DNA of 64,000 nt from an uncultured Candidatus Saccharibacteria bacterium (GTDB lineage: Bacteria; Patescibacteriota; Minisyncoccia; Phycocordibacterales; UBA918): NCBI GenBank assembly GCA_964350985.1, contig CAYGLK010000002.1, forward strand, positions 64,382 through 128,381, read 5' to 3'. Position numbers and translations under genes: made by a program. The notes beneath the pieces were generated by a model. That model was not told the origin of the DNA. It saw only the letters and a list, made by a program, of their open reading frames with translations, and did no database searches. Shown here piece after piece: positions 1 through 64,000 of this stretch (the stretch's first letter is position 1; each line of letters begins with the position of its first letter).

Positions 1-17
1 TACCTGAATACCGAAAG

Positions 18-49
18 AAAACTATCTACGTTGTAAGGTAGATAGTTTT
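18..49. terminator. Perfect 12-bp inverted repeat (aaaactatctac / gtagatagtttt) with 8-nt loop, followed on the minus strand by a T-run; terminator downstream of pilC
   Basis: Seen in sequence: palindrome at 18-49; minus-strand reading gives hairpin then ttttctttc. Confidence 0.5.
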
Positions 50-95
50 ATTATACCGCTTGCTAGAAACCTGTTTGGAGAGAATGTGGACAACC

Positions 96-1313
96 CTACA
101 AAGAACTGGTGAGACTGTAGATCGGCATCAAAACAGAAGCAAGTAAGACACCGACTCCAAGACCGAGAAGCACAATCATAATTGGCTCGATAAGTCCGAT
201 AAGGGTATCGACAGCATTGTTTACTTCACGACGGTAGAAGTTCGCTAAAGTTTCCAAAATCTCAGAGAGACTTCCTGTCTCTTCCCCCACCTTAACCATC
301 TGGGTCAACACACCAGGAATCTCAGGGTACTCAGAAATAGAATCTGCAAATGATCTACCTCCTTTAACCTCGGTTAAAGCAATCTGGATAATTTCACGGT
401 AAACAGTGTTATCTACCACATCGGCCGTCACTTCCAGAGCCTGAACCATCGAGACACCGCTACTAAGCATTGTAGCTAGGTTGTCACAGATACGTGTCAG
501 CAATAGCTTACGCTTTAGGTCTCCCAAGTATGGTATAGAAATCATTAACTCATCGTAAGTTCGTTGACCAACTTCTGTTTGTTTAAATTTCCACAAAGCC
601 ACTAACCCTCCAGCAATCAGAATGAAAATAATTCCGATATAGTCGACTAAGAAATCAGATAGTCCGATAACAATCTTGGTGTAGATAGGAAGTTCTTGTC
701 CTGAACCGGTAAGAATTTCAGCAATTTTAGGAATCACTAGCGTAAGCATCAGTCCCATCACTGCAATAAAGATAGCGACCACAAAAGCTGGATACACCAG
801 AGCATTACGAGCCTTACTAACAATCTCGTAAGATCGATCCAAGTAATCAGCTAAATAAGAAAAAGACTTCTCGAGAGAACCTGACTCTTCTCCGGAACGA
901 ACTAGACTGACGTAAAAAGAAGAAAATACTTCTGGGTGAAAAGCTAAGGCTCGTGAGATCGAACTTCCCCCTTGTAGATCTTCCACAATTTTATTCATAA
1001 TTGATTGGAGTTGTGGACTACTGACTTCAGCAGACAGTAGTCTGAAGATACGAAGTGGTGAAACGTGAGCCTGGAACAATGTTGAAATCTGGCGCGACAA
1101 AATCACAATCTCTTTGTTGGAGACTGTGTTCATAAATGAAAACTCAAAGTTCAGCAATGATCTCCAACCTTGATTTTCGTCAGCTGGATCAATAGAAACT
1201 ACTGTATAACCACGCTTTTGGACCGCTGAAATAGCCGCATCGATAGTAGCGGCTTCAACCGTACCTTCGCGCTGGACATTGGTATTATCGATCGCAACGT
1301 AATTAAAGAGCAT
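96..1313 (-). CDS. pilC: Type IV pilus assembly platform protein PilC (GspF family inner-membrane protein)
   Basis: 405-aa ORF with two GspF-type repeats and three hydrophobic segments; last gene of the pilus operon. Confidence 0.85.
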   Translation of the reverse strand: MLFNYVAIDNTNVQREGTVEAATIDAAISAVQKRGYTVVSIDPADENQGWRSLLNFEFSFMNTVSNKEIVILSRQISTLFQAHVSPLRIFRLLSAEVSSPQLQSIMNKIVEDLQGGSSISRALAFHPEVFSSFYVSLVRSGEESGSLEKSFSYLADYLDRSYEIVSKARNALVYPAFVVAIFIAVMGLMLTLVIPKIAEILTGSGQELPIYTKIVIGLSDFLVDYIGIIFILIAGGLVALWKFKQTEVGQRTYDELMISIPYLGDLKRKLLLTRICDNLATMLSSGVSMVQALEVTADVVDNTVYREIIQIALTEVKGGRSFADSISEYPEIPGVLTQMVKVGEETGSLSEILETLANFYRREVNNAVDTLIGLIEPIMIVLLGLGVGVLLASVLMPIYSLTSSL

Positions 1314-1320
1314 AAAAAAT

Positions 1321-2388
1321 TTAGATTAACCTCTCCAAAGCTTTTGGATTAGTTGAATAAGTGAAAGCATTTTCAACAGTAATGTCTCCATTTTGGACCA
1401 AGCGAGCTAATGAACGATTCATATCGATCATTCCTTGATCTAGCCCAATTTCAATAATAGACGGAATCTCGTGAACACGGTTTTCTCGAATCAAGTTTGA
1501 AACCGCTGTGTTGTTGATGAGCAGCTCAAAGACAGGAACCATTCCCCCACTAATACGCGGAATCAATCTTTGAGAGAAGATAGCAATCAAAGAACTAGAA
1601 ATCTGAACTCGAATCTGATCTTGCTGGTCTCCTGGGAAAGAGTCAATGATACGGTTGATGGTTTGGGCAGCGTTGTTAGTGTGAAGTGTCGAATAGACTA
1701 AGTGTCCTGTTTCAGCCGCAGTCACTGCAGTAGCGATAGTTTCATGGTTACGCATTTCTCCTACTAAGATCACGTCAACGTCCTGTCTAAAGGCTGAGTT
1801 TAGCGCTGACTGAAAGCTATCAGTATCAATACCTACTTCTCGTTGATCAATAAGAGATTTTTCTTCAGTATAAACATACTCAATTGGGTCTTCAATGGTC
1901 ACAATATGCTCTGAACGAGTGCGGTTGATGTGGTTCACCATGGCCGCTAGCGTTGTTGACTTACCTTGTCCGACTGGACCTACACAAAGGAAAAAACCTT
2001 GTGGTCTTTGAGTAAAGCTCTCAAGAATTGGTGGTAGGTTTAACTCCTCAAAAGTCCGAATGACGTTGGGAATAAGCCGAAGCGCAATTGAAAGTCGTCC
2101 TCTTTGAAAGAATCCATTACCACGAAAACGAACAGAGTCAGTGTTTTCGTATGAAAAGTCTACTTCTTGGTGGGCGTTTAATCTTTCGAGCTGATCTGGG
2201 CGCAACATTGTTTTAGCAAAACCAACAACATCAGCGTCTGTTAGGATCGGTTTTTTAACCAGCGGTATCAATGTACCAGATACACGAATGAGCGGATGTG
2301 AACCAACAGAAAAGTGAATATCTGAAGATTTTTCAGTAATCAAAAGTTCGATCAGGGATTGAAGTTCTCGCTTGTAGTCTACAGACAT
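1321..2388 (-). CDS. pilT: Twitching-motility retraction ATPase PilT
   Basis: 355 aa; Walker A GPVGQGKST; PilT/GspE ATPase core; 7-bp gap to pilC. Confidence 0.85.
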   Translation of the reverse strand: MSVDYKRELQSLIELLITEKSSDIHFSVGSHPLIRVSGTLIPLVKKPILTDADVVGFAKTMLRPDQLERLNAHQEVDFSYENTDSVRFRGNGFFQRGRLSIALRLIPNVIRTFEELNLPPILESFTQRPQGFFLCVGPVGQGKSTTLAAMVNHINRTRSEHIVTIEDPIEYVYTEEKSLIDQREVGIDTDSFQSALNSAFRQDVDVILVGEMRNHETIATAVTAAETGHLVYSTLHTNNAAQTINRIIDSFPGDQQDQIRVQISSSLIAIFSQRLIPRISGGMVPVFELLINNTAVSNLIRENRVHEIPSIIEIGLDQGMIDMNRSLARLVQNGDITVENAFTYSTNPKALERLI

Positions 2389-2391
2389 AGA

Positions 2392-2772
2392 TTACTTAGT
2401 CTTAAGGTTTTTCATAATGTCGTCCACTTTCTTCACTACTTCACTTGGGATAGATTCAGCTTTAATGATATAACCAGCTGCTCCAGCGTCTACTGCTTCT
2501 TGGATATCTTCTTGTTGACCTTGATTTGAAAGGAAAATACAAACTTTTGTTTGTTCCGGAAATTGTTCACGGATAATCTTAAGTAACTCAACTCCAGAAG
2601 TGCCTGGCATAATCATGTCGAGCAAAATCAGGTCAAAAGAATCACCTTTTTCTAAAATACTTATAGTTGACGCTCCTCCATCCGCCACAGAAACCTCATG
2701 ACCATGTTGAATAAACTTGATCGTATACATGTCACGCAAGAATGCATCATCATCAACTAGCAATATCTTCAT
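2392..2772 (-). CDS. CheY-like response-regulator receiver (stand-alone REC) embedded between pilB and pilT
   Basis: 126 aa; MKILLVDDD, LILLDMIMPG and K-containing receiver signatures; overlaps the pilB 3' end by 20 bp. Confidence 0.75.
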   Translation of the reverse strand: MKILLVDDDAFLRDMYTIKFIQHGHEVSVADGGASTISILEKGDSFDLILLDMIMPGTSGVELLKIIREQFPEQTKVCIFLSNQGQQEDIQEAVDAGAAGYIIKAESIPSEVVKKVDDIMKNLKTK

Positions 2773-4588
2773 TAAGATCTATTATAGCGGGAATATTACT
2801 TTCTGCGACCGGGTTATCGACAGTTGGTTCTATTTCATCAAGTGATGTATCTATTCCAACCTTAGTTCCAAAGGCATTCATCTCTTCGTAAGGAATAATA
2901 TGGTCTAGCGCTTTGATGATAGCGTCTTCTTTCATAGTCATAAAACCATTCTTTCTAGCAGCTAAGAACATCTGTTCTTCTGAAGAGTTACGCAAAATCA
3001 GCTCTTGGATTTCTTCATTAATCTCCAAAGCTTCTATAACCGCTACCCGTCCACGCATACCTGTAGCACATCCTGGAGCCGGCTCTGGACGCATCATAGT
3101 TCGATTGGCTGGAATCCTTTTATGATAGCGCTCTGGCAATGTCTTGAAACTTTGCTCCATCATCATCTTTGTACTAGTAGTAACTGGTTCTTCCTTACCA
3201 GAATTATCACAAAGACGTCGCGCTAGACGTTGTGCAATCGCTAACTTCAGGGTTGGTGCAATCAAGTATGGATCAACACCCATATCAATCAATCGAGGAA
3301 TAACTCCAATAGAGTTGTTGGTGTGAATAGTAGAGAGTACCAAGTGACCAGTGAGAGCTGCTTGAATAGCCAGCTGAGCTGTCTCTTTGTCACGGATTTC
3401 TCCCACCATAATAATGTCGGGATCTTGACGCAAGGCTGCCCTGAGTCCATTAGCAAAAGAATAACCGATCTCGGGACGTACCTGAGACTGACTTACTCCA
3501 CTGATGTTATATTCGATCGGATCTTCAAGTGAAAGTACATTTTTTTTCATTCGATCAACCTCAGATAACATAGCGTACAAAGTAGTAGACTTTCCAGATC
3601 CGGTCGGACCAGAAATCAAGATAATGCCGTACGGCTCTTTAATCATCCGGCGGATTGTTTCGAGCACATGCCCTGAGACACCAGCGTCCTCAAGTGAACG
3701 CACCCCTTTTTCATTATCCAAAATACGCATTACCACCTTCTCTCCATGGCTAGTCGGAAGTAATGAAACACGGAAGTCAATCTTTCGACCATCAAACGTC
3801 GCAGAAAAACGACCGTCTTGCGGTTTTCGTCTTTCGTCTAGTCTCATTGAAGACAAAATCTTTACTCGAGCCACTACTGCCATATGAACATTTTTTGGTA
3901 ACTCTAGAGAGGTATTTAAATCTCCATCAACTCGGAAACGGACAGTGACTTTTTCATCTGTTGGTTCGATGTGAATGTCAGAAGCACCCCCGTCTACAGC
4001 GTAGCGCAAAATAGTAGCTACAATTTTTGTCACCGGAGCATCTTCCTCAATATGCTCCATTGCCTGTTTTTTGGTTTGAGGGAAAGCTTCCTCTACCCCA
4101 GCGGCAATTTCAGCATTTAATTCACTTTCTAGACTAACGAGGGCGTCGGTCACTTCACCTTTGAGGTTTTCGTAAAATTGGTGGGCTTTCTTAATATCTT
4201 CCTCCAACATAAAAACAAACTTGTAGGCCAAATCATATTTGGTACTAACAAAGTTCAATACTTCGCGAAGCTGTAGATTTTCAGGGTCATTCACTCCTAC
4301 TACCAATAACTCATCTTCAATCTTTAACGGAATAAGCTTGTAGTGAATCGCAGATTCTTCTGGAACGTAATTGAGTATCTCCTCGGTTAAGTTAAAACCT
4401 TCAGGCATTTCAAAAGCCGGTACTTGATAGTAAGCGGCAAAAGCATTTCTGACCGCTTCTTTAGAGACTTCAAGCTTTATCAGGGCAGCCTCTAAAGAAA
4501 TCCCCTCTTCCACAACCAAAGCCTCCGCCTGTTTAGCGACTAGCTCGGTAACCTCTTTTCGTTCCAGTAATGTATCCAGTGGATTCAT
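2753..4588 (-). CDS. pilB: Type IV pilus assembly ATPase PilB (GspE family)
   Basis: 611 aa; Walker A GPTGSGKSTTLYA; GspE N-domain. The usual C-terminal tetracysteine motif is reduced to two Cys. Confidence 0.85.
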   Translation of the reverse strand: MNPLDTLLERKEVTELVAKQAEALVVEEGISLEAALIKLEVSKEAVRNAFAAYYQVPAFEMPEGFNLTEEILNYVPEESAIHYKLIPLKIEDELLVVGVNDPENLQLREVLNFVSTKYDLAYKFVFMLEEDIKKAHQFYENLKGEVTDALVSLESELNAEIAAGVEEAFPQTKKQAMEHIEEDAPVTKIVATILRYAVDGGASDIHIEPTDEKVTVRFRVDGDLNTSLELPKNVHMAVVARVKILSSMRLDERRKPQDGRFSATFDGRKIDFRVSLLPTSHGEKVVMRILDNEKGVRSLEDAGVSGHVLETIRRMIKEPYGIILISGPTGSGKSTTLYAMLSEVDRMKKNVLSLEDPIEYNISGVSQSQVRPEIGYSFANGLRAALRQDPDIIMVGEIRDKETAQLAIQAALTGHLVLSTIHTNNSIGVIPRLIDMGVDPYLIAPTLKLAIAQRLARRLCDNSGKEEPVTTSTKMMMEQSFKTLPERYHKRIPANRTMMRPEPAPGCATGMRGRVAVIEALEINEEIQELILRNSSEEQMFLAARKNGFMTMKEDAIIKALDHIIPYEEMNAFGTKVGIDTSLDEIEPTVDNPVAESNIPAIIDLNEDIAS

Positions 4589-4600
4589 ACGGAATAATAA

Positions 4601-4912
4601 TTAAAAATTAGCACTACTTGTATCAACAAAAGGATTATTTCGACCAACAGCTTCTTGGTTTAGTGGTTTAGAAAAACTACGATAAGAACTAAATAAAGGA
4701 TCGCTAAATACTCGCGTATCCAAATCAACTTGATCTAAAAGAGTACGACGCTCGATAAATATCTGAGTACTGATGAGCATGTCTTGAGTTGAAGAGACTG
4801 GATTATCAGAATTAAGTCCCGAATTCTTATTTTGCGAATACATATAATAACCAGCAAAAGCAAGGGTAATGGTTATCAGTGCGACAGTTATGTTTTTCAT
4901 TAGTGGACTCAT
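4601..4912 (-). CDS. Small single-pass membrane protein of the pilus operon (PilP-like position)
   Basis: 103 aa with an N-terminal TM helix; start overlaps the stop of the upstream gene (4909-4912). Confidence 0.4.
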   Translation of the reverse strand: MSPLMKNITVALITITLAFAGYYMYSQNKNSGLNSDNPVSSTQDMLISTQIFIERRTLLDQVDLDTRVFSDPLFSSYRSFSKPLNQEAVGRNNPFVDTSSANF

Positions 4913-5457
4913 ATAGTATTTGTATAAGAATAAGTAATGACACTAACAGCAGCTGTTATAACTCCTTCTTCATCAGCATTCAGACCCAACTTATGGACCT
5001 CAAGTGGATAATTATTCTGCTCAAGCTTACCTAACATTACTTTAACATCTTCGTAAGAACCAACTAGAGAAAGTGAGAAGGTGTGCTTGAGTAGATTTTT
5101 ATCTTTATTATTTGTCGCGCCAGCTGGTGTGCTTTTGTCGTATCTAACAGATTGAAGATAGACGTTTGATTCTTCAGCAATACTTAACAAATCTCTTGAG
5201 ACTGCCATTTGATCAACTTTTTCTGGAAGATATGTCATCAAAGCCTTAGTGTCAGAAGCTGAAATATTATTTAGTCTTTGCTTTAGACTAGCGAGTTGAG
5301 CGTTTACTTCATTTACTTTCCCCTTCTCAGTCTGATACTGCATTATTGAGTCTTGAATCACTCCTATATTTGTAAAAGTTGGATTTACGTAGAAGAAAAG
5401 GATACCTACAGCTAGGATAGTCATTACTACTTGCGTGAAAAATGAATTAGCTATCAT
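4909..5457 (-). CDS. pilO: PilO-like pilus assembly protein
   Basis: 182 aa; N-terminal TM helix then a coiled-coil; operon position between pilN and pilB. Confidence 0.5.
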   Translation of the reverse strand: MIANSFFTQVVMTILAVGILFFYVNPTFTNIGVIQDSIMQYQTEKGKVNEVNAQLASLKQRLNNISASDTKALMTYLPEKVDQMAVSRDLLSIAEESNVYLQSVRYDKSTPAGATNNKDKNLLKHTFSLSLVGSYEDVKVMLGKLEQNNYPLEVHKLGLNADEEGVITAAVSVITYSYTNTI

Positions 5458-6200
5458 AGTACTTCTTGATTAGGTTCTTCTGACAAGATCTCATCGATTA
5501 CTGTCTCGCCAGGCGGATTATTATCAATCAGATCTGCTGGTGCTGGAGACGGTGCAATAACTGGTGATAACTGGACTGTACTTGCAGACAGTAGTTTATC
5601 TATATCAATACCCAAGTCAGCTTTAAAAGTTACTCTCACCTTTTGATCTTTAAGATCTGTCTCGCCAACAAAAGCTCCAGGAGGAGGAACGTTTTGTAGA
5701 GTTAACTCACTAATATTTGAAATTGAAAGCGTGTTGTCGTCTTCCAGTACTTGTCTTTGGAATAGAGCTGAATCAAAAGAGTTAGTAACAATACTTGAAT
5801 CAATTGAGAAAGACGTATCGTCGACTCGTTCGAGGTTGAAAGATTCTAGTTGAACAGATCCTACAGTTGATGACTCAATAGCTTCAAGTAACTTAACAAC
5901 AGAAGCTGAGTGTTCTAGTCGATAGTTCATGTGGCTCAGTCTTTTATCAAAACCTAATATTCTATCCATTTCTGCTTCATCAAAAGTAGAGATAGCGTTA
6001 TTTAGAGAAAATATTTCGTCTTTAAGCGTGGAGTCCAACTTTTTTTCATAAGCATATACACCCGCTGCTCCAACTAGAGCAGCAAAAAACAATATACGTA
6101 CAATAAAAGTACCAATATAAACCTTACGGCGACCAATACGCTTTTCTTTTTGCGCTGGATTTCTTTTTGGAATGAACGAAGTACTTGTTGAGTCCGGCAT
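5454..6200 (-). CDS. pilN: PilN-like pilus assembly protein
   Basis: 248 aa; short basic cytoplasmic N-terminus, one TM helix, periplasmic domain; directly downstream of pilM. Confidence 0.5.
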   Translation of the reverse strand: MPDSTSTSFIPKRNPAQKEKRIGRRKVYIGTFIVRILFFAALVGAAGVYAYEKKLDSTLKDEIFSLNNAISTFDEAEMDRILGFDKRLSHMNYRLEHSASVVKLLEAIESSTVGSVQLESFNLERVDDTSFSIDSSIVTNSFDSALFQRQVLEDDNTLSISNISELTLQNVPPPGAFVGETDLKDQKVRVTFKADLGIDIDKLLSASTVQLSPVIAPSPAPADLIDNNPPGETVIDEILSEEPNQEVL

Positions 6201-6255
6201 ATCAATAATTATACTTGCTTTCTAGTTGCAAAACGAACTTAGACTGTTAAGAAGT

Positions 6256-7332
6256 CTATTCAAATAATCTTAGAGCTCCGCCTAAGGCTACGTTGAAAGA
6301 TGGTCCGATGTCAGTAATCAAATCTTCCATAAAGGCAGGGTAAGCCACTTTATTAAAAGGATTAGCATAGACAACTTCTTTTCCTAAAGCTTCAGCTATG
6401 AGAGTTTTTGTACCTGGGAAGAGTGATCCTCCGCCAGAAAGATAAACTGCCTCTATCTTTGTATCTAGATTTTTTTCGTATTCATTAATTACTTGTCTGA
6501 ATTCTTGGAAGGCTCGATCATAGCAAGTATGATGCGCTCTTTTAACATCGTGGAAATTTTTATCTTTACTATCAATATTTCGCTTCAGTAATTCAGCTGC
6601 TTCAAAATCAAGATCTAACGTACTGGCTATTCTCTTGGTGGCCACGGCTCCTCCAGCTCTCACTCGGTGCATTCTTTGCAGTAGTCCGTCTTTAGCAATA
6701 TACAGCTTTGTAGAAACCGCCCCAATATCTATCAATACAACATCAGTATCTTCTTTACTATAGACTCCTCGTAACGCACTAAAGCACTCAATCTCAGTTG
6801 GCGGTTCACTTAGGTTTGCAAACTGCATCAAAACTCTGAAGCGATTTAGTGCTTCGTTTTGAATAGCGGCTACTAGAATATTTCTCTGATTCTCTTTACT
6901 ACTAGAATCGGCTTCTATCTCAGCCCAGTCCAAAGCAACTTCAGCGATCGGTACTGGAATGTATTTTCTCGCCTCGACTCTCACTCGAGTTGAGATATCT
7001 TCTTCCTCTGGAGCTATTAGGTTGATGGTAGTAACGAAGCTTGAAGACAGAGGCATAGCAAAGACTGCGTTTTTTGCTTTAACGGCTGACTCCCGAATCA
7101 CATCCACTAAAGCCTGTTGTTCTTTTTTGGCTTCAAGATCAACTGACTGGCCAATTTCTTTTGCCGCATAAGGACCAAGCTGAATCTCACCATAAGTAGT
7201 AAGTGTCAAAACATCACTTCTCTCTTGAAGCTCAACTACCTTAATAGAAGATGAACCAATATCAACTCCGACCACTCTTTGAGAGTCGCTTGATTTTTCA
7301 CTACTAAAGAATAATTTGGAAAGTGATTTCAT
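6256..7332 (-). CDS. pilM: Type IV pilus assembly protein PilM (actin-like ATPase fold)
   Basis: 358 aa; VVGVDIGSSSIKVVEL phosphate-1 motif; FtsA/PilM family. Confidence 0.8.
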   Translation of the reverse strand: MKSLSKLFFSSEKSSDSQRVVGVDIGSSSIKVVELQERSDVLTLTTYGEIQLGPYAAKEIGQSVDLEAKKEQQALVDVIRESAVKAKNAVFAMPLSSSFVTTINLIAPEEEDISTRVRVEARKYIPVPIAEVALDWAEIEADSSSKENQRNILVAAIQNEALNRFRVLMQFANLSEPPTEIECFSALRGVYSKEDTDVVLIDIGAVSTKLYIAKDGLLQRMHRVRAGGAVATKRIASTLDLDFEAAELLKRNIDSKDKNFHDVKRAHHTCYDRAFQEFRQVINEYEKNLDTKIEAVYLSGGGSLFPGTKTLIAEALGKEVVYANPFNKVAYPAFMEDLITDIGPSFNVALGGALRLFE

Positions 7333-7991
7333 TTTGGTTTATTCTAAATATTCTATCATGCCGATATCGTATACTAGTAGTAGTGTTGAATATTTTTCTT
7401 AAAATCTACGATACTATCTTCCCTCCCCATCAGTGTCTTTTGCAGATTCAGGGCGAGACAAAAGATAGCTTTGTTCGTTTTTTAAGACCACAAAAGATAC
7501 CGGGGGTAATTTACCTAAGTGATTTTCAAATTAAATCTATAAACTCAGCTATTACAGCCAACAAATTTTATAACTCAACTCACGCTAGCCAGATACTTGG
7601 TTCAATACTTGCAACCTGGCTGAAAGATCTACCTTCCGGCAAAACTGCCTTGGTACCTATACCTTTGTCTTACGCTAGACAAAAAGAACGTGGCTATAAT
7701 CAAGTAACAAGGATTCTGGAAAATATAGATATTGATAACTTTGTGGTGTTGGAGGTATTAGAAAAAACTAGACATACCGTACCTCAGACTTCTCTATCTA
7801 GAAAGGAAAGATTGAAAAATATTAACGGAGCCTTTTCAATCAAAAATAAGAGTGAGTTAGCTGACTTTAACAGAATCATTATTATAGACGACGTGGTTAC
7901 AACCGGTACAACCTTAAAAGTAGCCAAAGTGACTCTACTTCCCTATGTTAAAGATGATCAAGAGTTAATCTGTCTAGCAATAGCTCACTAA
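7323..7991 (+). CDS. comFC: ComF-family phosphoribosyltransferase-fold competence protein; the true start is probably downstream of 7323
   Basis: PRTase motif IIIDDVVTTGTTL near the C-terminus. The reported start overlaps the divergent pilM start by 10 bp, so an internal start is likely. No N-terminal Zn-finger Cys pairs. Confidence 0.65.
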   Translation: MISFWFILNILSCRYRILVVVLNIFLKIYDTIFPPHQCLLQIQGETKDSFVRFLRPQKIPGVIYLSDFQIKSINSAITANKFYNSTHASQILGSILATWLKDLPSGKTALVPIPLSYARQKERGYNQVTRILENIDIDNFVVLEVLEKTRHTVPQTSLSRKERLKNINGAFSIKNKSELADFNRIIIIDDVVTTGTTLKVAKVTLLPYVKDDQELICLAIAH

Positions 7992-8061
7992 AAGTTTTTT
8001 CGCAGAATAATGAAAATATGGTATCTTACTTTCAAGCTACTTAAGGATCAAATCAGTAGTA

Positions 8062-8147
8062 TGGAGAAGTGTCAGAGTGGTCTATCGTGCTTCCTTGCTA
8101 AGGAAGTGGGGTTCACGCCCCCGGAGGTTCGAATCCTCTCTTCTCCG
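8062..8147 (+). tRNA. tRNA-Ser, anticodon GCU (type II tRNA with long variable arm). Non-canonical 18-nt anticodon arm; no encoded CCA
   Basis: Acceptor GGAGAAG/CTTCTCC, T-arm GGAGG-TTCGAAT-CCTCT, variable arm GGGG-TTCACG-CCCC. Anticodon arm cttcc-ttgctaaa-ggaag has one extra nucleotide (8-nt loop, or 6-bp stem plus 6-nt loop). Confidence 0.75.
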
Positions 8148-8157
8148 CTTTTTGAAA

Positions 8158-8184
8158 ATACCGCCTCTGGGCGGTTATTTTCTT
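8158..8184 (+). terminator. Rho-independent terminator after tRNA-Ser (ccgcc-tctg-ggcgg plus T-run)
   Basis: Hairpin 8161-8174 followed by ttattttctt. Confidence 0.6.
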
Positions 8185-8445
8185 AAGCGGAGAAGAAGAA
8201 AAGTGCTAAGGCACTTTTCGTGAGGATTCGAAGACCTTGCCTACTATTTTGTGACGCAAGGAAACAAAATAGTGACAAGGTGTACTGCCTATGTAATGGG
8301 AGAAATTCCTCTCTTCTCGTAACAGTCTGGGAGACTGTTACGTAGGATTCGAAAAGCTTTTGAGGTAGATTCGACCAGAGGGAGAATATATCCAAAAGGT
8401 ATACTGGTTGTGTAACAACCGAAATTCCTCTCTTCTCCGCGAATA
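8185..8445. repeat. tRNA-linked repeat array A: inverted copy of the tRNA-Ser 3' tail, then two degenerate tRNA-3'-half-like units
   Basis: aagcggagaagaag at 8185-8198 is the reverse complement of ctcttctccgctt (8137-8150). Two units each contain a hairpin, a T-loop-like GGATTCGAA and an acceptor-like end gaaattcctctcttctc(cg). Confidence 0.5.
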
Positions 8446-8474
8446 CAAAAAACGCCCGAAAGGGCGATTTTTTG
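8446..8474. terminator. Bidirectional terminator (caaaaaa-cgccc-gaaa-gggcg-attttttg)
   Basis: GC stem flanked by an A-run and a T-run; serves the repeat array on the plus strand and the 739-aa gene on the minus strand. Confidence 0.6.
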
Positions 8475-8494
8475 TACGTCTCTAACATATCATT

Positions 8495-10714
8495 TTACTC
8501 TAATCTATCTTCATTTGTTTTTAACAAATCTTTTGAGCGCACCATATATGAGAACAAAAGCATAGCGCCTCCGACCATCATGAGAACAATAATTTTGTTT
8601 TGCATTCCCATAGTCGAAATATCATACAAGATAACCTTTACTAAAGTTATTCCCAGTAAGAATAAGCCAAGTAATTTTTCTGAGTGATATTTCTTTCCTA
8701 ATTTGATTCCTTTATACAGCATAAAGATCGCTATCGCTGCCCACCATAAGGTAGTTGCAATTGCTCTTGGACCCCCGTCAACATGAGCGATGTTTAAGTC
8801 ATTTGCGATAGCTGAAATGATGTAATTACCGGTAAGAAGTAAGGTGGTAAAACCAAATATTACAAGAATAAACGAAGGTCTTTTTATCACTTGTTCTAAT
8901 TGTAATTTTCGACTAATCCATAAGCCGATAAACAGAATTGCTGTCGCAAATATTCCATTAATCATCACCCAATCTGTCGGAGCGTCTGTGTGAGTAAAAA
9001 TGTAAGTATCTGTTGGTGCTGGATAAATACTAGATACTAAGTAGAAGAATGTCGTAATGAAGCCTAGAGCAAACCAACCTAATATAATTCTCAGTATAAA
9101 TGATTTTGTACCATGAGACATATTATTTGGTTTTGAAACTTGAACATAAGCTAGGTAGCTAAGTAGCACTACTGGCGCTAAATAAAAGAACAAGAAACCA
9201 ATGTCAAGATAATCAACAAATTCAGCCAAAACAAACATTGCAGCAATGATAGTCCAGACAAATGAATAAATTGTAGCTACCCCAAGAACACTTTGATCTT
9301 CTCCATTTTTAGCTACTAGGTAAGCGCTCATCGCTGGCAAAAGCGCTACTACAACGACCAATGCCTGCCACTCTAAATCTGCTGTCAGAATGTGGTGCAA
9401 AGAAAGGAGTGAACCGACCAGAGAAACTACAATATAGCTAGTAAACCTTTCTATCTTTCCAGAATCCAGAATATATAAGATTGCGAAGACTAAACTTGAA
9501 TAAGCAATAAGAATACTTGTGTAAACGTCAAATTCTTTGAAGAAAGTAACGATAGCCAAGAACGCAGATAATAGACCGGCTGCATACAAAGCCAGGTGTT
9601 GAATCCTGGACTTTGTTCCCTTCAAGAAGTGCCAGCCTGAGAAACAAGAGACTGATATAAGGGCGAACAAAATACCGACAGTTGCATCTGAAACAGAATC
9701 AAGATTATCAATATTGTAAGCAAACCAGATAACCGGAGCAATATAACCAAGAGAGAGAAAGCCTTCATCTTTTTCATCGAACTTTTTTGTAGAGAGTAAG
9801 ATACTCCACATAGAGAACACTACTAGTGCCAAAAACAAAATGGACGTAAATATCTCCCCTGTAAAAAAGTTTTCTGGACGAACTGCATTTATTGAGTCAG
9901 TAGTCGATAAGCGCCAAAGAGTTGAGACGCCGAGGAATAATCCAATTATATTTAACGGAATAACATCGCGAACTGATATCTCCCTTCCCATCAAAAATAC
10001 CGCTATGTTAACTGCAAAGAAATATATGAGGTAGGCATTAAACGAGATGTTATCGACCCACACATCATTTTGACCAATAACAAATGGAGTAATATAGGCT
10101 CCAATCATTCCCAGAATCAATATAACTTTAGAATTCCTTTTTGAAGCAAAGTAAGAAACAGCAATAGTAAATAATACAGCTGTAATAAGAGTAACGACCT
10201 CAGGAATCATTGCTGTCGCCAGTTCTGTTGTTCTAGAACCATAGATCAAAGTACCGTAGAGGAGTAAAACACCAGAACCAATACCAATGTCTGTAAAATA
10301 CCGCATCTTTTCAGGAAGAGAGAAGGAACCACCAATTATAGCCACACTGAAGAAAAAGCCGAGACTGATACGGATTTCCATTGGAAGATTTACCCAAGCA
10401 TTTGCATAAATTAAATATCCAAAACCAATGATAAGTAAGATAGCTCCAGCGATAGGTATGAATTTTTCAATAATCATATCCATCGTTATATTTTCACGAG
10501 CGAATGATTTATCTTCTGTTGCAGGCTTTGGTTCGGTCACTGACTCTGAAACAAGCTGATCTACTGTATTTATACCCAACTCAGCAAAAGCAGCGTTGAT
10601 AGTAGTTATTGAATAATCATTGTCTAACAATATCTTGATGATATCTTTTGCTTTAGCACCTGCTTGTGTATTTTGCTTGATGTAATCAAGCAACTGTTGA
10701 CTAACGTTATTCAT
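8495..10714 (-). CDS. Large polytopic membrane protein (about 20 TM segments) with a soluble N-terminal domain; function unknown
   Basis: 739-aa ORF; the hydrophobicity pattern is visible in the translation. No catalytic motif recognised. Confidence 0.55.
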   Translation of the reverse strand: MNNVSQQLLDYIKQNTQAGAKAKDIIKILLDNDYSITTINAAFAELGINTVDQLVSESVTEPKPATEDKSFARENITMDMIIEKFIPIAGAILLIIGFGYLIYANAWVNLPMEIRISLGFFFSVAIIGGSFSLPEKMRYFTDIGIGSGVLLLYGTLIYGSRTTELATAMIPEVVTLITAVLFTIAVSYFASKRNSKVILILGMIGAYITPFVIGQNDVWVDNISFNAYLIYFFAVNIAVFLMGREISVRDVIPLNIIGLFLGVSTLWRLSTTDSINAVRPENFFTGEIFTSILFLALVVFSMWSILLSTKKFDEKDEGFLSLGYIAPVIWFAYNIDNLDSVSDATVGILFALISVSCFSGWHFLKGTKSRIQHLALYAAGLLSAFLAIVTFFKEFDVYTSILIAYSSLVFAILYILDSGKIERFTSYIVVSLVGSLLSLHHILTADLEWQALVVVVALLPAMSAYLVAKNGEDQSVLGVATIYSFVWTIIAAMFVLAEFVDYLDIGFLFFYLAPVVLLSYLAYVQVSKPNNMSHGTKSFILRIILGWFALGFITTFFYLVSSIYPAPTDTYIFTHTDAPTDWVMINGIFATAILFIGLWISRKLQLEQVIKRPSFILVIFGFTTLLLTGNYIISAIANDLNIAHVDGGPRAIATTLWWAAIAIFMLYKGIKLGKKYHSEKLLGLFLLGITLVKVILYDISTMGMQNKIIVLMMVGGAMLLFSYMVRSKDLLKTNEDRLE

Positions 10715-10876
10715 AAGCTGAAAAGTTATTATATTATTTTGCTCCGATACCTTAATTGTATAACAATATTGAATTTTAAAAACAGTCTAGGCCTGTATAT
10801 TCTCTTGACACAAGGATGCCTTTATTATGAAGAACTCTCAAAATTGACCACTTGCTAATGTACAATATCAGTATAT

Positions 10877-11716
10877 ATGTTACATAAATCTAAGTTTTTT
10901 AAGTGGTTACTTATAATAGTTGTTATTTTAGGATGCTTATATTTAGCTTTGTTAGTTACATTTCAGCCATCGCACGATAGAGACTGGGAGTTAGGACATG
11001 AAAAATTACCAAGCATTACTTATTCAGCGACCAGCAGTAATATTACTGTTGATAATTTTCGTAACTTTAATTGGAATGAAGTAAAGTCAGCTGACATTAG
11101 TTATGAGACACGGGAGTATGATCTAGAAAAAATTACAGGTGTCGATGTTTTCATTTCTCACTTTGATGACTTTGAGGGCTTAGCGCACATTTTTCTCAGT
11201 TTTGGGTTTAGTGACGGTGAACAACTAGTTGTTTCAATTGAAACCAGGCGTGAGTCTGACGAGACATTCTCTCCATTACTGGGTATTCTGCGCCAATTTG
11301 AAATTATCTATGTGGTCGGCTCAGAAGAAGACCTAGTTGGTGTCAGAACCGGTCACCGTAACGAGAGAGTTTATCTCTACCCTACTAAGGCCACTCCAGA
11401 ACAAGCTCGAGAACTATTCGATTTATTGGCAATTGAAATTAATGAAGTCTATGATTCACCCCGAATGTACAACACCCTAACTCGTAACTGCACCAATGAA
11501 TTGACTCGTCCGGTAGAAAAAATGTCAGAAGTAAACTTTCCTTTAACCTGGAAGACTGTTTTACCAGGATATTTTGATGAGGTCTTATACGAGCTTGGTT
11601 TGATTGATACTCAAAAACCTTTTACAGAGATTAAGTCCGACCAACTAATTGATAATGATGACGTTGACGTAAATAGCGATACTTATAGTGCTGACTTACG
11701 AAACTCTCTGCAATAG
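10877..11716 (+). CDS. DUF4105-like (Lnb N-terminal periplasmic domain) protein with N-terminal TM anchor
   Basis: 279 aa; N-terminal TM helix; RNCTNEL motif typical of DUF4105. Confidence 0.5.
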   Translation: MLHKSKFFKWLLIIVVILGCLYLALLVTFQPSHDRDWELGHEKLPSITYSATSSNITVDNFRNFNWNEVKSADISYETREYDLEKITGVDVFISHFDDFEGLAHIFLSFGFSDGEQLVVSIETRRESDETFSPLLGILRQFEIIYVVGSEEDLVGVRTGHRNERVYLYPTKATPEQARELFDLLAIEINEVYDSPRMYNTLTRNCTNELTRPVEKMSEVNFPLTWKTVLPGYFDEVLYELGLIDTQKPFTEIKSDQLIDNDDVDVNSDTYSADLRNSLQ

Positions 11717-11814
11717 TTAATCTACAGTTGTGATAGTTGTAAGTGTTATTTTCTATCAATTGGTAGCTTACTGGGTTAAAACTTTAATTTTAATAATTTT
11801 GTTATAATTAAAAT

Positions 11815-12507
11815 ATGAAAGACATTAAATTAGACTTTAGTGACCTTAAGGCTTTATTTATTAATTGTTCCATCAAGCAGAAAAAGGAACTCTCACACAC
11901 TCAAAAATTGATAGATAGAGCGGCTGGCATAATGTCAAAAGAAGGTGTTGCCGTTGAACACATCTATCCACTTGAGCACAGTATTGCTTTTGGAATGATT
12001 AAAGACGGCGCAGAAGAAGGTTTGAGTGATGAGTGGCCAATGATTCAGAAAAAAATCATGGACGCAGATATTTTGGTAATCGGAACTCCTATCTGGCTAG
12101 GAGTAAAATCAAGTGTAGCTACTTTAGTGATAGAACGTATGTACGCTTATAGTGGCGAGAAAAACCAGAAAGGACAATATGCGTATTACGGAAAAACTGG
12201 TGGCTGCGTAATTACCGGCAACGAAGACGGTGTAAAACATTGTGCTATGGATATTCTCTACGCCCTGCAACATATTGGTTATACTATCCCACCACAAGCA
12301 GACTGTGGTTGGATTGGCGAAGTCGGTCCTGGTCCTAGTTATGGAGATACAGAATGGAAAGGAGAAAAAATTGATCCACCAACAGGCTACGATAGTGAAT
12401 TTACCAACAAAAATACTACTTTCATGGCTTGGAATCTAATGCACGCAGCACGCCTACTGAAGGACAACGGTGGAATTAATGCTGTTGGCAATGTTGCTGA
12501 AGACTAG
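11815..12507 (+). CDS. Flavodoxin-fold NAD(P)H-dependent FMN reductase-like oxidoreductase
   Basis: 230 aa; ILVIGTPIWLG and CVITGNEDG flavodoxin-like motifs. Confidence 0.55.
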   Translation: MKDIKLDFSDLKALFINCSIKQKKELSHTQKLIDRAAGIMSKEGVAVEHIYPLEHSIAFGMIKDGAEEGLSDEWPMIQKKIMDADILVIGTPIWLGVKSSVATLVIERMYAYSGEKNQKGQYAYYGKTGGCVITGNEDGVKHCAMDILYALQHIGYTIPPQADCGWIGEVGPGPSYGDTEWKGEKIDPPTGYDSEFTNKNTTFMAWNLMHAARLLKDNGGINAVGNVAED

Positions 12508-12582
12508 AAAGATGTTACTAACGCAACAAATATAAATCCGGAGTATCAATAGTTTTCACCACTTTCAAATAAATAACGCTTA

Positions 12583-12834
12583 ATGATATATTATTGCTAT
12601 ATGAATGATAATGATAAAGGCCTAGAAAACGCCGTTGAAAACTTAGAGGACAGAATTGAAAGAACGAATGATCCTAAACGGGTGTTTTTCTTTGGAATAC
12701 TTTCTGGCTTTGGCGGAGCGATCGGCGCCACAATCTTGTTTGGCTTGGTAATCACAGCAATATCAACTCTCCTCTACAAAACTGGTCTCTTTCCATCTTT
12801 CAATGAATTCCTAAATTCATTGATGCAAAATTAA
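12583..12834 (+). CDS. Small hypothetical protein with C-terminal TM helix
   Basis: 83-aa ORF; the start may be at the internal MNDNDK. Confidence 0.3.
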   Translation: MIYYCYMNDNDKGLENAVENLEDRIERTNDPKRVFFFGILSGFGGAIGATILFGLVITAISTLLYKTGLFPSFNEFLNSLMQN

Positions 12835-12854
12835 TAAAGCTCTGAGGTCTAGAA

Positions 12855-13073
12855 CTAAAGTTTTTCTATTTCTTTTAGATCTCTGTCTGGAATATAAAGT
12901 AGAAGAATTCCAAGGACAATTCCAACCAATCCTGTCCAGTGACTATACTCACCGAAAATGACAACATCTATTGCATCGAGAACATACCACACTCCCCGCC
13001 ACACCATGACAAGGCCGATGATAATAGATAATGTTCTAATAAAATATTTTATATCTTTATGTTTTTTCTTCAT
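12855..13073 (-). CDS. Small two-TM membrane protein, unknown function
   Basis: 72-aa ORF ending 2 bp before the cyclase gene start. Confidence 0.4.
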   Translation of the reverse strand: MKKKHKDIKYFIRTLSIIIGLVMVWRGVWYVLDAIDVVIFGEYSHWTGLVGIVLGILLLYIPDRDLKEIEKL

Positions 13074-13075
13074 AA

Positions 13076-14989
13076 TTATTTTGTTTTAAACTCAAAAACT
13101 CCATTCCAGTTTTTCGGCGGATTTTTAAGTAAGTCTTCTGAACGTTCCAAAAATACTTTACTTGGACCATCACTTGGGTCAGCAACTAAAGCAATTTTAA
13201 ATTCAGTCACAGCTTCAGTAAAATCACCAGACTTATAGTGTTCTCGGCCTAGTGCAAAGTGTTCCAAGACTACTTTTTTTGCTTCGGTGAGAGGCTCTGT
13301 AATTAGTTCATAAATCCGTCTTGGCTCAATCTTCCCTTTCACCATTACGTCATCTAACTCACGAGTTGGTAAATGAGATAGTCCTTTAATAGCTTCATAA
13401 GTAGTCTGTCCGATTAAACAATAAACGCCGTACTGTTTTGTTAAGCCTTCAATTCTGGCAGAAAAGTTTACCTCGTCACCAATAATTGAGTAATTGAATC
13501 GGCGCCTTGAACCCATATTACCAACCACCACTTCTCCGGTACTGATTCCAATACCAATCTTGAAAGGTGGCTTATTTTCTTCTTTCCAGCGTTCATTTAG
13601 CATGTCTAAAGCCCTCATCATACCCACGGCACTCTCGCAGGCATTCTGTGCATGTAGTTCATCAGATAAAGGAGCGCCCCAAAAAGCCATGACAGCATCT
13701 CCAATATACTTATCCACTAAACCTTTTCTCTCCATAACCGCCTCTGACATCTCTTCCAGGTATTCATTCAATTGATTCATTAATTGAGATGGGGTTAGTT
13801 GTTCAGAAATAGTGGTGAAGCCACGAATGTCTGAAAATAAAATAGACAACTTTCTCTCCTCTCCACCCAAGACCAACATTTCTGGATGATCAGTAATTTG
13901 TGCTACAACCGAGGGTGCGACATATTGCTCAAACCCACGACGGATAAATCGTTTTTCATTGGACTCAAAGACATACTGTAAAAGCAGTAAGGTTCCAGTA
14001 GTTAAGATAAAAAGAATTATCTGATATAAGTGAGGCACAATCCATTCATAGGCAAATATTGTGTAGGCTCCAAGAACAATACTTCCACCAACTAGAAGTA
14101 GTAGTAGGTAAATCAGTGGCCAGGAACGACCAAATGAAATAATTAAAAATAGCGACAAGGCAATGACTACAAAAGTACTGATACTTATATATGTAGGCAA
14201 CACCTCCATACGGATCCCTTCTCTTAGGGTATTGATAGTATTGGCACGAATCTCAACTCCGGGCATTGCGCCAAATGGCGTCTGAAAAACATCGCCAAGG
14301 CCAGCTGCACTAGCGCCCACTAAAATAATTTTGTCAGCAAAGATACTTTCGTTTATTAATCCCGCATGCACGTCTGCATAAGAAAGAGTAGTGTATGTTT
14401 TTGCTGGTCCCGAATAATAAATAAACAACTCTTCTTCAGTTTTTATGTCTCTTGTTACTTCTGAAACTCTAATATCAAAACTAGGAACTTCGTTACGATA
14501 CAAAATAGCATTACGAACTACTCCGTCTCGATCTGGCTTTGTATTTACAAAACCAGTAATAGCATTTTCAGATAGTTCTTTAAGGGGCTCTCTTACTAGT
14601 CCGCTTTGTTCATCGATAACTTGAGGAATAACCACCTTTCCAGAAAAATTTGAGATGGCCGCACCAAATCTTTGATCGTCAGCTTCGCCACTAGCTGATT
14701 TTTCTGAAAAAATAACGTCAAAACCAACGACTTTAGCTGAATTAATTTGATCAAGTAACTCAGCATGGACCGCACGATCCCAAGGCCATTGACCGATAGT
14801 TGCCAAGCTGGATTCGTCGATATCAACAATAATAATATCCTTAGGTGCTGATGTAGGTGCTAGAAAACGATCTGTTAGTTGGGCTTGAAGATTATCAAAC
14901 CAACCAAAATGATGTGTCACCACTACAAAAGCAACACATAAGACTGTAGATAAGAACAACCAACCTGTTCGCTTGCGTTGTCCAAACAT
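13076..14989 (-). CDS. CHASE2 sensor-domain class III adenylate/guanylate cyclase with C-terminal TPR-like region
   Basis: 637 aa; N-terminal TM plus CHASE2 (IIVDIDESSL..GQWPWDR), TM bundle, then cyclase core LSILFSDIRGFTTISE and YIGDAVMAFWGAP. Confidence 0.8.
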   Translation of the reverse strand: MFGQRKRTGWLFLSTVLCVAFVVVTHHFGWFDNLQAQLTDRFLAPTSAPKDIIIVDIDESSLATIGQWPWDRAVHAELLDQINSAKVVGFDVIFSEKSASGEADDQRFGAAISNFSGKVVIPQVIDEQSGLVREPLKELSENAITGFVNTKPDRDGVVRNAILYRNEVPSFDIRVSEVTRDIKTEEELFIYYSGPAKTYTTLSYADVHAGLINESIFADKIILVGASAAGLGDVFQTPFGAMPGVEIRANTINTLREGIRMEVLPTYISISTFVVIALSLFLIISFGRSWPLIYLLLLLVGGSIVLGAYTIFAYEWIVPHLYQIILFILTTGTLLLLQYVFESNEKRFIRRGFEQYVAPSVVAQITDHPEMLVLGGEERKLSILFSDIRGFTTISEQLTPSQLMNQLNEYLEEMSEAVMERKGLVDKYIGDAVMAFWGAPLSDELHAQNACESAVGMMRALDMLNERWKEENKPPFKIGIGISTGEVVVGNMGSRRRFNYSIIGDEVNFSARIEGLTKQYGVYCLIGQTTYEAIKGLSHLPTRELDDVMVKGKIEPRRIYELITEPLTEAKKVVLEHFALGREHYKSGDFTEAVTEFKIALVADPSDGPSKVFLERSEDLLKNPPKNWNGVFEFKTK

Positions 14990-14992
14990 ATT

Positions 14993-16309
14993 TTATCTTG
15001 TATAAGTAACGGCTCCTTCTGGACTAACTAGCTCAATTTTTTTAATTTGACTGAAGGTTTGATCAAATACATGCATTAAGCCATTGTTGATGCTCACAAA
15101 TTCATTTGTCTGACCATCAACCAAAACTGTTTTAACAGCTAAGAACCCTGAGCCTTTCAGTTCAATAAAATCTTCCGGCGAGTCAGTTACCCCGGCCATG
15201 ACACTGTCAATTTTTAAGCTGACAGTATTATTTATTACTGAGAAGGCTTCAGCTAAAAACAACTTTTCTCCATCGTAGTACAGAGTAATATCATAAGAGT
15301 CAGTATCAGTCGGAAGCTCAGCTCCTTCAATGGTCATCGCACCAGTACTTGTTACCAAAAACTCTACTTCCCTTTTATCAATCACTACTTTTTCAATCAC
15401 TGATAGAAAATCTCCCCTTAGAGTCAAACGAGTACCTGTTTGCCCCTGATCCAATACTTTAGGTGAAACTGAAGTCACGGTTACCTTTTGAGCTACTGGT
15501 TCTTCTGGCTTAATAGTATTAGTTGAATTATTTTCAATTGGCACAACCGGAGGATTTTCATTTTGAGTTCCCGATTGATTTGGGATTGGATCGACTAGGT
15601 TCACTTCAGCTTCAACTGAATCTTCAGTATTATCACCAGTTTCTGGATTGTGCTCGTAATACCAATCACCTTTATCTTTATCAGTAATATCCCGCACTTC
15701 TATTTTTCCATTCACATAAAGTGCAATCTTTCCTGCCGGAACAGCGATAGTAGAAGACTCATCAATTTCTCCAGTCTCTGGATCAATCAAACTTACCCAA
15801 ACAGTCCCTTCCGTAACTATTATCTGTGAAGCTGGTTCTGTGAGAACACCAAAAGAAGTTCCTCGCACTGCCGCTACCAGAGTTGGGGTGTGCACTTCAT
15901 AAACTTCATCTTGTTCTAAGGCTCGATTTATTTTAGTCCAGGTCTGCCCGGCTGCTAGTTTCAAAATAGTAGTGTTGTTATCTTGCCCCAATTCAACGAC
16001 CAGTTCTGAATTACTATTTAGTGAAGTTAAAATATCAGCATCCTGAGTCAAAATAGCTCGACCAACAGCTGAGGTTTTAACCTTGTTTCCGTTTACAACC
16101 TCTTGCGGAGTTTCAATAACTTGCCAATCAGATTCTTCAGCTGAGACAGAGACATCTGCAGACAGCGGTTGCAGCATTACAGCTGAGCCTGACTCCGTAC
16201 TAATAGCATTATCATCTAAAGTATCGTTTTTTGGTGTCGGTTCAATAAAAATTAGACCTAGTGTTAAAAGAATAATAATTACCGCCCCACCAATCACTAC
16301 TTTTTTCAT
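14993..16309 (-). CDS. Secreted FecR-domain protein with Ig-like C-terminal repeats
   Basis: 438 aa; signal/TM; FecR-like core YEVHTPTLVAAVRGTSFGV; 3-bp gap to the cyclase gene. Confidence 0.55.
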   Translation of the reverse strand: MKKVVIGGAVIIILLTLGLIFIEPTPKNDTLDDNAISTESGSAVMLQPLSADVSVSAEESDWQVIETPQEVVNGNKVKTSAVGRAILTQDADILTSLNSNSELVVELGQDNNTTILKLAAGQTWTKINRALEQDEVYEVHTPTLVAAVRGTSFGVLTEPASQIIVTEGTVWVSLIDPETGEIDESSTIAVPAGKIALYVNGKIEVRDITDKDKGDWYYEHNPETGDNTEDSVEAEVNLVDPIPNQSGTQNENPPVVPIENNSTNTIKPEEPVAQKVTVTSVSPKVLDQGQTGTRLTLRGDFLSVIEKVVIDKREVEFLVTSTGAMTIEGAELPTDTDSYDITLYYDGEKLFLAEAFSVINNTVSLKIDSVMAGVTDSPEDFIELKGSGFLAVKTVLVDGQTNEFVSINNGLMHVFDQTFSQIKKIELVSPEGAVTYTR

Positions 16310-16482
16310 AAAAAATACTTTAGCTGCTTTATTAATGGTTTGATTATATCATTTCTATAAATATTTGACTCAAATCTCTTAAAAAGTAGGGATGCCAAAC
16401 CTAAAACCAGGGCTTGGAATAAATGTCTTTTCCCTCTATAATAGGCGCTAACCACAAAAGTGGTGACAATTTGAACGAAGTG

Positions 16483-16634
16483 AATATATTGGAGGATTGG
16501 CTATGAAATCTAATTTGTTTTAGATTTCATCCGATCGTTCCCCAGAACGAATAATCGATGCTTTAGCGAGATTATAGGGAGGGTAACGAAGCCAATCCTA
16601 TCTAAGATCAGAGTGAATATATTGGAGGATTGGC
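16483..16634. repeat. 23-nt direct duplication (gtgaatatattggaggattggct) of the tRNA 5' end plus leader, with an inverted 10-nt copy (agccaatcct) in between
   Basis: Copies at 16483-16505 and 16612-16634; the inverted fragment sits around 16580. Confidence 0.55.
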
Positions 16635-16710
16635 TGAGTGGTTGAAAGCAGCAGTTTACTAAACTGCCGAACCTTAACAGGTTCCGAGAGTTCGAATCTC
16701 TCATCCTCCG
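16624..16710 (+). tRNA. Type II tRNA (Ser-class architecture) with apparent anticodon ACU (loop TTACTAA); unusual A34; no encoded CCA
   Basis: Acceptor GGAGGAT/ATCCTCC, D-loop AGTGGTTGAA, anticodon stem GCAGT/ACTGC, variable arm GAACCT-TAAC-AGGTTC, T-arm GAGAG-TTCGAAT-CTCTC. Confidence 0.65.
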
Positions 16711-16717
16711 CGAGTAC

Positions 16718-16748
16718 AAAAATAAGCACCTTTAGGTGCTTATTTTTG
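16718..16748 (+). terminator. Rho-independent terminator after the tRNA (aataagcacc-ttta-ggtgcttatt plus T-run)
   Basis: Perfect 10-bp stem with flanking A- and T-runs. Confidence 0.6.
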
Positions 16749-16750
16749 TT

Positions 16751-17150
16751 CGCGGAGGATGAAGAAAGCAAATAGTTTTGCTTTCTGTAGAGATTCGAAA
16801 GCCGCAGGCATGTCTGCAAGACAGCCGAGGCGGGGTCGAGAGTCCTTACTAGAATTAGAGCAAAGCGAATAATTATAGTTAGTAACTCGTGACCGAATTT
16901 CTATCTCTATACAACCCATTTAGGGTTGTTTTTATTTGTGCGAGCGAGAGGATGAGTAAGACGCCTGCGCGTCTTACGTAGAGATTCGAAAAGCGCAGCG
17001 ATGCCGGAGGCGAGCGAGTTGGGGTCGAGAACATTTAGTAGATTTGGAGTCGTAGACGAACAAATATACTTAATGATTCGTGACCGAATCTCCAACTCCA
17101 TACAACCCATTTAGGGTTGTTTTTATTTGTGCGAGCGGAGGATGAGAAAT
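16751..17150. repeat. tRNA-linked repeat array B: inverted copy of the tRNA 3' tail, then two tandem units of about 195 bp, each ending in the terminator-like module atacaacccatttagggttgtttttatttgtgcgagcg
   Basis: cgcggaggatga is the reverse complement of tcatcctccgcg (16701-16712). Units span about 16751-16946 and 16947-17137. Each has a hairpin, T-loop-like gtagagattcgaaagc, a GC-rich core and ccgaat + acceptor-like tail. Confidence 0.6.
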
Positions 17151-17163
17151 TTAAAAAAACAAT

Positions 17164-18177
17164 CTAACTATTCAGCTCTTTAGTTAAATCTTGCAACTCT
17201 TTATCAAGAGCACTTACCTCATCTTCCAGTCTATCCATCTGGTGCTGTGCACGTCTAATGATAGATAAGTTATTTCTTTTGGTGTTTTGAGCCGCAATAG
17301 CTAAGCTACCTGACTCCTTAAACTTTTGTTCCGTATCTTTTTCTTCTGTTTTTGCTGTTTCAATTTTAGCCTCCAACTCTTTTGCTTGCTGTTCTAATAA
17401 CTCAATTTGCTGACGTAACTCCTCCTCTTTTGATTTTCCGAAACTATCTACTTTTTTAGTTTCATTTTCAAGAAACTTCTCCCTAGAACTTTCATCACGT
17501 ATTTTTCGACGAATTTCTTCTTCTTGCCTAATCTTAGCTTCATTTATTCTCTCTCTAGCAGCAAGGGCATTTTTAAGACTCATCACATGCAGCTTCATTT
17601 TTTCAATTTTGTCTTCCTCTTGAACTACCTCTTGCCTCAGATCATTTATCTTGTCCGTCTCAATTGCTGTAGCTGACTCTTCAGTTGATAGATTATCTTG
17701 CAGTGATTTTATTTTTTTCTTTTGTTCCTTTACTAAATTCTCATCTTTCACTAACTCCGCCTGGTTTTGAGCAACTTTTGTCTCTTCTTGAAGCAAGGTC
17801 CTACTTAGTTCTTTTATTTTTGTGGTTATGCTCCGGTGTGAATTTTCTAAAGCCGAAATGTCTCTTTTTAAAGTTGGTAAGCTGTTTTTTGCAGTTGTCT
17901 TTTCTCTGTCAGCCTGTTCAGCTTTTGTCTCTTCTCGTTTATTATTTTCTACAAACTTATCAAACCTGGCTTTTAGTGAAAGAAGGTTAGCTTTTTTTGT
18001 ATTTAAGGAAGCTTTAACTTTAGTTATCTTCAGCTCGACATTCCGCTTGTGAAGTTTTTTCTTTTGCTCTTCTTGCAAACGAGCTTTTTCTAGTGCCGCT
18101 TTAGTTTCTGCTTCAGCTTCACGGCGTAATTTAGCACGACCTTCAGGTGTATTATGTGAGGGACTAGGAGCAAACAT
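17164..18177 (-). CDS. Lys/Glu-rich coiled-coil protein, function unknown
   Basis: 337 aa, almost entirely heptad-like charged sequence. Confidence 0.5.
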   Translation of the reverse strand: MFAPSPSHNTPEGRAKLRREAEAETKAALEKARLQEEQKKKLHKRNVELKITKVKASLNTKKANLLSLKARFDKFVENNKREETKAEQADREKTTAKNSLPTLKRDISALENSHRSITTKIKELSRTLLQEETKVAQNQAELVKDENLVKEQKKKIKSLQDNLSTEESATAIETDKINDLRQEVVQEEDKIEKMKLHVMSLKNALAARERINEAKIRQEEEIRRKIRDESSREKFLENETKKVDSFGKSKEEELRQQIELLEQQAKELEAKIETAKTEEKDTEQKFKESGSLAIAAQNTKRNNLSIIRRAQHQMDRLEDEVSALDKELQDLTKELNS

Positions 18178-18301
18178 GTGAAAATTGTACCACAGTGTTT
18201 TTTATAATTTAAAATTATAAGGCAAAGCGAATTGGAATATAATTAATCAGAGCTGAATAAACTTTACTACTAAATAATAATGATATAGTTAACCTATACT
18301 T

Positions 18302-19354
18302 ATGAAATTTAGCAACATACAACAAATATTTTTCTTCTCATTATTAATGTCTACTAGCATCTTGTTTTTTTGGATGTTAGGTAAATACCTTTTTCCTGTT
18401 TTTTGGGCAGCAGTAATAGCAGTAGTTTTTTATCCACTTTATCTATACTTCTCACGCAAGTTAAAAGAGCGTAATTCTATCGCCTCTATATTTACTATTA
18501 CAGCTATTGTCATAACTGTAGTTTTACCACTGACTGTTATTGGGGGCATGGTTGTCCAAGAGTCTGTCTCTCTTTATCAAAAAGTCTCGCAAAACGGTGG
18601 TGAATTACAAGGATTCAGTATTCTTAATCAAATAGAAAAGGTCACTATTTATCTTGAGCCGTTTGGTGTCTCTCCAGACATAACAGGCGAAAGACTGAAA
18701 GAGTGGACCGCAAGCGCCTCGAAAAATATCGCCTCTTCTTTAATATCTATTAGTCAGCTTACTCTGTCTTTTGTTATTAGTGGAGCCATCATGCTGTACT
18801 TACTTTTCTTTTTCTTTCGTGATGGAACCAAGATCAAAGAAACTTTGCTGCACTACATTCCTTTAGGTGATGTCTACGAGAAAAGATTATTCGCTCGTTT
18901 CGCTGAAACTTCTCGAGCAGTTATGAAAGGTACGATGACCATTGCTTTGATTCAAGGTTTTGTCGGTGGAATAACTTTCTTTTTTGTTGGTATTTCAAAC
19001 CCTGTACTTTGGGGTACTGCTATGGGCTTTTCTTCTATCATCCCTACCGTTGGTACCGGACTAGTTTGGGTTCCAGCTAGTATTATTCTCATTGCAACCG
19101 GATCTGTCTGGGAAGGAGTTACTATTATTGTCGTTGGAGTGGCGATCATTGGGATGATTGATGAATTCTTACGCCCAATCTTAGTTGGACGCGGATCTAA
19201 AATGCCAGATGCCATTGTTTTCCTAGCAACCATCGGAGGACTAACAACTTTTGGTATCTCTGGTTTTATCACTGGACCAATCATTGCCGCTTTCTTTCTT
19301 TCTCTATGGAAGATGTTTGAAGAAAAGTATCACAAAGAACTTTCCAGCAACTAA
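18302..19354 (+). CDS. AI-2E family transporter (UPF0118/PerM-like permease)
   Basis: 350 aa, 7-8 TM segments, family-typical length and topology. Confidence 0.7.
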   Translation: MKFSNIQQIFFFSLLMSTSILFFWMLGKYLFPVFWAAVIAVVFYPLYLYFSRKLKERNSIASIFTITAIVITVVLPLTVIGGMVVQESVSLYQKVSQNGGELQGFSILNQIEKVTIYLEPFGVSPDITGERLKEWTASASKNIASSLISISQLTLSFVISGAIMLYLLFFFFRDGTKIKETLLHYIPLGDVYEKRLFARFAETSRAVMKGTMTIALIQGFVGGITFFFVGISNPVLWGTAMGFSSIIPTVGTGLVWVPASIILIATGSVWEGVTIIVVGVAIIGMIDEFLRPILVGRGSKMPDAIVFLATIGGLTTFGISGFITGPIIAAFFLSLWKMFEEKYHKELSSN

Positions 19355-19361
19355 GGTCAAT

Positions 19362-20288
19362 TTACCAAAGCAAGTTTTCTCGTACCTCAGCTTCAGAGCC
19401 AACAAAAATCTCATTAGCACTTACTCTCTCACCATTGCTTAGATAAATATAAGCCGTACTATCCTCTCGTACATTAATTAATTCAGACACTGGCACTTTA
19501 ACAACCTTGTCAGACACTGGTACAAAAGCGATAGGTTGATCATCAATCTCTAATCTAACCGCTTGATTAAATCCTGTTCCTTCTACCGTAAGTAATCCGG
19601 CACTACTCCACCAAAAACCTTCTCTAGTAGCAGTAACTAAAGTCAGGTCTGGAGAACCACCCCACTCCCATTCAGGATTCGTGTGTTCATTTTCCCATTC
19701 TCCATAGTCATTATCTCTAAGAGGAGTGACTGCAAGTCGTCCGTCCTTTAAAGAAACCATGTTTCCAGCAGCAACCATCTCTACAGCATCTCCATTACGA
19801 TCTCTAACTTCGACAACCCCTTCAGTTACTACAATACGATCAATACCTTCACCAACTTCGGCACCAAATGCAGTTCCGCGTACCGCCGCTGCTAGAGTCG
19901 GAGTATAAACTTGGTAAATTTCATCTTGTTCTAAAGCTCGCTCGAGGCGTGACCAGAGCTTGCCTACAAGTAGATCAAAACTAGTTTCTTTTAAGTCACT
20001 TTCACTATTAAAGACAACTTCACTACTCTCCCCAATAGAAGTTAGAAGCTGCGGCCCAGACTTTATTAAAGCTCTTCCAGTAGTATCCGTTTTAATTGTT
20101 TCAGTTTTATTAAGCTCAGTTTCGTTACTTACCTCGTTATCTTCAATAAACACCATGCTATTTAAAGGTAAAAGAGTTGCAGTTTCATAACGTACTGATC
20201 TTTCAGTTATCGCCTCTGCTTGGCTTGAAAAATAATAAAAACCAGCGACAACCAACAAGATCGAAGCGACACTAAATATGTATTTCAT
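19362..20288 (-). CDS. Secreted FecR-domain protein, paralogue of 14993-16309
   Basis: 308 aa; YQVYTPTLAAAVRGTAFGA aligns with the FecR core of the paralogue. Confidence 0.55.
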   Translation of the reverse strand: MKYIFSVASILLVVAGFYYFSSQAEAITERSVRYETATLLPLNSMVFIEDNEVSNETELNKTETIKTDTTGRALIKSGPQLLTSIGESSEVVFNSESDLKETSFDLLVGKLWSRLERALEQDEIYQVYTPTLAAAVRGTAFGAEVGEGIDRIVVTEGVVEVRDRNGDAVEMVAAGNMVSLKDGRLAVTPLRDNDYGEWENEHTNPEWEWGGSPDLTLVTATREGFWWSSAGLLTVEGTGFNQAVRLEIDDQPIAFVPVSDKVVKVPVSELINVREDSTAYIYLSNGERVSANEIFVGSEAEVRENLLW

Positions 20289-20327
20289 TGCTTTATGATG
20301 CCTCTAAACAAAATACGAAGCAAGTCT

Positions 20328-21704
20328 TTAAATCACAGGACGACCATCAATGGTTTGTTGCGCAGCTGGTTCGGGTTCTTGTATTGGTGGCACAAAGTGA
20401 GTTGCGATGTCTTCATCTTTTAATCTTACCTTCAGCCAATCAATCACCTTTTGGGCTGCTTCATTATTTAAGGCCTCTGCTTGAGTATTAGTATAGATCA
20501 ACACTACCGGTTTATTAGAATCAAAGTCCTGCTCAAGTTGGCTAGATACTAGAGAACCAATGGCTAAGTCTTTTATTCTTTCTTCAATAACCCTTGCCTC
20601 AGCCAATATCTGAGCCGGATTTTCAATTAGATGACTTTTTTCCAAACGAGCTTCTAAAGCAGCAATTTTTGCATCATCTCCTGCAACACCCTCTAGCACC
20701 TTTTGCCACTCAGCTTCGGAAAGCGAGAAATTATTTTGCCTAACCCGTAAAACGGTATCCGTGAGCTTGAAGTCAATTAATAATTTCTGAAACTCTTCAA
20801 TTTGGTCTGGGTTAAATCGATCTGACAAAAAAGCCAATTCAATTACCTTAGGGGAAGTCTTATAAGATAAGTTTGTATAAACAACGATGTAACCTTGTTC
20901 TTTAAAAGTAGTATTTATAAAACGTTCGGCATTTTGATTAAAATTATTTTGACCAACAAATGTGTAAGCAAAATAAATCGCTGGAGTAATGATCACCAAT
21001 ATCACTGCTGTAATAATACGTCGAACCTTTAGTTGATGTTCCTGGTCAGGATATTGCACTTTTGGCAACTTCAGATATTTTGCCACCAATAAAGCAGACA
21101 GACAGATAAAGATTGAATTAATCAAAAATAAATACAAAGCCCCAAAGACAAACTTTGCCTGGAAAGTGGCAAGTCCGTATCCAATTGTACAAAGTGGTGG
21201 CATCAAAGCGGTGGCAATAGCGACGCCAGGAATAATATTATTGTGGCGTGCTCGACTAATACCAATAAACCCAGCCATCCCTCCAAAAATAGCTACAAGG
21301 ACGTCAAAGATGGTCGGCTGTATACGCGATAGTAATTCTGATTGAGCGTTAGTAATGGGACTTAAGGCAAAGTAAATTGTTGAAATAACAATACTAATAA
21401 AAGTAAGCATTCCCAGATTCCGTAAAGATCGGCGCATTAGGCCGCCATCATTAATAGCTAAAGCCATACCCATACTAACGATCGGACCCATGAGCGGTGA
21501 GATAAGCATGGCTCCGATAACAATTGGTATTGAATTAATATTTAAACCGACTGAAGCAGCTCCAATAGCAAAAACCAGAGTCCAAAGACGCGCACTACTA
21601 AAGTCCGAGTCATCTTTAATATTTTCAATCATCACTTTTTTGTCTTCTGCTCCCTCACGAAGATCAAGTAGCCGACGTAGAAATTTACTAAAATCTTTTG
21701 TCAT
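20328..21704 (-). CDS. DUF389-like polytopic membrane protein with soluble C-terminal domain
   Basis: 458 aa; N-terminal TM bundle GAMLISPLMGPIV. Confidence 0.5.
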   Translation of the reverse strand: MTKDFSKFLRRLLDLREGAEDKKVMIENIKDDSDFSSARLWTLVFAIGAASVGLNINSIPIVIGAMLISPLMGPIVSMGMALAINDGGLMRRSLRNLGMLTFISIVISTIYFALSPITNAQSELLSRIQPTIFDVLVAIFGGMAGFIGISRARHNNIIPGVAIATALMPPLCTIGYGLATFQAKFVFGALYLFLINSIFICLSALLVAKYLKLPKVQYPDQEHQLKVRRIITAVILVIITPAIYFAYTFVGQNNFNQNAERFINTTFKEQGYIVVYTNLSYKTSPKVIELAFLSDRFNPDQIEEFQKLLIDFKLTDTVLRVRQNNFSLSEAEWQKVLEGVAGDDAKIAALEARLEKSHLIENPAQILAEARVIEERIKDLAIGSLVSSQLEQDFDSNKPVVLIYTNTQAEALNNEAAQKVIDWLKVRLKDEDIATHFVPPIQEPEPAAQQTIDGRPVI

Positions 21705-21880
21705 GGAAATTAATTTACTCTGAAGATATCAGAGTAATATTATTATCATTATACTTCACTAAGAAACTAAGATATTGAATTATTAAGTTTTGAATTTGAA
21801 AATAAAAAAGCTCCCAAGAGTGGGAGTAGAGAGATCAAAATCCGGGGTGCATGTTCGCACTCCCGGACTTGCCGTCAAGA

Positions 21881-22093
21881 CTAATCATCTTGGCAGCGAA
21901 ACTTGTGGCGTAAAGCGTTTTGCATCGCTCCCGCCACTTTGAATGTTTTTTTTCTTGGCTTTCTAGCCCGAGGCTTCACAGGCGGCAAGTCTAGCTCCTT
22001 GATTCTAGACGCACGCTCCCAACCTTTCTCGCAAGCTACCTGAACATTACTTGGAAGCTTGTCAAACCCTGGCATTTCATAGATTTGAGACAT
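21881..22093 (-). CDS. Small basic hypothetical protein (about 70 aa), start at the second Met
   Basis: GGAG 9 nt upstream of the internal ATG; followed on the minus strand by hairpin ctcccactcttgggag plus T-run (21805-21832). Confidence 0.3.
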   Translation of the reverse strand: MSQIYEMPGFDKLPSNVQVACEKGWERASRIKELDLPPVKPRARKPRKKTFKVAGAMQNALRHKFRCQDD

Positions 22094-22177
22094 GGCTTTG
22101 CTCCAAAGAACCAAACTTAACTATAGCATACTTTTACCAATTTGTACATAGCTGAGTAGTGTTTATAACTGAAAAAG

Positions 22178-22212
22178 ACTGAAAAGCTTCGCTTTTCAGT
22201 CTTTTTACTTCC
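22178..22212. terminator. Bidirectional terminator (aaaagactgaaaagc-ttcg-cttttcagtcttttt)
   Basis: Perfect 13-bp stem flanked by A- and T-runs; downstream of the malic enzyme on the minus strand. Confidence 0.6.
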
Positions 22213-22226
22213 CTGTCTATGTCACC

Positions 22227-23444
22227 TTATTTAACCGCCGCAGCCACGATCTTCACCAAGCCTGGAGTCATAACTGCTGGTATCACTAGATCCGCAGTTG
22301 GTTTTTTGATCATTCCGGCTATCTTTTGCGCTGCAGCCAATTTCATATCATCGGTAATATTTTTTACTCCCTTATCTAAAGCTCCACGGAATATTCCTGG
22401 GAAAACTAAGGCGTTGTTAATCTGATTAGGAAAATCTGAACGACCAGTTGCTACAACTACTGCCCCAGCTCTAAGTGCGTCTTCTGGCAGTATCTCTGGA
22501 ACAGGGTTAGCGAGCGCAAACACAATTGGACTAGCAGCCATCGCTTCGATATGTACTTGAGCAATTGTCCCCGGACCAGAAACTCCCACGATAGCGTCCG
22601 CTCCACTAATAGCGTTCATTACATCACCTTGAACTTTTTCTGGGTTGGTAATATCACCTAAGTTTTTCTTGTAGCCAGCCAAGTCGCGTCTGCCTTTATA
22701 GATTATTCCTTTACTGTCTGTCACGATGACGTTTGTAATACCAGCTTTTAGTAAAAGTAAGGTAACTGCTCTTCCAGCAGCACCAGCACCAACTACTACC
22801 ACCTTAAGCGAAGCCAAGTTTTTCTTTACTACCTTTGCAGCATTAATCATCCCGGCCAAAACCACTACCGCTGTACCATGCTGATCGTCATGCATCACCG
22901 GAATATCAAGTTCAGCCTTCAGTCTGTCTTCGATTTCAAAACACTGTGGAGCCGCAATATCCTCTAGGTTAATAGCACCAAAAGTTGGAGCAATTGCTTT
23001 TACCGCTTTAATTATTCCTTCAACATCATGAACATCAAGCACAATTGGAATACCATCAATATCAGCCATTTCTTTTAAGATGGCGCACTTACCTTCCATC
23101 ACTGGCAGCGCGGCTATTGGGCCGATGTTACCAAGACCTAAAACTGCTGAACCGTCACTAATGACCGCCACTGTATTTCGCTTAATAGTATAAAGACGAG
23201 CGTCTTTAGGAAATTTAGCTAAGTGACTAGAGACAGCCCCTACTCCAGGTGTATACATCGTACTCCATTCATCTCGAGTAGAGAGTCTGCCTTTTGAGAC
23301 GACTTCTAACTTACCTTTTAGTTTTTTGTGTAGTGCCAGTGACAATTTACCGTAGTCTTTTTTCACTATTCTTAAAGCAGCTTTCTTTTTTGAGACTACT
23401 TTTGCTTTTTTCTTTTTTGCTGGAGCTGATTTTTTGACAGACAT
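22227..23444 (-). CDS. NAD(P)-dependent malic enzyme with Lys-rich N-terminal tail
   Basis: 405 aa; YTPGVGAV, LGLGNIGP, AALPVMEGK and the GAGAAG NAD-binding loop. About 35 N-terminal residues are K/A-rich. Confidence 0.85.
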   Translation of the reverse strand: MSVKKSAPAKKKKAKVVSKKKAALRIVKKDYGKLSLALHKKLKGKLEVVSKGRLSTRDEWSTMYTPGVGAVSSHLAKFPKDARLYTIKRNTVAVISDGSAVLGLGNIGPIAALPVMEGKCAILKEMADIDGIPIVLDVHDVEGIIKAVKAIAPTFGAINLEDIAAPQCFEIEDRLKAELDIPVMHDDQHGTAVVVLAGMINAAKVVKKNLASLKVVVVGAGAAGRAVTLLLLKAGITNVIVTDSKGIIYKGRRDLAGYKKNLGDITNPEKVQGDVMNAISGADAIVGVSGPGTIAQVHIEAMAASPIVFALANPVPEILPEDALRAGAVVVATGRSDFPNQINNALVFPGIFRGALDKGVKNITDDMKLAAAQKIAGMIKKPTADLVIPAVMTPGLVKIVAAAVK

Positions 23445-23496
23445 AAAAATTATTTAATGTCATATAGTATACTCCACTTTCTTTAAATTTAAATAT

Positions 23497-23800
23497 AAAA
23501 AAGCCGGAGCCAGTAGTGTAACTACCGACTCTGGCCTGTGCGGCGCAAGTGTTAACAACGAAACTTGCGCGCCATCCTACCTCGACACGATCCAGCCCGG
23601 ATCGTGTCGGTAGGCACCTGTGTCCGGCGCAACGGAGGCAGCTCCGTGCAACGGCAGACACCAATCGGTGTGGGCGTGTCACGGATTCGGTAGGCATCCG
23701 CCGACCGACATCCCCGTACCGTAACAAGGACCTTTCCGACCAAGACTCTTGGCATAACACCTCTCCCCGAGGCAAGTCACCACTTTAGTGACTCTATTAC
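23497..23800. ncRNA. GC-rich, hairpin-dense non-coding island; candidate structured RNA (SRP-RNA-like GUCCGG...GGAGGCAGC motif), strand undetermined
   Basis: About 60% GC versus AT-rich flanks. Multiple perfect hairpins (gcgcaagt..acttgcgc; cgacacgatcc..ggatcgtgtcg; cggaggcagctccg). Short ORFs on both strands. Confidence 0.3.
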
Positions 23801-23884
23801 TATACCATGTTTACGGCATAAAGTCAATATATAAATCGTCTTTTAAATAAGGCTTTACTAGCACTTCTCTGTTACTATTTAAGG

Positions 23885-26191
23885 ATGAATACGAGCGACT
23901 TACTCACAGACCACTTCCGGATTGATACCATTCACAAAAAGGCTTTGGCTCGCCTTGGAATTAATACTATTGAAAACCTACTGCTTCACTTACCGCAACG
24001 CTATGAAGACATCTCTTCTATCCAATCTGTTGGTTCACTACAAAAAAGCCAAGACGCGGTAGTCTTTGGACAACTAGGCGGACTTAACACTCGCAAGTCT
24101 TGGAAGAGTAAGGTACCTATTTCTGAAGGCTGGGTTGAGGACGGAACTGCTCGGATTAAGATCATGTGGTTCAACCAACCATACATCGCCAAGATGTTAA
24201 CTGACGGTATGTACGTTAAGGCGGCTGGTAAAGTAGCTGGCACTGAAGGAAAACTTTATCTAACCAATCCCGAAGTTGAAAAACTAGATAGCTTACCAAT
24301 TGATCGTCACGACTCAATCTTTAACCAAACCGAAAATTTGGACGAGACTATCTACCCGGTATATAGAGAAACAAAAGGAGTAACTTCAAAGTGGTTTTTC
24401 CATACTGTCCAAAAATGTTTTTCTGCCGGTATTTTAGATCAGATTACTGACCCAATACCAGAAGAAATTTTAAATCGATATAACCTCCCTACTTTAAAGA
24501 CAGCTCTCCAATGGATTCATACTCCAAAGAAAGCAGAGCATGCCGCAAGTGCGCGTAAGCGTTTTGCTTTTGAAGAAGTTTTTTATATTCAAACTGCTAA
24601 AGCGCGAGAACGCGCTCAAGTGAGTGTATCTTCTAGTTACCAAATAGTGACTGAGGAGGAACATATTAAAAAATTTACTGAACGCTTCCCGTTTGAACTT
24701 ACTCCAGCCCAGAATAAAACTATCAAAGAAATCCTAAAAGACTTTGGTGGTAAACATCCGATGTCACGACTACTTGAAGGCGACGTTGGTAGTGGAAAGA
24801 CGGCTGTGGCTGCTACCGCTGCCTATGCAGTCGCAACTTCGCGTCCGCCAGAGGGCTTGAAAAATAATAGCGCCGCAAATTTTTCGGATAGTTCGAGGCG
24901 TGGAGAAAGCGCTGAGGGAGGCGTACATAAGTACGACGACCGAGACGCTGAGGCTCCACAACGAAGAAATATCCAAAAATTAGCGGCGCTGGAGTATGGG
25001 AATCTTCAAGTAGCCTATATGGCCCCAACAGAAATCCTGGCCAAGCAACACTTTGAATCTTTCATTGAATACTTCAAGCACCTCCCGATTCAAATTGGTC
25101 TTATTACCGGTAGTGGTTGTTTTAAATTTCCATCTAAATCAAATCCTGAAAAACCAACTCCGATATCTAAAGCTCAGCTCTTGAAATGGGTTAAAAATGG
25201 TGAGATCCCAATTGTTATCGGAACTCATTCTTTAATATACAAATCAGTAGAATTTAAACACTTGGCTCACGTCATTATTGACGAGCAACATCGTTTTGGT
25301 ACCAACCAAAGACGAGCTCTGGCTAAAAAAGACTCTCGCATGCCGCACTTGCTTTCCATGACCGCTACTCCAATTCCTCGTACTTTAGCCCTCACTGTTT
25401 ATGGCGACTTAGATATTTCACTTTTGGACCAAATGCCTAAAGGTCGCAAGCCAATTATTACCAAGGTCTATGCTCCGAGTCAGATGGAAAAAGTTTATGA
25501 ACATGTTAAAAGTGAATTAGCTGATGGTCGGCAAGCTTATGTTATTTGTCCCCGCATAGATGAACCTGATCCAAGTAAAGAAAATGCCCTACAACTGAAG
25601 TCAGTGAAACAAGAAGCTGAGCGATTGAAGAAAAATGTCTTCAAAGACGCTCGGATTGATATCCTACATAGCAAAATGACACCAAAAGAAAAAGACAACG
25701 TCATGTTACGTTTTCTAAACCATGAGATTGATATTTTAGTTGCCACTTCAGTAGTAGAGGTTGGGGTCAGTGTCCAAAATGCCACTAATATTATTATTGA
25801 AGGAGCTGAACGTTTTGGCCTTGCTCAACTTCATCAACTTCGCGGTCGCGTAGTCCGTGGTACACACCAAGCTTATTGTTTTGTCGTGACCTCAAAAGAC
25901 ACTACTGGCAAAAGCGGCAAGACACTCGAAAGACTTAAAGCACTGACCCAAGCTAAAAATGGTTTTGAACTTGCTGAGTACGACTTAAATATCCGTGGCA
26001 GTGGTGAACTTTACGGAATGAAACAATGGGGACTGACAGACCTAGGGATGGAAGCTCTTAAAAATTTGAAAATGGTTGAAGCAGCTCGGGCAGAAGCGCA
26101 AAAGATAATTGCAGAAGATTCTACTTTAAAAAACTATCCAAAGATTGCCGGAAAAATAGCTGCCTTAAGCAAGAACCTCCACATGGAATAA
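23885..26191 (+). CDS. recG: ATP-dependent DNA helicase RecG, with a roughly 55-aa low-complexity insertion after Walker A
   Basis: 768 aa; GDVGSGKT Walker A, DEQHRFG Walker B/DEAH, helicase C motifs QLRGRVVRG. Confidence 0.85.
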   Translation: MNTSDLLTDHFRIDTIHKKALARLGINTIENLLLHLPQRYEDISSIQSVGSLQKSQDAVVFGQLGGLNTRKSWKSKVPISEGWVEDGTARIKIMWFNQPYIAKMLTDGMYVKAAGKVAGTEGKLYLTNPEVEKLDSLPIDRHDSIFNQTENLDETIYPVYRETKGVTSKWFFHTVQKCFSAGILDQITDPIPEEILNRYNLPTLKTALQWIHTPKKAEHAASARKRFAFEEVFYIQTAKARERAQVSVSSSYQIVTEEEHIKKFTERFPFELTPAQNKTIKEILKDFGGKHPMSRLLEGDVGSGKTAVAATAAYAVATSRPPEGLKNNSAANFSDSSRRGESAEGGVHKYDDRDAEAPQRRNIQKLAALEYGNLQVAYMAPTEILAKQHFESFIEYFKHLPIQIGLITGSGCFKFPSKSNPEKPTPISKAQLLKWVKNGEIPIVIGTHSLIYKSVEFKHLAHVIIDEQHRFGTNQRRALAKKDSRMPHLLSMTATPIPRTLALTVYGDLDISLLDQMPKGRKPIITKVYAPSQMEKVYEHVKSELADGRQAYVICPRIDEPDPSKENALQLKSVKQEAERLKKNVFKDARIDILHSKMTPKEKDNVMLRFLNHEIDILVATSVVEVGVSVQNATNIIIEGAERFGLAQLHQLRGRVVRGTHQAYCFVVTSKDTTGKSGKTLERLKALTQAKNGFELAEYDLNIRGSGELYGMKQWGLTDLGMEALKNLKMVEAARAEAQKIIAEDSTLKNYPKIAGKIAALSKNLHME

Positions 26192-26199
26192 GCTGATAT

Positions 26200-28314
26200 G
26201 TGTTCCTTCACTTTTTTGAGAAGTACCATAAGTATCGTATAGTACCAATCATGAGAAAACATCGATTGTTTTACTATTTAGCTTTGGCGTTTGGATTGCT
26301 TATATTAGCTTTGTTGTATGCAAACAGCTTAAACAAGACATACCAGTCTCTAGCATCAAAATCAATTACTGACCGTCATGGAGTCCCGATTCTTTTGGAA
26401 AGAAATATCCATAAAAATTACGCACTCTACTCTGACAATTTCCCAAATAGATTAAAAGAACTGGTAGTTAAAAAAGAAGATCAGTATTTTTGGTATCACC
26501 CAGGAATCAATCCGGTAAGTATTTTAAGGGCGCTCTTTTCCAGTGTGAAAGACGGCACGGTAGACGGATCAAGTACTATTTCACAACAAGTTGCAAAAAT
26601 TCTACTCTTAAATACTAACGACCGTAACATACTAAACAAGCTACATGAATCCCTAGTGGCTTTGCTACTAAATTTGAGATACTCAAAAGATACCCTGCTT
26701 ACAATGTATTTAAACCTGGCATATCTTGGGAATGAAGCCCAAGGATTTGCCACTGCTAGCTATGTCTACTACGGAATAAATATTACTGAACTTTCAGATC
26801 CACAACTTGTATCATTATTGGCTACCTTAAGTAGTCCAACAGCTTCTCATCCTTGGACCGAAGCAAATAATGAACGAACGACTTATTGGTTAGAAAGACT
26901 AGATGTTTCTGGTGATGTTCCAAAAACAGAAAAACAAGAATTTTACTTTAATAAACCTTCGGTCTTTGAGTTAACTTCTCTTTTACCAACACCTTGCAAT
27001 AATCCTTGTCAGACCACCGTCGACGCATCTCTAACTGAGTCTATTCGTAGTCTTGTAAGTGAACACACCGACCAAACAAGATCTAAAGGAGGAACCAGTG
27101 CGGCGGTTGTTATTATTGACGCCAAGACTGGCCAACTACTATCTATCGTTGGCTCACCTGACCCTACTGGTAATTTTGAGGGAGCTCAAATAAATATGGC
27201 TATCTCTCCTCGTCCTACAGGATCAACAATTAAACCTTTTATCTATGCACTCGCCTTTGAATCAGGAGCTAGACCATATTCTTTAATTAACGATCGAGAA
27301 TATAAGTACCCTATCGGAACTGGCTATCCTCTCTATCCAAAAAACTTTGACGGAAAATACTCTGGTGAAGTTACGTTACATGAAGCACTGGCCAATAGTC
27401 TAAACACTCCGAGTGTTAGATTACTTGAATTTACAACTCTTGATTCTTTTTATAGTGTACTAGAAGATAAACTTGGTCTAACGCCAATAAATCCACTCTC
27501 ATCTTATGCATACGGTATTGCTTTAGGGGGGTTGGAAATAGACTTACTCACTCTAACTCATTTTTTTACCGTTTTTACTAACCATGGTGATCTTTTACCA
27601 TTATCCATACAACCTAAAAAAATAATTCCTGCTCCTTTGGCAAAAGAAATAAGTGACGAAAATGTGTTTACACCAGCTAGTATTGAACTTGTCACAAGTA
27701 TTTTGACTGACAGACAGGCTGGTGTCGAACAGTTTGGCATTAAAAGTACCTTAGACGTTTTTAATAAAACCGTCGCCGTTAAAACTGGTACCTCTCGAGA
27801 TTTTCACGATAGTTGGACTATTGGGTACACCCCTGATTATATCGTTGGAGTTTGGCTGGGTAATCCAGAAAACAAACCTCTGGACAAGATTTCTGGTGCT
27901 GCTGGAGCAGGTGCACTATGGCGTAAAGTAATAGAACGTTTGAACACAACTAAATACAACACTAATACACAATTTATTTATGAAGAGACTGAGTTAATTA
28001 ATATTGAAGGTAATTCTTATAGATCGATACCAGACGAAATTCCCCAGGAACATCGTTCTCTATTGCTAGATAAACAAATTATTCTATTACCTCACCATGG
28101 AGATAGTTTTTTATTTAGAGAAGGTGATGTAATTACATTTACTAGCGATCAAATCTCTACCTGGAAAGTGGACGGATATATTGTAGGTCAAGGTAAGACG
28201 GCCAACTGGCAACCAGCAATGCCGGGAGTATATGGAGTCAGTGCTACTACAGAGGATAATAAAGAGGAGGAGATCACTATTGAAGTAGTCGCTGATGCTA
28301 CTTTACTACCGTAA
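26200..28314 (+). CDS. Class A penicillin-binding protein (glycosyltransferase GT51 plus transpeptidase); start may be 26251
   Basis: GT51 motif GSSTISQQVAKIL; transpeptidase STIKPF (SxxK), SLN, KTGTS. The 3' end overlaps the convergent alpha-2-macroglobulin gene by 17 bp. Confidence 0.8.
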   Translation: MFLHFFEKYHKYRIVPIMRKHRLFYYLALAFGLLILALLYANSLNKTYQSLASKSITDRHGVPILLERNIHKNYALYSDNFPNRLKELVVKKEDQYFWYHPGINPVSILRALFSSVKDGTVDGSSTISQQVAKILLLNTNDRNILNKLHESLVALLLNLRYSKDTLLTMYLNLAYLGNEAQGFATASYVYYGINITELSDPQLVSLLATLSSPTASHPWTEANNERTTYWLERLDVSGDVPKTEKQEFYFNKPSVFELTSLLPTPCNNPCQTTVDASLTESIRSLVSEHTDQTRSKGGTSAAVVIIDAKTGQLLSIVGSPDPTGNFEGAQINMAISPRPTGSTIKPFIYALAFESGARPYSLINDREYKYPIGTGYPLYPKNFDGKYSGEVTLHEALANSLNTPSVRLLEFTTLDSFYSVLEDKLGLTPINPLSSYAYGIALGGLEIDLLTLTHFFTVFTNHGDLLPLSIQPKKIIPAPLAKEISDENVFTPASIELVTSILTDRQAGVEQFGIKSTLDVFNKTVAVKTGTSRDFHDSWTIGYTPDYIVGVWLGNPENKPLDKISGAAGAGALWRKVIERLNTTKYNTNTQFIYEETELINIEGNSYRSIPDEIPQEHRSLLLDKQIILLPHHGDSFLFREGDVITFTSDQISTWKVDGYIVGQGKTANWQPAMPGVYGVSATTEDNKEEEITIEVVADATLLP

Positions 28315-31300
28315 ACTCACCACTTGCAGTTCGACCGAAAAATTCTGGGTTATACAACTCTCCTACCCAAACCGGTAGGTGTTGATACTGTCCTGGAACC
28401 AAAGTGCGCAAGTAATACTCGTAGACATAAGTACCTGGATCTAAACTTTCCTGGAAGACAAAAATACGGTCATCATGTAACTCTTCAGTACCACCTCTAA
28501 AAGCTCGTGTATATTGTCGACGGTTTGGTTTCAAAGCTTCTTTCTCATCTTTATAAACATCAACAGTTTCTAATGCAGCAAATTCACCAGTTGACATAAA
28601 GGCAGCGACATCAAACTTATTTTCTGCCTGTACCTTCGCAGCTGACTTGATCGCAGCATCAAGCACGATTTTATTCTCAGTAGAATAATCGAAGTTAATA
28701 ATTTCAAAACCAGCTGGAATCTTATCTTCAATAGCCATCATACGCATCGGAGAACCAATAGAGAAAGTTATGCGGCCCAAAACAGTATCACCTACTGTTG
28801 CTTCTGTGAGTGGGTTTTGTTTATCTATGTCATCCAAGGCAAAGAATTCACGAGTAACCTGCACACCTTCATCTCGACCAGGTAATACTTCACGATCAAG
28901 ATAGTACTTCATCTCAATATCGTAATAAATTGTATTATTTTGTCGTGCATCCGCTTCTACTTGAGTAAATGTAAAGAGATGTTCTTCACCTAAACCTAAC
29001 TCATCAAAGGTCAAAAGTTTAGATAGTCCTTCAAGTTTTGGTTGTAGTTCAGTGTTATGAGTTGCGATTATTTCACCATCTAAAAGAGCAGTTATCACTG
29101 TGCGTGCTCCTGATTCACCTTTCCACTCAATATAATCTGTAAGTGTCTGCACTACAACATGAGTAGTATTAGTTGTACCCCAAGCACCATCAAACTGTCG
29201 CTCTGACAAAAGCCAATCTACAATCTTTGGCGCCAAATCTGTCTCACGTTCTTGAGTAGTAATTGCTCTTAGAAGAATCGCTGTGTTTGCCATGTCAGTT
29301 TCGTAAAAACTTTTAGCAAAACTTACTGAGCTACGACTAATATATATACCGTCATTATTTTCGCGCAAACGGCGTTCTATTTCATTCCAGACTGTATAAC
29401 GATCCCAGAACCATAGCTCGTCTGACAAAAGTGCAGCATAAACAAGTGAATGAGTACTGAAATTTCGGATCGCTTTACGTGTAATACTTTTTCGTAGTTC
29501 TGAAACTCCTACATCAACTGCCCGTGGTCGCGGATCAATCTCTTTTAAGGTTACTAACCGTGTAGTCAAATAATCCATCTTCCAAGAACTATCTACTATA
29601 CTGTCTTCATTAAACCTTCTACTCGCAACTGTACCGGCAAATTTCTTTGCTTGGTTTAAGACATCCTCGTCTATTTCAATGCCATATTTTTCGAGTGACA
29701 ATAAAACAGACAATACATGTAGCGACAATGACACATCAGAACGCAATCCTCGATAATATCCAAAACCACCATCTCTTGCTTGTGATTCATAAATTTGTTT
29801 AAGACCTTGCTGAAGTGCTTCGTTTACTGAATAGGTATTATTATTGAATTCAACTGTTTCTAGTCGATATTCAGACCCCAATCCTTCAAGAGAAGTTAAG
29901 TGACTGATTGTTGCTAAGGTAGCTAGTTTACTAGCTAGTTGCTCGCTACATCCATAAGGATATGCTGCCATATAATTTAGTGAGTCTTCAAGGTAGGCTC
30001 CGACTGTGCCAAAAGCCTTAACTGTGACACCACCTAATTCTTGATGAATTTCAGTCGGGGTAAAAATCTTTTCTTCAATCAACTCACCGCTGGTTTGAGC
30101 TCCACGGAAGACTGTTTCATACAAAGTGTTTTCCACCACCGGAATCTGCTTACGGACAGAGTCTTCAAACAAACTGTTGCCGGCCACAAATAATACTTCA
30201 TGAGATCCGCCTAATATACTTCTTGGTGCTTCAACATCAAAGAACAAACGTTTAGATCCTTCAGCTGGAATAGTTACAGTTTGTGGCTTTCCTACCAGAA
30301 CCAATGAATCACTCTCTATGGTAAAGGTAATAGTTTGCGAGACTTTAGTACGATTAAGAACTTCCGCTCCAAGCGATAATTTATCACCTGGAACTAAGAA
30401 TCGAGGATAAAGCGGCGTCATTATTAAATCTTTTTTCTCTTCAAATTCCATATAATTGACACCTACTTTAGTATCCTTTGTGATACCAATAGTTTCTACT
30501 TGCCACCGTGTTAGGTTATCTGGCAATGTAAACTTAACAGTTGCTCGTCCGTTTGAGTCAGTTACAACATCGGCTGCCCAGAAAGCTGTATCTTTGAAGA
30601 CACCACGTTCACGCTTTGCCAAATCAACTCCTCCATCTCCTCCTTTAGTACCTGTTGGAATTTCAATTTCTTCATGGACAAATTTTAAATTAGAACTTGT
30701 TATCACATCGTGACTGAATCGGTTGTAGAAAAAAGCCAGTGGATCTCTTTTTGGATTACCTTTAAGAGCTAAGACACTCAAGTCGACTGCTGCAATAGAT
30801 ACTTCTGCCGGAACTGGAAGACCATCGTTATTTTTTGTTTCCACCTGCAAAGTAACCTCTTCCCCAGGCAGGTATGCTTTTTTGTTACTGATTACATTTA
30901 TATCGAGGTTGTATACATCATGGTCAATTTGATAATATACTTCTCCATACTTAACAGATGGCTCAGAAGAAATCAGGGTCACTGTCACAACCACGTTTGG
31001 AGAGTGATCCTTTTTAGCCACAAAGTCATAGTCGAAGAAATTTGCATCCACATCAATGACTTCATACTCCATCACACTTCCTCGCTCAACAGTAACTAGT
31101 GCCTTTGCTTTTTGGTACGGAGACTTAATAATTAACTTACTAGTTTGACCAACAGCTAAGTCAACTTCATCTACAGCGATGTCTAATGTTCTATCGTTAT
31201 TTCTTCTAACTGGCACTGCACCTTTACCGTAAACATACTGAGACGCGCTTGCTAAATACGGATTACCACGCTCATCTACACCAGATAACCGCAAAATATA

Positions 31301-34300
31301 TCTCCCAGCTTTATCAAAGGTAAATGGCAGCTCTAACAGACCATTTTGATTGGTTGTCACCTCTGCGTCAAAAACAGGTACTTCAATCTCTTCTGAGTGC
31401 ACATAGAAACTACCGTCAACTTCACGTCGTTCAAACTGTTTCCAATCTTCCCGTACAATCTCCATATTTACTTTTCCTGGACGACCGACTCCTTCAGTAT
31501 CAACAGTTCGAATTTCAATTATGTTGCTCTCACCAACAGCGCTAAAGTGATCTAATGTTCGTACCGCGCCGTAAAGCATAGCTCGGTGAACAATGAAAGA
31601 AGCCTGGGTAGAAACACTCCGACCACTCGCATCTTTAACAGTGGCGTTGATAACGAAAATTTTACTTGTATTAGAATTTTCCTCGTCTTCAAATAATTTA
31701 TTAAAATCAAGTTCAGTTAAAATGTTAGCCACTCCATTTTCTAGAGGTACTTCCCCTCTAGCAACAAACTGATCGTAATACCCACACTGGCTACAGTATT
31801 CATCAAAAGAACCATATCGAAAACGCCTATCATTTCCTTTATCAAAATAGTAATTTTGTGTTGTGATAGCGTAGGAAACAGTACCTTCAGCTACCGGAGC
31901 ACCAAAGAAATAATCTGCTGATACAATAACATCAAGTGTTTCTCCGGCGACATATTCATCGCGTTGCGATGTTGCCTTCACTTCAAACGGAGATGGGGTA
32001 TATTCTTCAACTGAAAAATAAGAGTACCCCACGTTGTAACCGGACCAAGTCTGAGCATGAATACTGTAACTACCTAAGGGTGCATTTTCTGGTAAAACTA
32101 ACTCTGCTGCAACAGTTCCGTATTCAGACAAACTGGTTGAAGTTGAAAAGATTTGACCACCTGGCCCACTAACCGTAACCGTAACTATCCGGTCAGCAAA
32201 GATTTCGTACTTGGCGTCATATCCAATTCGGTGCAATCCTTTAATGAAAACTTCATGTCCAGGCCGATAGATTGGCCGGTCAGTATAAAGATACATTTGT
32301 TCAATTTCATGCACTGCCCCAGAAGAACTGATTGTGTCAGCCCAACTACTAACCATAGCTGAGTCATCACCACTTATTACATAAGCTCCAACAGCATCAG
32401 CAACTGTTTTAACCAAACCTACTCCATCTTCATTTGTTACCACTGTTGCAGCTCGCTCAATAAGCACTTTATTTCCTGGTGCTGTATCACGATAAACTGA
32501 AATCTGAGCTCCTTCGACAGGATCTAAAGTTGAAAGATTACTTACCCAATATAGACCTGAGCCAGCACCGTCTCTAACAATACCGGTTTTACGATCAGTA
32601 ACTTCTTCACTATTAAGATCAAATTGATTAGTTCTTTTTTCTACCAAAGACAAATTAGTCACACTTGTATACATGTGATCAAAATACTGTCGTTCAGTAT
32701 TTTTCTTAAACTGATAATCAGAATATTTCAGCTCTGGATGAGTCACTGTGATAACGTAGTGCCCTTTCACATTATTAAAGTATTGTTGCAAATCAAGTTG
32801 CACATAACTAGTCCCAGATGGGTTTGAGAGATCTATACGTCGATCTTGTCTTTCAAGACAATTGCTCGGCGCCTCTTGTCCACGACCCAACTCACCACCA
32901 ATGCGAAGCATTTCTTCTGGAGATAATTTACAAATAGTTAAATCAATATAATCAATGTTTCCAAAACTATAGGTAAAAGCGGTACGGTCTGGAGTTGTCA
33001 CCTCGTAACGTTGATGTAGATTTTTCATCCAAGCAACCTTTTTTATTTCAGTTACCACTGGCTTTACTCTTTCTGGAGTACGGAAAGATGTTTCAGTGCT
33101 TAACTGATTTCCAAAAACATCTTCCGGGGTTAGCTTAATTACATAATCCGTTTCCGGCAACAAGCTAAACTGAACCGTTGTCTTAAAAGAACCGGCACAG
33201 AGTGGTTGTGATTGAAGCGGTAAAAGTGTTTCGTAAGGGGTTACAAAAGATGAAATTTCAGATCTACTAAAAGAGTATATTGGTTGTTCGGTTTGAAATA
33301 GATCTTTGTAATTTAAAGAACGATATTCAATAATTGGATTTGACGAGCAAACTGTAAGACTTCTATCTTCACTACCTGCAGTTGGTATAACTTCTGTAAT
33401 TACTAATGGTCCAACTGTTTTAAACTTAACCTCTTCCTTAACATCAGCGATTCGAACACCATCGAGATCAAAGAAATCACTGATTGTAAGCGTGTAGTCT
33501 TTAGCAAGCTCTAACTGTTCACCCACAAAAGAAACTTCAACGACCGAATCATTGTACCTATTACAAACTGGATCATAGGCTTCGCATAGACTTTGATACT
33601 TTACTGTTGCTACAGATCGACCAACGCCACTTATAGTTAACTTATCTTTATCAACCGGTTGTGAGAAGTACAAACGTATGACACCTTGAGGATCAAAGTA
33701 ATCACTTCTTACTTCACGACTCCGTTGCGAATATACATCGCTTCTCATCAAAAGATTCGCCACTGTACTTGTTGCTCTGATATCTGGGGATGTCAAAGTC
33801 CCTTCTGTCGGACGAATATTTGTGACTGTGTAGCTTATTGATTCACCAAAAAACCATCGGGCTTCATTTTCTACTGGTCTAACTATAACGGTACTACGAT
33901 CTATTACGTTCTCTTTTTGTTTTAGGTCAGGGTTATAGGTTAAGCTGCTGTCATACTCCAAGGTAACTGGTATAGAATTATTATCCTTATTCACCACTGC
34001 AATCTCCATATCTTCTATTGATACAGGCTGATTAAATGAAAAACGAAGTGGATCTTGAGCCCGTAAGTTACCACGAGAGTACTCAGTCGTTCTCAATCTA
34101 TTCACGGTAAAATTATATTCTTCTTTAGGTACTTGTAGACCATCAACTGAATAAAATCCTTCTCCAACTGTTACTGTATAATCTGACGACCTAGTTAATC
34201 TTTTGGCAGGAATAAATTCTAGCTGTCTTTCACTAGCCCACACAAAAGAACCTTCTGTAGGTGGTGTAATAGTGATCGGGACATCTATTTCATAGTCTCG

Positions 34301-35386
34301 ATCTAGAGCCTGTAGCGGTACCATTGGCCTATTAAAGGTAAAGGTCAAAATAGTTTCCTCGCTGACATTTCCAACATTTAGATTTGGTTCAAACAAATCA
34401 ATCTTGGGACGCTGCACAGCCCGGAAGCGCTTTTCACTAATTGAACCGTCAGAATTTTCGTAAGATAAAGTATAAAAATTATTCTCTTCTAGCGGTTCAC
34501 TTAATTTAAAAACAATATAATCAGGTGATGTTGTCCTTCCCCACCAAGTACTAATACTTGGATCAAAATCAACATTAAATCGAGACAAGAATTTGCCTTC
34601 ACCTTCAGGTAAACGAACAACAATTGGACCATCAAGAGGAACTGTATCGCGGATTAATTGATAATCGTTACGTAACTCGTCAGGAGTTAGTGTGACTGGC
34701 CGAGTGATAATCCAAGTAAAGTAAGCTAGTGCGCCAAGTAGTAGTATGAATAACGCTATATAATGATTTTGTCTAAACTTTTTACTTAGACTGAAATTCC
34801 TCCACCACCATCTGATAGGTAGCAGGAGAAAATGCAGTACAATCTTTCCCTTCGCAAACAGAACATTAAGAAAGACTAAGTTTATCTTTGGAACTGAGAC
34901 CTCTTCGGTAGATCCTTTTGTTAGTTCATTAAACTGGATATTACGACTATATAAACCGTGTACTATTAAATAATAGATTCCTATACTCAAGAAAAATGGT
35001 AATAAGTAGAGTACGTACGAGAAGATAAGGGTTAAGGAAAAGCCTTTCGCTATACTTTTAGAAACAACATCATAGATAAACAATAAACTTCCAGCCAAGG
35101 CCAGAAGACAAACAAGCGCCTGAGCGATATAGAGACCTAGTCGAATACGACGATATTTACCTATTTTTACTGATCCTTTAATGACAAACAATTGATATAA
35201 CGGAGTCAATGAATATTTACTAGACAGAATAATAATAGCAATCCAATAGATGGCTGGTATAAGGGAGCTACCAGTGTAGCTAAAAACTCTTTCAATGGTT
35301 AATGAACTATTAACCAAGGTCATCAACACCAAAGCTGAACCGACAAGTACTGCCGGATGAGACCAAGTAAAGAGGAGGCGAAACAT
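28298..35386 (-). CDS. Giant (2362 aa) membrane-anchored alpha-2-macroglobulin-family protein (bacterial A2M/YfhM-like)
   Basis: N-terminal TM segments; thioester-type motif YPYGCSEQ; size and beta-rich repeat organisation consistent with the A2M family. Confidence 0.7.
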   Translation of the reverse strand: MFRLLFTWSHPAVLVGSALVLMTLVNSSLTIERVFSYTGSSLIPAIYWIAIIILSSKYSLTPLYQLFVIKGSVKIGKYRRIRLGLYIAQALVCLLALAGSLLFIYDVVSKSIAKGFSLTLIFSYVLYLLPFFLSIGIYYLIVHGLYSRNIQFNELTKGSTEEVSVPKINLVFLNVLFAKGKIVLHFLLLPIRWWWRNFSLSKKFRQNHYIALFILLLGALAYFTWIITRPVTLTPDELRNDYQLIRDTVPLDGPIVVRLPEGEGKFLSRFNVDFDPSISTWWGRTTSPDYIVFKLSEPLEENNFYTLSYENSDGSISEKRFRAVQRPKIDLFEPNLNVGNVSEETILTFTFNRPMVPLQALDRDYEIDVPITITPPTEGSFVWASERQLEFIPAKRLTRSSDYTVTVGEGFYSVDGLQVPKEEYNFTVNRLRTTEYSRGNLRAQDPLRFSFNQPVSIEDMEIAVVNKDNNSIPVTLEYDSSLTYNPDLKQKENVIDRSTVIVRPVENEARWFFGESISYTVTNIRPTEGTLTSPDIRATSTVANLLMRSDVYSQRSREVRSDYFDPQGVIRLYFSQPVDKDKLTISGVGRSVATVKYQSLCEAYDPVCNRYNDSVVEVSFVGEQLELAKDYTLTISDFFDLDGVRIADVKEEVKFKTVGPLVITEVIPTAGSEDRSLTVCSSNPIIEYRSLNYKDLFQTEQPIYSFSRSEISSFVTPYETLLPLQSQPLCAGSFKTTVQFSLLPETDYVIKLTPEDVFGNQLSTETSFRTPERVKPVVTEIKKVAWMKNLHQRYEVTTPDRTAFTYSFGNIDYIDLTICKLSPEEMLRIGGELGRGQEAPSNCLERQDRRIDLSNPSGTSYVQLDLQQYFNNVKGHYVITVTHPELKYSDYQFKKNTERQYFDHMYTSVTNLSLVEKRTNQFDLNSEEVTDRKTGIVRDGAGSGLYWVSNLSTLDPVEGAQISVYRDTAPGNKVLIERAATVVTNEDGVGLVKTVADAVGAYVISGDDSAMVSSWADTISSSGAVHEIEQMYLYTDRPIYRPGHEVFIKGLHRIGYDAKYEIFADRIVTVTVSGPGGQIFSTSTSLSEYGTVAAELVLPENAPLGSYSIHAQTWSGYNVGYSYFSVEEYTPSPFEVKATSQRDEYVAGETLDVIVSADYFFGAPVAEGTVSYAITTQNYYFDKGNDRRFRYGSFDEYCSQCGYYDQFVARGEVPLENGVANILTELDFNKLFEDEENSNTSKIFVINATVKDASGRSVSTQASFIVHRAMLYGAVRTLDHFSAVGESNIIEIRTVDTEGVGRPGKVNMEIVREDWKQFERREVDGSFYVHSEEIEVPVFDAEVTTNQNGLLELPFTFDKAGRYILRLSGVDERGNPYLASASQYVYGKGAVPVRRNNDRTLDIAVDEVDLAVGQTSKLIIKSPYQKAKALVTVERGSVMEYEVIDVDANFFDYDFVAKKDHSPNVVVTVTLISSEPSVKYGEVYYQIDHDVYNLDINVISNKKAYLPGEEVTLQVETKNNDGLPVPAEVSIAAVDLSVLALKGNPKRDPLAFFYNRFSHDVITSSNLKFVHEEIEIPTGTKGGDGGVDLAKRERGVFKDTAFWAADVVTDSNGRATVKFTLPDNLTRWQVETIGITKDTKVGVNYMEFEEKKDLIMTPLYPRFLVPGDKLSLGAEVLNRTKVSQTITFTIESDSLVLVGKPQTVTIPAEGSKRLFFDVEAPRSILGGSHEVLFVAGNSLFEDSVRKQIPVVENTLYETVFRGAQTSGELIEEKIFTPTEIHQELGGVTVKAFGTVGAYLEDSLNYMAAYPYGCSEQLASKLATLATISHLTSLEGLGSEYRLETVEFNNNTYSVNEALQQGLKQIYESQARDGGFGYYRGLRSDVSLSLHVLSVLLSLEKYGIEIDEDVLNQAKKFAGTVASRRFNEDSIVDSSWKMDYLTTRLVTLKEIDPRPRAVDVGVSELRKSITRKAIRNFSTHSLVYAALLSDELWFWDRYTVWNEIERRLRENNDGIYISRSSVSFAKSFYETDMANTAILLRAITTQERETDLAPKIVDWLLSERQFDGAWGTTNTTHVVVQTLTDYIEWKGESGARTVITALLDGEIIATHNTELQPKLEGLSKLLTFDELGLGEEHLFTFTQVEADARQNNTIYYDIEMKYYLDREVLPGRDEGVQVTREFFALDDIDKQNPLTEATVGDTVLGRITFSIGSPMRMMAIEDKIPAGFEIINFDYSTENKIVLDAAIKSAAKVQAENKFDVAAFMSTGEFAALETVDVYKDEKEALKPNRRQYTRAFRGGTEELHDDRIFVFQESLDPGTYVYEYYLRTLVPGQYQHLPVWVGELYNPEFFGRTASGEFTVVK

Positions 35387-35636
35387 AACAAAACAATAGC
35401 ATGATGTATGGCTAAATCAAACAAAATAGTGGTTAATTTTTTATTAAAGTGACTCGAAGCGGAGTAAAGAAATTATCACAATGATTTTACTCTAGATGGT
35501 TACGGGAAATATTCCCTCTTTGAGTAAAGGACCTTCATATAAAACAGCTCTAAGAACGCCAGGAAATGAGCGAGGCTCATTTCCTGACTTTCTTCATATC
35601 CCAAAATACCCTTATTTTACAAGCACTTTCTAGTGC

Positions 35637-35664
35637 TTGACATTATTTTTATATATGCTATATT
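35637..35664 (+). promoter_or_regulatory. Near-consensus sigma70 promoter TTGACA-16 nt-TATATT
   Basis: Read directly from the sequence at 35637-35642 and 35659-35664. Confidence 0.4.
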
Positions 35665-35733
35665 AGATGGGTCACGACTTTTCGTGGCCATGCCTATAGC
35701 AGGCATGTTTCGCTCTTCTAAAAGGATCTCACC

Positions 35734-35862
35734 ATGAGCTACCCCCATGTGCATGACCGGATTGACGAGGATACGAATCCCAGCGAAGATCAGAATGCGA
35801 ATCCCGGCGCCGGCGGCGATCTGCCCGACACCCCCTCACCCGCGGTGACCAGCGACAGCTGA
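35734..35862 (+). CDS. GC-rich 42-aa acidic/Pro-rich small ORF (MSYPHVHDRIDEDTNPSEDQNANPGAGGDLPDTPSPAVTSDS), speculative
   Basis: AAGGA 8 nt upstream of the ATG; lies inside a GC-rich island downstream of a strong promoter. Confidence 0.25.
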   Translation: MSYPHVHDRIDEDTNPSEDQNANPGAGGDLPDTPSPAVTSDS

Positions 35863-36383
35863 GCAACCTGCGCGGCGGGCCCTGCGACGCACGCGAAACG
35901 TCGCTAGGGCCTGCGAGTAATACGCTGCGGACATGTCGAGAGGGGTTTAGGTAGAATCAATTACATCCCCGAACGTCCGCGTCGCAGCCGGAAGCCGAGT
36001 ATGATGGGGCCTTTTTGCCCCGCTTCAGTGCTCCGGCGAAACTGGGCTGTCTCTCTGAGATCGGTCCAAAAGCCCCGATACAGTTAAACGTATTCGGGTT
36101 TGCGCACCATGCGCACAACTGTCGGTCGCGGTACGATACCGCGACCGACTCAACCAAAGGAACGAGCATGCCCTACCATGCCCGAGGTCCCCCGACAAAA
36201 TAGACGAAATAGTGGGGCGCATTGCGCGCCCCACCGATGCTTCCTTCACTGGGGGCATTTTTGTATATTAAATTTAAATTTTCTACCCAAATAAATATCT
36301 ATAAAAGAACCTTCCGGCCCAAGCTCCGGCTTGTGATGTTTTTCATATTTAAATTTTCAACTACTTTTTAAATTTTCTGCGTA

Positions 36384-36412
36384 TTGACTTTGTTTCAGCA
36401 ACCACATAATAT
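36384..36412 (+). promoter_or_regulatory. Sigma70-like promoter TTGACT-17 nt-TAATAT
   Basis: 36384-36389 and 36407-36412; precedes GAGGG-7nt-ATG of a 26-codon GC-rich ORF (36454-36534, MKTQISQFHSPPFASTALRVDQHPKG). Confidence 0.35.
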
Positions 36413-36723
36413 TAAAAGTGCTTGCAAACCGCAGACATTCGCGAGGGTGCGTCATGAAGACCCAGATCTCCCAGTTCCATTCCCCGCCGTTCGCTTCCAC
36501 CGCGCTCCGCGTCGATCAGCACCCGAAAGGCTGACCGACACCCCGTACACTGGGTCACGACTGGCCCCCAGACAGGTCATCGCGGGTGAACCTCTCACCC
36601 GCGATGAACCAAGCCTCGAGCCCCAAAGCTCGCGGTTTTTCTTTTGTCTAAATTTTCACCTTCTTTTTAAAATAATTTTTCTGTGCTAGATTATTAGTCG
36701 ACCAGTACATAAGGATCATGCCT

Positions 36724-36861
36724 ATGAAAAATCCGTGTCTGAGCCTGAATCTCGGACACAAGCATTTACCGCGCAGGCCAGGGGATAGTCGTGAGACTTC
36801 CCCCTGGCCATTTGTATTTAATAACCAGCTTTATTGTCCCCTTTCTCCAAATACGGTATAG
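36724..36861 (+). CDS. 45-aa small ORF (MKNPCLSLNLGHKHLPRRPGDSRETSPWPFVFNNQLYCPLSPNTV), speculative
   Basis: AAGGAT 7 nt upstream; contains a GC hairpin ggccagggg..ccccctggcc; stop lies 16 nt before the tRNA. Confidence 0.2.
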   Translation: MKNPCLSLNLGHKHLPRRPGDSRETSPWPFVFNNQLYCPLSPNTV

Positions 36862-36876
36862 TTTCCAAGCCGACAT

Positions 36877-36949
36877 CCGCCTGTAGCTCAGTTGGTAGAG
36901 CGCAGAGCTTATACCTCTGTGGTCCTTGGTTCGAGTCCAAGCGGGCGGA
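36877..36949 (+). tRNA. tRNA with anticodon UAU (loop CTTATAC), putatively tRNA-Ile(UAU); no encoded CCA
   Basis: Acceptor CCGCCTG/CGGGCGG (one G-U), TAGCTCAGTTGGTAGAGC D-arm, anticodon stem CAGAG/CTCTG, T-arm CTTGG-TTCGAGT-CCAAG, discriminator A. Confidence 0.7.
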
Positions 36950-36955
36950 CTGGCG

Positions 36956-37021
36956 TAAAATAAAACTGACAATTGTTAACAATTGTCAGTTTTATTTTAG
37001 TTAGCAAACTTTTTTGCTAAC
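36956..37021 (+). terminator. Double terminator: 44-nt perfect palindrome taaaataaaactgacaattgttaacaattgtcagttttatttta, then hairpin gttagcaaa-ctttt-ttgctaac
   Basis: Perfect palindromes read directly. Confidence 0.6.
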
Positions 37022-37165
37022 GGCGCCAGTCCGAGCCGCAGCGCTGCGAACTAGTGAGCCGCGAGGCGGGATCGCGAACACTTAGTATATTTGGAGTGGT
37101 CGAACAAATATACTTAGTGATTCGTGATGACTGAATGTTTTAAATTTATATTCCTACTGGTCCTT
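37022..37165. repeat. tRNA-linked repeat C: inverted copy of the tRNA 3' trailer (cgccagtccg), then one unit homologous to array B; contains a perfect 15-bp AT-rich hairpin
   Basis: Hairpin is cacttagtatatttg / caaatatacttagtg. About 70 nt align with 17040-17110 of array B. Followed by the terminator aaaaagaacaacg-tcta-acgttgttcttttt (37170-37200). Confidence 0.55.
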
Positions 37166-37251
37166 GGCTAAAAAGAACAACGTCTAACGTTGTTCTTTTT
37201 ATTTTGGAAAAACTCAAATCCCCTTATCTCCTTAAGCTATAATAAATAAAC

Positions 37252-38754
37252 ATGTCCAAAAGCATTTTCTCTTGGTTTACTCTTATTGCCCTCGTTCTTA
37301 TCATTGGGGTTGTTGCTCTTACTAAACAAGTCTTTTTTCCAAGTCAGACTGAATATGTTACAGCGACAGTTGAGCTTGGTTCAGTCCGAGAAATTGTTTC
37401 TGTTTCTGGTGAAGTTGAAGCACAAAAAATTGCTGATTTAGCCTTTCCTAGTAGCGGTGTTGTGACTGATGTTTTTGTCGATGAAGGTTCAGAAATTAAA
37501 GCCGGCGACTTACTCGCTACCTTGGCCGCTAATCAACTTGTGGCTGAAAGAGCTGAAGCGGTTAGCGGCCTGCTCGCAGCTGAAGCCACTTACCGAAAAA
37601 CTCTGGCCGGGCCAAGGGATGAAACTCTCAGTGTAGCCAATACTTCAATTACCAATGCCGAAGCAAACCTAATTAGAGTTACAGCCGAAGAAGAAGTAAA
37701 GGTAAACAACGCTAGAGTTGCCTTACTTTCTACTGGACTAATAGCTACTACAGAAGATGTAGACGAGAGAGGTACGGCGCCGACAGTGAGCGGTAGCTAT
37801 ATGTGTGAAGAAGAAGGTAATTATGAAATATTAGTCTATAGCTCCAGCGCTCAGTCCGGTTATTCTTATAGTTACTCAGGCTTAGAAAAAGGAGTAGCTA
37901 CTGCTGGTACAGATCAGCCAGCTGCACTAGGTAACTGTGGTCTCTTTTTACAATTTTCTCCAGGTAATAATTACAGTTCTTCAAAATGGAACATTAAGAT
38001 TCCTAACACACGATCAAGTAATTACCCTACCCTAAACAACAATTACGAACTTACAAAAACGCAATCCAAAAACGCTATCGAGAATGCCAAAAATAACCTG
38101 GAGCTAGCTAAAAAGGAGGCTGGTTTATCTACTGCACCTGCCAGAACTGAGGAAGTCACTGAGGCCAATGCAGTTGTTGCTCAAGCTAGAGCTAGGGTAG
38201 CGGCGATTGACGCCAAGATAGCTGACCGTTCTATTGTTTCTCCCTTTGACGGCATAGTCACCAGAGTAGACATCACTAAAGGGGAAAGTTCTCCTGTTAG
38301 TTCTGTGATGACTGTACTAGCAGACGACACCTTTAGACTTAAAGCTCGGATACCAGAGATTGATATAACTAAAATAAAAGTTGGTCAAAAAACGACAGCT
38401 ATCTTTGATGCTTCTAGTGACGAAAGTATTGCAGGGACTATTACCTATATCTCCCCTATCGCCACCAAGATCGATGGCGTCGCTTACTTTGAAGTCGATA
38501 TTATTTTAGATGAAGCGCCCGAATGGCTTCGTGATGGACTAAATGCAGATATTGATATTTTGATTCAAAACAAAGATGAGGTCTTACGTTTACCAAAAAG
38601 ATTTGTTCAAAAAAATGATGCAGGAATAAATGAAGTCTTGTTACTGACAAAAAACAAAGTGACTAGCACTACTGTTGAAGTGATTTTTGTCGGTAACGAC
38701 AGCTTCGTTGAAATCACAGGTTTATCAGCTGGACAGATTGTAGTTGCTCCTTAG
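37252..38754 (+). CDS. HlyD-family periplasmic adaptor (membrane fusion protein, MacA-like) with an approximately 95-aa Ser/Tyr/Asn-rich insertion
   Basis: 500 aa; N-terminal TM; biotinyl/lipoyl-like hairpin VSGEVEAQKIADLAFPSSGVV..GDLLATL; C-terminal beta-barrel; first gene of the efflux trio. Confidence 0.7.
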   Translation: MSKSIFSWFTLIALVLIIGVVALTKQVFFPSQTEYVTATVELGSVREIVSVSGEVEAQKIADLAFPSSGVVTDVFVDEGSEIKAGDLLATLAANQLVAERAEAVSGLLAAEATYRKTLAGPRDETLSVANTSITNAEANLIRVTAEEEVKVNNARVALLSTGLIATTEDVDERGTAPTVSGSYMCEEEGNYEILVYSSSAQSGYSYSYSGLEKGVATAGTDQPAALGNCGLFLQFSPGNNYSSSKWNIKIPNTRSSNYPTLNNNYELTKTQSKNAIENAKNNLELAKKEAGLSTAPARTEEVTEANAVVAQARARVAAIDAKIADRSIVSPFDGIVTRVDITKGESSPVSSVMTVLADDTFRLKARIPEIDITKIKVGQKTTAIFDASSDESIAGTITYISPIATKIDGVAYFEVDIILDEAPEWLRDGLNADIDILIQNKDEVLRLPKRFVQKNDAGINEVLLLTKNKVTSTTVEVIFVGNDSFVEITGLSAGQIVVAP

Positions 38755-38756
38755 GT

Positions 38757-40004
38757 ATGCGTGGATTTAAAATTGGTCTTCTACTTGGATTGCGCCAAAT
38801 ACAACGAGCTAGTGTTTGGACTACAGCTCTGATTATCTTTGTGATGATGCTGACTTTCCTGAACCTGATTGCCGTCTCTGGTATTTTAGTCGGGTTAATT
38901 GAAGGAGCAGAGCAAGCAGTGCGGAAAAGTGCTTTAGGTGACATTGTTATTACTGAACTAGACGAGGAAGATCATATTCTTGAGACTGAGACCTTTGTAC
39001 GTGAGATATCTGCCTATCCTGAGATTCAAACATACTCTGTCCGTTTTAAAGCTGGAGCCACTCTGGAAGCAAATTATAAAGAGAGGCGGAACCTACAAAA
39101 CGAACGAGACGTTGCAGCTGTTAATGTTACTGGTATCGACCCAGTCCAAGAAAACACCATGACTAACCTAGCTGACCTTGTAGTTGAAGGTGAATACCTT
39201 GATCCAAATGAAGAAGGGTATATCTTAATTGGTGTCTTTTTTATTGAAGAGTACGCACAACAGTTTGGAGACGTGTTTCAAAGTGTCAAAGGAGTTAAAC
39301 CTGGAGACAGTGTCAGACTAACTAGCGGTGACATCTCAAAAGAATTTATTGTAAAAGGCCTCGTTGAATCCAAGGTTGATGAAATTAATCTCACTACGTT
39401 TATAAACGAACGAGAATTTCGAAGATTATTCAACATACTTGATCGAAACGCTGACCAAATAGTGATCCGAACTAAAGACCCTAGTGCTAACGCCGCCATT
39501 GTCTCCTCAATGCAAGCTAGTGGACTAGATGCTTACGCTAAAATTCTCACCTTTGAAGAAAACTTACCGAAGTTTTTGATTGATATCAAAAATACTTTCA
39601 ATGTCCTTGGTACATTTATCGGCTCTATCGGTATAGTAGTAGCCTCCATCACTATTTTTATTATCATCTTTATTAACGCCCTCTCACGCCGACGTCATAT
39701 AGGTATTTTAAAAGGTATTGGTATTGAACGAAGAGTAATTGAAACAGCCTACGTCGCCCAAGCCGCTTTCTATGCTTTCTCAGGATCATTACTTGGAGCC
39801 CTACTCACCTACGGCTTCTTAGTTCCCTACTTCAACCAAAACCCAATCCAATTTCCTTTTAGTGATGGAATATTATCAGCTGATGTTGAAAGCACTTTCT
39901 ATAAATTTATTGTTTTGTTTGTCATCACCCTCATTGCTGGCTTCATTCCAGCCTGGTTAATCGCTAGAGAAAATACTCTTAACTCAATTTTGGGTAGAAA
40001 GTAA
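38757..40004 (+). CDS. ABC transporter permease, FtsX/MacB-type
   Basis: 415 aa; N-terminal TM, large periplasmic domain, C-terminal 3-TM FtsX-like bundle. Confidence 0.7.
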   Translation: MRGFKIGLLLGLRQIQRASVWTTALIIFVMMLTFLNLIAVSGILVGLIEGAEQAVRKSALGDIVITELDEEDHILETETFVREISAYPEIQTYSVRFKAGATLEANYKERRNLQNERDVAAVNVTGIDPVQENTMTNLADLVVEGEYLDPNEEGYILIGVFFIEEYAQQFGDVFQSVKGVKPGDSVRLTSGDISKEFIVKGLVESKVDEINLTTFINEREFRRLFNILDRNADQIVIRTKDPSANAAIVSSMQASGLDAYAKILTFEENLPKFLIDIKNTFNVLGTFIGSIGIVVASITIFIIIFINALSRRRHIGILKGIGIERRVIETAYVAQAAFYAFSGSLLGALLTYGFLVPYFNQNPIQFPFSDGILSADVESTFYKFIVLFVITLIAGFIPAWLIARENTLNSILGRK

Positions 40005-40007
40005 TAT

Positions 40008-40700
40008 ATGGAAATTATTCAAGCAAAAAACATTGTTCGTACATTTGGTAAAGAGCCTTTACTGACTCACGTACTTAAAGGCGTCGATGTCTCAGTCCAA
40101 GAAGGAGAGTTTGTCGCCATCATGGGAAAGTCTGGTGCTGGTAAGTCTACCCTGATGTATCAACTTTCAGTATTGGATAAACCAACTTCAGGTGACTTAG
40201 TAGTGGATGGAACTAATGTCATGAGTCTAGGTGAAAAAGAAAGGACTGCTTTTCGTCTAAATACCCTAGGATATGTTTTTCAAGACTATGCCCTGGTACC
40301 TGACTTAGCTGCTAGAGAAAATATCATGATGCCGCTTTTGATGCGGGGCCAGGATTGGAGTGCAGCTAGCAAAAAAGCTGACGCCGCTTTAGATAGTGTT
40401 GGTCTTCAAGGTAAATATAAAAACCTCCCAGCAGAATTATCTGGAGGTGAACAACAAAGAGTAGCTATCGCCAGAGCTATAGCTAGTGAGCCAAAGATTA
40501 TTTTTGCTGACGAGCCAACCGCCAACCTCGACAGTGTCTCGAGTCGCCAGGTGATAGATCTCATCAGTGACCTAAACCACAACACTGGACAGACAGTTGT
40601 TATGGTTACCCACGAAAGAGAGTATGCTCTTGGTGCCAACCGTATTTTACATATGGAAGATGGAGTGATAGTTCTGGAGGAGAAGTTACGTGATTTGTAA
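40008..40700 (+). CDS. ABC transporter ATP-binding protein (MacB/LolD-like)
   Basis: Walker A GKSGAGKST, signature LSGGEQQRVAIARA, Walker B IIFADEPT, H-loop. Confidence 0.85.
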   Translation: MEIIQAKNIVRTFGKEPLLTHVLKGVDVSVQEGEFVAIMGKSGAGKSTLMYQLSVLDKPTSGDLVVDGTNVMSLGEKERTAFRLNTLGYVFQDYALVPDLAARENIMMPLLMRGQDWSAASKKADAALDSVGLQGKYKNLPAELSGGEQQRVAIARAIASEPKIIFADEPTANLDSVSSRQVIDLISDLNHNTGQTVVMVTHEREYALGANRILHMEDGVIVLEEKLRDL

Positions 40701-40720
40701 TATAAATAATAAAAAACCGT

Positions 40721-40753
40721 TGCCTAGGGGCAACGGTTTTTTATTTCTCTTAG
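40721..40753. terminator. Bidirectional terminator (aaaaaa-ccgttgcc-tagg-ggcaacgg-tttttt)
   Basis: Perfect 8-bp GC stem with A- and T-runs; lies between the convergent ABC operon and the 474-aa gene. Confidence 0.65.
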
Positions 40754-40768
40754 TAGCTACTTTGACTC

Positions 40769-42193
40769 TTAGTAACTATCTGATTTATAGACCTGATCCA
40801 AGACCGGTTGAGGTGGCATTGGGATCGGGTCTGGGTCCGGAATAAAGCTACTTTGGTAAACATTAATTACAAAGTGACTATCGCTTGAATCATAGATTCT
40901 TTTTGATGTGGCAGATATAAGACTGTCTTCTCCAGCTACAATGGTGAATTTATATTTTGAGTTGTTTGGTAAATCTCTTAATAATTTATAACAACTTGAT
41001 TCAGACGTAATTCTAAACACATTACTTTCATCTTCTAAGTAAACTTTACCTAGCGCACATCTTTTTCCTGTTGACGGCTCTAGATATGTTTGAGCCACTC
41101 CACTCAAATTCGTCGATTCCCACTTGGTGGTAATCTTCATATTGCTTTCATCGAGACTCAACGTCTCACCTCCATTTGGGCTTAGTACTTTTACTGTTGG
41201 AGTCGTGGGAGATATTGATCCTGAAACACTAAATACAACCGAGTTTCCAGGAACACCAGTAATTTTTTGTTCTATAGAAAGCTTATGCTTACCTGCACTT
41301 AAATTTTCAGGCACTACAAAACTAAATGATTTACCTGACGTATCCGGATATTGAATACCATACGTATCAAAAACGCCGTCAATAGCAATTGGATTACCAT
41401 AAAGATTTGTTCCATAGACATCTACCCTACTACCAGGAGTAACATACTCTGGCTTTATTTTAGTTATATAAGGGACTGAAGAAGTTGCAACGAGTTCACC
41501 GACAATCTTAAAATAATTACTTTCACCACAAGTTACTCCTCCGGTTGGTTTTAGAACATTAGGAGCACATACAGCAAACTTATATTCACCTGTACCGTAC
41601 TTTAATTTCACTTGTGCTAGGTCAATTCGAACTAAGTTTCCAGCGTTAAATGGACTAGTATTTACCAACTGACGAGCTACTGCAACATCACCTTGCTTGA
41701 TTAAATAGATACTCCGCTTCTCATCAACAGCAATATTAGTGTCGTATTGAATCGCAATTACATGTCTACCAGCAACAAAACTTTCACCGCCAGCAGGGTA
41801 GGTAATATCAATAGTGTAGTAAGGGCGAACATCATCTAACTCCTTACTATCAGTATCTTCAGAAGCGGCATCCATCGCAACTGTTGGAACCACAACACCT
41901 CTTTCCTTTAAGAGTGATTGATAAAGCGCCATCAACTGATTTAACGCCGCCATCAACTCAGCAATCTTTTGCTCTGAGGCGATAGTAGCGTTTACAAGCG
42001 CTCCAGGCTTATTTCTTTCCACTACTGCTGATAGAGCCAACTCAGCTCCGGAAACCAAAAGCGGAAATGTATCTTCGGTAACGCTAGCTGCTTCTGCTCG
42101 ACTGGTGGTAATAAAACTCCCGAGTCCTACGATACTTAGTATGAAAAACGCGACAGCGGTTTGTGTAAATCTTCTACTTAAATGATTGGTCAT
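40769..42193 (-). CDS. Secreted/anchored hypothetical protein with beta-rich (Ig/TIG-like) repeats and Pro-rich C-terminus
   Basis: 474-aa ORF with N-terminal TM/signal. Confidence 0.45.
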   Translation of the reverse strand: MTNHLSRRFTQTAVAFFILSIVGLGSFITTSRAEAASVTEDTFPLLVSGAELALSAVVERNKPGALVNATIASEQKIAELMAALNQLMALYQSLLKERGVVVPTVAMDAASEDTDSKELDDVRPYYTIDITYPAGGESFVAGRHVIAIQYDTNIAVDEKRSIYLIKQGDVAVARQLVNTSPFNAGNLVRIDLAQVKLKYGTGEYKFAVCAPNVLKPTGGVTCGESNYFKIVGELVATSSVPYITKIKPEYVTPGSRVDVYGTNLYGNPIAIDGVFDTYGIQYPDTSGKSFSFVVPENLSAGKHKLSIEQKITGVPGNSVVFSVSGSISPTTPTVKVLSPNGGETLSLDESNMKITTKWESTNLSGVAQTYLEPSTGKRCALGKVYLEDESNVFRITSESSCYKLLRDLPNNSKYKFTIVAGEDSLISATSKRIYDSSDSHFVINVYQSSFIPDPDPIPMPPQPVLDQVYKSDSY

Positions 42194-42317
42194 GATGATA
42201 TTGCTAATGTTATTAATGAACTAAAACACGAAAAAAGGTCGCCCTTGCGGGCGACCTCCAGTAATTTGAAATATAACACCTATTTGAACAGCTGTGTTAA
42301 GCCATTGGGGATAACAA

Positions 42318-42350
42318 AAACCCGCGTCCTAAAGGTCGCGGGTTTTTGTT
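42318..42350. terminator. Bidirectional terminator (aaaaa-cccgcg-tcctaaaggt-cgcggg-ttttt) downstream of ftsH
   Basis: Perfect 6-bp GC stem with flanking runs. Confidence 0.55.
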
Positions 42351-42360
42351 TAAAATTTAT

Positions 42361-44424
42361 TTATTTATTTTCTGACTGATTTTCTTTTCTTAAAACTTTA
42401 GTTGGATCCGCTAGAGCTTCGTCAGCTTCTCGTTGCTTTTTGAAGGCATCTTGGATAGCTACTCCTTCACTCTTAAGTAGTGCTTCGTACTCTTCACGTT
42501 CTAGAGTTTCGACTTCAGCCAAACGCTTTGAAATCACATCCAAAGCTGGTCGATACTTGGTCAAAATCTCTTTTGCTTTTTCTTTTCCTTCTTGAATGAT
42601 TCGAGATACTTCGTCATCGATAGCTTTAGCTACTTGTGGTGAGTAACCACGATCTTCGCTAGCTGCTCCGCCAATAGTTCGTCCACCCATTCCTTCAAGT
42701 GCAATTGGACCAAGAGAACTCATTCCGTACTTAGTCACCATATCACGAGCTAAGTTTGCTACCACTTGAAGATCATTACTCGGACCAGTAGACAGGTCGT
42801 CAAAAACCATTTCTTCAGTTACATACCCTCCAAGTGTCATTGCGATATCATCTAAGAATTCTTTTCGAGTATGCATTCTTCGATCTTCATCAGGAAGCTT
42901 AAGAGTGTATCCAGCTGCTCGTCCTCTAGAGATCACAGAGATCTTTTGTACCGGATCGGCATAAGGCAATACTGAAGCTACAAGTGCGTGACCAACTTCA
43001 TGGTAAGCGGTGATCAGTCTCTCACGAGAAGACAACACATGACTCTTTCGTTCAGGACCTAACATTACTTTTTCAATCGAACGGATCACATCAAATTGTC
43101 CAACCTTCTGTCGCTTTTCTCGAGCAGCCAAAATAGCGGCTTCGTTCATTAGTGAAGCTAGGTCTGCTCCAGAGAAACCAGGAGTTCGTTGCGCTACTAT
43201 TTCCAAGTTCACATCATCTTGAAGTGGCTTCTTGCGTGCGTGCACTTTAAGAATTTCTTCTCGATCTTTTCGGTCAGGTAAATCAATAGTTACTCTTCGA
43301 TCAAATCGCCCTGGTCGAAGTAGTGCCGGGTCAAGCACATCAGGACGGTTAGTGGCTGCCATGACAATCACTTTAGCGTTTGGTTCAAAACCATCCATTT
43401 CAACTAAGATCTGGTTTAGTGTTTGTTCACGTTCATCATTTCCTCCACCAACACCAGTACCACGCACTCGTCCAACCGCATCAATCTCATCGACGAAGAT
43501 GATAGCCGGAGCTGCTTTTTTTGCCATTGAGAATAAATCACGTACTCGTGACGCACCTACTCCAACAAACATTTCGACGAACTCTGAACCAGAGATAGAA
43601 AAGAATGGTACTCCGGCCTCCCCCGCTACTGCTCGAGCCAGCAAAGTCTTACCTGTACCTGGTGCACCCATCATCATCACTCCCTTAGGAATCTCAGCAC
43701 CGATATCCAAAAACTTTTTTGGATTCTTTAGAAAATCTACAATCTCTTCTAGTTCTTGCTTGGCTTCTTTAGCACCAGCAACATCTTTAAAGGTAACTTT
43801 TTGACTACTGTCGTTTGGGTCAATTACCCGCGCCTTACTATTACCAAAGTTCAGTGCCTGCATTCCAGCCCCTTTAACTGAACGAGTGAAGAACCAAATA
43901 ATCAAAATCAAGAATAGTAGCGGGAATAGGAATGGCGCAAATTGTCCAAACCAGTATCCGAAACCAGTCTCTCGCTGTACATCAATTTGAATTTCAGCTA
44001 GTTGTTCTGCACTAACACCAAAGTTAGTTAGAGATTCTGAAACCGAAGCGTCGGTTTCTCTTTTTGTTATAGCCGCATTACGAGTCTCATCGTTGTATGC
44101 AATCTCAAGCGCACTACCACGAACAATGATCTCTTTTACTTCCCCTGCCTTAACCTGATTTACCACTTCAGAAATAGAAAGTTCTTCAGGTTCTGTCTTT
44201 GTGTCTGTTAGGTAACTAAAGAGAGCTGTCACTAAGACCAACAACAAAACTGTTGAAAGCATATTGTTCCAGAAATTCCCTGGACCAAGTGGCATTTTCT
44301 TTCCTCCTTTGGGTGCTGGAACCTTTTTTTCCTCCACTGGTTTTGAAGAAGCATCATTTTCCGGCTTTACATCTGCTTTCTGGTCAACTTCTGGTGTGTT
44401 TTTTTCATTTTCTAATTTAGACAT
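42361..44424 (-). CDS. ftsH: ATP-dependent zinc metalloprotease FtsH with Lys/Glu-rich N-terminal extension
   Basis: 687 aa; AAA+ Walker [23 protein letters not shown], Walker [15 protein letters not shown], protease HEVGHAL. Confidence 0.9.
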
Positions 44425-44540
44425 AGTATGGGCATTATACAGAAAAAATACAGATTTACGAGCTTATTTTGATCAACTCAAACTACATTTAAATGATTGC
44501 TCTTCAGCCAAATAAACACTATAGTTAAGCTTATAACCAC

Positions 44541-44987
44541 ATGACTGATTACGTAAAAAACCGAAAAGCGAGCTTTGACTTTGAATTCCTCGAACAATAT
44601 GAAGCCGGGGTGATTCTCTCTGGTTTTGAAGTCAAAGCCATTAGAGCCAACAAAGCCAACCTAAATGGAGCTTATGTTATTATTCGTGGCGGTGAAGCTT
44701 TCCTGGTTAATGCCTCTATTAGTCCCTATCAGCCAATAAACACTCCAAAAAACTACGATCCAGAACGAGCTCGTAAATTGCTTTTAAGCAAGAAACAGCT
44801 GGCTGAATTGGAGCAAGGGAGTGAAAAGAATGGCTTGACAATAGTGGCTATTAAGTGGTATAATAAGGGAAGTAAGATCAAGTTACATATTGCCTTAGCT
44901 CGTGGAAAGCGTAGTGTAGACAAGCGCGAAAAGCTAAAGGAAAAAAGTAGCAAACGCGACATCGATCGTCTTTTGAAAAATCAATAA
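44541..44987 (+). CDS. smpB: SsrA-binding protein SmpB
   Basis: 148 aa; family-typical N-terminus and conserved K/R-rich C-terminal tail; immediately upstream of the tmRNA. Confidence 0.85.
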   Translation: MTDYVKNRKASFDFEFLEQYEAGVILSGFEVKAIRANKANLNGAYVIIRGGEAFLVNASISPYQPINTPKNYDPERARKLLLSKKQLAELEQGSEKNGLTIVAIKWYNKGSKIKLHIALARGKRSVDKREKLKEKSSKRDIDRLLKNQ

Positions 44988-45071
44988 CCTTTGAAAGAGT
45001 CTAGACTTTGATCCGTCATCAAATTACACATAGTTCCCGCCTTCCCTTTTATCTAGAATAGAAGTGAGTGC

Positions 45072-45464
45072 GGGGATGCTAGGCATCGACGGTTAGCCTA
45101 CCCATTATGTGCAGTGTCGAAATTGGAATCAATTCGTTAAAAGGTTCCATCTGTATTTGCAAACAAGCCAATACCAAGTCCTTACGCTAACGCGTTTGGA
45201 TTCGCTCCCGCTCTAGCGTAACCATTCGCCTAGACCCGGATCGATGCGATCGTACTAAACGCCTCATACAGTACGATTCGTAGAATAGCCACGAGGCTGT
45301 GGACTTAAGTGTCGTTGTCGCTTAAGTTCAAGATTGTCACAACTCGAGTAATTGTTGTTTTGTCTCTTCTATAGACAGTTACTTTAAATCAAAGGAGAAA
45401 CTACACACTGTAGATTCATGATGAGTACCTGATTCGGACGGGGTTTCGATTACCCCCATCTCCA
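45072..45464 (+). ncRNA. ssrA: tmRNA (ssrA), one-piece; tag ORF 45159-45221 encodes ANKPIPSPYANAFGFAPALA
   Basis: 5' end GGGGATGCTAGGCATCGACGG (tmRNA-like start); 3' tRNA-like domain GGGGT-TTCGATT-ACCCC plus acceptor CATCTCC pairing with GGGGATG. GCA resume codon in ...tttGCAAAC..., tag ends ALA-TAA. Adjacent to smpB. Confidence 0.7.
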
Positions 45465-45469
45465 CTCGC

Positions 45470-45500
45470 TGAAAATATCCCTATTTTATAGGGATATTTT
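45470..45500 (+). terminator. Terminator after tmRNA (aaaatatccctat-ttt-atagggatatttt)
   Basis: Perfect 13-bp stem plus T-run. Confidence 0.6.
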
Positions 45501-45534
45501 CTATTTATATATAATGATAAATTGAACCAAAACA

Positions 45535-45563
45535 TTGACATTTTGTGTATTTAGTTTATTATT
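45535..45563 (+). promoter_or_regulatory. Sigma70-like promoter TTGACA-17 nt-ATTATT upstream of the GC-rich ORF
   Basis: TTGACA at 45535-45540; AT-rich -10 region; RBS GGAGGTGA 4 nt before the ATG at 45603. Confidence 0.35.
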
Positions 45564-45602
45564 TTTATAAATAAATTGTCCTTTTCACTCGGAGGTGATG
45601 CT

Positions 45603-45983
45603 ATGGGATCTAACGCACGTGCTGACATTTGGGTCGGCATCAAGTTTGATGGCTTCTTCGATAGGAGCGAGTTCGTTGATTTTCTCGACACCACGCAGAT
45701 GTCGGAGGATGAACGTTATGAAATCCTGAACGGGCGCCCTGGCGCTCAAGGAGCAGGAACAATGGTGGGAGAGGATGTCTACGACACCTTCACCTGCTGT
45801 GACGACATGAAGGGCTTCGGCGTCAAGTTGCTCTGGCACGACTGGGACTTCGAGCCGAAAGTGCTCGACTTCAGCCAGCTAGCAAAACAAACGGAAGCGC
45901 TCAAAAAGCGAGTTTCTCAGGTCTTCCAGAAATGGGGTATCCAGGAAGAACCGCATGCGTATCTCCACACCGACTATCGCTGA
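45603..45983 (+). CDS. GC-rich hypothetical protein (126 aa from the RBS-supported start), unknown function, likely foreign origin
   Basis: Strong SD GGAGGTGA; codon usage markedly GC-rich versus neighbours; followed by two-tier hairpin plus cttttctttttt (45993-46043). Confidence 0.5.
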   Translation: MGSNARADIWVGIKFDGFFDRSEFVDFLDTTQMSEDERYEILNGRPGAQGAGTMVGEDVYDTFTCCDDMKGFGVKLLWHDWDFEPKVLDFSQLAKQTEALKKRVSQVFQKWGIQEEPHAYLHTDYR

Positions 45984-46301
45984 CAGTTCCAGCCCTACGA
46001 GGAAGTCCCTGCGACTTCACAACTCGTGGGGCTTTTCTTTTTTATACTATTTTCAATACCATACTTGTGACCTTTTCTCTTTTATAAATTACGTATTTCC
46101 AAGGGCATTTTGTAGGTTCGGACAGGATTTATAAAACAGCCAGAACTTTTCTAGGTAGGTTTTTAGGCGGTTCATTGTTTTACCAGACATGTACACTTTT
46201 ATAATACTAGCGCCTTCGGGCGCTTTTATTATTTAGAACCTGCAAAGACGGTTTCTATGACTAATGGCTGTATTTTTTTGTAGATATGGTATCGTTTCTT
46301 A

Positions 46302-48167
46302 ATGAAATTCGAATCGTCTTCTTTTGAAGCAGAACCTTCTTTTGTTGTAACACCTCCACCAATTGACGCCTTACTAAAAATAAGTAGAGAAGGTTCATAC
46401 CTACCACATGAGGTTATGGAGAACGACGAAAGAATCAAACAGGCTGAACTTAGACTAAAAATTCTCGATCTCCTGCAGTCAGTACTCATCACTAATGACG
46501 AGACTAAAACAGACACGTTACCTGATGAACTATACGCTTCACTTACAGAACTACTTCATTCGGACAACCAAAATAATCGGATAATTCTTTACCTCCCGTT
46601 TGAGTGGGTTCCTAAAATTAACCAATCAGACAACGTCTCTGAAAATATCAACCAACAAGCAGAAGCCTTTTTGTCAGCTTATAAAACTGCATGGCTTTCC
46701 CTACTCACCTCATCTGAATTTAGAGCTGATTATGCCGATGGTGATATTCTTGAACCAGCATTTAGAAACGAAAAATTACCTAAGGTGGTAAAAGCGGCAC
46801 ACCTTATACCAGACCTTCTTGAAAGAGGTGTTTTGACTATGGATGAAATTATCACTCTATTTGAAGAGGCTGAGAATACCACCTTGCAAAACAGCATTGC
46901 AGACGGACTTTACGTCGCTCGCGAAAGAAATCTCGTCACAGACGAGCAGCTTGCCAAAATGAAGTTTTCTCAAAACACTTTTGTTTCCAATACCGCCAGA
47001 CTCATTGAGATTGAAATAAAACAACTTACTGAAACAAATAATGAAACAACAGAGCTAGTTCAAATTATTTCAGCGTACGAAGGTGAAATCACAGAAACAC
47101 AAAAAATAGCAGAAAATACGCCGATGACAGAATCACGTCGGGCGTGGCTACAAGCAGCTGACGCCGAAAAAATTATAGAAAAATACGCCTCAAAAATCAC
47201 CAACCGGACTGATCTTGATGCCCTGCTTGTTAGTAAGGAATTAACTCATATCACCCTTGGAATTCGTTCAATCGAATATCTATTGCGCCAAGAAAGCGAC
47301 AGCAAGACACAAGAATCTTTGACTGTAGAGTATCAATCCGTACTTCAAAATTATCTTGACCATGACGTCGAATCAGTCCGCGAGGCAGCCAAAAAGACCC
47401 TCTACCATTTACGCTCACTAGGACTTATCAATGATGCTTCACTAAACTCACAGGGACTTGAGCTGCCACAACTAAATGCCTCATCAGAAACCATTCTAAA
47501 TAAATTGAGTTCGGAAATTCAGCAATTTACCGAAGCTTCAAATCGTATAAAAAATAACGAGATACTTTCTAAGCATGTATACCCAGTTACAGTCTTTCTT
47601 GGTTCACGAATGAAAGGATATGCGTCAGAAGCAGCAGACTTTGATGTCGCCGTGTTTGTGAAGCCAGGTGCCTCTGAAAGCGATCGTCAGATAATCCAAA
47701 AAGAACTTACCACAGTATTTGCTGGCACACCGGCAAAAGGGAGCGCTATGGAATTTTGGCTTGAAGAAAAAAGTGACGGTAACTATACAGTTAAAAACTA
47801 TGAGGTGCTCGATGAGAAGCGTGGAGACAACACCCTAGTTCATCCAATTCTCGGCGCCTGGTGTGGTGAAGAAAAAGCAATTGCTGAACTTCAATCAAGA
47901 CTCATGCCACAATACCTTTTCTCCAAAGACACCGCTATTATGAATGTCGACGCCCGGTCAATTTGGCTAAACGAAATTGAACATACAACATTGAAATACA
48001 GACTAATGCATAAGGGTTATTCACGATTTTCGGCATCACAACTAGGAACACCCACACCTCACAATGATCTCATAGATAGTTCAAGTGCCTTCTATGATCC
48101 TGGCTACCGCCGACTAGCAACCGAACTATTTCTCAAGAAAGTTTTTCTGCCTCAACTATCTAAGTAG
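46302..48167 (+). CDS. Large protein with C-terminal minimal nucleotidyltransferase (pol-beta-like) domain; unknown alpha-helical N-terminal region
   Basis: 621 aa; NTase signature GSRMKGYASEAADFDVAVFV (hG[GS]..D.D) around residues 435-455. Confidence 0.55.
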   Translation: MKFESSSFEAEPSFVVTPPPIDALLKISREGSYLPHEVMENDERIKQAELRLKILDLLQSVLITNDETKTDTLPDELYASLTELLHSDNQNNRIILYLPFEWVPKINQSDNVSENINQQAEAFLSAYKTAWLSLLTSSEFRADYADGDILEPAFRNEKLPKVVKAAHLIPDLLERGVLTMDEIITLFEEAENTTLQNSIADGLYVARERNLVTDEQLAKMKFSQNTFVSNTARLIEIEIKQLTETNNETTELVQIISAYEGEITETQKIAENTPMTESRRAWLQAADAEKIIEKYASKITNRTDLDALLVSKELTHITLGIRSIEYLLRQESDSKTQESLTVEYQSVLQNYLDHDVESVREAAKKTLYHLRSLGLINDASLNSQGLELPQLNASSETILNKLSSEIQQFTEASNRIKNNEILSKHVYPVTVFLGSRMKGYASEAADFDVAVFVKPGASESDRQIIQKELTTVFAGTPAKGSAMEFWLEEKSDGNYTVKNYEVLDEKRGDNTLVHPILGAWCGEEKAIAELQSRLMPQYLFSKDTAIMNVDARSIWLNEIEHTTLKYRLMHKGYSRFSASQLGTPTPHNDLIDSSSAFYDPGYRRLATELFLKKVFLPQLSK

Positions 48168-48171
48168 CATA

Positions 48172-48207
48172 TAAAAAAACAAGCGGCCCCGGGGGACCGC
48201 TTGTTGA
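48172..48207. terminator. Bidirectional terminator (aaaaaaa-caagcggcccc-ggg-ggaccgcttg-tt) between convergent genes
   Basis: GC-rich hairpin with an A-run on the left, which is a T-run for the minus-strand operon. Confidence 0.55.
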
Positions 48208-48226
48208 ACAAGAGCAAAAAGAACGT

Positions 48227-49432
48227 TTACAGCTGACCTTTGTCGCGGGAACCGATACCGCCGCCCCGTCCAGACACACCCGCGGTATCGAGTCGATCCC
48301 ACGGAATCATCGCACCGAGCTGATAGAGAGCCACGATGTACTGCAACTCAGCCTGCCCGGCGGTGACGTTCTGGAACTCGATGATGCCGAGCGCAAATTG
48401 CTTCAGGTTCCGCTCGAGTCGCGGATAGTCAGAAGACACCGCCACTCCCAGCGTGCGCAACATCTGCTCGCGATTGGCCGCGCCCACCTGAGCGGGGAGC
48501 GACGGGTTCTCGAGCACCTTGCGGATCTGCTGGGCGTCATACGCCAGCGCCATAGCGACCGGCATTCCGGTACCAGCGAACACGTAGTTGATGTCATTCA
48601 CAACACCATCAGCCGCATCACGCAGTACCTCAGCGGGAGGCGGTTGCATCATCCCCGGAGGAACGATCCCGCCAGCCCCGCCAGCCAAAGCACTCAGCAT
48701 GCCGACCATGGCGGCCGGATTGCTCATCCCCTGTTGCCAGGCGTCGACCCACTGCTTCAGCTGCTGCTGATACGAGTTCAGCGAGCCCCAGAGACGATTG
48801 TTGATTCGGCCCAAGAGCGCGGCCTTGCGCGCCTGGGTGGCGAAGCGACCGTCGACGCCGGGCATGGCCGCAAAAATCTCGGCGTAGCTCCGGCGGGTCA
48901 GAAGGGCCTGCAACTGGTAGTAGTCGTCACCGACAGGTTCTTGGAGCGATTCCGCCTGACGCTCCATCGCCAGACCGATCTTTTCGGGAAGGTCGAAGAG
49001 GCCAAGACGAGCCGCCAGAGCAGCGCTCACGGTACCGGTGACAGTCTCCTTGTTGAACCTGAGAACGCCACCAACCTTGAGAGCATTGAGCCAGGCTTCG
49101 TCCGAAGGGACGGCCGGCAAGACATCGAAGGTCGCCGCACTCATCGCCGGTACCGCGGTTTCGCTAGCGGCAGGTGCCGGAGCGATTTCACGGAGGCCAG
49201 CAATGGCCTTGGCCAACTTCGCCTTGGGAGCGCCGTCGCCCACCGCCGCACCGATATCGGTGTCGGGAGTGAACTCGCGATCCTTGAGGAGACTGATTGC
49301 TTCATCGCCCGGTTCACCGACCAAGCCCTTCAGCGCAGCGGTGATTTCCTCGACGCTCTTTCCGAGCGCAGTGGCAAACGGGGTGATGTAAGCGACCCAA
49401 CCTTCAGGAAGGGTGATGGTTGTATCATTCAT
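48227..49432 (-). CDS. GC-rich hypothetical protein (401 aa), last gene of the GC-rich operon; no recognisable motif
   Basis: Long ORF with high-GC codon bias; Ala/Gly/Gln-rich low-complexity stretches. Confidence 0.55.
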   Translation of the reverse strand: MNDTTITLPEGWVAYITPFATALGKSVEEITAALKGLVGEPGDEAISLLKDREFTPDTDIGAAVGDGAPKAKLAKAIAGLREIAPAPAASETAVPAMSAATFDVLPAVPSDEAWLNALKVGGVLRFNKETVTGTVSAALAARLGLFDLPEKIGLAMERQAESLQEPVGDDYYQLQALLTRRSYAEIFAAMPGVDGRFATQARKAALLGRINNRLWGSLNSYQQQLKQWVDAWQQGMSNPAAMVGMLSALAGGAGGIVPPGMMQPPPAEVLRDAADGVVNDINYVFAGTGMPVAMALAYDAQQIRKVLENPSLPAQVGAANREQMLRTLGVAVSSDYPRLERNLKQFALGIIEFQNVTAGQAELQYIVALYQLGAMIPWDRLDTAGVSGRGGGIGSRDKGQL

Positions 49433-49476
49433 GACTTCTCTCCACGTAGATGCGGGTTTTGCCCGCGGGTTGTATT

Positions 49477-50865
49477 TCAGAAAATTGCTTTGTCGAGTTC
49501 GGTGGGACCGAACGCGAGCATGCGTAGTGGAATGCCGAGGTTTTCGGCGACCAGCTCCTTGGCTAGTGCAATGGCACCATCCTTAGAGCCACCGGGAATC
49601 ATGTGGCGAGTAATGACCGGCTTTGCGCTCATGAGCGCTTTACCAAGTCCTTCCTGATACCACAGTTGTTTGTCGTCTTCTCCTCTTCTAACGATTATTT
49701 CACCTTCCTTGGTGAAATAGTTTTGATCGAGCTCACCTTCGTAACGCTGGCAAACATCCCAAGCGCCGAAACGCAAAGGGGTGTCAAACCAAGTCATTGC
49801 CACGGCGTCAAAAGTGCCGCTGCCTCCACTCACCTCCTTGGCGTAGCGGAGCGCAACAAAGTCTAGCGGGCCAACACGCACCTTACCACGATAGCGATCG
49901 GGCTTGCCGACCTCTTCGGGAAGTAGCGTTTCGGCCATCTTCGCATCGTCAACCACAAGCGGCCCGGCCCCGTGTCTGATTTGATACGAGCGTGTCACAC
50001 CGATTTTTGCGACGTCACCATCCCATCCGTTCTCGCGGAGCAGACTCCAAGAGGTTATCTCAGGGAGTGTCCGGAGGCGGGTGGTATGAGGATGAAAGCC
50101 GTTAAAGCGATCGGTGAGAATACCGTGTGAACTTTCAACCACAATCACTCCGTCGCGAGATAGAACCTCACGACGCAAATAGTCATGATCGACAATGCGC
50201 ACACTCCTCCCAAATTCTTCAAACACATCGCCGACCCAATCAAGGAATCCGTCAGTGCGAATGAGATCAATCTGCTTCTGCACCTCTTCAACGTCGCCTG
50301 CCAGATAGCCTGCTTCCAAGACAAGTGCCAGGTCGCAGAGCTTTTGTGCATGTGCTGCACGAAGCTTTTCTCTGATACCTGGTTGCTTGAGATCCCTTGC
50401 TCTAATCGCCAGTTCCGGAAAGAGTTCGGCGTCGAGGAATGCTTCCCCAACACCAACACCTACCGTCCCTTTTGGGTTTTCCTTGCGAGCAAGTTCCTTC
50501 AGTCGTGACGCTATGCCATGAAAAGGCGTCGTCACGAGGGCATTCTCATCGACAGCGATAATAGACAACGGGTCGTAAATTCCATGTTCGTAGCGGAGCT
50601 CCTTAGCCTCGTTGAGGAAGCCAAGGGGCGAAACCACAAACCGGTCAGTCACGAACGTGCGGGCACCATTGAAGGTGCCACACCCGAACTGACTGAAGGC
50701 AAACTGTTCACCACGGGAGGTTGTTACGCCGTGATGTCCTTGTGCTCCCCCAACCTTGATGACGGTATGGGGTTTTCGGAGTGAGCACAACTTGTGCACC
50801 ACACCCCCTTTCCCCCCGTCACCACCACCAAGGTCGGTGACAGTATAGGCTTTCTTTTCGACCAT
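49477..50865 (-). CDS. Divergent adenylosuccinate synthetase (PurA/PurZ family) homologue
   Basis: 462 aa; GGGDGGKGG aligns with the GDEGKGK P-loop, GGAQGHHG with GGHNAGH, VVSP with VLSP, GTVGVGVGEAF with GTTGRGIGPAY, VESSHGILTD with FEGAQGTLLD, RHGAGP with RVGAGP. Several substrate-contact positions are substituted. Confidence 0.6.
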   Translation of the reverse strand: MVEKKAYTVTDLGGGDGGKGGVVHKLCSLRKPHTVIKVGGAQGHHGVTTSRGEQFAFSQFGCGTFNGARTFVTDRFVVSPLGFLNEAKELRYEHGIYDPLSIIAVDENALVTTPFHGIASRLKELARKENPKGTVGVGVGEAFLDAELFPELAIRARDLKQPGIREKLRAAHAQKLCDLALVLEAGYLAGDVEEVQKQIDLIRTDGFLDWVGDVFEEFGRSVRIVDHDYLRREVLSRDGVIVVESSHGILTDRFNGFHPHTTRLRTLPEITSWSLLRENGWDGDVAKIGVTRSYQIRHGAGPLVVDDAKMAETLLPEEVGKPDRYRGKVRVGPLDFVALRYAKEVSGGSGTFDAVAMTWFDTPLRFGAWDVCQRYEGELDQNYFTKEGEIIVRRGEDDKQLWYQEGLGKALMSAKPVITRHMIPGGSKDGAIALAKELVAENLGIPLRMLAFGPTELDKAIF

Positions 50866-50931
50866 AAAACCTCCCAGTCATTGTGACCGCAAGTGTGCAG
50901 GACTCTCGTCCTGCACACCTTTACGGCAAGT

Positions 50932-52050
50932 TCAGAGCCACGTTCCGCCAGCGGCGGCTTCGGGCTCACTTCCTTCTTCAGCGACCGGCCACAGGTCGTG
51001 CTTGTTGGCAAACACCGCTCCCTTCCCGGGAATCTTGTCGAAATTGGGGAAGAGCGTCTGTGCGCCAAGCGGGATGTGCGCCACTGCGCGCTGAATTTCA
51101 CGCGCCACAGTTGCACTACACCCAGTTTCCGTGAGGAAACCCACGACCGACTGCAGGTCGAGTACACCTTCCGTCAGACCGATGATGGCCGCTTCGACGT
51201 AAGCGATGTGCTTGGTGGTATCAATCACCACCACGTGTTCATCCCCGTAGTACCGCCGCCAGTAGTTGACACTGTCACGGCCCACCATGATGGCAAACGC
51301 ATGAGCCCGCTTCTTGAGCACGCTCATGATCTCATCAGTTCCAGACGGAAAATCCCGCTGGTCCATCGGAAAGCCATTGTCCGAGCACCGCTCGAACACC
51401 GTCTCGCCGAACACCCGGATGAGATGCCGCTTGTCGACACGTCCATGACTCGTGGCGTCCGTCGTCATGAAGTGGTACGGCAGCAGACCGTAGCGGTTGA
51501 TGAAGGGGTCGGTGAGGAACGCTGCCCCGAAGAGACCGTATTCCGGATCTTCTGGCTCGTCGCCACCCTTGCCTTCAGCAATCATGAGCACGAGTTGCTC
51601 AGCGATACGGACATCCATCTCCGCCTGCGTTCGGGCGAGGACGAACTTGTCCTCCACGTCACCGAACATGGCATTCATGATCTGCACATCGTACCGTCCG
51701 AGGAGCGGGTTTGCACCCGCCGTCAGGAGGTCGTACTGCTTCGGCAGCGAGTCGAAGATCAGGCGAATGTTGCTGGCCATGGAACCCGTCGTATCGAACA
51801 AGTTCTCGACGAGCATCGGTACCCCGACGCCGAGCCGGAACTTGCCGTTCACGAGTTCATCATAGCGAGGCCACGACTTCCGTACCAGGTCATACCCAGC
51901 CGGATCGACGAGGGCATGAAGTGCCCCCGTCGCTTCGTAGTGTTGCCGACCTGCGTGTGAGGCATCGCCACCTGCGGCAGCGACCTTGGCGGATTCTCCG
52001 GCGTAGGCCGAACGATCAAAGTGACGAAAGCTCTTGTCTGCACGACTCAT
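50932..52050 (-). CDS. vWA-like (MIDAS-type) domain protein, tentative
   Basis: 372 aa; beta-strand MLVENLF followed by DTTGSM (compare DxSGSM); overlaps the upstream gene by 4 bp (ATGA). Confidence 0.4.
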   Translation of the reverse strand: MSRADKSFRHFDRSAYAGESAKVAAAGGDASHAGRQHYEATGALHALVDPAGYDLVRKSWPRYDELVNGKFRLGVGVPMLVENLFDTTGSMASNIRLIFDSLPKQYDLLTAGANPLLGRYDVQIMNAMFGDVEDKFVLARTQAEMDVRIAEQLVLMIAEGKGGDEPEDPEYGLFGAAFLTDPFINRYGLLPYHFMTTDATSHGRVDKRHLIRVFGETVFERCSDNGFPMDQRDFPSGTDEIMSVLKKRAHAFAIMVGRDSVNYWRRYYGDEHVVVIDTTKHIAYVEAAIIGLTEGVLDLQSVVGFLTETGCSATVAREIQRAVAHIPLGAQTLFPNFDKIPGKGAVFANKHDLWPVAEEGSEPEAAAGGTWL

Positions 52051-52889
52051 GGTCTATCTCCTGTGGAAAGTGCGAGTGTTGTAAACGGATGAAAATTCCG
52101 TCCCCAGAGTGACTCTACCGTGTGGTAGAAAGCGGAATGAGCCTCACGAGCATCGCAAAATGCTCCGCGCGTAAGACTCATCAGAACTGCCTCATAGGCA
52201 GAATCATAGTCGGGGTCATCTTTCGGAAGCGTCATTGTTGCCAAGTCGCCTCCAAGTAACCACCAAACATTTCGTGCAGCCAGAGCGACTTCTTCGCGCC
52301 GGCTTTTGGCATCGAACCCTCTTTTCGCTTGCGACCAATCAAGCAGAGTCACCAGATGGTGCTCTTTCTCAATCAGGGTCGTTTCGTGATCAGCGAGGCT
52401 GCCAAAACCGACATCGCAGCTATGGACGAAGTCAAGGAACTTGAGGGTCTTCCCCAAGATCCAAACACTGGTCTTCATATCGACCCTGGACCGATCACGT
52501 TCACGAATGAAAGAGATAGGAACAAGGTCGATCAAACGGTCAACTGCTTGGAACCCAAGAACAACGACCCGGCGGCTTCCTTGATCTGGTACAACAAACG
52601 TTTCGACCACCTGCGGAAAGCAGATGGTGTAATTCAGCCTGTTGTGTCCCGGGAATTTCCGCTGATACTCAGCTTCGAGCCCCGCCGCGGCCTCGGTCAA
52701 CTCGCCGAGAAGAAAAGCTTCGCGGTCGAGAATCCCATTTTGGGCGGTCGAGACACCAATCTTCAGCATCAATTCGGAGTCGGGAGATTCTGGATTTTGC
52801 ACCCGAAAGTAGCGAAATCTGTCATTCTCTCCGACCAGGTTTTGTACCTGGTACGTACCTTTACGGCCACAAACATGTATGGAGGACAT
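52047..52889 (-). CDS. Hypothetical protein with weak protein-kinase/APH-like fold signals, first gene of the GC-rich operon
   Basis: 280 aa; HSCDVGFGSL...LLDWSQA resembles the catalytic-loop and DFG/IDW regions of APH/CotS-type kinases. Low confidence. Confidence 0.35.
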   Translation of the reverse strand: MSSIHVCGRKGTYQVQNLVGENDRFRYFRVQNPESPDSELMLKIGVSTAQNGILDREAFLLGELTEAAAGLEAEYQRKFPGHNRLNYTICFPQVVETFVVPDQGSRRVVVLGFQAVDRLIDLVPISFIRERDRSRVDMKTSVWILGKTLKFLDFVHSCDVGFGSLADHETTLIEKEHHLVTLLDWSQAKRGFDAKSRREEVALAARNVWWLLGGDLATMTLPKDDPDYDSAYEAVLMSLTRGAFCDAREAHSAFYHTVESLWGRNFHPFTTLALSTGDRP

Positions 52890-53393
52890 TGTGTTACCTC
52901 TCTTTCTTCAGTTGGTTTCTGTTGATCAGCTGTATGTCAAATAGCTTTTCCAACCCTTGCAGGCTAGCCACAATTTGGAATACGCAATTCAAACACTAAT
53001 TTGATTATCTGTCAATAATTTATGGGTTAGATTCAATGTTGGATTACAACACTGGTTAACCCATTAAATACTGACAAATACCCTTCCAGCCCATCAACAG
53101 CCACCGTAGTAATTCGATTCCGAACTTCTTTAGTTGGTTTTTAATATCCAGAGAGTTGCTGTTATATTTATATTCTTTTGTCAAAGAACCGGACACGTAC
53201 CTAAGATGGAACTACTTCATCCGCTAACGGTTTCAAACCTTCTTAGGTACTTTGTGTGTATCTGACACTAAGATACACCTGTTATGTGTTAGTGTCAACG
53301 CTACACTAAATACGATACAATTATTAATTAGCGTCAAACCTACACACCTGACAGACAGCAAAAGAGCGGCCTTACGGCCGCTCTTCCCTCCTC

Positions 53394-54107
53394 TTAGATA
53401 ACGAGCGAAAGCTCAGTAAGTTTTTCTGACTGAAAACGATAGAGTGCTGCCGGGCGATTCTTTACTCCCTGTTGTACCTCGCCAGTTTCTACCACCATCC
53501 CTAGAGCAACGATCTTTTTTCGAAAGTTACGCTTATCAATCTCCTTGCCTAAGATTAGTTCGTAGACAGTCTGAAGTTCAGTTAGTGTAAATTCTTTCGA
53601 GAGTAAGAATTGAGCAATGTTCGTATAGGAAACCTTGCCTTTCAGACGATTGAGTGCGGCGGTAAACATCTTGGTGTGGTCATACGCCAGCTTTGGCAAC
53701 TCTCGGACCGGACACCAGCGCAGTCCTTTGTCTAACTGAAGCGCGTGGGCATCCGGCCTAACCAAGCCTAAATAGCTGACAGAAATAACGCGATTACGTT
53801 TATCGCGTTCAATTTCACTAAAAGTATAGAGCTGCTCAGTATAGGTTTTCTTAAGACTTGTCTTACTAGCGATATGACGCTCGAGAGCCATCTCCGCAGT
53901 TTCCTTGGCTTCAATCAAACCGCCGATAAAGGCTTCAACCTTCGTGTAGTGTGGCGGACGATTAACTTCACCAAGGAGCACCGAAAGCTTTCCATCCAGC
54001 ACCGCGAACATCACCACATCAACCGCCATGGCGGCAAACCTCATTTTATCTGGCGCCTTTTGTGACATATTAGTGTTAAATATACACTCACTGAGACTGC
54101 AGTTCAA
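53394..54107 (-). CDS. Nudix-hydrolase-like domain fused to a C-terminal winged-helix (NrtR-like regulator); the ATG start at 54068 is plausible
   Basis: 237 aa; degenerate Nudix box GGLIEAKETAEMALERHIASKT; C-terminal helix-turn-helix-like region; intermediate GC. Confidence 0.5.
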   Translation of the reverse strand: MNCSLSECIFNTNMSQKAPDKMRFAAMAVDVVMFAVLDGKLSVLLGEVNRPPHYTKVEAFIGGLIEAKETAEMALERHIASKTSLKKTYTEQLYTFSEIERDKRNRVISVSYLGLVRPDAHALQLDKGLRWCPVRELPKLAYDHTKMFTAALNRLKGKVSYTNIAQFLLSKEFTLTELQTVYELILGKEIDKRNFRKKIVALGMVVETGEVQQGVKNRPAALYRFQSEKLTELSLVI

Positions 54108-54402
54108 GTACCTTTATTTCATTATTTAAGTGGAAAAATTACACATTTAATTTTCAATTTTATGGCCCTGCCCCCTTTTCCTCAAAACACTTAGAGCAAT
54201 TGACCAGAAGAATATTTCTGATACATTTAAATTATGTTTAAACAACATACAACTAATAGTTGGTGGCCTACACGAAATTCTCATCGTGCGGGCTTTGTGT
54301 TGTAAAATTTTATACTCATTCTTTTGTATACAAAACCCGCTCTGTGAGCGGGTTTTGTTATGTAGCAAAACAGTTCTTTCACACCAACCCAAGGAGAGTC
54401 TC

Positions 54403-55182
54403 ATGATTACCAAACGTAACCGCACTGCCATCATGCAGTATGCGCAAAGCCACCAGGCCGAAGGCCGAGTAGAACAAGCTTTCCAGACATTGGAAAACAT
54501 TCTGCCACTGCTTGGTCCCCAGTCGCACAGTCGGGCTATGATTAATCGTCTCGGCACTGTCCTACTGCAGGAAAAGATTCGGATTATTGCCCCCTCTTGC
54601 CCTGACTACTCACATAGTCACGGCCAGTACAATTTCTGTACTGTCGGAGGTGCGATTCCGCTCTTGTCGCAGCTGCATATAAAGTTTCTCGAGACTATCG
54701 CGCCGGCAATCCCGCACATGGAGTGTGAGATTGTCGTCGCTGATCAAGAAGCTGATGATGCGGTCTTGTGCCGGAAAACTGGTCAGACCAGAGATGAATT
54801 TCTGGGAATGATTCACCAGTCTATCAAAGCAACCCGAGAACACCTCTTGGGTAAAGGCTGGATCGTCACGGCAATGACCGAACGGTTCCCCGAGCTGCGG
54901 TCTCTGGAACTGACGATGGCAGGAGAAATCACCAATAACAGTGACCTGCAAAGTCGCATTACCCATGACGCCCAGGCACGTTCTGTGATGTATCAAAAAC
55001 TTGGAGTTTCTGACTTCAGTGAGATGCGTCAAAGAACAATCCGGACAGCGTCACAGTACTGCGCCCTAGCGCACATTGCCGCTCGCGATCGATTGCTGGT
55101 CTGCAATCATGAGACGGTGAACCTTGGCTGGTACAACCAGTACGGAGCAGCGGTCCTGCACAATCCCGTATCGGTCTATTGA
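54403..55182 (+). CDS. Hypothetical protein (259 aa from the RBS-supported ATG), moderately GC-rich
   Basis: AAGGAGAG 6 nt upstream of the ATG at 54403; no recognised motif. Confidence 0.5.
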   Translation: MITKRNRTAIMQYAQSHQAEGRVEQAFQTLENILPLLGPQSHSRAMINRLGTVLLQEKIRIIAPSCPDYSHSHGQYNFCTVGGAIPLLSQLHIKFLETIAPAIPHMECEIVVADQEADDAVLCRKTGQTRDEFLGMIHQSIKATREHLLGKGWIVTAMTERFPELRSLELTMAGEITNNSDLQSRITHDAQARSVMYQKLGVSDFSEMRQRTIRTASQYCALAHIAARDRLLVCNHETVNLGWYNQYGAAVLHNPVSVY

Positions 55183-55246
55183 AGAAATTATGTGCGACTC
55201 TTCACTGGGTCGCACTTTTCTTTAAGCTATAATTAGTAAACTTTAT

Positions 55247-55801
55247 ATGACTATCCAAAAAATTCTAGACTACGATATTTATGCAGGAACCTCAGGCACT
55301 GCTCGCTACCTTCGTGTTTGTAGTCTTCTAAATCAAACAATAGATCCCGACACTCTTTACCCCGATACGCTAGATTGCTTCGGACAAAGTGTACTAACGT
55401 CACCCCGCAAACGAGCCCAAAACTGCATAAAGAAATCCTCAGCCAAATCAATCACGCCAAGCTTAGCCTTAAATGAAATTGCTTTTGAATTAAAAGAATT
55501 TTGTACCGAGGAAAATTTTCTTCAGCATGGTAGTACGGCGGTCAGAGCCGCTTTTGTTCAGGCATTTATCATGAACAGATTAGCGATACCCCACACCCAA
55601 CTACAAAGTGAATTAAAAGAAATCTTAGCTGTCACCCACCAGTCCGAAATCACTTTACGCATCTCACATACATTCCGCATTAAAATGATTGAGATCTATA
55701 GCATAATCGGCGACGAATTATTTAATAATCCCAGCCTTATCAAGGACTATCTGGACACAGAAAAACACCTCTTTGCCTTTGGAGAGAAGATTGAAGTATA
55801 G
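55247..55801 (+). CDS. Hypothetical protein (184 aa)
   Basis: ORF with an AT-rich upstream region; no motif recognised. Confidence 0.4.
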   Translation: MTIQKILDYDIYAGTSGTARYLRVCSLLNQTIDPDTLYPDTLDCFGQSVLTSPRKRAQNCIKKSSAKSITPSLALNEIAFELKEFCTEENFLQHGSTAVRAAFVQAFIMNRLAIPHTQLQSELKEILAVTHQSEITLRISHTFRIKMIEIYSIIGDELFNNPSLIKDYLDTEKHLFAFGEKIEV

Positions 55802-55877
55802 AGAGTCATACTACAGAATCTTCAGTTTTATTGTCTCTGTCTCTTTTAACTGTAGAGACGGGTTATAATTACTGAAT

Positions 55878-56354
55878 ATGAATAACATCAAATTTACCCA
55901 CGAACTGATTAAGGGAAAGATTGCAGAAATTATCTTTGAACAGATGATACACAACACTAAAGGCTATACCGTATTAGAATTCGGCTACGAAAAAGTAGTC
56001 CATCAACTGGCCAAAGCCCCTAAGAGCGAAGACGCTAAAGCAATGATAGAAATTGTCCGCAAAGCCCCTGACTACGCCATAGTAAATGAAGACACTCACA
56101 ATGTGACCTTAGTTGAAATCAAATACATGGCTAAAAGAACTAATGGTAAAGTAAACGCTATTGCCAAAGAGATAGAAAAGTCTTGGCGACACGCTGCCCT
56201 CTTCATTGCTACACCAGATGGTTTTTTCTTTGATCAAGTAGACACTATCATCACAAACAAAGGTGCTATCAAACCCTTCCATCATGGCAAAATCCAACCA
56301 AAGCTTATAGATCAGTATCTAGCGATGTTAAATGAATTTATTGTGGTGAAGTAA
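55878..56354 (+). CDS. Hypothetical protein with possible PD-(D/E)xK nuclease-fold signature
   Basis: 158 aa; ...APDYAIV...VTLVEIKYM... matches the PD..(D/E)xK arrangement. Terminator aaaaccgcc-ttag-gcggtttt at 56376-56399. Confidence 0.4.
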   Translation: MNNIKFTHELIKGKIAEIIFEQMIHNTKGYTVLEFGYEKVVHQLAKAPKSEDAKAMIEIVRKAPDYAIVNEDTHNVTLVEIKYMAKRTNGKVNAIAKEIEKSWRHAALFIATPDGFFFDQVDTIITNKGAIKPFHHGKIQPKLIDQYLAMLNEFIVVK

Positions 56355-56451
56355 CAAAACGAAAGTAAAGCAAAGTAAAACCGCCTTAGGCGGTTTTACT
56401 TGTTCTAGAATCACAACACATAATCTTCAATTTTATTGTCTCTGTCTCTTT

Positions 56452-56895
56452 TTATATTTGGGAAGGCGATAGAATTACAATTTCATTACCAACAATTTTT
56501 TCAAGTCGTTTTCTTAGTCCTTCGTCACCAGAATAGATGGTGTGTTTTTCAGCATACTCTGCGAATGGTAGTTCTAAAGACCAAAATGCGCCCTTACTTT
56601 CAATCAGTGTTTTTGCTAGCGCAAGGAGCGAAACGTCACCCATACCTCGCATAGTATAAATTGATTTACCACCAACACTGTTTAAAATAAAATGATAATT
56701 CTTTAAGTAAAGCGCTTTCTGAAATGACTCCTCTTCAAAAAGATCAATTAAATATGTTAAAGGTGCAGCTTTATTCAACGCAATTTCGAGAGTGTATATT
56801 TCCTCAAGAATATCAGGCGTAACGAAAAAGTTTTCATCAATGATAATATTATTTTTCATAACAAAATTTAGCGCTGACGTATCAAGAATTTTCAT
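56452..56895 (-). CDS. PIN-domain protein (VapC-like nuclease fold)
   Basis: 147 aa starting MKILDTSAL (PIN N-terminal Asp motif); overlaps the upstream gene by 4 bp. Confidence 0.55.
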   Translation of the reverse strand: MKILDTSALNFVMKNNIIIDENFFVTPDILEEIYTLEIALNKAAPLTYLIDLFEEESFQKALYLKNYHFILNSVGGKSIYTMRGMGDVSLLALAKTLIESKGAFWSLELPFAEYAEKHTIYSGDEGLRKRLEKIVGNEIVILSPSQI

Positions 56896-58085
56896 AGGCT
56901 GTTTGCCTTACAGTAGGATTTGAAATCTTTATGCCGAGGACGCCCAAACAAAAGATACTGTGCCGGAACATTAGTAATTCCTTTTACTCGCAAACTGCGG
57001 TTAATTGATTCAGTTGAAATGCTTCCGCAAAATTTATTTGCTGCGTTTACCGGTGTGATTCTTTTCATTGGTTTGCTCGGCATTGATTTCTTTACGTATT
57101 TTGGTGGAAGCAAAGCTTTATAAACTGACAGACTTATTATTTTCCGACGAAGCAGGGTTGTTAAGACAGCAGTTGGCGTAAGATTGTAATCGTTTGCCAA
57201 GTTGTCTCTTGTTGTTGTGGTAACTATCTTGTCTCGTAAAGCTTCAGTAACTGAGAAGGGTAATAAGAAAGCTGTGACGATGTCGTGTAAATTTTTAACC
57301 CCGCCTTTCCTTTTAAGCATACTGGCACTGTGATGGCCTTCAATATAAAAGTCATACTGATCAAGACCAATACACGCAAGAAGGTAAATGAGCGTATAAA
57401 TTCTTCTCCCAGCTACATCATCAGGATTTATTTCGTCGGGTAGAAAAATATAAGGAACTTTTTCACTTTGTAAAACGAAACCGCTGGTATTTTTATAAAC
57501 AGTAATAAGGGTGGGGCTTTCCGGTAAAACTCCACCCTTAAGTACTCCCCTCGAGATATTTATGTTCTTTTTAGTGATTTGCGAAATAAGATATTCGAGC
57601 GCGTCTTCTTTATTTTTAGATCTAAATTTTTTAATATCAATTTCAAAGTGTTTGAGAGTGAAGTTAACTTGATCTATAAGAGTTCTTCCTTTGAAAGAAG
57701 AAACAAAGGCATTGTTGGTGTAATAGGAGTCGCTTTCGACAAAAGCCTGCAGTCGAATAAGTCTATCTATGATTCGTTTTGAAGTAACATTGCCTGAACC
57801 TTTACGTTTAGAAAAGCTGGTATTTTTAAACTTGTCCTTTCTCTGCAACTCAATAGAGTCAAGTTCTTTTTTTAAGTTTCCAATATTTAAAAAGAATATT
57901 TGCCAAGGGAGACAAATTGATTCACATTCACCTAATATAACGCTGTAACTGATATGACCAGCATCACGAGCGTCCCTAAGTAGAGGTCTGTCGAAAAGAC
58001 GTTCCTCGGGATATAACCGTAGAATCAAATCAAATACGTCGTCACTGATTTCGACCGCGTTATCTCGGCCAATTTTTACCCACAT
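56892..58085 (-). CDS. Hypothetical 397-aa protein translationally coupled to the PIN gene
   Basis: ATGA-type 4-bp overlap with the PIN gene; no catalytic motif recognised (no HExxH, no YxDD). Confidence 0.5.
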   Translation of the reverse strand: MWVKIGRDNAVEISDDVFDLILRLYPEERLFDRPLLRDARDAGHISYSVILGECESICLPWQIFFLNIGNLKKELDSIELQRKDKFKNTSFSKRKGSGNVTSKRIIDRLIRLQAFVESDSYYTNNAFVSSFKGRTLIDQVNFTLKHFEIDIKKFRSKNKEDALEYLISQITKKNINISRGVLKGGVLPESPTLITVYKNTSGFVLQSEKVPYIFLPDEINPDDVAGRRIYTLIYLLACIGLDQYDFYIEGHHSASMLKRKGGVKNLHDIVTAFLLPFSVTEALRDKIVTTTTRDNLANDYNLTPTAVLTTLLRRKIISLSVYKALLPPKYVKKSMPSKPMKRITPVNAANKFCGSISTESINRSLRVKGITNVPAQYLLFGRPRHKDFKSYCKANSL

Positions 58086-58289
58086 GGACCCAATTATGCG
58101 CCTCGTTTACACAATCGCAAGAGCTGTGTAATAAAGAGAAGATAAAATCTGGCAAAACAAACCAGAGTTGTGACTTTTAGTCGTATGACAGGTCAGATTT
58201 GCTATTAAAGCTCGGGCGCGCAGAAGTCCTCTCGCAAGGGAATGGACGACATTGTAATAAATTTTGTATAATACCTTCAAAAGGCCTTT

Positions 58290-58618
58290 GAAACACTAGC
58301 GGGAGATTTAGAGTGCCCATTTCTGTAGTCTAGGGGATCAACTCACTTCCCCCCTAGTCAGCGTTCATGTTGAGCGTTGACCCAGGGCGCGGAGAGGTGT
58401 GCCCCGGATTATTAGCGTAAGCAAACCAACCTATGACGAAAGTCAAAACAGGCGGCACCGCCTCGAAGTCAGGGCAATACCGTGTTTCGGAATCGAAATA
58501 AGAGATTACTCTGTCCAAAGGTGACCGAGTTCCTCCATACGGAGGCAAAGCGGTAACCTTTGTGCTAGTCGATAAGACCAAGCATAAGAAGTAATTGTCG
58601 TTTTCCCGCTAGTGTTTC
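58290..58618. ncRNA. 329-nt GC-rich structured element closed by a perfect 15-bp terminal inverted repeat (gaaacactagcggga / tcccgctagtgtttc); candidate ncRNA, strand undetermined
   Basis: About 55% GC against AT-rich flanks; internal hairpins CUAGGGG..CCCCCUAG and ggcggcaccgcc; no plausible ORF. Confidence 0.35.
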
Positions 58619-58625
58619 AGATGAT

Positions 58626-58916
58626 TTATTTTATAAGTAGGCTGACTATTGCAACCAACACACCCACTGAGGCCGCTATACCACCAACCCATGTTGCTGT
58701 GCGAATGGACTTTGTAAGTTGATCAGATGACTTGGCGGCGCTATCAAGCATATCAGCAAGTCTGTTGATGGCTTGATGGGGTGGCGCACCCGGAATATGC
58801 TTTTCGTGATGAAACCAAACCATTTTCCATAGGAATTTATCAACCTTATCTTCATAGGTCATATTTGGCCATTCTTCTCGCAATCTGCTTATTTCATCGT
58901 TTTCTCTGTTGAACAT
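58626..58916 (-). CDS. Small protein with C-terminal TM anchor, immediately downstream of the R-M gene
   Basis: 96 aa; start overlaps or abuts the stop of the 988-aa gene. Confidence 0.4.
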   Translation of the reverse strand: MFNRENDEISRLREEWPNMTYEDKVDKFLWKMVWFHHEKHIPGAPPHQAINRLADMLDSAAKSSDQLTKSIRTATWVGGIAASVGVLVAIVSLLIK

Positions 58917-58918
58917 AA

Positions 58919-61885
58919 TTAAATTTTATAAACTGAATCTATCTCCTTCATGATGCGATCTGTTTCGATAAGGGCAACGATAATTTTTTGGTAGTGTTCA
59001 ACATCTTCATGTGTTAGCTTTCGATCTTTGCGGTCTTTAAGCCACTTTTGGGCAGGTTGGTACCCACCAATATAGAAATTCCAAGCAACTTCTGGTACGT
59101 CACCAAAACACTGCTCGCTATTGATGTAAACGTTGCTATTTTTGTAGGAAATTTTCTCCACTAAATTCTCTCCTGATACAGAGTAACTTGTCACAAAATT
59201 ATAAAGTTTTGTTGATTCCATCAGATGAATCTTTTGAAGCTCTACTCCTAGTTGTGACAATGATTGGTATGACTTAGCGTTACTAGGGAACGGTATACTA
59301 GGAAAGTTTATTTTCAAAAACTCACCGTAATTATCACGGTATGTATGAGAGTATAGAGTCGCGTATATATATCCGAAAAGCTTCTCTGCATCTGTATCAC
59401 CAACAACACTTTCAATCTTTCTGTAGATTTCTGGCTCAAAGTTGTTCATTCCTTCACCATGGTCATCGTAAACATACAAAGGGAAATGATAGGATCCAGT
59501 ACTACTCTCGGCGGTCTTCATCTCTGATAAAGTATCTGAAACAAAGTAGTGATTAGTAAAACCAGATTTTGACTGTCTACCAGAAAGTAGATTAATGTTA
59601 TTTTTGAGAGAATGTTTCATCTGTTCTTTTCTGTGTCGTTCAACAAGTTTTGTATCATAGTAAATAAATCGAACGTCAAAAGGTCTGTAAAGTATTCTCT
59701 CGACTAATTCCTCATCATAGTCAATAGGATCGACTCCATGCGCTAGAACCTGTAGTCGTAACTCTTCCTTCGAAAAACCTATAACAACAGCGTCTCTGTG
59801 TGTTTTAATCCCAGCTGCTTTTACGAGGAACAGGTCTTCAATAGAGAAGTTTTGGTTGTATTCTTCCTCAAGTTCAAAATTTTTGGGAACAAAAAAGAAG
59901 TATGGATCTTTACTATCTAATTTTTTCCACTCAGTGTTTTCGATGTTTGAATTTGTAAGTTTAGAATATTTACTTTTTTGTGTTCCATACAAGTCGGCAT
60001 GCCAAACGTTTGCTAAGTTTTTGCTTCCACCGCTTTTTTTAACTAGGATTGAGATTGCGACTCCTTGCTGAATCTCAAAAACATTTTCATCTTTACTTCC
60101 GTCTGGTGATTTCTCTTTTTTATTTGAATCTCCATGTAAATTGTATATATAAATGTCATCAAAAGTTTCTAGCAAATGTTTACGCATCTGACGGTGAACA
60201 ATGCCATCAACAAAAGAATTATTGGTGATCATGGCAATGATTCCAGACTCATTCTTTTCAATAAAATGCTCAGCCAGTCTCAGGAATTTTACATAGTCGT
60301 CAGACAAAGCGTTGTAACTTTTCTCTTCGAGACCATTTTTGTAGACCTTAACTAAATCTTGAATCCACTTACCTTTATTACTTGAGCTGGGACTATACGG
60401 TGGATTTCCAATAATAACCATAATTGGGGTATCATTCTTTATTTTGCTGGCCTCTTTAGATTCTTCGGCAATACTTTCAGCAAAACCGAATCCAGAGAAC
60501 ACAGAATCTTGTGGAGCTGTTTCTTCCAAGGAATTTGTTAGAAATATGTTTAGTCGCCGATGAAAATTCCAGAAACCTGTCTTTTTAAATGCCATACTCA
60601 ACTTTAAATGAGCGATAGTATACGGCCCCATCATCAACTCAAATGCGTGGATGCGTGGCAGTAAATCGTGGTGCACATAGGCTGGCCATGAACCTTCTTG
60701 CTTTGATTTCAAAATACGTTCGTATATTGTTCGAATTACTGCACTAATGAAAGTCCCTGTTCCGGTGGCAGGGTCAAGCACTTGTACTTTATGTATACCG
60801 TTTTCATGCTTACTTGTATCTGCTAGGCCACGAGCGAGACCAAAATCCTTCTCGAGTATTTTATCAACTGATTTCACAATAAATCGAACTACTGGAGTCG
60901 GTGTGTAGTAAGCACCCATTTTCTTTCGTAACTCAGGATCATACTCTTTGAGAAAGTCCTCATAGAAGTGAATGACCGGATCAGGTCCTTCTGTCTCATC
61001 ACCCCAAAGAGTCTTGCCGAAATATTGTGTCATCAAGTCTTTTACGTCTGCATGGCGAAAGACCTCACATAATTCATCGACAATATAACCTAGTTTTGGC
61101 TCAAAATTTACCCCTGCAATATGGTCGAAGAAGTGTGCAAGAAAAGGATTAGACGCTGGTACCAAATCGCGTGCTTCTGAACGACTGAAAGTTTCCGGTG
61201 TTTCGTCACTGTATCGAGCAACAAAAAGTCCGTATACCAGGGTCTGAGCATACATATCTGCAAAAGACTCTTTGGACATATCGTGCACAAGCAGATTTCG
61301 CATTGTTTCAAACACTTTTTGGACGTCTGTCACCTTATCTCGGTTGAGTATGCTGAGTACGTTGTCACTTAGTCTTCGCGCCTTGCCACCCATAATCTCC
61401 GCGAGATGTTTACCATCTTTAATTGGTTCAGCTTCACCATGCAAAAAGTCAGAAAGAGCATTCAAAAGTCTTTCAAATTGTTCAGTGTTTGAAACTAAAT
61501 GACCATTTTGTATATGAGCGATTCTGATTGGATCTTCGTACACGACTCCGTTTCTAAAAAAGCGAAATTCTAGATAATCAGTAAGAATTAGGTTTGAATA
61601 TCCTAAATATCTTTGCATCTGGTCGGATTTTTCCACCTTATCCAAATCAACACCAATATCTTTTGTTTCTGTGTAGCCTACGGTTACATCACCTCTGAGG
61701 AATACAAAGTCAGGATTTCCATGAGCACTTCTTGAAGGGTCATTAAGTATCTTAAGTGACGCATCAAGCTCGTGGATGAGTCTTTCGAAAACTGGTCTGT
61801 ATGCATGCTCACGTGCTTGGCCAGTCTGAAATTTGTCGTTTACTGATGCAAAGTATTCCTCAAGTAGTTTTGACGAGTATGCCAT
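58919..61885 (-). CDS. Type IIG/IIL single-chain restriction-modification enzyme (N-terminal PD-(D/E)xK nuclease, gamma-class N6-adenine methyltransferase, C-terminal target-recognition domain); MmeI-like
   Basis: 988 aa; MTase motif I VLDPATGTGTF and motif IV NPPY (VIIGNPPYSPS); GAYYTP; N-terminal D..E.K region DFVFLRGDVTVGYTETKDIG. Confidence 0.75.
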   Translation of the reverse strand: MAYSSKLLEEYFASVNDKFQTGQAREHAYRPVFERLIHELDASLKILNDPSRSAHGNPDFVFLRGDVTVGYTETKDIGVDLDKVEKSDQMQRYLGYSNLILTDYLEFRFFRNGVVYEDPIRIAHIQNGHLVSNTEQFERLLNALSDFLHGEAEPIKDGKHLAEIMGGKARRLSDNVLSILNRDKVTDVQKVFETMRNLLVHDMSKESFADMYAQTLVYGLFVARYSDETPETFSRSEARDLVPASNPFLAHFFDHIAGVNFEPKLGYIVDELCEVFRHADVKDLMTQYFGKTLWGDETEGPDPVIHFYEDFLKEYDPELRKKMGAYYTPTPVVRFIVKSVDKILEKDFGLARGLADTSKHENGIHKVQVLDPATGTGTFISAVIRTIYERILKSKQEGSWPAYVHHDLLPRIHAFELMMGPYTIAHLKLSMAFKKTGFWNFHRRLNIFLTNSLEETAPQDSVFSGFGFAESIAEESKEASKIKNDTPIMVIIGNPPYSPSSSNKGKWIQDLVKVYKNGLEEKSYNALSDDYVKFLRLAEHFIEKNESGIIAMITNNSFVDGIVHRQMRKHLLETFDDIYIYNLHGDSNKKEKSPDGSKDENVFEIQQGVAISILVKKSGGSKNLANVWHADLYGTQKSKYSKLTNSNIENTEWKKLDSKDPYFFFVPKNFELEEEYNQNFSIEDLFLVKAAGIKTHRDAVVIGFSKEELRLQVLAHGVDPIDYDEELVERILYRPFDVRFIYYDTKLVERHRKEQMKHSLKNNINLLSGRQSKSGFTNHYFVSDTLSEMKTAESSTGSYHFPLYVYDDHGEGMNNFEPEIYRKIESVVGDTDAEKLFGYIYATLYSHTYRDNYGEFLKINFPSIPFPSNAKSYQSLSQLGVELQKIHLMESTKLYNFVTSYSVSGENLVEKISYKNSNVYINSEQCFGDVPEVAWNFYIGGYQPAQKWLKDRKDRKLTHEDVEHYQKIIVALIETDRIMKEIDSVYKI

Positions 61886-62023
61886 AATTATTTCAAAAGT
61901 TCATAAACTGAAACGCTGAGTGCGTGAACTAAATTGTAAATGATGGCGAGATTTGGATTCATATCCATTAAGAGTATCACTTTCCACCTCCTCACTCAAA
62001 CAACCATTATTAAGTAACGCTTC

Positions 62024-62314
62024 TCAATTCAAAACCACCATTTCCCAAACCAAATAAAGTGTAGCTAGGTTTTGTAAAATAAGCAGTGGAATACCTAATT
62101 GGAAGTACCATTTGCGGGTTTTGTGACGGAAGGCAAGCATGCCGAGGTAGGCGCCGGCTGCACCCATGGCCGCAGCAATGAAGAAAATAAGCCCTTCGGG
62201 AATACGATCAAAATCTCCTCCCTTTCTAGAGATTCGCTTGTCATTTCCCATGACCAAAAAAGCCACAAGGTTGATGGCCGCAAAAACACCAATGAGTATG
62301 TATTCAAGAGACAT
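62024..62314 (-). CDS. DUF1294-like small membrane protein
   Basis: 96 aa, three TM helices. Confidence 0.45.
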   Translation of the reverse strand: MSLEYILIGVFAAINLVAFLVMGNDKRISRKGGDFDRIPEGLIFFIAAAMGAAGAYLGMLAFRHKTRKWYFQLGIPLLILQNLATLYLVWEMVVLN

Positions 62315-62322
62315 ATAAGTGG

Positions 62323-63498
62323 TTACTCCAGAATAACATTCCGACGATCTTCGTAGATATAGTATCCGCCTTCATCGCTTCCATAGATAGCTCCGTTCTC
62401 CCACTTCACCTTAAAACTAGAGTCATTAAAGTGTCCTTCCATGTTGCCAAGAGGCATCACCTGCTCAACTTGTAGTGCCCCGAGAGTACCGGCTAGTGCC
62501 ACAGCTACTATCCAGACCACGCCAAGGGTGACGGTCTTTTGGACGGTAAAGTAATTACACTTAGCTAAGAGACAAGCTCCGGCCACTATCAAAACTATTA
62601 GTGGTATCGTCACCACAATAAATGAAGATACTAGAGCAATAATTCCCAAGGCACTACTTAGTAGTGTTTCAAGTACGAGCTCAACTTCTGGCGGGAACAA
62701 AACCTTTTCTGAGAAAAGCAGAACGCTATAAGCCGACACCACTCCGGCAATACCGAGTGCCCCGGCAACAATAGCAACAATACCCACTACATACCGCAGT
62801 ACCAAAACGACGAACATCAAAACCGTTCCGATAATTCGAAATAATTTATCAAGGAAACTGCGGGCCCCCGACCAAGCGCCTTTAGTTTTTTCGTAATCGT
62901 ACTGATCGATATCAGTTAAGTTTTTTTTTACGCGTTCGGTGATATCTTGGAGTGTGACTCGCTCGCCGCGCATGGCGTACTTGTCTGCTGTGGTCTTAGC
63001 TATCGGTACCACTAGCCAGAGAATAATATAGACCAAGAGTCCAAGACCATTAAAGAAGATAGAAATGACAAAGATGAGACGAACTACCACTGGATCAATA
63101 CCAAAGTAATTGGCGAGACCTGAAGAAACACCAGCGATGACAGCATTGTCTTTATCACGGTATAGTCTCTTTTTTGGTTCAGGCTCTGTTTCTTTAGGTA
63201 CAGCTGTTTGGTTTGTGTTTGCAGCCTCTTCTTCACCAGTACCAAACTCAACCGGACTACCCATCTCACTAATCACGACCTCAACATCAGTAGATGTTAC
63301 AGCCATTTTTTCACTTCGTTTGCGAGCCATAAACTTCTCAGCAATAGCAATCTCGACGTCATCAATGATTTCCTTGATATCATCACTGTTCTTAAGGTTG
63401 TTTTTTATTTGCTCAAGATACGTGGCTAAAACGCTATAAGCGTCTTCATCAATTGCAAAGACGATACTGCCGAGGGTGATATTAATTACTTTTTTCAT
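62323..63498 (-). CDS. PspC-domain membrane protein (phage-shock-protein-C-like stress sensor)
   Basis: 391 aa; PspC domain RLYRDKDNAVIAGVSSGLANYFGIDPVVVRLIFV followed by TM segments. Confidence 0.7.
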   Translation of the reverse strand: MKKVINITLGSIVFAIDEDAYSVLATYLEQIKNNLKNSDDIKEIIDDVEIAIAEKFMARKRSEKMAVTSTDVEVVISEMGSPVEFGTGEEEAANTNQTAVPKETEPEPKKRLYRDKDNAVIAGVSSGLANYFGIDPVVVRLIFVISIFFNGLGLLVYIILWLVVPIAKTTADKYAMRGERVTLQDITERVKKNLTDIDQYDYEKTKGAWSGARSFLDKLFRIIGTVLMFVVLVLRYVVGIVAIVAGALGIAGVVSAYSVLLFSEKVLFPPEVELVLETLLSSALGIIALVSSFIVVTIPLIVLIVAGACLLAKCNYFTVQKTVTLGVVWIVAVALAGTLGALQVEQVMPLGNMEGHFNDSSFKVKWENGAIYGSDEGGYYIYEDRRNVILE

Positions 63499-63843
63499 AA
63501 TGATTGATTAGTGTGTTTACTGAAGTATCAAGTGATCTCCATGATGTTTCTAGTTGTTGTAAGACTTCTTTCCCTTGAATCGTGATGGTGTACATTTTTC
63601 TTGGTGGACCGCTTTTGCTCTCTTGCCACTCATACTCCACCAGACCGGAACGCTTTAGGCGAGAGAGTAGTGGGTAGAGGGTACCTTCCACTACTAGCAA
63701 GTTGGCATTCTTAAGTTGCTTTAAGATATCCGGCGCATAGGTGGGTTTGGCACCAATTATTAAAAGGATCGGGAATTCCAGAAAGCCTTTTCGCATCTGC
63801 GATTTGGCATTCTCGACGTTATATTCTTGTTTTTCATCACTCA
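63482..63843 (-). CDS. PadR-family transcriptional regulator; start at the internal ATG
   Basis: GTLYPLLSRLKRSGLVEYEW winged-helix motif of PadR; overlaps the PspC gene, a common PadR-PspC pairing. Confidence 0.7.
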
Positions 63844-64000
63844 TGCTAGTACCGTAACATGTAGTACTGTGTAATGCAAGGTACCTTACTGCTATAATTG
63901 TTAATAGCCCCTTCTCCTTCACTCTAGTGATCTTGTATAGGACACTCCATTTCAATCAAAAATACTTAAAATTAGTTCAGAGATTTCTACAAATATAAAA

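Follow-up and report, generated by a model that had tools for sequence, protein, structure and literature searches.

A coupled gene pair for a degenerate ImmA/IrrE-like protein and a PIN-like protein next to a type IIG restriction enzyme in Candidatus Saccharibacteria

We analysed a 64,000-nucleotide stretch of DNA (the window) from an uncultured Candidatus Saccharibacteria bacterium (GCA_964350985.1, CAYGLK010000002.1:64382-128381). The genes for a 397-aa protein and a 147-aa PIN-like protein form a translationally coupled bicistron in this window, which has a promoter-like site and a terminator-like hairpin to itself. The two genes travel jointly across phyla, landing in restriction-modification operons and beside serine recombinases. 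It is most likely best read as a Rosmer-like or ImmA-PIN-like toxin-antitoxin or abortive infection module with a pseudo-peptidase partner; the broad kind of module is already known, and the variant with a pseudo-peptidase partner is most likely uncharacterised. More specifically, we give slightly better than even chances to a toxin-antitoxin-style module of the ImmA-antitoxin/PIN-toxin (Rosmer-like) kind that is autonomous and horizontally mobile, with a toxin or defence function suggested by the genomic context.

Layout of the locus and distribution of the pair

The region contains four open reading frames, coding for proteins of 147, 397, 96 and 988 aa. According to the ORF listing of the window all are located on the minus strand, as an earlier note on this DNA had stated. 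The gene for the 397-aa partner (56892..58085, minus strand), which was defined by its ORF, alignment, AlphaFold2, Foldseek and sub-threshold models, is followed by the gene for the PIN-like putative effector or toxin (56452..56895, minus strand), defined by its ORF, family conservation, AlphaFold2 and Foldseek. The ATGA overlap of the MKILDTSAL reading frame with the 397-aa ORF, also reported in the earlier note, can be read directly from the sequence: the junction is ...AGC CTA TGA, and the ATG of the 147-aa ORF overlaps the TGA stop codon of the 397-aa ORF. A consensus scan predicted a promoter-like site and a terminator-like hairpin that bracket both genes. The promoter-like site TTGCGA-16-CATAAT (58093..58120, minus strand), a consensus match only, ends 7 nt before the ATG of the 397-aa gene, and the block around it is conserved in an alignment with the loci L017, L067 and L068. 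The hairpin (56373..56401, minus strand), which was also seen on reading the sequence, has a 13-bp stem followed by a T-run and is located just after the PIN-like gene, between convergent genes.

A gap of 540 bp separates the pair from its restriction-modification neighbours in the window. The 988-aa protein (58919..61885, minus strand) matches the PADLOC model REase_MTase_IIG (E 3e-273) and Pfam Type_ISP_C (E 2e-70), as well as N6_Mtase, Eco57I and, weakly, MmeI_Mtase (E 6.5e-8). Its translation carries VLDPATGTGTF, NPPY and the N-terminal residues P58-D59...E73-x-K75. These models and motifs bear out the earlier assignment to type IIG, which had been made from motifs I and IV and the N-terminal nuclease region, and predict a single-chain enzyme with a PD-ExK nuclease, a gamma-class N6-adenine methyltransferase and a target-recognition domain. 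This one-chain architecture, with the target-recognition domain at the C-terminus, is that of the MmeI-family type IIG (type IIL) enzymes; in contrast to these, the nearest relative of its target-recognition domain is the Type ISP C-terminal domain, and the MmeI_Mtase match is weak. The gene for the 96-aa protein (58626..58916, minus strand), a tail-anchored membrane protein according to ORF, spacer and hydropathy, begins 2 nt past the stop codon of the IIG gene (TAA-TT-ATG). It had been described as fused at this stop and anchored in the membrane; it abuts after 2 nt and is not fused, but it does have one strong C-terminal hydrophobic helix (Kyte-Doolittle 19-residue mean 2.55, residues 77-95). 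In L129-L136 this protein recurs (>90% identity) after an HpaII-type restriction-modification system.

A conserved, strongly structured noncoding element of ~335 nt (58285..58625, probably plus strand), identified by conservation and folding, is located between the pair and the restriction-modification genes. It is closed by a terminal stem of 16-20 bp, has no Rfam match and lies outside the conserved unit of the pair.

The PIN-like ORF is kept beside a homologue of the 397-aa protein in 49 of the 51 related loci with enough downstream sequence. This agrees with the earlier description of the two genes as one unit, and since 45 of these 49 homologous pairs share the ATGA junction, the overlap is not due to chance. 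Most of the paired loci belong to Patescibacteria, with scattered cases in other phyla. Among the GTDB species representatives only 16 matches were found, distributed patchily over Patescibacteria, FCPU426, Flavobacteriaceae, Methylophilus and Rhizomicrobium; the clustered protein database contains an additional homologue of the 397-aa protein from Bradyrhizobium. Three metagenomic loci (L016, L048 and L050) have a split or truncated large gene and an intact PIN-like ORF. Unless they stem from misassembly, such loci speak against an antitoxin that is strictly essential.

The 397-aa partner and the PIN-like protein

The 397-aa protein, for which 175 homologues are present in a protein database clustered at 90% identity, consists of three parts: an N-terminal domain of ~190 aa with no assigned fold family, an M78-like part (residues ~195-325) and a basic helical C-terminus. 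The motifs YPEE, PWQ and TSKRIxDR are invariant in the alignment of the N-terminal domain. No Pfam, NCBIfam, PHROG or PADLOC model is significant for the 397-aa or the 147-aa protein of the window, in keeping with the earlier term "uncharacterised". Calling the larger protein an unknown was right in so far as no family model is significant, but a distant ImmA/IrrE (M78) domain makes up its middle third.

Four independent lines support this ImmA/IrrE-like domain. The AlphaFold2 model is confidently folded (pLDDT 87.7), and a Foldseek search of the PDB ranked IrrE (3dti, prob 0.66) and CapP (7t5t, prob 0.96) first and second. The search of BFVD returned phage IrrE-like proteins (prob 1.0 and 0.99, TMt 0.46-0.48). 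The ImmA/IrrE-type fold is predicted for the middle third of the model only; for helical parts there were weak homeodomain-like fold matches. The third line is Pfam Peptidase_M78 (PF06114, gathering score 22 bits), which gave sub-threshold matches at residues ~205-313 in 10 of 37 family members (16-19 bits, best E 1e-3) and none at E <= 0.1 in the window protein. Finally, the PADLOC RmrA models weakly match 8 of the 37 members (E 4e-4 to 7e-3) and capP matches one (E 2e-6); no RmrA/Rosmer model matched the window protein at E <= 0.1.

The zinc ligands of this fold have all been replaced by hydrophobic residues. The M78-like domain lacks H[ED]xxH in all 120 family proteins and in all 47 locus-encoded ones. 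The helix equivalent to the HExxH helix reads R-[QR]-I-[YF]-T-L-x-[YF]-L-[LIV]; the lost motif was placed on helix 225-241 by Pfam coordinates and topology, not by residue-level structural superposition. Pfam showed no XRE-type helix-turn-helix in the window protein and no helix-turn-helix family in the 37 members, save for one HTH_Crp_2 match at E 0.13. Neither a conserved helix-turn-helix nor a cognate repressor gene flanks the pair in the neighbourhoods of the related loci, and no DNA- or RNA-binding family was detected for the 397-aa protein or the 37 members. The protein is strongly basic (pI 9.6, +21), and the PIN-like protein is acidic. Conservation of the two proteins was compared in 35 distinct pairs: mean identity is 45% for the partner and 35% for the PIN-like protein, and the partner is the more conserved one in 33 of the 35. 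With its size, basic charge and higher conservation, the partner runs contrary to most type II antitoxins, which hints that it has an active function itself.

The family of the 147-aa protein comprises 73 representatives at 50% identity. The AlphaFold2 model (pLDDT 92.1) is predicted to be a compact alpha/beta/alpha fold with a parallel beta-sheet that resembles solved PIN domains. Its top PDB match in Foldseek is the PIN domain of Rrp44 (E 4e-3, prob 1.0, TMq 0.54), with HARP (8ssf) and VapC (5ecw) among the further top matches; the E-values are modest. D5 and E32 do not vary in an alignment of 51 sequences, where D87 and D124 reach at least 90% conservation. In the model, D5 follows beta1, E32 lies in helix 2, D87 is found where helix 85-103 begins, and D124 comes after strand 118-121. 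These four acidic residues are the predicted catalytic residues and form an intact D-E-D-D metal site. The window protein has no Pfam match at E <= 0.1, PIN models included. Across 51 members neither DUF4411 nor any Pfam PIN model matched significantly (PIN_4 with E 0.035 in three members, PIN_6 with E 0.11 in one). In the window protein, NCBIfam NF009147 matches residues 1-49 weakly (E 0.004). The earlier label PIN is borne out by the predicted fold and the conserved acidic residues, but no family model confirms it for the window protein; judged from the model, the protein is PIN-like by fold and putative catalytic residues.

Genomic neighbourhoods and possible functions

Restriction-modification genes are located near the pair in at least 13 of ~33 distinct loci; the co-location seen in the window is therefore recurrent among relatives. 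About 60% of the distinct loci have no restriction-modification gene within ~5 kb. Five distinct loci (L001, L005, L018, L023 and L033) have the pair inserted between hsdS and hsdR, with abutting or overlapping start and stop codons; L033 has one extra gene before hsdR. Altogether, the pair is found between hsdS and hsdR or after hsdR-ygjP in eight distinct loci. MmeI-like, C5 or N4/N6 methyltransferases adjoin it in other loci, and a close relative (92% identical) encodes an EcoRI-like methyltransferase, GmrSD-HNH and DUF2130 in place of the IIG enzyme. A large serine recombinase directly adjoins the pair in 10 loci, or in about 8 when distinct loci are counted. The serine recombinase is the only neighbour in many loci, and therefore the pair must work alone. 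In L010 the adjoining gene encodes a Schlafen-type helicase.

We propose a Mg2+-dependent nuclease activity for the PIN-like protein, probably directed at RNA, which would arrest growth when unrestrained. The 397-aa protein would keep the nuclease inactive by stoichiometric binding, and the ratio of the two proteins would be fixed by the ATGA coupling. Because it cannot be a protease, the partner would act as a pseudo-enzyme sensor or inhibitor and would not cleave a repressor as proposed for canonical ImmA/RmrA. Phage infection or loss of the element might remove or occupy the partner and release the nuclease. The outcome would be abortive infection or post-segregational killing, which could back up or stabilise the neighbouring restriction-modification genes.

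The slot between hsdS and hsdR, where start and stop codons abut or overlap in the five loci, is also the position of prrC in the EcoprrI locus. This would fit a PrrC-like logic, with the pair functionally tied to the adjacent restriction-modification enzyme: the pseudo-peptidase would detect phage anti-restriction proteins or monitor the state of the restriction-modification complex, and would then set the PIN nuclease free as a back-up defence. Two observations agree with such a guard: close relatives carry the same pair beside restriction-modification systems of different types, and the high conservation of the partner suggests recognition of something conserved. We nevertheless consider it unlikely, since ~60% of the distinct loci are without a restriction-modification gene nearby, the serine recombinase is the sole neighbour in many, and neither PrrC nor any other PADLOC model is related in sequence. 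A wider version of this idea is likewise doubtful: a new restriction-guard abortive infection family, mainly in Patescibacteria, whose catalytically dead ImmA/IrrE-fold protein, repurposed as a sensor, would respond to anti-restriction or other proteins of phages and control a divergent PIN RNase, the unit being inserted where prrC sits in type I operons as well as next to restriction-modification systems of other types. The window would then show an exchange point of defence cassettes marked by the undescribed ~335-nt structured RNA.

The charges of the two proteins, the better conservation of the partner, its invariant N-terminal motifs, which are typical of a functional site, the weak homeodomain-like matches and the loci with a disrupted partner and an intact PIN-like ORF would also suit a constitutive PIN complex that attacks foreign nucleic acid, with the basic 397-aa protein as its nucleic-acid-binding and specificity subunit, not an inhibitor. 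This is rather improbable: no DNA- or RNA-binding family was detected, and an ImmA-like gene upstream of a PIN-like gene with a 4-nt overlap is a described toxin-antitoxin layout (PMC5499597, PMC10440598). ImmA and IrrE regulate mobile elements and stress regulons (PMC5499597, PMC10440598), and with serine recombinases adjoining the pair in several loci the partner might be an anti-repressor-type regulator of island or restriction-modification genes, the PIN-like protein being an accessory RNA-processing factor and not a toxin. There is little chance of this, however, as ImmA and IrrE regulate by proteolysis, the catalytic motif is missing in 120 of 120 proteins and no cognate repressor gene is conserved beside the pair. 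The earlier note had named a housekeeping match of the 397-aa protein together with a conserved rRNA-maturation-type PIN as what would refute its reading. A housekeeping RNA-maturation PIN protein with a chaperone-like partner and vertical descent is highly improbable in spite of the Foldseek matches to the PIN domain of Rrp44 and to HARP, a protein-only RNase P: the pair is rare and patchy across unrelated phyla, its contexts are mobile elements and defence islands, synteny with one relative breaks after smpB-tmRNA, and FtsH with 81-89% identity is common to more than 120 clusters of relatives, whereas the 397-aa protein at >=85% identity occurs in only three (next match 51%), so that close FtsH relatives lack close homologues.

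Comparison with known toxin-antitoxin and restriction-linked systems

The toxin-antitoxin-style reading is backed by precedent. ImmA-domain antitoxins paired with PIN-like toxins have already been described (PMC5499597, PMC10440598), and the degenerate ImmA/IrrE-type domain places the pair near this class. In NetFlax, the partners of the ImmA node (the 'ImmA hub') explicitly include PIN-like toxins (PMC10440598). RosmerTA consists of the RmrT toxin and the Zn-peptidase antitoxin RmrA (Millman et al., doi 10.1101/2022.05.11.491447). With these systems the pair shares the two-gene operon, a partner with ImmA/IrrE (M78) fold and a swappable toxin, and the enrichment in defence contexts; the weak RmrA matches in 8 of 37 family members are a further likeness to RosmerTA. 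In contrast to RosmerTA, the window protein itself is without an RmrA match at E <= 0.1, and HExxH is missing in every family member, so proteolysis is excluded. The partner has a conserved 190-aa domain in place of the N-terminal helix-turn-helix, is about twice the usual size and is more conserved than the toxin.

Three-component HTH-DUF955(COG2856)/PIN-like toxin-antitoxin systems are known with DUF4411, COG2405, PIN_14, PIN_20 and PIN_26 (Matelska et al., 2017, PMC5499597). In these systems the DUF955 associated with PIN retains HEXXH, and PIN-like genes are occasionally coupled to type I restriction-modification operons (PMC5499597). The pair resembles these systems in its gene order, ImmA-like upstream and PIN-like downstream, and in a single-domain PIN-like protein with four acidic residues. 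It differs by the loss of HEXXH, by the missing helix-turn-helix component and by a 147-aa family that matches neither DUF4411 nor any Pfam PIN model.

As in VapBC and other type II toxin-antitoxin bicistrons, a coupled upstream partner overlaps the downstream PIN-like gene by 4 nt, and VapC (5ecw) is among the fold matches. VapB antitoxins are ~70-100 aa long, acidic or neutral, and have a DNA-binding domain. In contrast, the partner in the window is a basic multidomain protein of 397 aa and not a small, labile, less conserved antitoxin (pLDDT 87.7, more conserved in 33 of 35 pairs); the similarity of the PIN-like protein to VapC families is not significant.

CapP, the CBASS-associated IrrE-type protease (7t5t), and IrrE (3dti) are the best structural matches of the 397-aa model in the PDB. 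Both are active metalloproteases that cleave a partner repressor, CapH and DdrO, respectively. In the window locus there are neither a CapH-like gene nor CBASS genes, and HExxH is lacking. ImmA-type antitoxins are thought to act by proteolysis of a helix-turn-helix repressor. In the 397-aa family (175 homologues and 35 pairs examined) fold, operon structure and PIN partner persist, while the catalytic site and the helix-turn-helix are lost; therefore, the control logic must differ, by pseudo-enzyme binding or sensing. Thus, the family provides a test of the proposed proteolytic mechanism. It is invisible to Pfam, NCBIfam, PHROGs and PADLOC and so has been missed in the defence annotation of Patescibacteria, which have tiny genomes and a poorly charted immune repertoire.

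Restriction-linked ORFs in type I operons, RloA, RloB and RloC, are attributed to Miller et al. (2005) in PMC10440598. Like PrrC of EcoprrI and the Rlo proteins, the pair places a putative latent nuclease between hsdS and hsdR, here in five loci of relatives. PADLOC, Pfam and NCBIfam revealed no homology to PrrC (an ABC-ATPase-like N-domain plus a nuclease domain) or to Rlo proteins for either protein or its family. Unlike PrrC and Rlo, the pair is a two-gene unit that is also found far from any restriction-modification system, and its neighbour in the window, 540 bp away, is a type IIG enzyme and not type I hsdS/hsdR. The repeated insertion between hsdS and hsdR offers a concrete case for asking whether toxin-antitoxin-like nucleases back up restriction enzymes.

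The gene pair and its two predicted proteins

All four minus-strand genes of the region described in the earlier note were recovered in the ORF list: the 147-aa PIN-like ORF (56452-56895), the 397-aa partner ORF (56892-58085), a 96-aa ORF (58626-58916) and the 988-aa ORF of the IIG enzyme (58919-61885). The overlap reported for the first two was also seen in the window sequence, where a single ATGA contains both the 397-aa stop codon and the 147-aa start codon. Consensus scans revealed a promoter-like site 7 nt 5′ of the 397-aa gene ATG and a terminator-like hairpin 3′ of the 147-aa gene; the pair therefore looks like a separate transcription unit.

The loci compared comprised 16 from GTDB species representatives, 50 from metagenomes and two contigs with a 92%-identical homologue. 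Local HMMs were applied to the 51 loci whose downstream sequence extends for 470 bp or more. The PIN-like ORF is present in 49 of them, with the ATGA junction in 45 of the 49; the two loci without the ORF are decayed copies. The two genes form a coupled bicistron and are inherited together. At three loci (L016:6001-7198, L048:1623-2820 and L050:173-1165) the gene homologous to the 397-aa ORF is split or truncated upstream of an intact PIN-like ORF, which is either due to assembly error or to a tolerated loss of the putative antitoxin.

Neither protein has a significant match in Pfam, NCBIfam, PHROGs or PADLOC, and both proteins singly as well as the profile of the 397-aa family alignment (A2) gave chance-level matches only against PDB sequences. 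For the 147-aa protein no Pfam, PHROG or PADLOC model was found at E ≤ 0.1; its N-terminus weakly matches an archaeal PIN/Zn-ribbon NCBIfam model (E 0.004), and single family members show marginal Pfam matches only (PIN_4, PIN_6). An exhaustive profile search identified a dedicated family of approximately 145-aa proteins (73 representatives at 50% identity), and the alignment of 51 members shows D5 and E32 without exception and D87 and D124 in nearly all sequences. AlphaFold2 predicts the structure with confidence (pLDDT 92.1), and the best Foldseek match of the model among solved structures is the Rrp44 PIN domain (E 4e-3, prob 1.0, TM 0.54); further matches are HARP, a PIN-like protein-only RNase P, and VapC. 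We conclude that this acidic protein (pI 4.9) is a predicted, divergent PIN-like nuclease: the modelled fold is PIN-like, the D-E-D-D quartet of the predicted metal site is intact, and by predicted fold and active site it belongs to the superfamily, while judged by its sequence it lies outside every curated PIN family. The PIN assignment made earlier thus stands on fold and acidic residues, but not on a match to a curated family model.

The first search with the 397-aa protein returned 175 homologues of approximately 397-400 aa, mostly from Patescibacteria metagenome-assembled genomes and one from Bradyrhizobium elkanii; a few carry the JGI label 'Zn-dependent peptidase ImmA', and the exact sequence of the window protein is not on record. 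With the confident model predicted from 37 sequences (pLDDT 87.7, pTM 0.87), Foldseek ranked IrrE (3dti) and CapP (7t5t) highest among solved structures and two phage IrrE-like proteins highest in BFVD (prob 1.0 and 0.99). Sub-threshold matches to Peptidase_M78 (residues ~205-313) are present in 10 of 37 family members, and weak PADLOC matches to RmrA or CapP in nine of the 37. Several lines of evidence thus point to an ImmA/IrrE-type domain at residues ~195-325. The protein, which had been listed as an unknown, remains one as far as significant family models are concerned, but not in its middle part; the N-terminal 190 residues, with the invariant YPEE, PWQ and TSKRIxDR, matched nothing.

The modelled ImmA/IrrE-like fold is without metal ligands. 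HExxH was found in the domain in none of 120 family proteins. The XRE-fused 501-aa protein of the related locus L009, considered as a true ImmA for comparison, has neither HExxH nor an M78 domain. The putatively equivalent helix of the family, preceded by two beta-strands, has the consensus R-[QR]-I-[YF]-T-L-x-[YF]-L-[LIV]-x-x-I-G-L, and the alignment has kept 'LLP', which we take to be the motif after the third ligand in ImmA-type proteins. No XRE-type helix-turn-helix was detected in the 397-aa family. With a pI of 9.6, the 397-aa protein is strongly basic. The 501-aa ORF itself (L009:2576-4081) has an XRE-type helix-turn-helix at its N-terminus (MTQADFAKALKTSQSAVARME), and the rest resembles, by eye, a MurA/EPSP-synthase-type enolpyruvyl transferase, which would be an odd fusion.

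Restriction-modification and mobile contexts

The 988-aa protein had been read as a single-chain type IIG enzyme, and motifs and both model libraries agree: the protein has the motifs VLDPATGTGTF and NPPY as well as PD...ExK near its N-terminus, and it matches PADLOC REase_MTase_IIG (E 3e-273) and Pfam Type_ISP_C (E 2e-70), N6_Mtase, Eco57I and MmeI_Mtase. By these matches it is predicted to be a bona fide single-chain restriction-modification enzyme, new but unremarkable within its class. The adjacent 96-aa ORF is not fused to it at the stop as had been claimed, but starts 2 nt past the IIG stop; the predicted membrane anchor is retained as one strongly hydrophobic helix at the end of the protein, which has no significant match in Pfam, NCBIfam, PHROGs or PADLOC.

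In the relatives the pair is found in mobile, defence-island and restriction-operon contexts. Restriction-modification genes lie within ~5 kb of it in about 13 of 33 distinct loci, so that its location beside such genes is recurrent, and in eight distinct loci it is part of a type I restriction-modification operon, with gene ends abutting or overlapping. There it is located between hsdS and hsdR (L001, L005, L018, L023, L033), directly 5′ of hsdR-ygjP (L019, where the upstream flank is missing from the contig) or after hsdR-ygjP (L003, L027). Other neighbours are an MmeI-like IIG enzyme (L053), a C5 methyltransferase (L032), N4/N6 methyltransferases (L040, L041) and a Schlafen-type helicase (L010). 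A homologue of the window IIG enzyme was not found among the related loci; thus, the restriction-modification neighbour of the pair is a different system each time. In the closest relative (92% identity; L067:128-3618, L068:3-3301) the IIG enzyme and the 96-aa gene are replaced by an EcoRI-like methyltransferase, a type IV-like GmrSD_N-HNH protein and DUF2130 upstream of the pair, and the defence cargo varies on an otherwise conserved backbone. Directly adjoining the pair in 10 loci (L008, L011, L015, L029, L032, L037, L039, L041, L042, L044) is a large serine recombinase (Resolvase + Recombinase + Zn_ribbon_recom), which suggests that a small integrative element carries the pair.

Elsewhere in the window, four co-oriented minus-strand genes (48227-52889) have a GC content of 0.55-0.58 compared to ~0.38-0.42 for the genome, and this block was probably acquired recently from a donor of high GC content. 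It encodes 401-aa, 372-aa and 280-aa proteins of no named family and a divergent adenylosuccinate-synthetase-like protein of 462 aa (Pfam E 1e-29). Between this block and three plus-strand genes for which no family was matched (54286-56354) lies a minus-strand gene for an NrtR-type Nudix/winged-helix regulator (53394-54107; NrtR_WHD E 8e-26) with a weak PADLOC PDC-S07 match. ARAGORN predicted a tRNA-Ser with anticodon ACT (16624-16711) in a window that also has a tRNA-Ser(GCT) (8063-8148). It further predicted a tRNA-Ile whose anticodon is TAT (36877-36950); both ACT and TAT are unusual in bacteria.

A structured noncoding element and cassette exchange

The 540 bp that separate the pair from the 96-aa gene hold a structured element of ~335 nt (58285-58625, probably plus strand), identified by conservation and predicted folding. 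It is 82-92% identical in 11 related contigs (L017:502-841, L067:3619-3967, L068:3302-3650, L129:5321-5664 and L130-L136), while the adjoining 120 nt toward the pair are not conserved; among the contigs compared it is seen only in 12 closely related ones. It is predicted to fold far more stably than shuffled controls (z -8.3 for the plus strand, -6.3 for the minus strand). The ends are joined by a 16-20-bp stem with a C:G to U:A compensatory change, and the consensus structure from six sequences has 119 pairs (96.7% paired). Compensatory changes are found in seven of the 119 pairs, compared to 0-1 in slid controls, and 15 changed cells were observed versus 5.4 expected. The plus strand is favoured by one-sided G-U-compatible changes, by a conserved TGnTATAAT-type promoter-like site (58243-58272) and by a conserved U-run past the 3′ arm.

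The element is a candidate for a new structured RNA or a structured recombination site. RNase P RNA was considered for its 5′/3′ end pairing, its length of ~335 nt and the strings GGAGGAA and ACAGAAA, and was rejected since no Rfam RNase P match and, by eye, no P4-type pairing was found; no Rfam family at all was reached at gathering score or E ≤ 1. A coding sequence is rejected on account of indels of 1 nt and 8 nt. The window contains no second copy, blastn against phage and plasmid collections gave no match, and 60 exact 15-mer matches in viral contigs are due to chance, since none aligns to the element.

The block of 96-aa gene and element (58281-58917) is 90% identical in the related contigs L129-L136, where it follows an entirely different restriction-modification system (C-protein, RadC-C5 methyltransferase, RE_HpaII) and where the genes on its other side also differ from the window; the element occurs independently of the pair. 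Since homology begins exactly at the 96-aa gene ATG, the restriction-modification cargo is exchanged precisely at this ATG. In the window and the L129-L136 contexts alike the 96-aa gene lies 2-5 nt past the last restriction-modification gene, and in L129 a large serine recombinase is present at the far end of the HpaII-type system.

Proposed mode of action and comparison with known systems

We infer that the PIN-like protein would be a putative toxic nuclease, inhibited by stoichiometric binding of the 397-aa pseudo-peptidase; upon infection or loss of the element the nuclease would be released and the cell arrested. ImmA-domain antitoxins with swappable toxins, PIN-like ones included, are a described class (PMC5499597; PMC10440598; RosmerTA), and by analogy the proposed mechanism would fit this class. 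The proteolytic control proposed for the class cannot operate in the pair.

The 397-aa partner is atypical for an antitoxin in being large, basic and better conserved than the PIN-like protein (mean identity 45% versus 35%, with the partner ahead in 33 of 35 pairs), and the three loci with a broken 397-aa gene and an intact PIN-like ORF are a further caveat. Two alternatives are therefore retained as serious: the pair might act as a PrrC-like restriction guard, or it might be a two-subunit nuclease whose basic partner targets rather than inhibits. A housekeeping function, with a PIN protein present in all relatives, was the alternative raised in the earlier note, and it is ruled out by three observations. 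The pair has a patchy distribution (Patescibacteria, FCPU426, Flavobacteriaceae, Methylophilus, Rhizomicrobium, Bradyrhizobium). The window FtsH, which by its best named matches (82-89% identity) places the host in Candidatus Paceibacterota (Patescibacteria), is >81% identical in many relatives, whereas the 397-aa protein is at least 85% identical in only three clusters. Synteny with the relative L137, whose FtsH (P0229) is 86% identical, runs through MacB-ABC-FtsH-smpB (smpB at 44541-44987) and ends after the tmRNA (45072-45467), and no ORF between 45.5 and 64 kb of the window has a homologue in the 9 kb beyond smpB of L137. Integration of the island at the tmRNA was rejected, as the tmRNA 3′ end is not repeated downstream within the window, and so was a phage origin of the pair, as a pattern-limited search of IMG/VR found no relative of the 397-aa protein.

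With neither HExxH nor a helix-turn-helix, and with scores below model thresholds, the pair differs from RosmerTA and the HTH-DUF955/PIN-like systems, which it would resemble in its proposed working as a nuclease held by an ImmA-like partner.

Follow-up and report, generated by a model that had tools for sequence, protein, structure and literature searches.

An element of some 350 nt, found in the 64,000-nucleotide stretch of DNA analysed here (hereafter the window), is probably one plus-strand transcription unit, in which an mRNA folded over its whole length carries the coding sequence of a 53-residue YjzC-like protein. The unit would be made up of a conserved promoter, a structured leader of about 150 nt, a small open reading frame (ORF), and a 3' tail whose pairing with the very start of the RNA gives a helix of 17-26 bp. 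The predicted protein adds a member to a family that is known but uncharacterised, and the RNA architecture is an uncatalogued variant of known mRNAs with 5'-3' pairing.

A small conserved gene with a broken copy in the window

The unit is composed of the following features, given by their positions in the window.

58243 to 58272, plus strand: putative promoter, with a -35 box TGGACG, an 18-nt spacer and a -10 box TATAAT (10 of 12 matches in a consensus scan)
58281 to 58306, plus strand: 5' arm of the closing helix (core 58290-58306, extension 58281-58289), pairing with 58602-58627
58307 to 58432, plus strand: structured part of the leader region of about 150 nt, with a long hairpin, a short helix and a linker, and no codon periodicity
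58433 to 58594, plus strand: 53-codon ORF for a small basic YjzC-like protein, with the normal stop at 58592-58594 and a TAA at codon 23
58602 to 58627, plus strand: 3' arm of the closing helix, 8 nt beyond the stop codon of the ORF and followed by UUUAUUUU

An earlier note on this DNA described the element as devoid of any ORF, which proved wrong in substance, as a conserved 53-codon frame opens on the plus strand at 58433 and is interrupted by a TAA. Indeed, the ORF escaped notice because the window copy carries this in-frame TAA at codon 23 (58499-58501), where relatives have CAT, TAT or CAA. The uneven spread of variable positions over the three phases (22/45/25) led to the frame at ATG 58433, and the model of a stand-alone non-coding RNA was dropped once this bias had exposed the conserved ORF. 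Counted by codon position, variable sites are distributed 9/7/26 inside the ORF (7/3/22 among intact copies) vs. 15/17/19 outside. From its ATG, the frame translates as MTKVKTGGTASKSGQYRVSGTK.EITLSKGDRVPPYGG...FVLVDKTKHKK.

The ORF is intact in eight of the ten related copies and broken in the window and in the copy named L003. Among the close copies, those of L010, L025, L001, and L035 are intact, and L003 is frameshifted by an 8-nt deletion. In the window copy, the bias toward third positions persists in the differences located 3' of the TAA, so that the nonsense change is recent and has not been long tolerated. As far as sequence comparison goes, this shows a recent nonsense mutation, CAA to TAA at codon 23, and a pseudogenised gene; the TAA could also be an assembly or consensus error in the metagenome-assembled genome.

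A profile search retrieved at least 127 protein clusters of 52-58 residues, with 61-89% identity, across Patescibacteria. Sixty-three of 90 family members match the YjzC family (PF14168; E<=0.01, best value 5.6e-06) and no other family, and about a dozen have a precomputed PF14168 assignment. The four intact peptides of the clade reach 13.7-16.8 bits against the same family (E 0.009-0.08), under the gathering score of 25 bits; the PF14168 membership of the clade rests on the wider family. YjzC proteins are small single-domain proteins of about 55-70 residues, and the members retrieved here have 52-58. Common to the YjzC-like family are a G-x-Y pattern near the N-terminus and a KGD-x-x-PP pattern in the middle of the protein. 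The peptide, with 12 lysines and arginines for 4 aspartates and glutamates, is hydrophilic and basic, and has no transmembrane or hydrophobic segment. Its AlphaFold model is a compact four-stranded beta fold predicted with confidence (pLDDT 86.8), for which structure comparison returned no match below E = 1 and no solved relative. YjzC is essentially uncharacterised in the searchable literature, where no function of the family was found.

A helix joining the two ends of a folded RNA

The inverted repeat on which the element had been delimited was confirmed at its exact positions. The 15-mers at 58290-58304 and 58604-58618 are perfectly complementary, and the perfect pairing in fact covers 16 bp (58289-58304 with 58604-58619). 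When G.U pairs and two mismatches are allowed, the helix extends to 58281-58306 with 58602-58627, about 25 bp. The window has no other long-range perfect inverted repeat of at least 15 bp, the remaining perfect repeats being short-loop hairpins; first-order Markov simulations yielded 0.08 such pairs per window on average, and 12 of 200 runs contained one or more. The GC content of the element is 49.8%, and not 55% as had been claimed, for 37.8% in the flanks.

Covariation and G.U asymmetry also bear out the proposal that the repeat forms a helix closing the core. Within the close clade, a compensatory change from C-G to U-A is found at 58294/58614. In ten copies whose proteins are 67-100% identical, 14 positions of the closing helix have double-sided changes, in a set where six sequences are closely related and the helix register of the distant copies was set by hand. 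All ten minimum-energy folds have the closing helix on the outside, and sequence conservation stops about 10-14 nt beyond this helix. No canonical terminator lies 3' of the helix in the window; at the L064 locus, a separate terminator is located 45 nt downstream. Two YjzC-like relatives on viral contigs differ from this organization in having an ordinary Shine-Dalgarno (SD) leader and no closing helix.

The interior is hairpin-rich, as first described, and folds far better than shuffled sequences (z = -9.9 for the plus strand and -7.7 for the minus strand). In the six distinct close copies, 96.1-97.1% of the pair cells are standard pairs, vs. 40-48% with slid partners, and 7-8 pairs change on both sides, a value reached by 2 of 500 shuffles. 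G.U cells number 67 for 4 A.C cells, and pairing drops to 85.5% when these pairs are taken from the other strand; the energy of the plus strand is the lower one in all six close copies, in which many loops are invariant. The predicted RNA fold is thus under selection, and it lies on the plus strand. Hairpins internal to the ORF covary as well, with three pair types at 58525/58553, and these substitution patterns show the protein frame and the predicted RNA pairings to be both under selection within the same 350 nt. The earlier reading as a structured RNA therefore stands on covariation and G.U asymmetry, but its other half, a regulatory or guide-like non-coding RNA, gives way to the conserved YjzC-like frame. 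Elements and relatives were searched for with nhmmer profiles in place of a full covariance model.

Promoter, leader, and start region

The -10 box is kept in all six close copies, and the sequence further upstream is not. Transcription initiated from this predicted promoter would start a few nucleotides before the closing helix. The leader contains a long irregular hairpin (about 58333-58405), the 5' strand of which is C-rich and the 3' strand G-rich, and a short helix pairing 58323-58325 with 58413-58415. An A/C-rich and largely unpaired linker (58416-58432) then precedes the AUG. Pairs 58325/58413 and 58362/58376 covary. A long C-rich/G-rich leader hairpin recurs with a different sequence, apical part included, at the distant loci L064, L067, and L071. 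A leader folded as three separate hairpins with a kissing loop was also considered; on the six close copies it performs no better than a single nested long hairpin, which is the fold preferred by the distant copies.

Positions -20 to -1 have predicted probabilities of being unpaired of 0.4-0.8, with essentially the same values when the 3' arm is removed. Since the start region is predicted to be open with or without the 3' arm, the closing helix would not mask the start codon, and sequestration of the start site of the hok/aapA1 type finds no support in these accessibility calculations. No SD motif precedes the small ORF, which is normal here because only 5 of 36 long ORFs in the window have an upstream GGAG/GAGG motif, four of the five in a foreign GC-rich block. 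Many native genes of the window have a TATAAT-like box 6-12 nt before their ATG. These features suggest that leaderless or SD-independent translation may be widespread in this organism.

The GC-rich block (48000-53000) has 54-59% GC in a genome of about 39% GC, and its genes have Shine-Dalgarno motifs, unlike the rest. It is located between the tmRNA gene (45072-45467) and the element, and carries a PurZ-like gene (49477-50865; PHROG 1211, "2-aminooxy adenylosuccinate synthetase", E 4.8e-40) together with a kinase-like gene. It looks like foreign, possibly phage-derived DNA.

A constant unit among exchanged defence genes

The neighbourhood of the element in the window comprises the following genes.

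56452 to 58085, minus strand: conserved pair of genes for 397-aa and 147-aa proteins, divergent from the element
56892 to 58085, minus strand: the 397-aa gene, from a large Patescibacteria family with no strong domain
56452 to 56895, minus strand: the 147-aa gene, PIN-like by motif only
58626 to 58916, minus strand: gene converging on the element, for a 96-aa tail-anchored membrane protein with a C-terminal transmembrane helix
58919 to 61885, minus strand: gene for a type IIG R-M enzyme (Pfam and PADLOC)

The element does lie among defence genes, and the type IIG R-M gene and small membrane protein noted beside it were both recovered, the former by Pfam and PADLOC and the latter by its transmembrane helix. 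The 96-aa gene is real, as third codon positions account for 29 of 34 differences. Only the window and the L025 population have this gene next to the element; its more remote homologues are found at loci without the element, and an obligate partnership with this gene was rejected on that ground. On the other side, the "397-aa/PIN pair" of the earlier note holds as a conserved gene pair, but the PIN assignment of the 147-aa protein found no HMM or PDB support and relies on motif only: an ILDTSA stretch at the N-terminus and invariant acidic residues, which would suit a PIN-like fold. In the 397-aa family, 6 of 35 members have weak Peptidase_M78 matches (M78/ImmA-like). Pfam, PADLOC, and NCBIfam revealed no reverse transcriptase, TnpB or IscB domain in the 397-aa neighbour; a retron, a DRT or an omega-RNA was accordingly discarded.

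Homologues of the 397-aa protein at about 48% identity are encoded inside type I R-M operons, with no upstream room for the element. In L005-L009, from less closely related Patescibacteria (for example, L005:6001-7634), the 397-aa/~150-aa pair is located between hsdS and hsdR of such operons; there it often lies beside a UvrD-like helicase and forms a recurrent accessory module. The 397-aa gene occurs without the element and the element without the gene, which excludes an obligate partnership. Co-occurrence with the 397-aa/PIN pair in other genomes is not consistent, the element also being found with wholly different neighbours. Nor does it consistently accompany any one protein family, which goes against an RNA acting as guide or partner for the defence genes beside it.

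In close relatives, the element is retained at 81-91% nucleotide identity and its flanks change. The 3' neighbour differs in every lineage, and at least five different defence cargoes occupy this position.

Window: type IIG R-M
L025/L044: HpaII endonuclease, RadC-C5 methylase, large serine recombinase
L001: DUF2130, GmrSD, EcoRI methylase
L010: Eco57I-type methylase, PLD-SNF2 helicase
L035: AIPR

On the 5' side, relatives have either the 397-aa pair, unrelated genes, or a second element ("element 2"), which replaces the absent 397-aa/147-aa pair in L010 and L035. The same architecture is found at loci whose proteins are about 85% (L064), 75% (L067/L069), and 67% (L071) identical. An ORF-free leader of 230-260 nt precedes the gene at these distant loci, and a helix of 11-26 bp has its 5' arm 137-166 nt before the ATG and its 3' arm 11-18 nt after the stop. 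Their neighbours are again genes for defence and recombinases, in three sets: OLD/TOPRIM, a serine recombinase and LlaMI R-M; GmrSD or AlwI, HigB and an M78 peptidase; and a ResIII endonuclease. The opposite side is occupied in L067 by the core genes HU and YmdB. Because the flanks differ in every genome, and mostly encode defence functions, the link to defence genes is positional. With its sequence retained and both flanks swapped, the unit corresponds to a fixed landmark at the edge of a variable island rather than to the partner of one system. This association with a hotspot is based on nine independent contexts.

Element 2 is GC-rich (55-65%), about 350-420 nt long, and has no convincing conserved ORF (L010:56-483; L035:219-601; L001:6631-7080; partial in L054:3500-3576). 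It is closed by a perfect inverted repeat of its own, of 17-26 bp (GGCCATTTCCGCTAGGG...). It shows compensatory changes, has no Rfam match and is absent from the window. In L010 and L035, it is located 60-100 nt upstream of the main element; in L001 and L054, gene cassettes are inserted between the two.

Large serine recombinases (Resolvase/Recombinase/Zn_ribbon_recom) are encoded at L044:1-1542 and L064:446-1726, at the outer end of R-M cassettes adjoining the small gene. Their position gives a hint of the way in which the cassettes are mobilised. In L064:4162-4700, the small gene is followed by a canonical terminator, by a tRNA gene in the opposite orientation, and by a direct repeat of about 34 nt of part of that tRNA; this is the typical trace left by integration of an element at a tRNA gene.

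Other repeats were seen in the window itself. At 16479-17151, a tRNA-Ser gene with the unusual anticodon ACT (16624-16711) lies within direct repeats spaced by 191 nt, and a 24-nt exact duplicate of the 5' flank and start of this tRNA is present; the repeats look like duplicated pieces of the tRNA flank. A 46-nt direct repeat (87% identical; 55802-55847 and 56407-56452) brackets a 158-aa ORF (55878-56354), and one of its copies abuts the stop codon of the 147-aa gene.

Alternative interpretations

A size of about 330-350 nt and a closing helix recall RNase P RNA, and RNase P RNAs of the CPR may fall below Rfam cut-offs (Lui et al., PMC8172020), so that model searches could have missed a housekeeping RNA, be it RNase P, SRP or 6S, of divergent sequence. 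In the window, Rfam identified a tmRNA and three tRNAs, all outside the element. With Rfam 15, the element had no match at gathering score, nor at E<=10 when 901 nt or the element alone were searched; noise-level scores were those of Fibro-purF (15.6 bits) and rpfG (12.1 bits). RNase P (RF00010/RF00011), SRP, and 6S models gave no match at E<=10 (about 12 bits) on the element alone. The lack of RNase P or SRP signatures reported at the outset thus held, and assignment to a known housekeeping family found no basis in Rfam. Given the behaviour of the CPR RNAs, the motifs that define RNase P, with a P4 helix formed by CR-I and CR-V, were also looked for directly. GAAAGUC occurs once, in a 4-bp GNRA hairpin that includes the start codon, and the only SRP-like GGAA loop, in hairpin PF, is deleted in L003. 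Since the element also encodes a protein, a housekeeping RNA is hardly credible, and RNase P identity was rejected on motif and model grounds. The RNase P RNA of the genome itself was not found in the ORF-poor 35.4-37.3 kb stretch of the window. A miniature mobile element (MITE), or a DNA-level recombination site defining the island border, would account for the terminal inverted repeats, for a length of about 330 nt without a long ORF in the window copy, for the variability of both flanks, and for the large serine recombinases nearby in L044 and L064. However, the element is single-copy in the 64-kb window and in every contig, and target-site duplications gave no match at any length from 2 to 11 nt. 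Unlike MITEs, it has a conserved promoter of its own, a coding frame, and compensatory substitutions of the RNA type with strand-specific G.U pairs, all of which denote an expressed gene and make a mobile or recombination element very improbable. Phage and plasmid collections contained no similar DNA.

Other readings accept the folded transcript and assign it a different role. The end-to-end fold might be a distinct, uncatalogued RNA device of Patescibacteria (a stalk or insulator, or a dual-function RNA), a capsule marking, and perhaps helping to create, hotspots of defence exchange, sometimes together with element 2; this is possible but doubtful. Less probable still is a dual-function or mainly non-coding RNA (an RNP scaffold or a regulator) in which the small ORF would be secondary or dispensable. 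Such an RNA would agree with the covariation of pairings inside the ORF (helices PF and PH), with the many invariant loops, and with the two copies out of ten that have a broken ORF and an intact fold. Both lesions are indeed structure-neutral, as the C to U change leaves a G.U pair in place of G-C, and only the tip of a hairpin is lost through the 8-nt deletion. It fits poorly, however, with the strong third-position bias and a peptide highly conserved across a broad family; the codon bias past the stop in the window points to recent loss instead of long-term tolerance, and no Rfam family matches. The loss of the ORF in two of ten copies and the mobile, defence-rich location next to serine recombinases would also suit a module resembling type I toxin-antitoxin systems, whose toxic small protein, encoded by an mRNA kept inert by 5'-3' pairing, would stabilise defence islands. 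In Helicobacter pylori, the full-length aapA1 mRNA is stable and poorly translated; in mRNAs of the aapA1/hok type, the 5'-3' interaction hides the ribosome-binding site, and the compactness of type I toxin mRNAs, with few accessible single strands, explains their stability (PMC5416894). As in hok and aapA1, the small ORF is enclosed by a long 5'-3' interaction, in a compact and highly paired transcript whose ends meet in a long helix. In contrast with them, the start region is predicted to be open and unaffected by the 3' arm, and there is no sign of an antisense RNA. On the minus strand, a single TANNNT box (-10-like) is conserved; it lies opposite invariant Glu-Ile-Thr codons, which explain its conservation. 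With a basic, soluble peptide without transmembrane segment, conserved far beyond typical toxins, and no independent antisense promoter visible, a type I toxin role is unlikely, and somewhat more so than a dual-function RNA.

Possible role of the closing helix

Within the preferred reading, that of a YjzC-like gene carried by an end-to-end folded mRNA, the closing helix would most likely seal both ends of the message against exonucleases, or provide a double-stranded stalk for processing by an RNase III type of cleavage, or both. RNase III processing stalks bracket rRNAs and some phage or bacterial mRNAs. The helix resembles them in that it flanks a functional RNA with about 20-26 bp, a likeness of helix length and position only. 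Such a stalk could free a defined molecule from variable surrounding transcription and would trim the message to one constant form regardless of neighbouring transcription. In the leader, the long hairpin is a candidate site for regulation in cis or for protein binding.

Concluding remarks

For genome annotation, this case illustrates that one nonsense codon can disguise a real small-protein gene as a non-coding element. For RNA biology, it offers a testable case for an effect of mRNA-end pairing on stability or processing. More generally, Patescibacteria possess a widespread and conserved small protein whose gene has an unusual whole-transcript structure, in a host genome that otherwise appears to produce mostly SD-less and often leaderless messages. 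Finally, this small gene recurs as a landmark next to defence cassettes that are rapidly exchanged, and may provide an anchor for locating defence islands in these little-understood bacteria.
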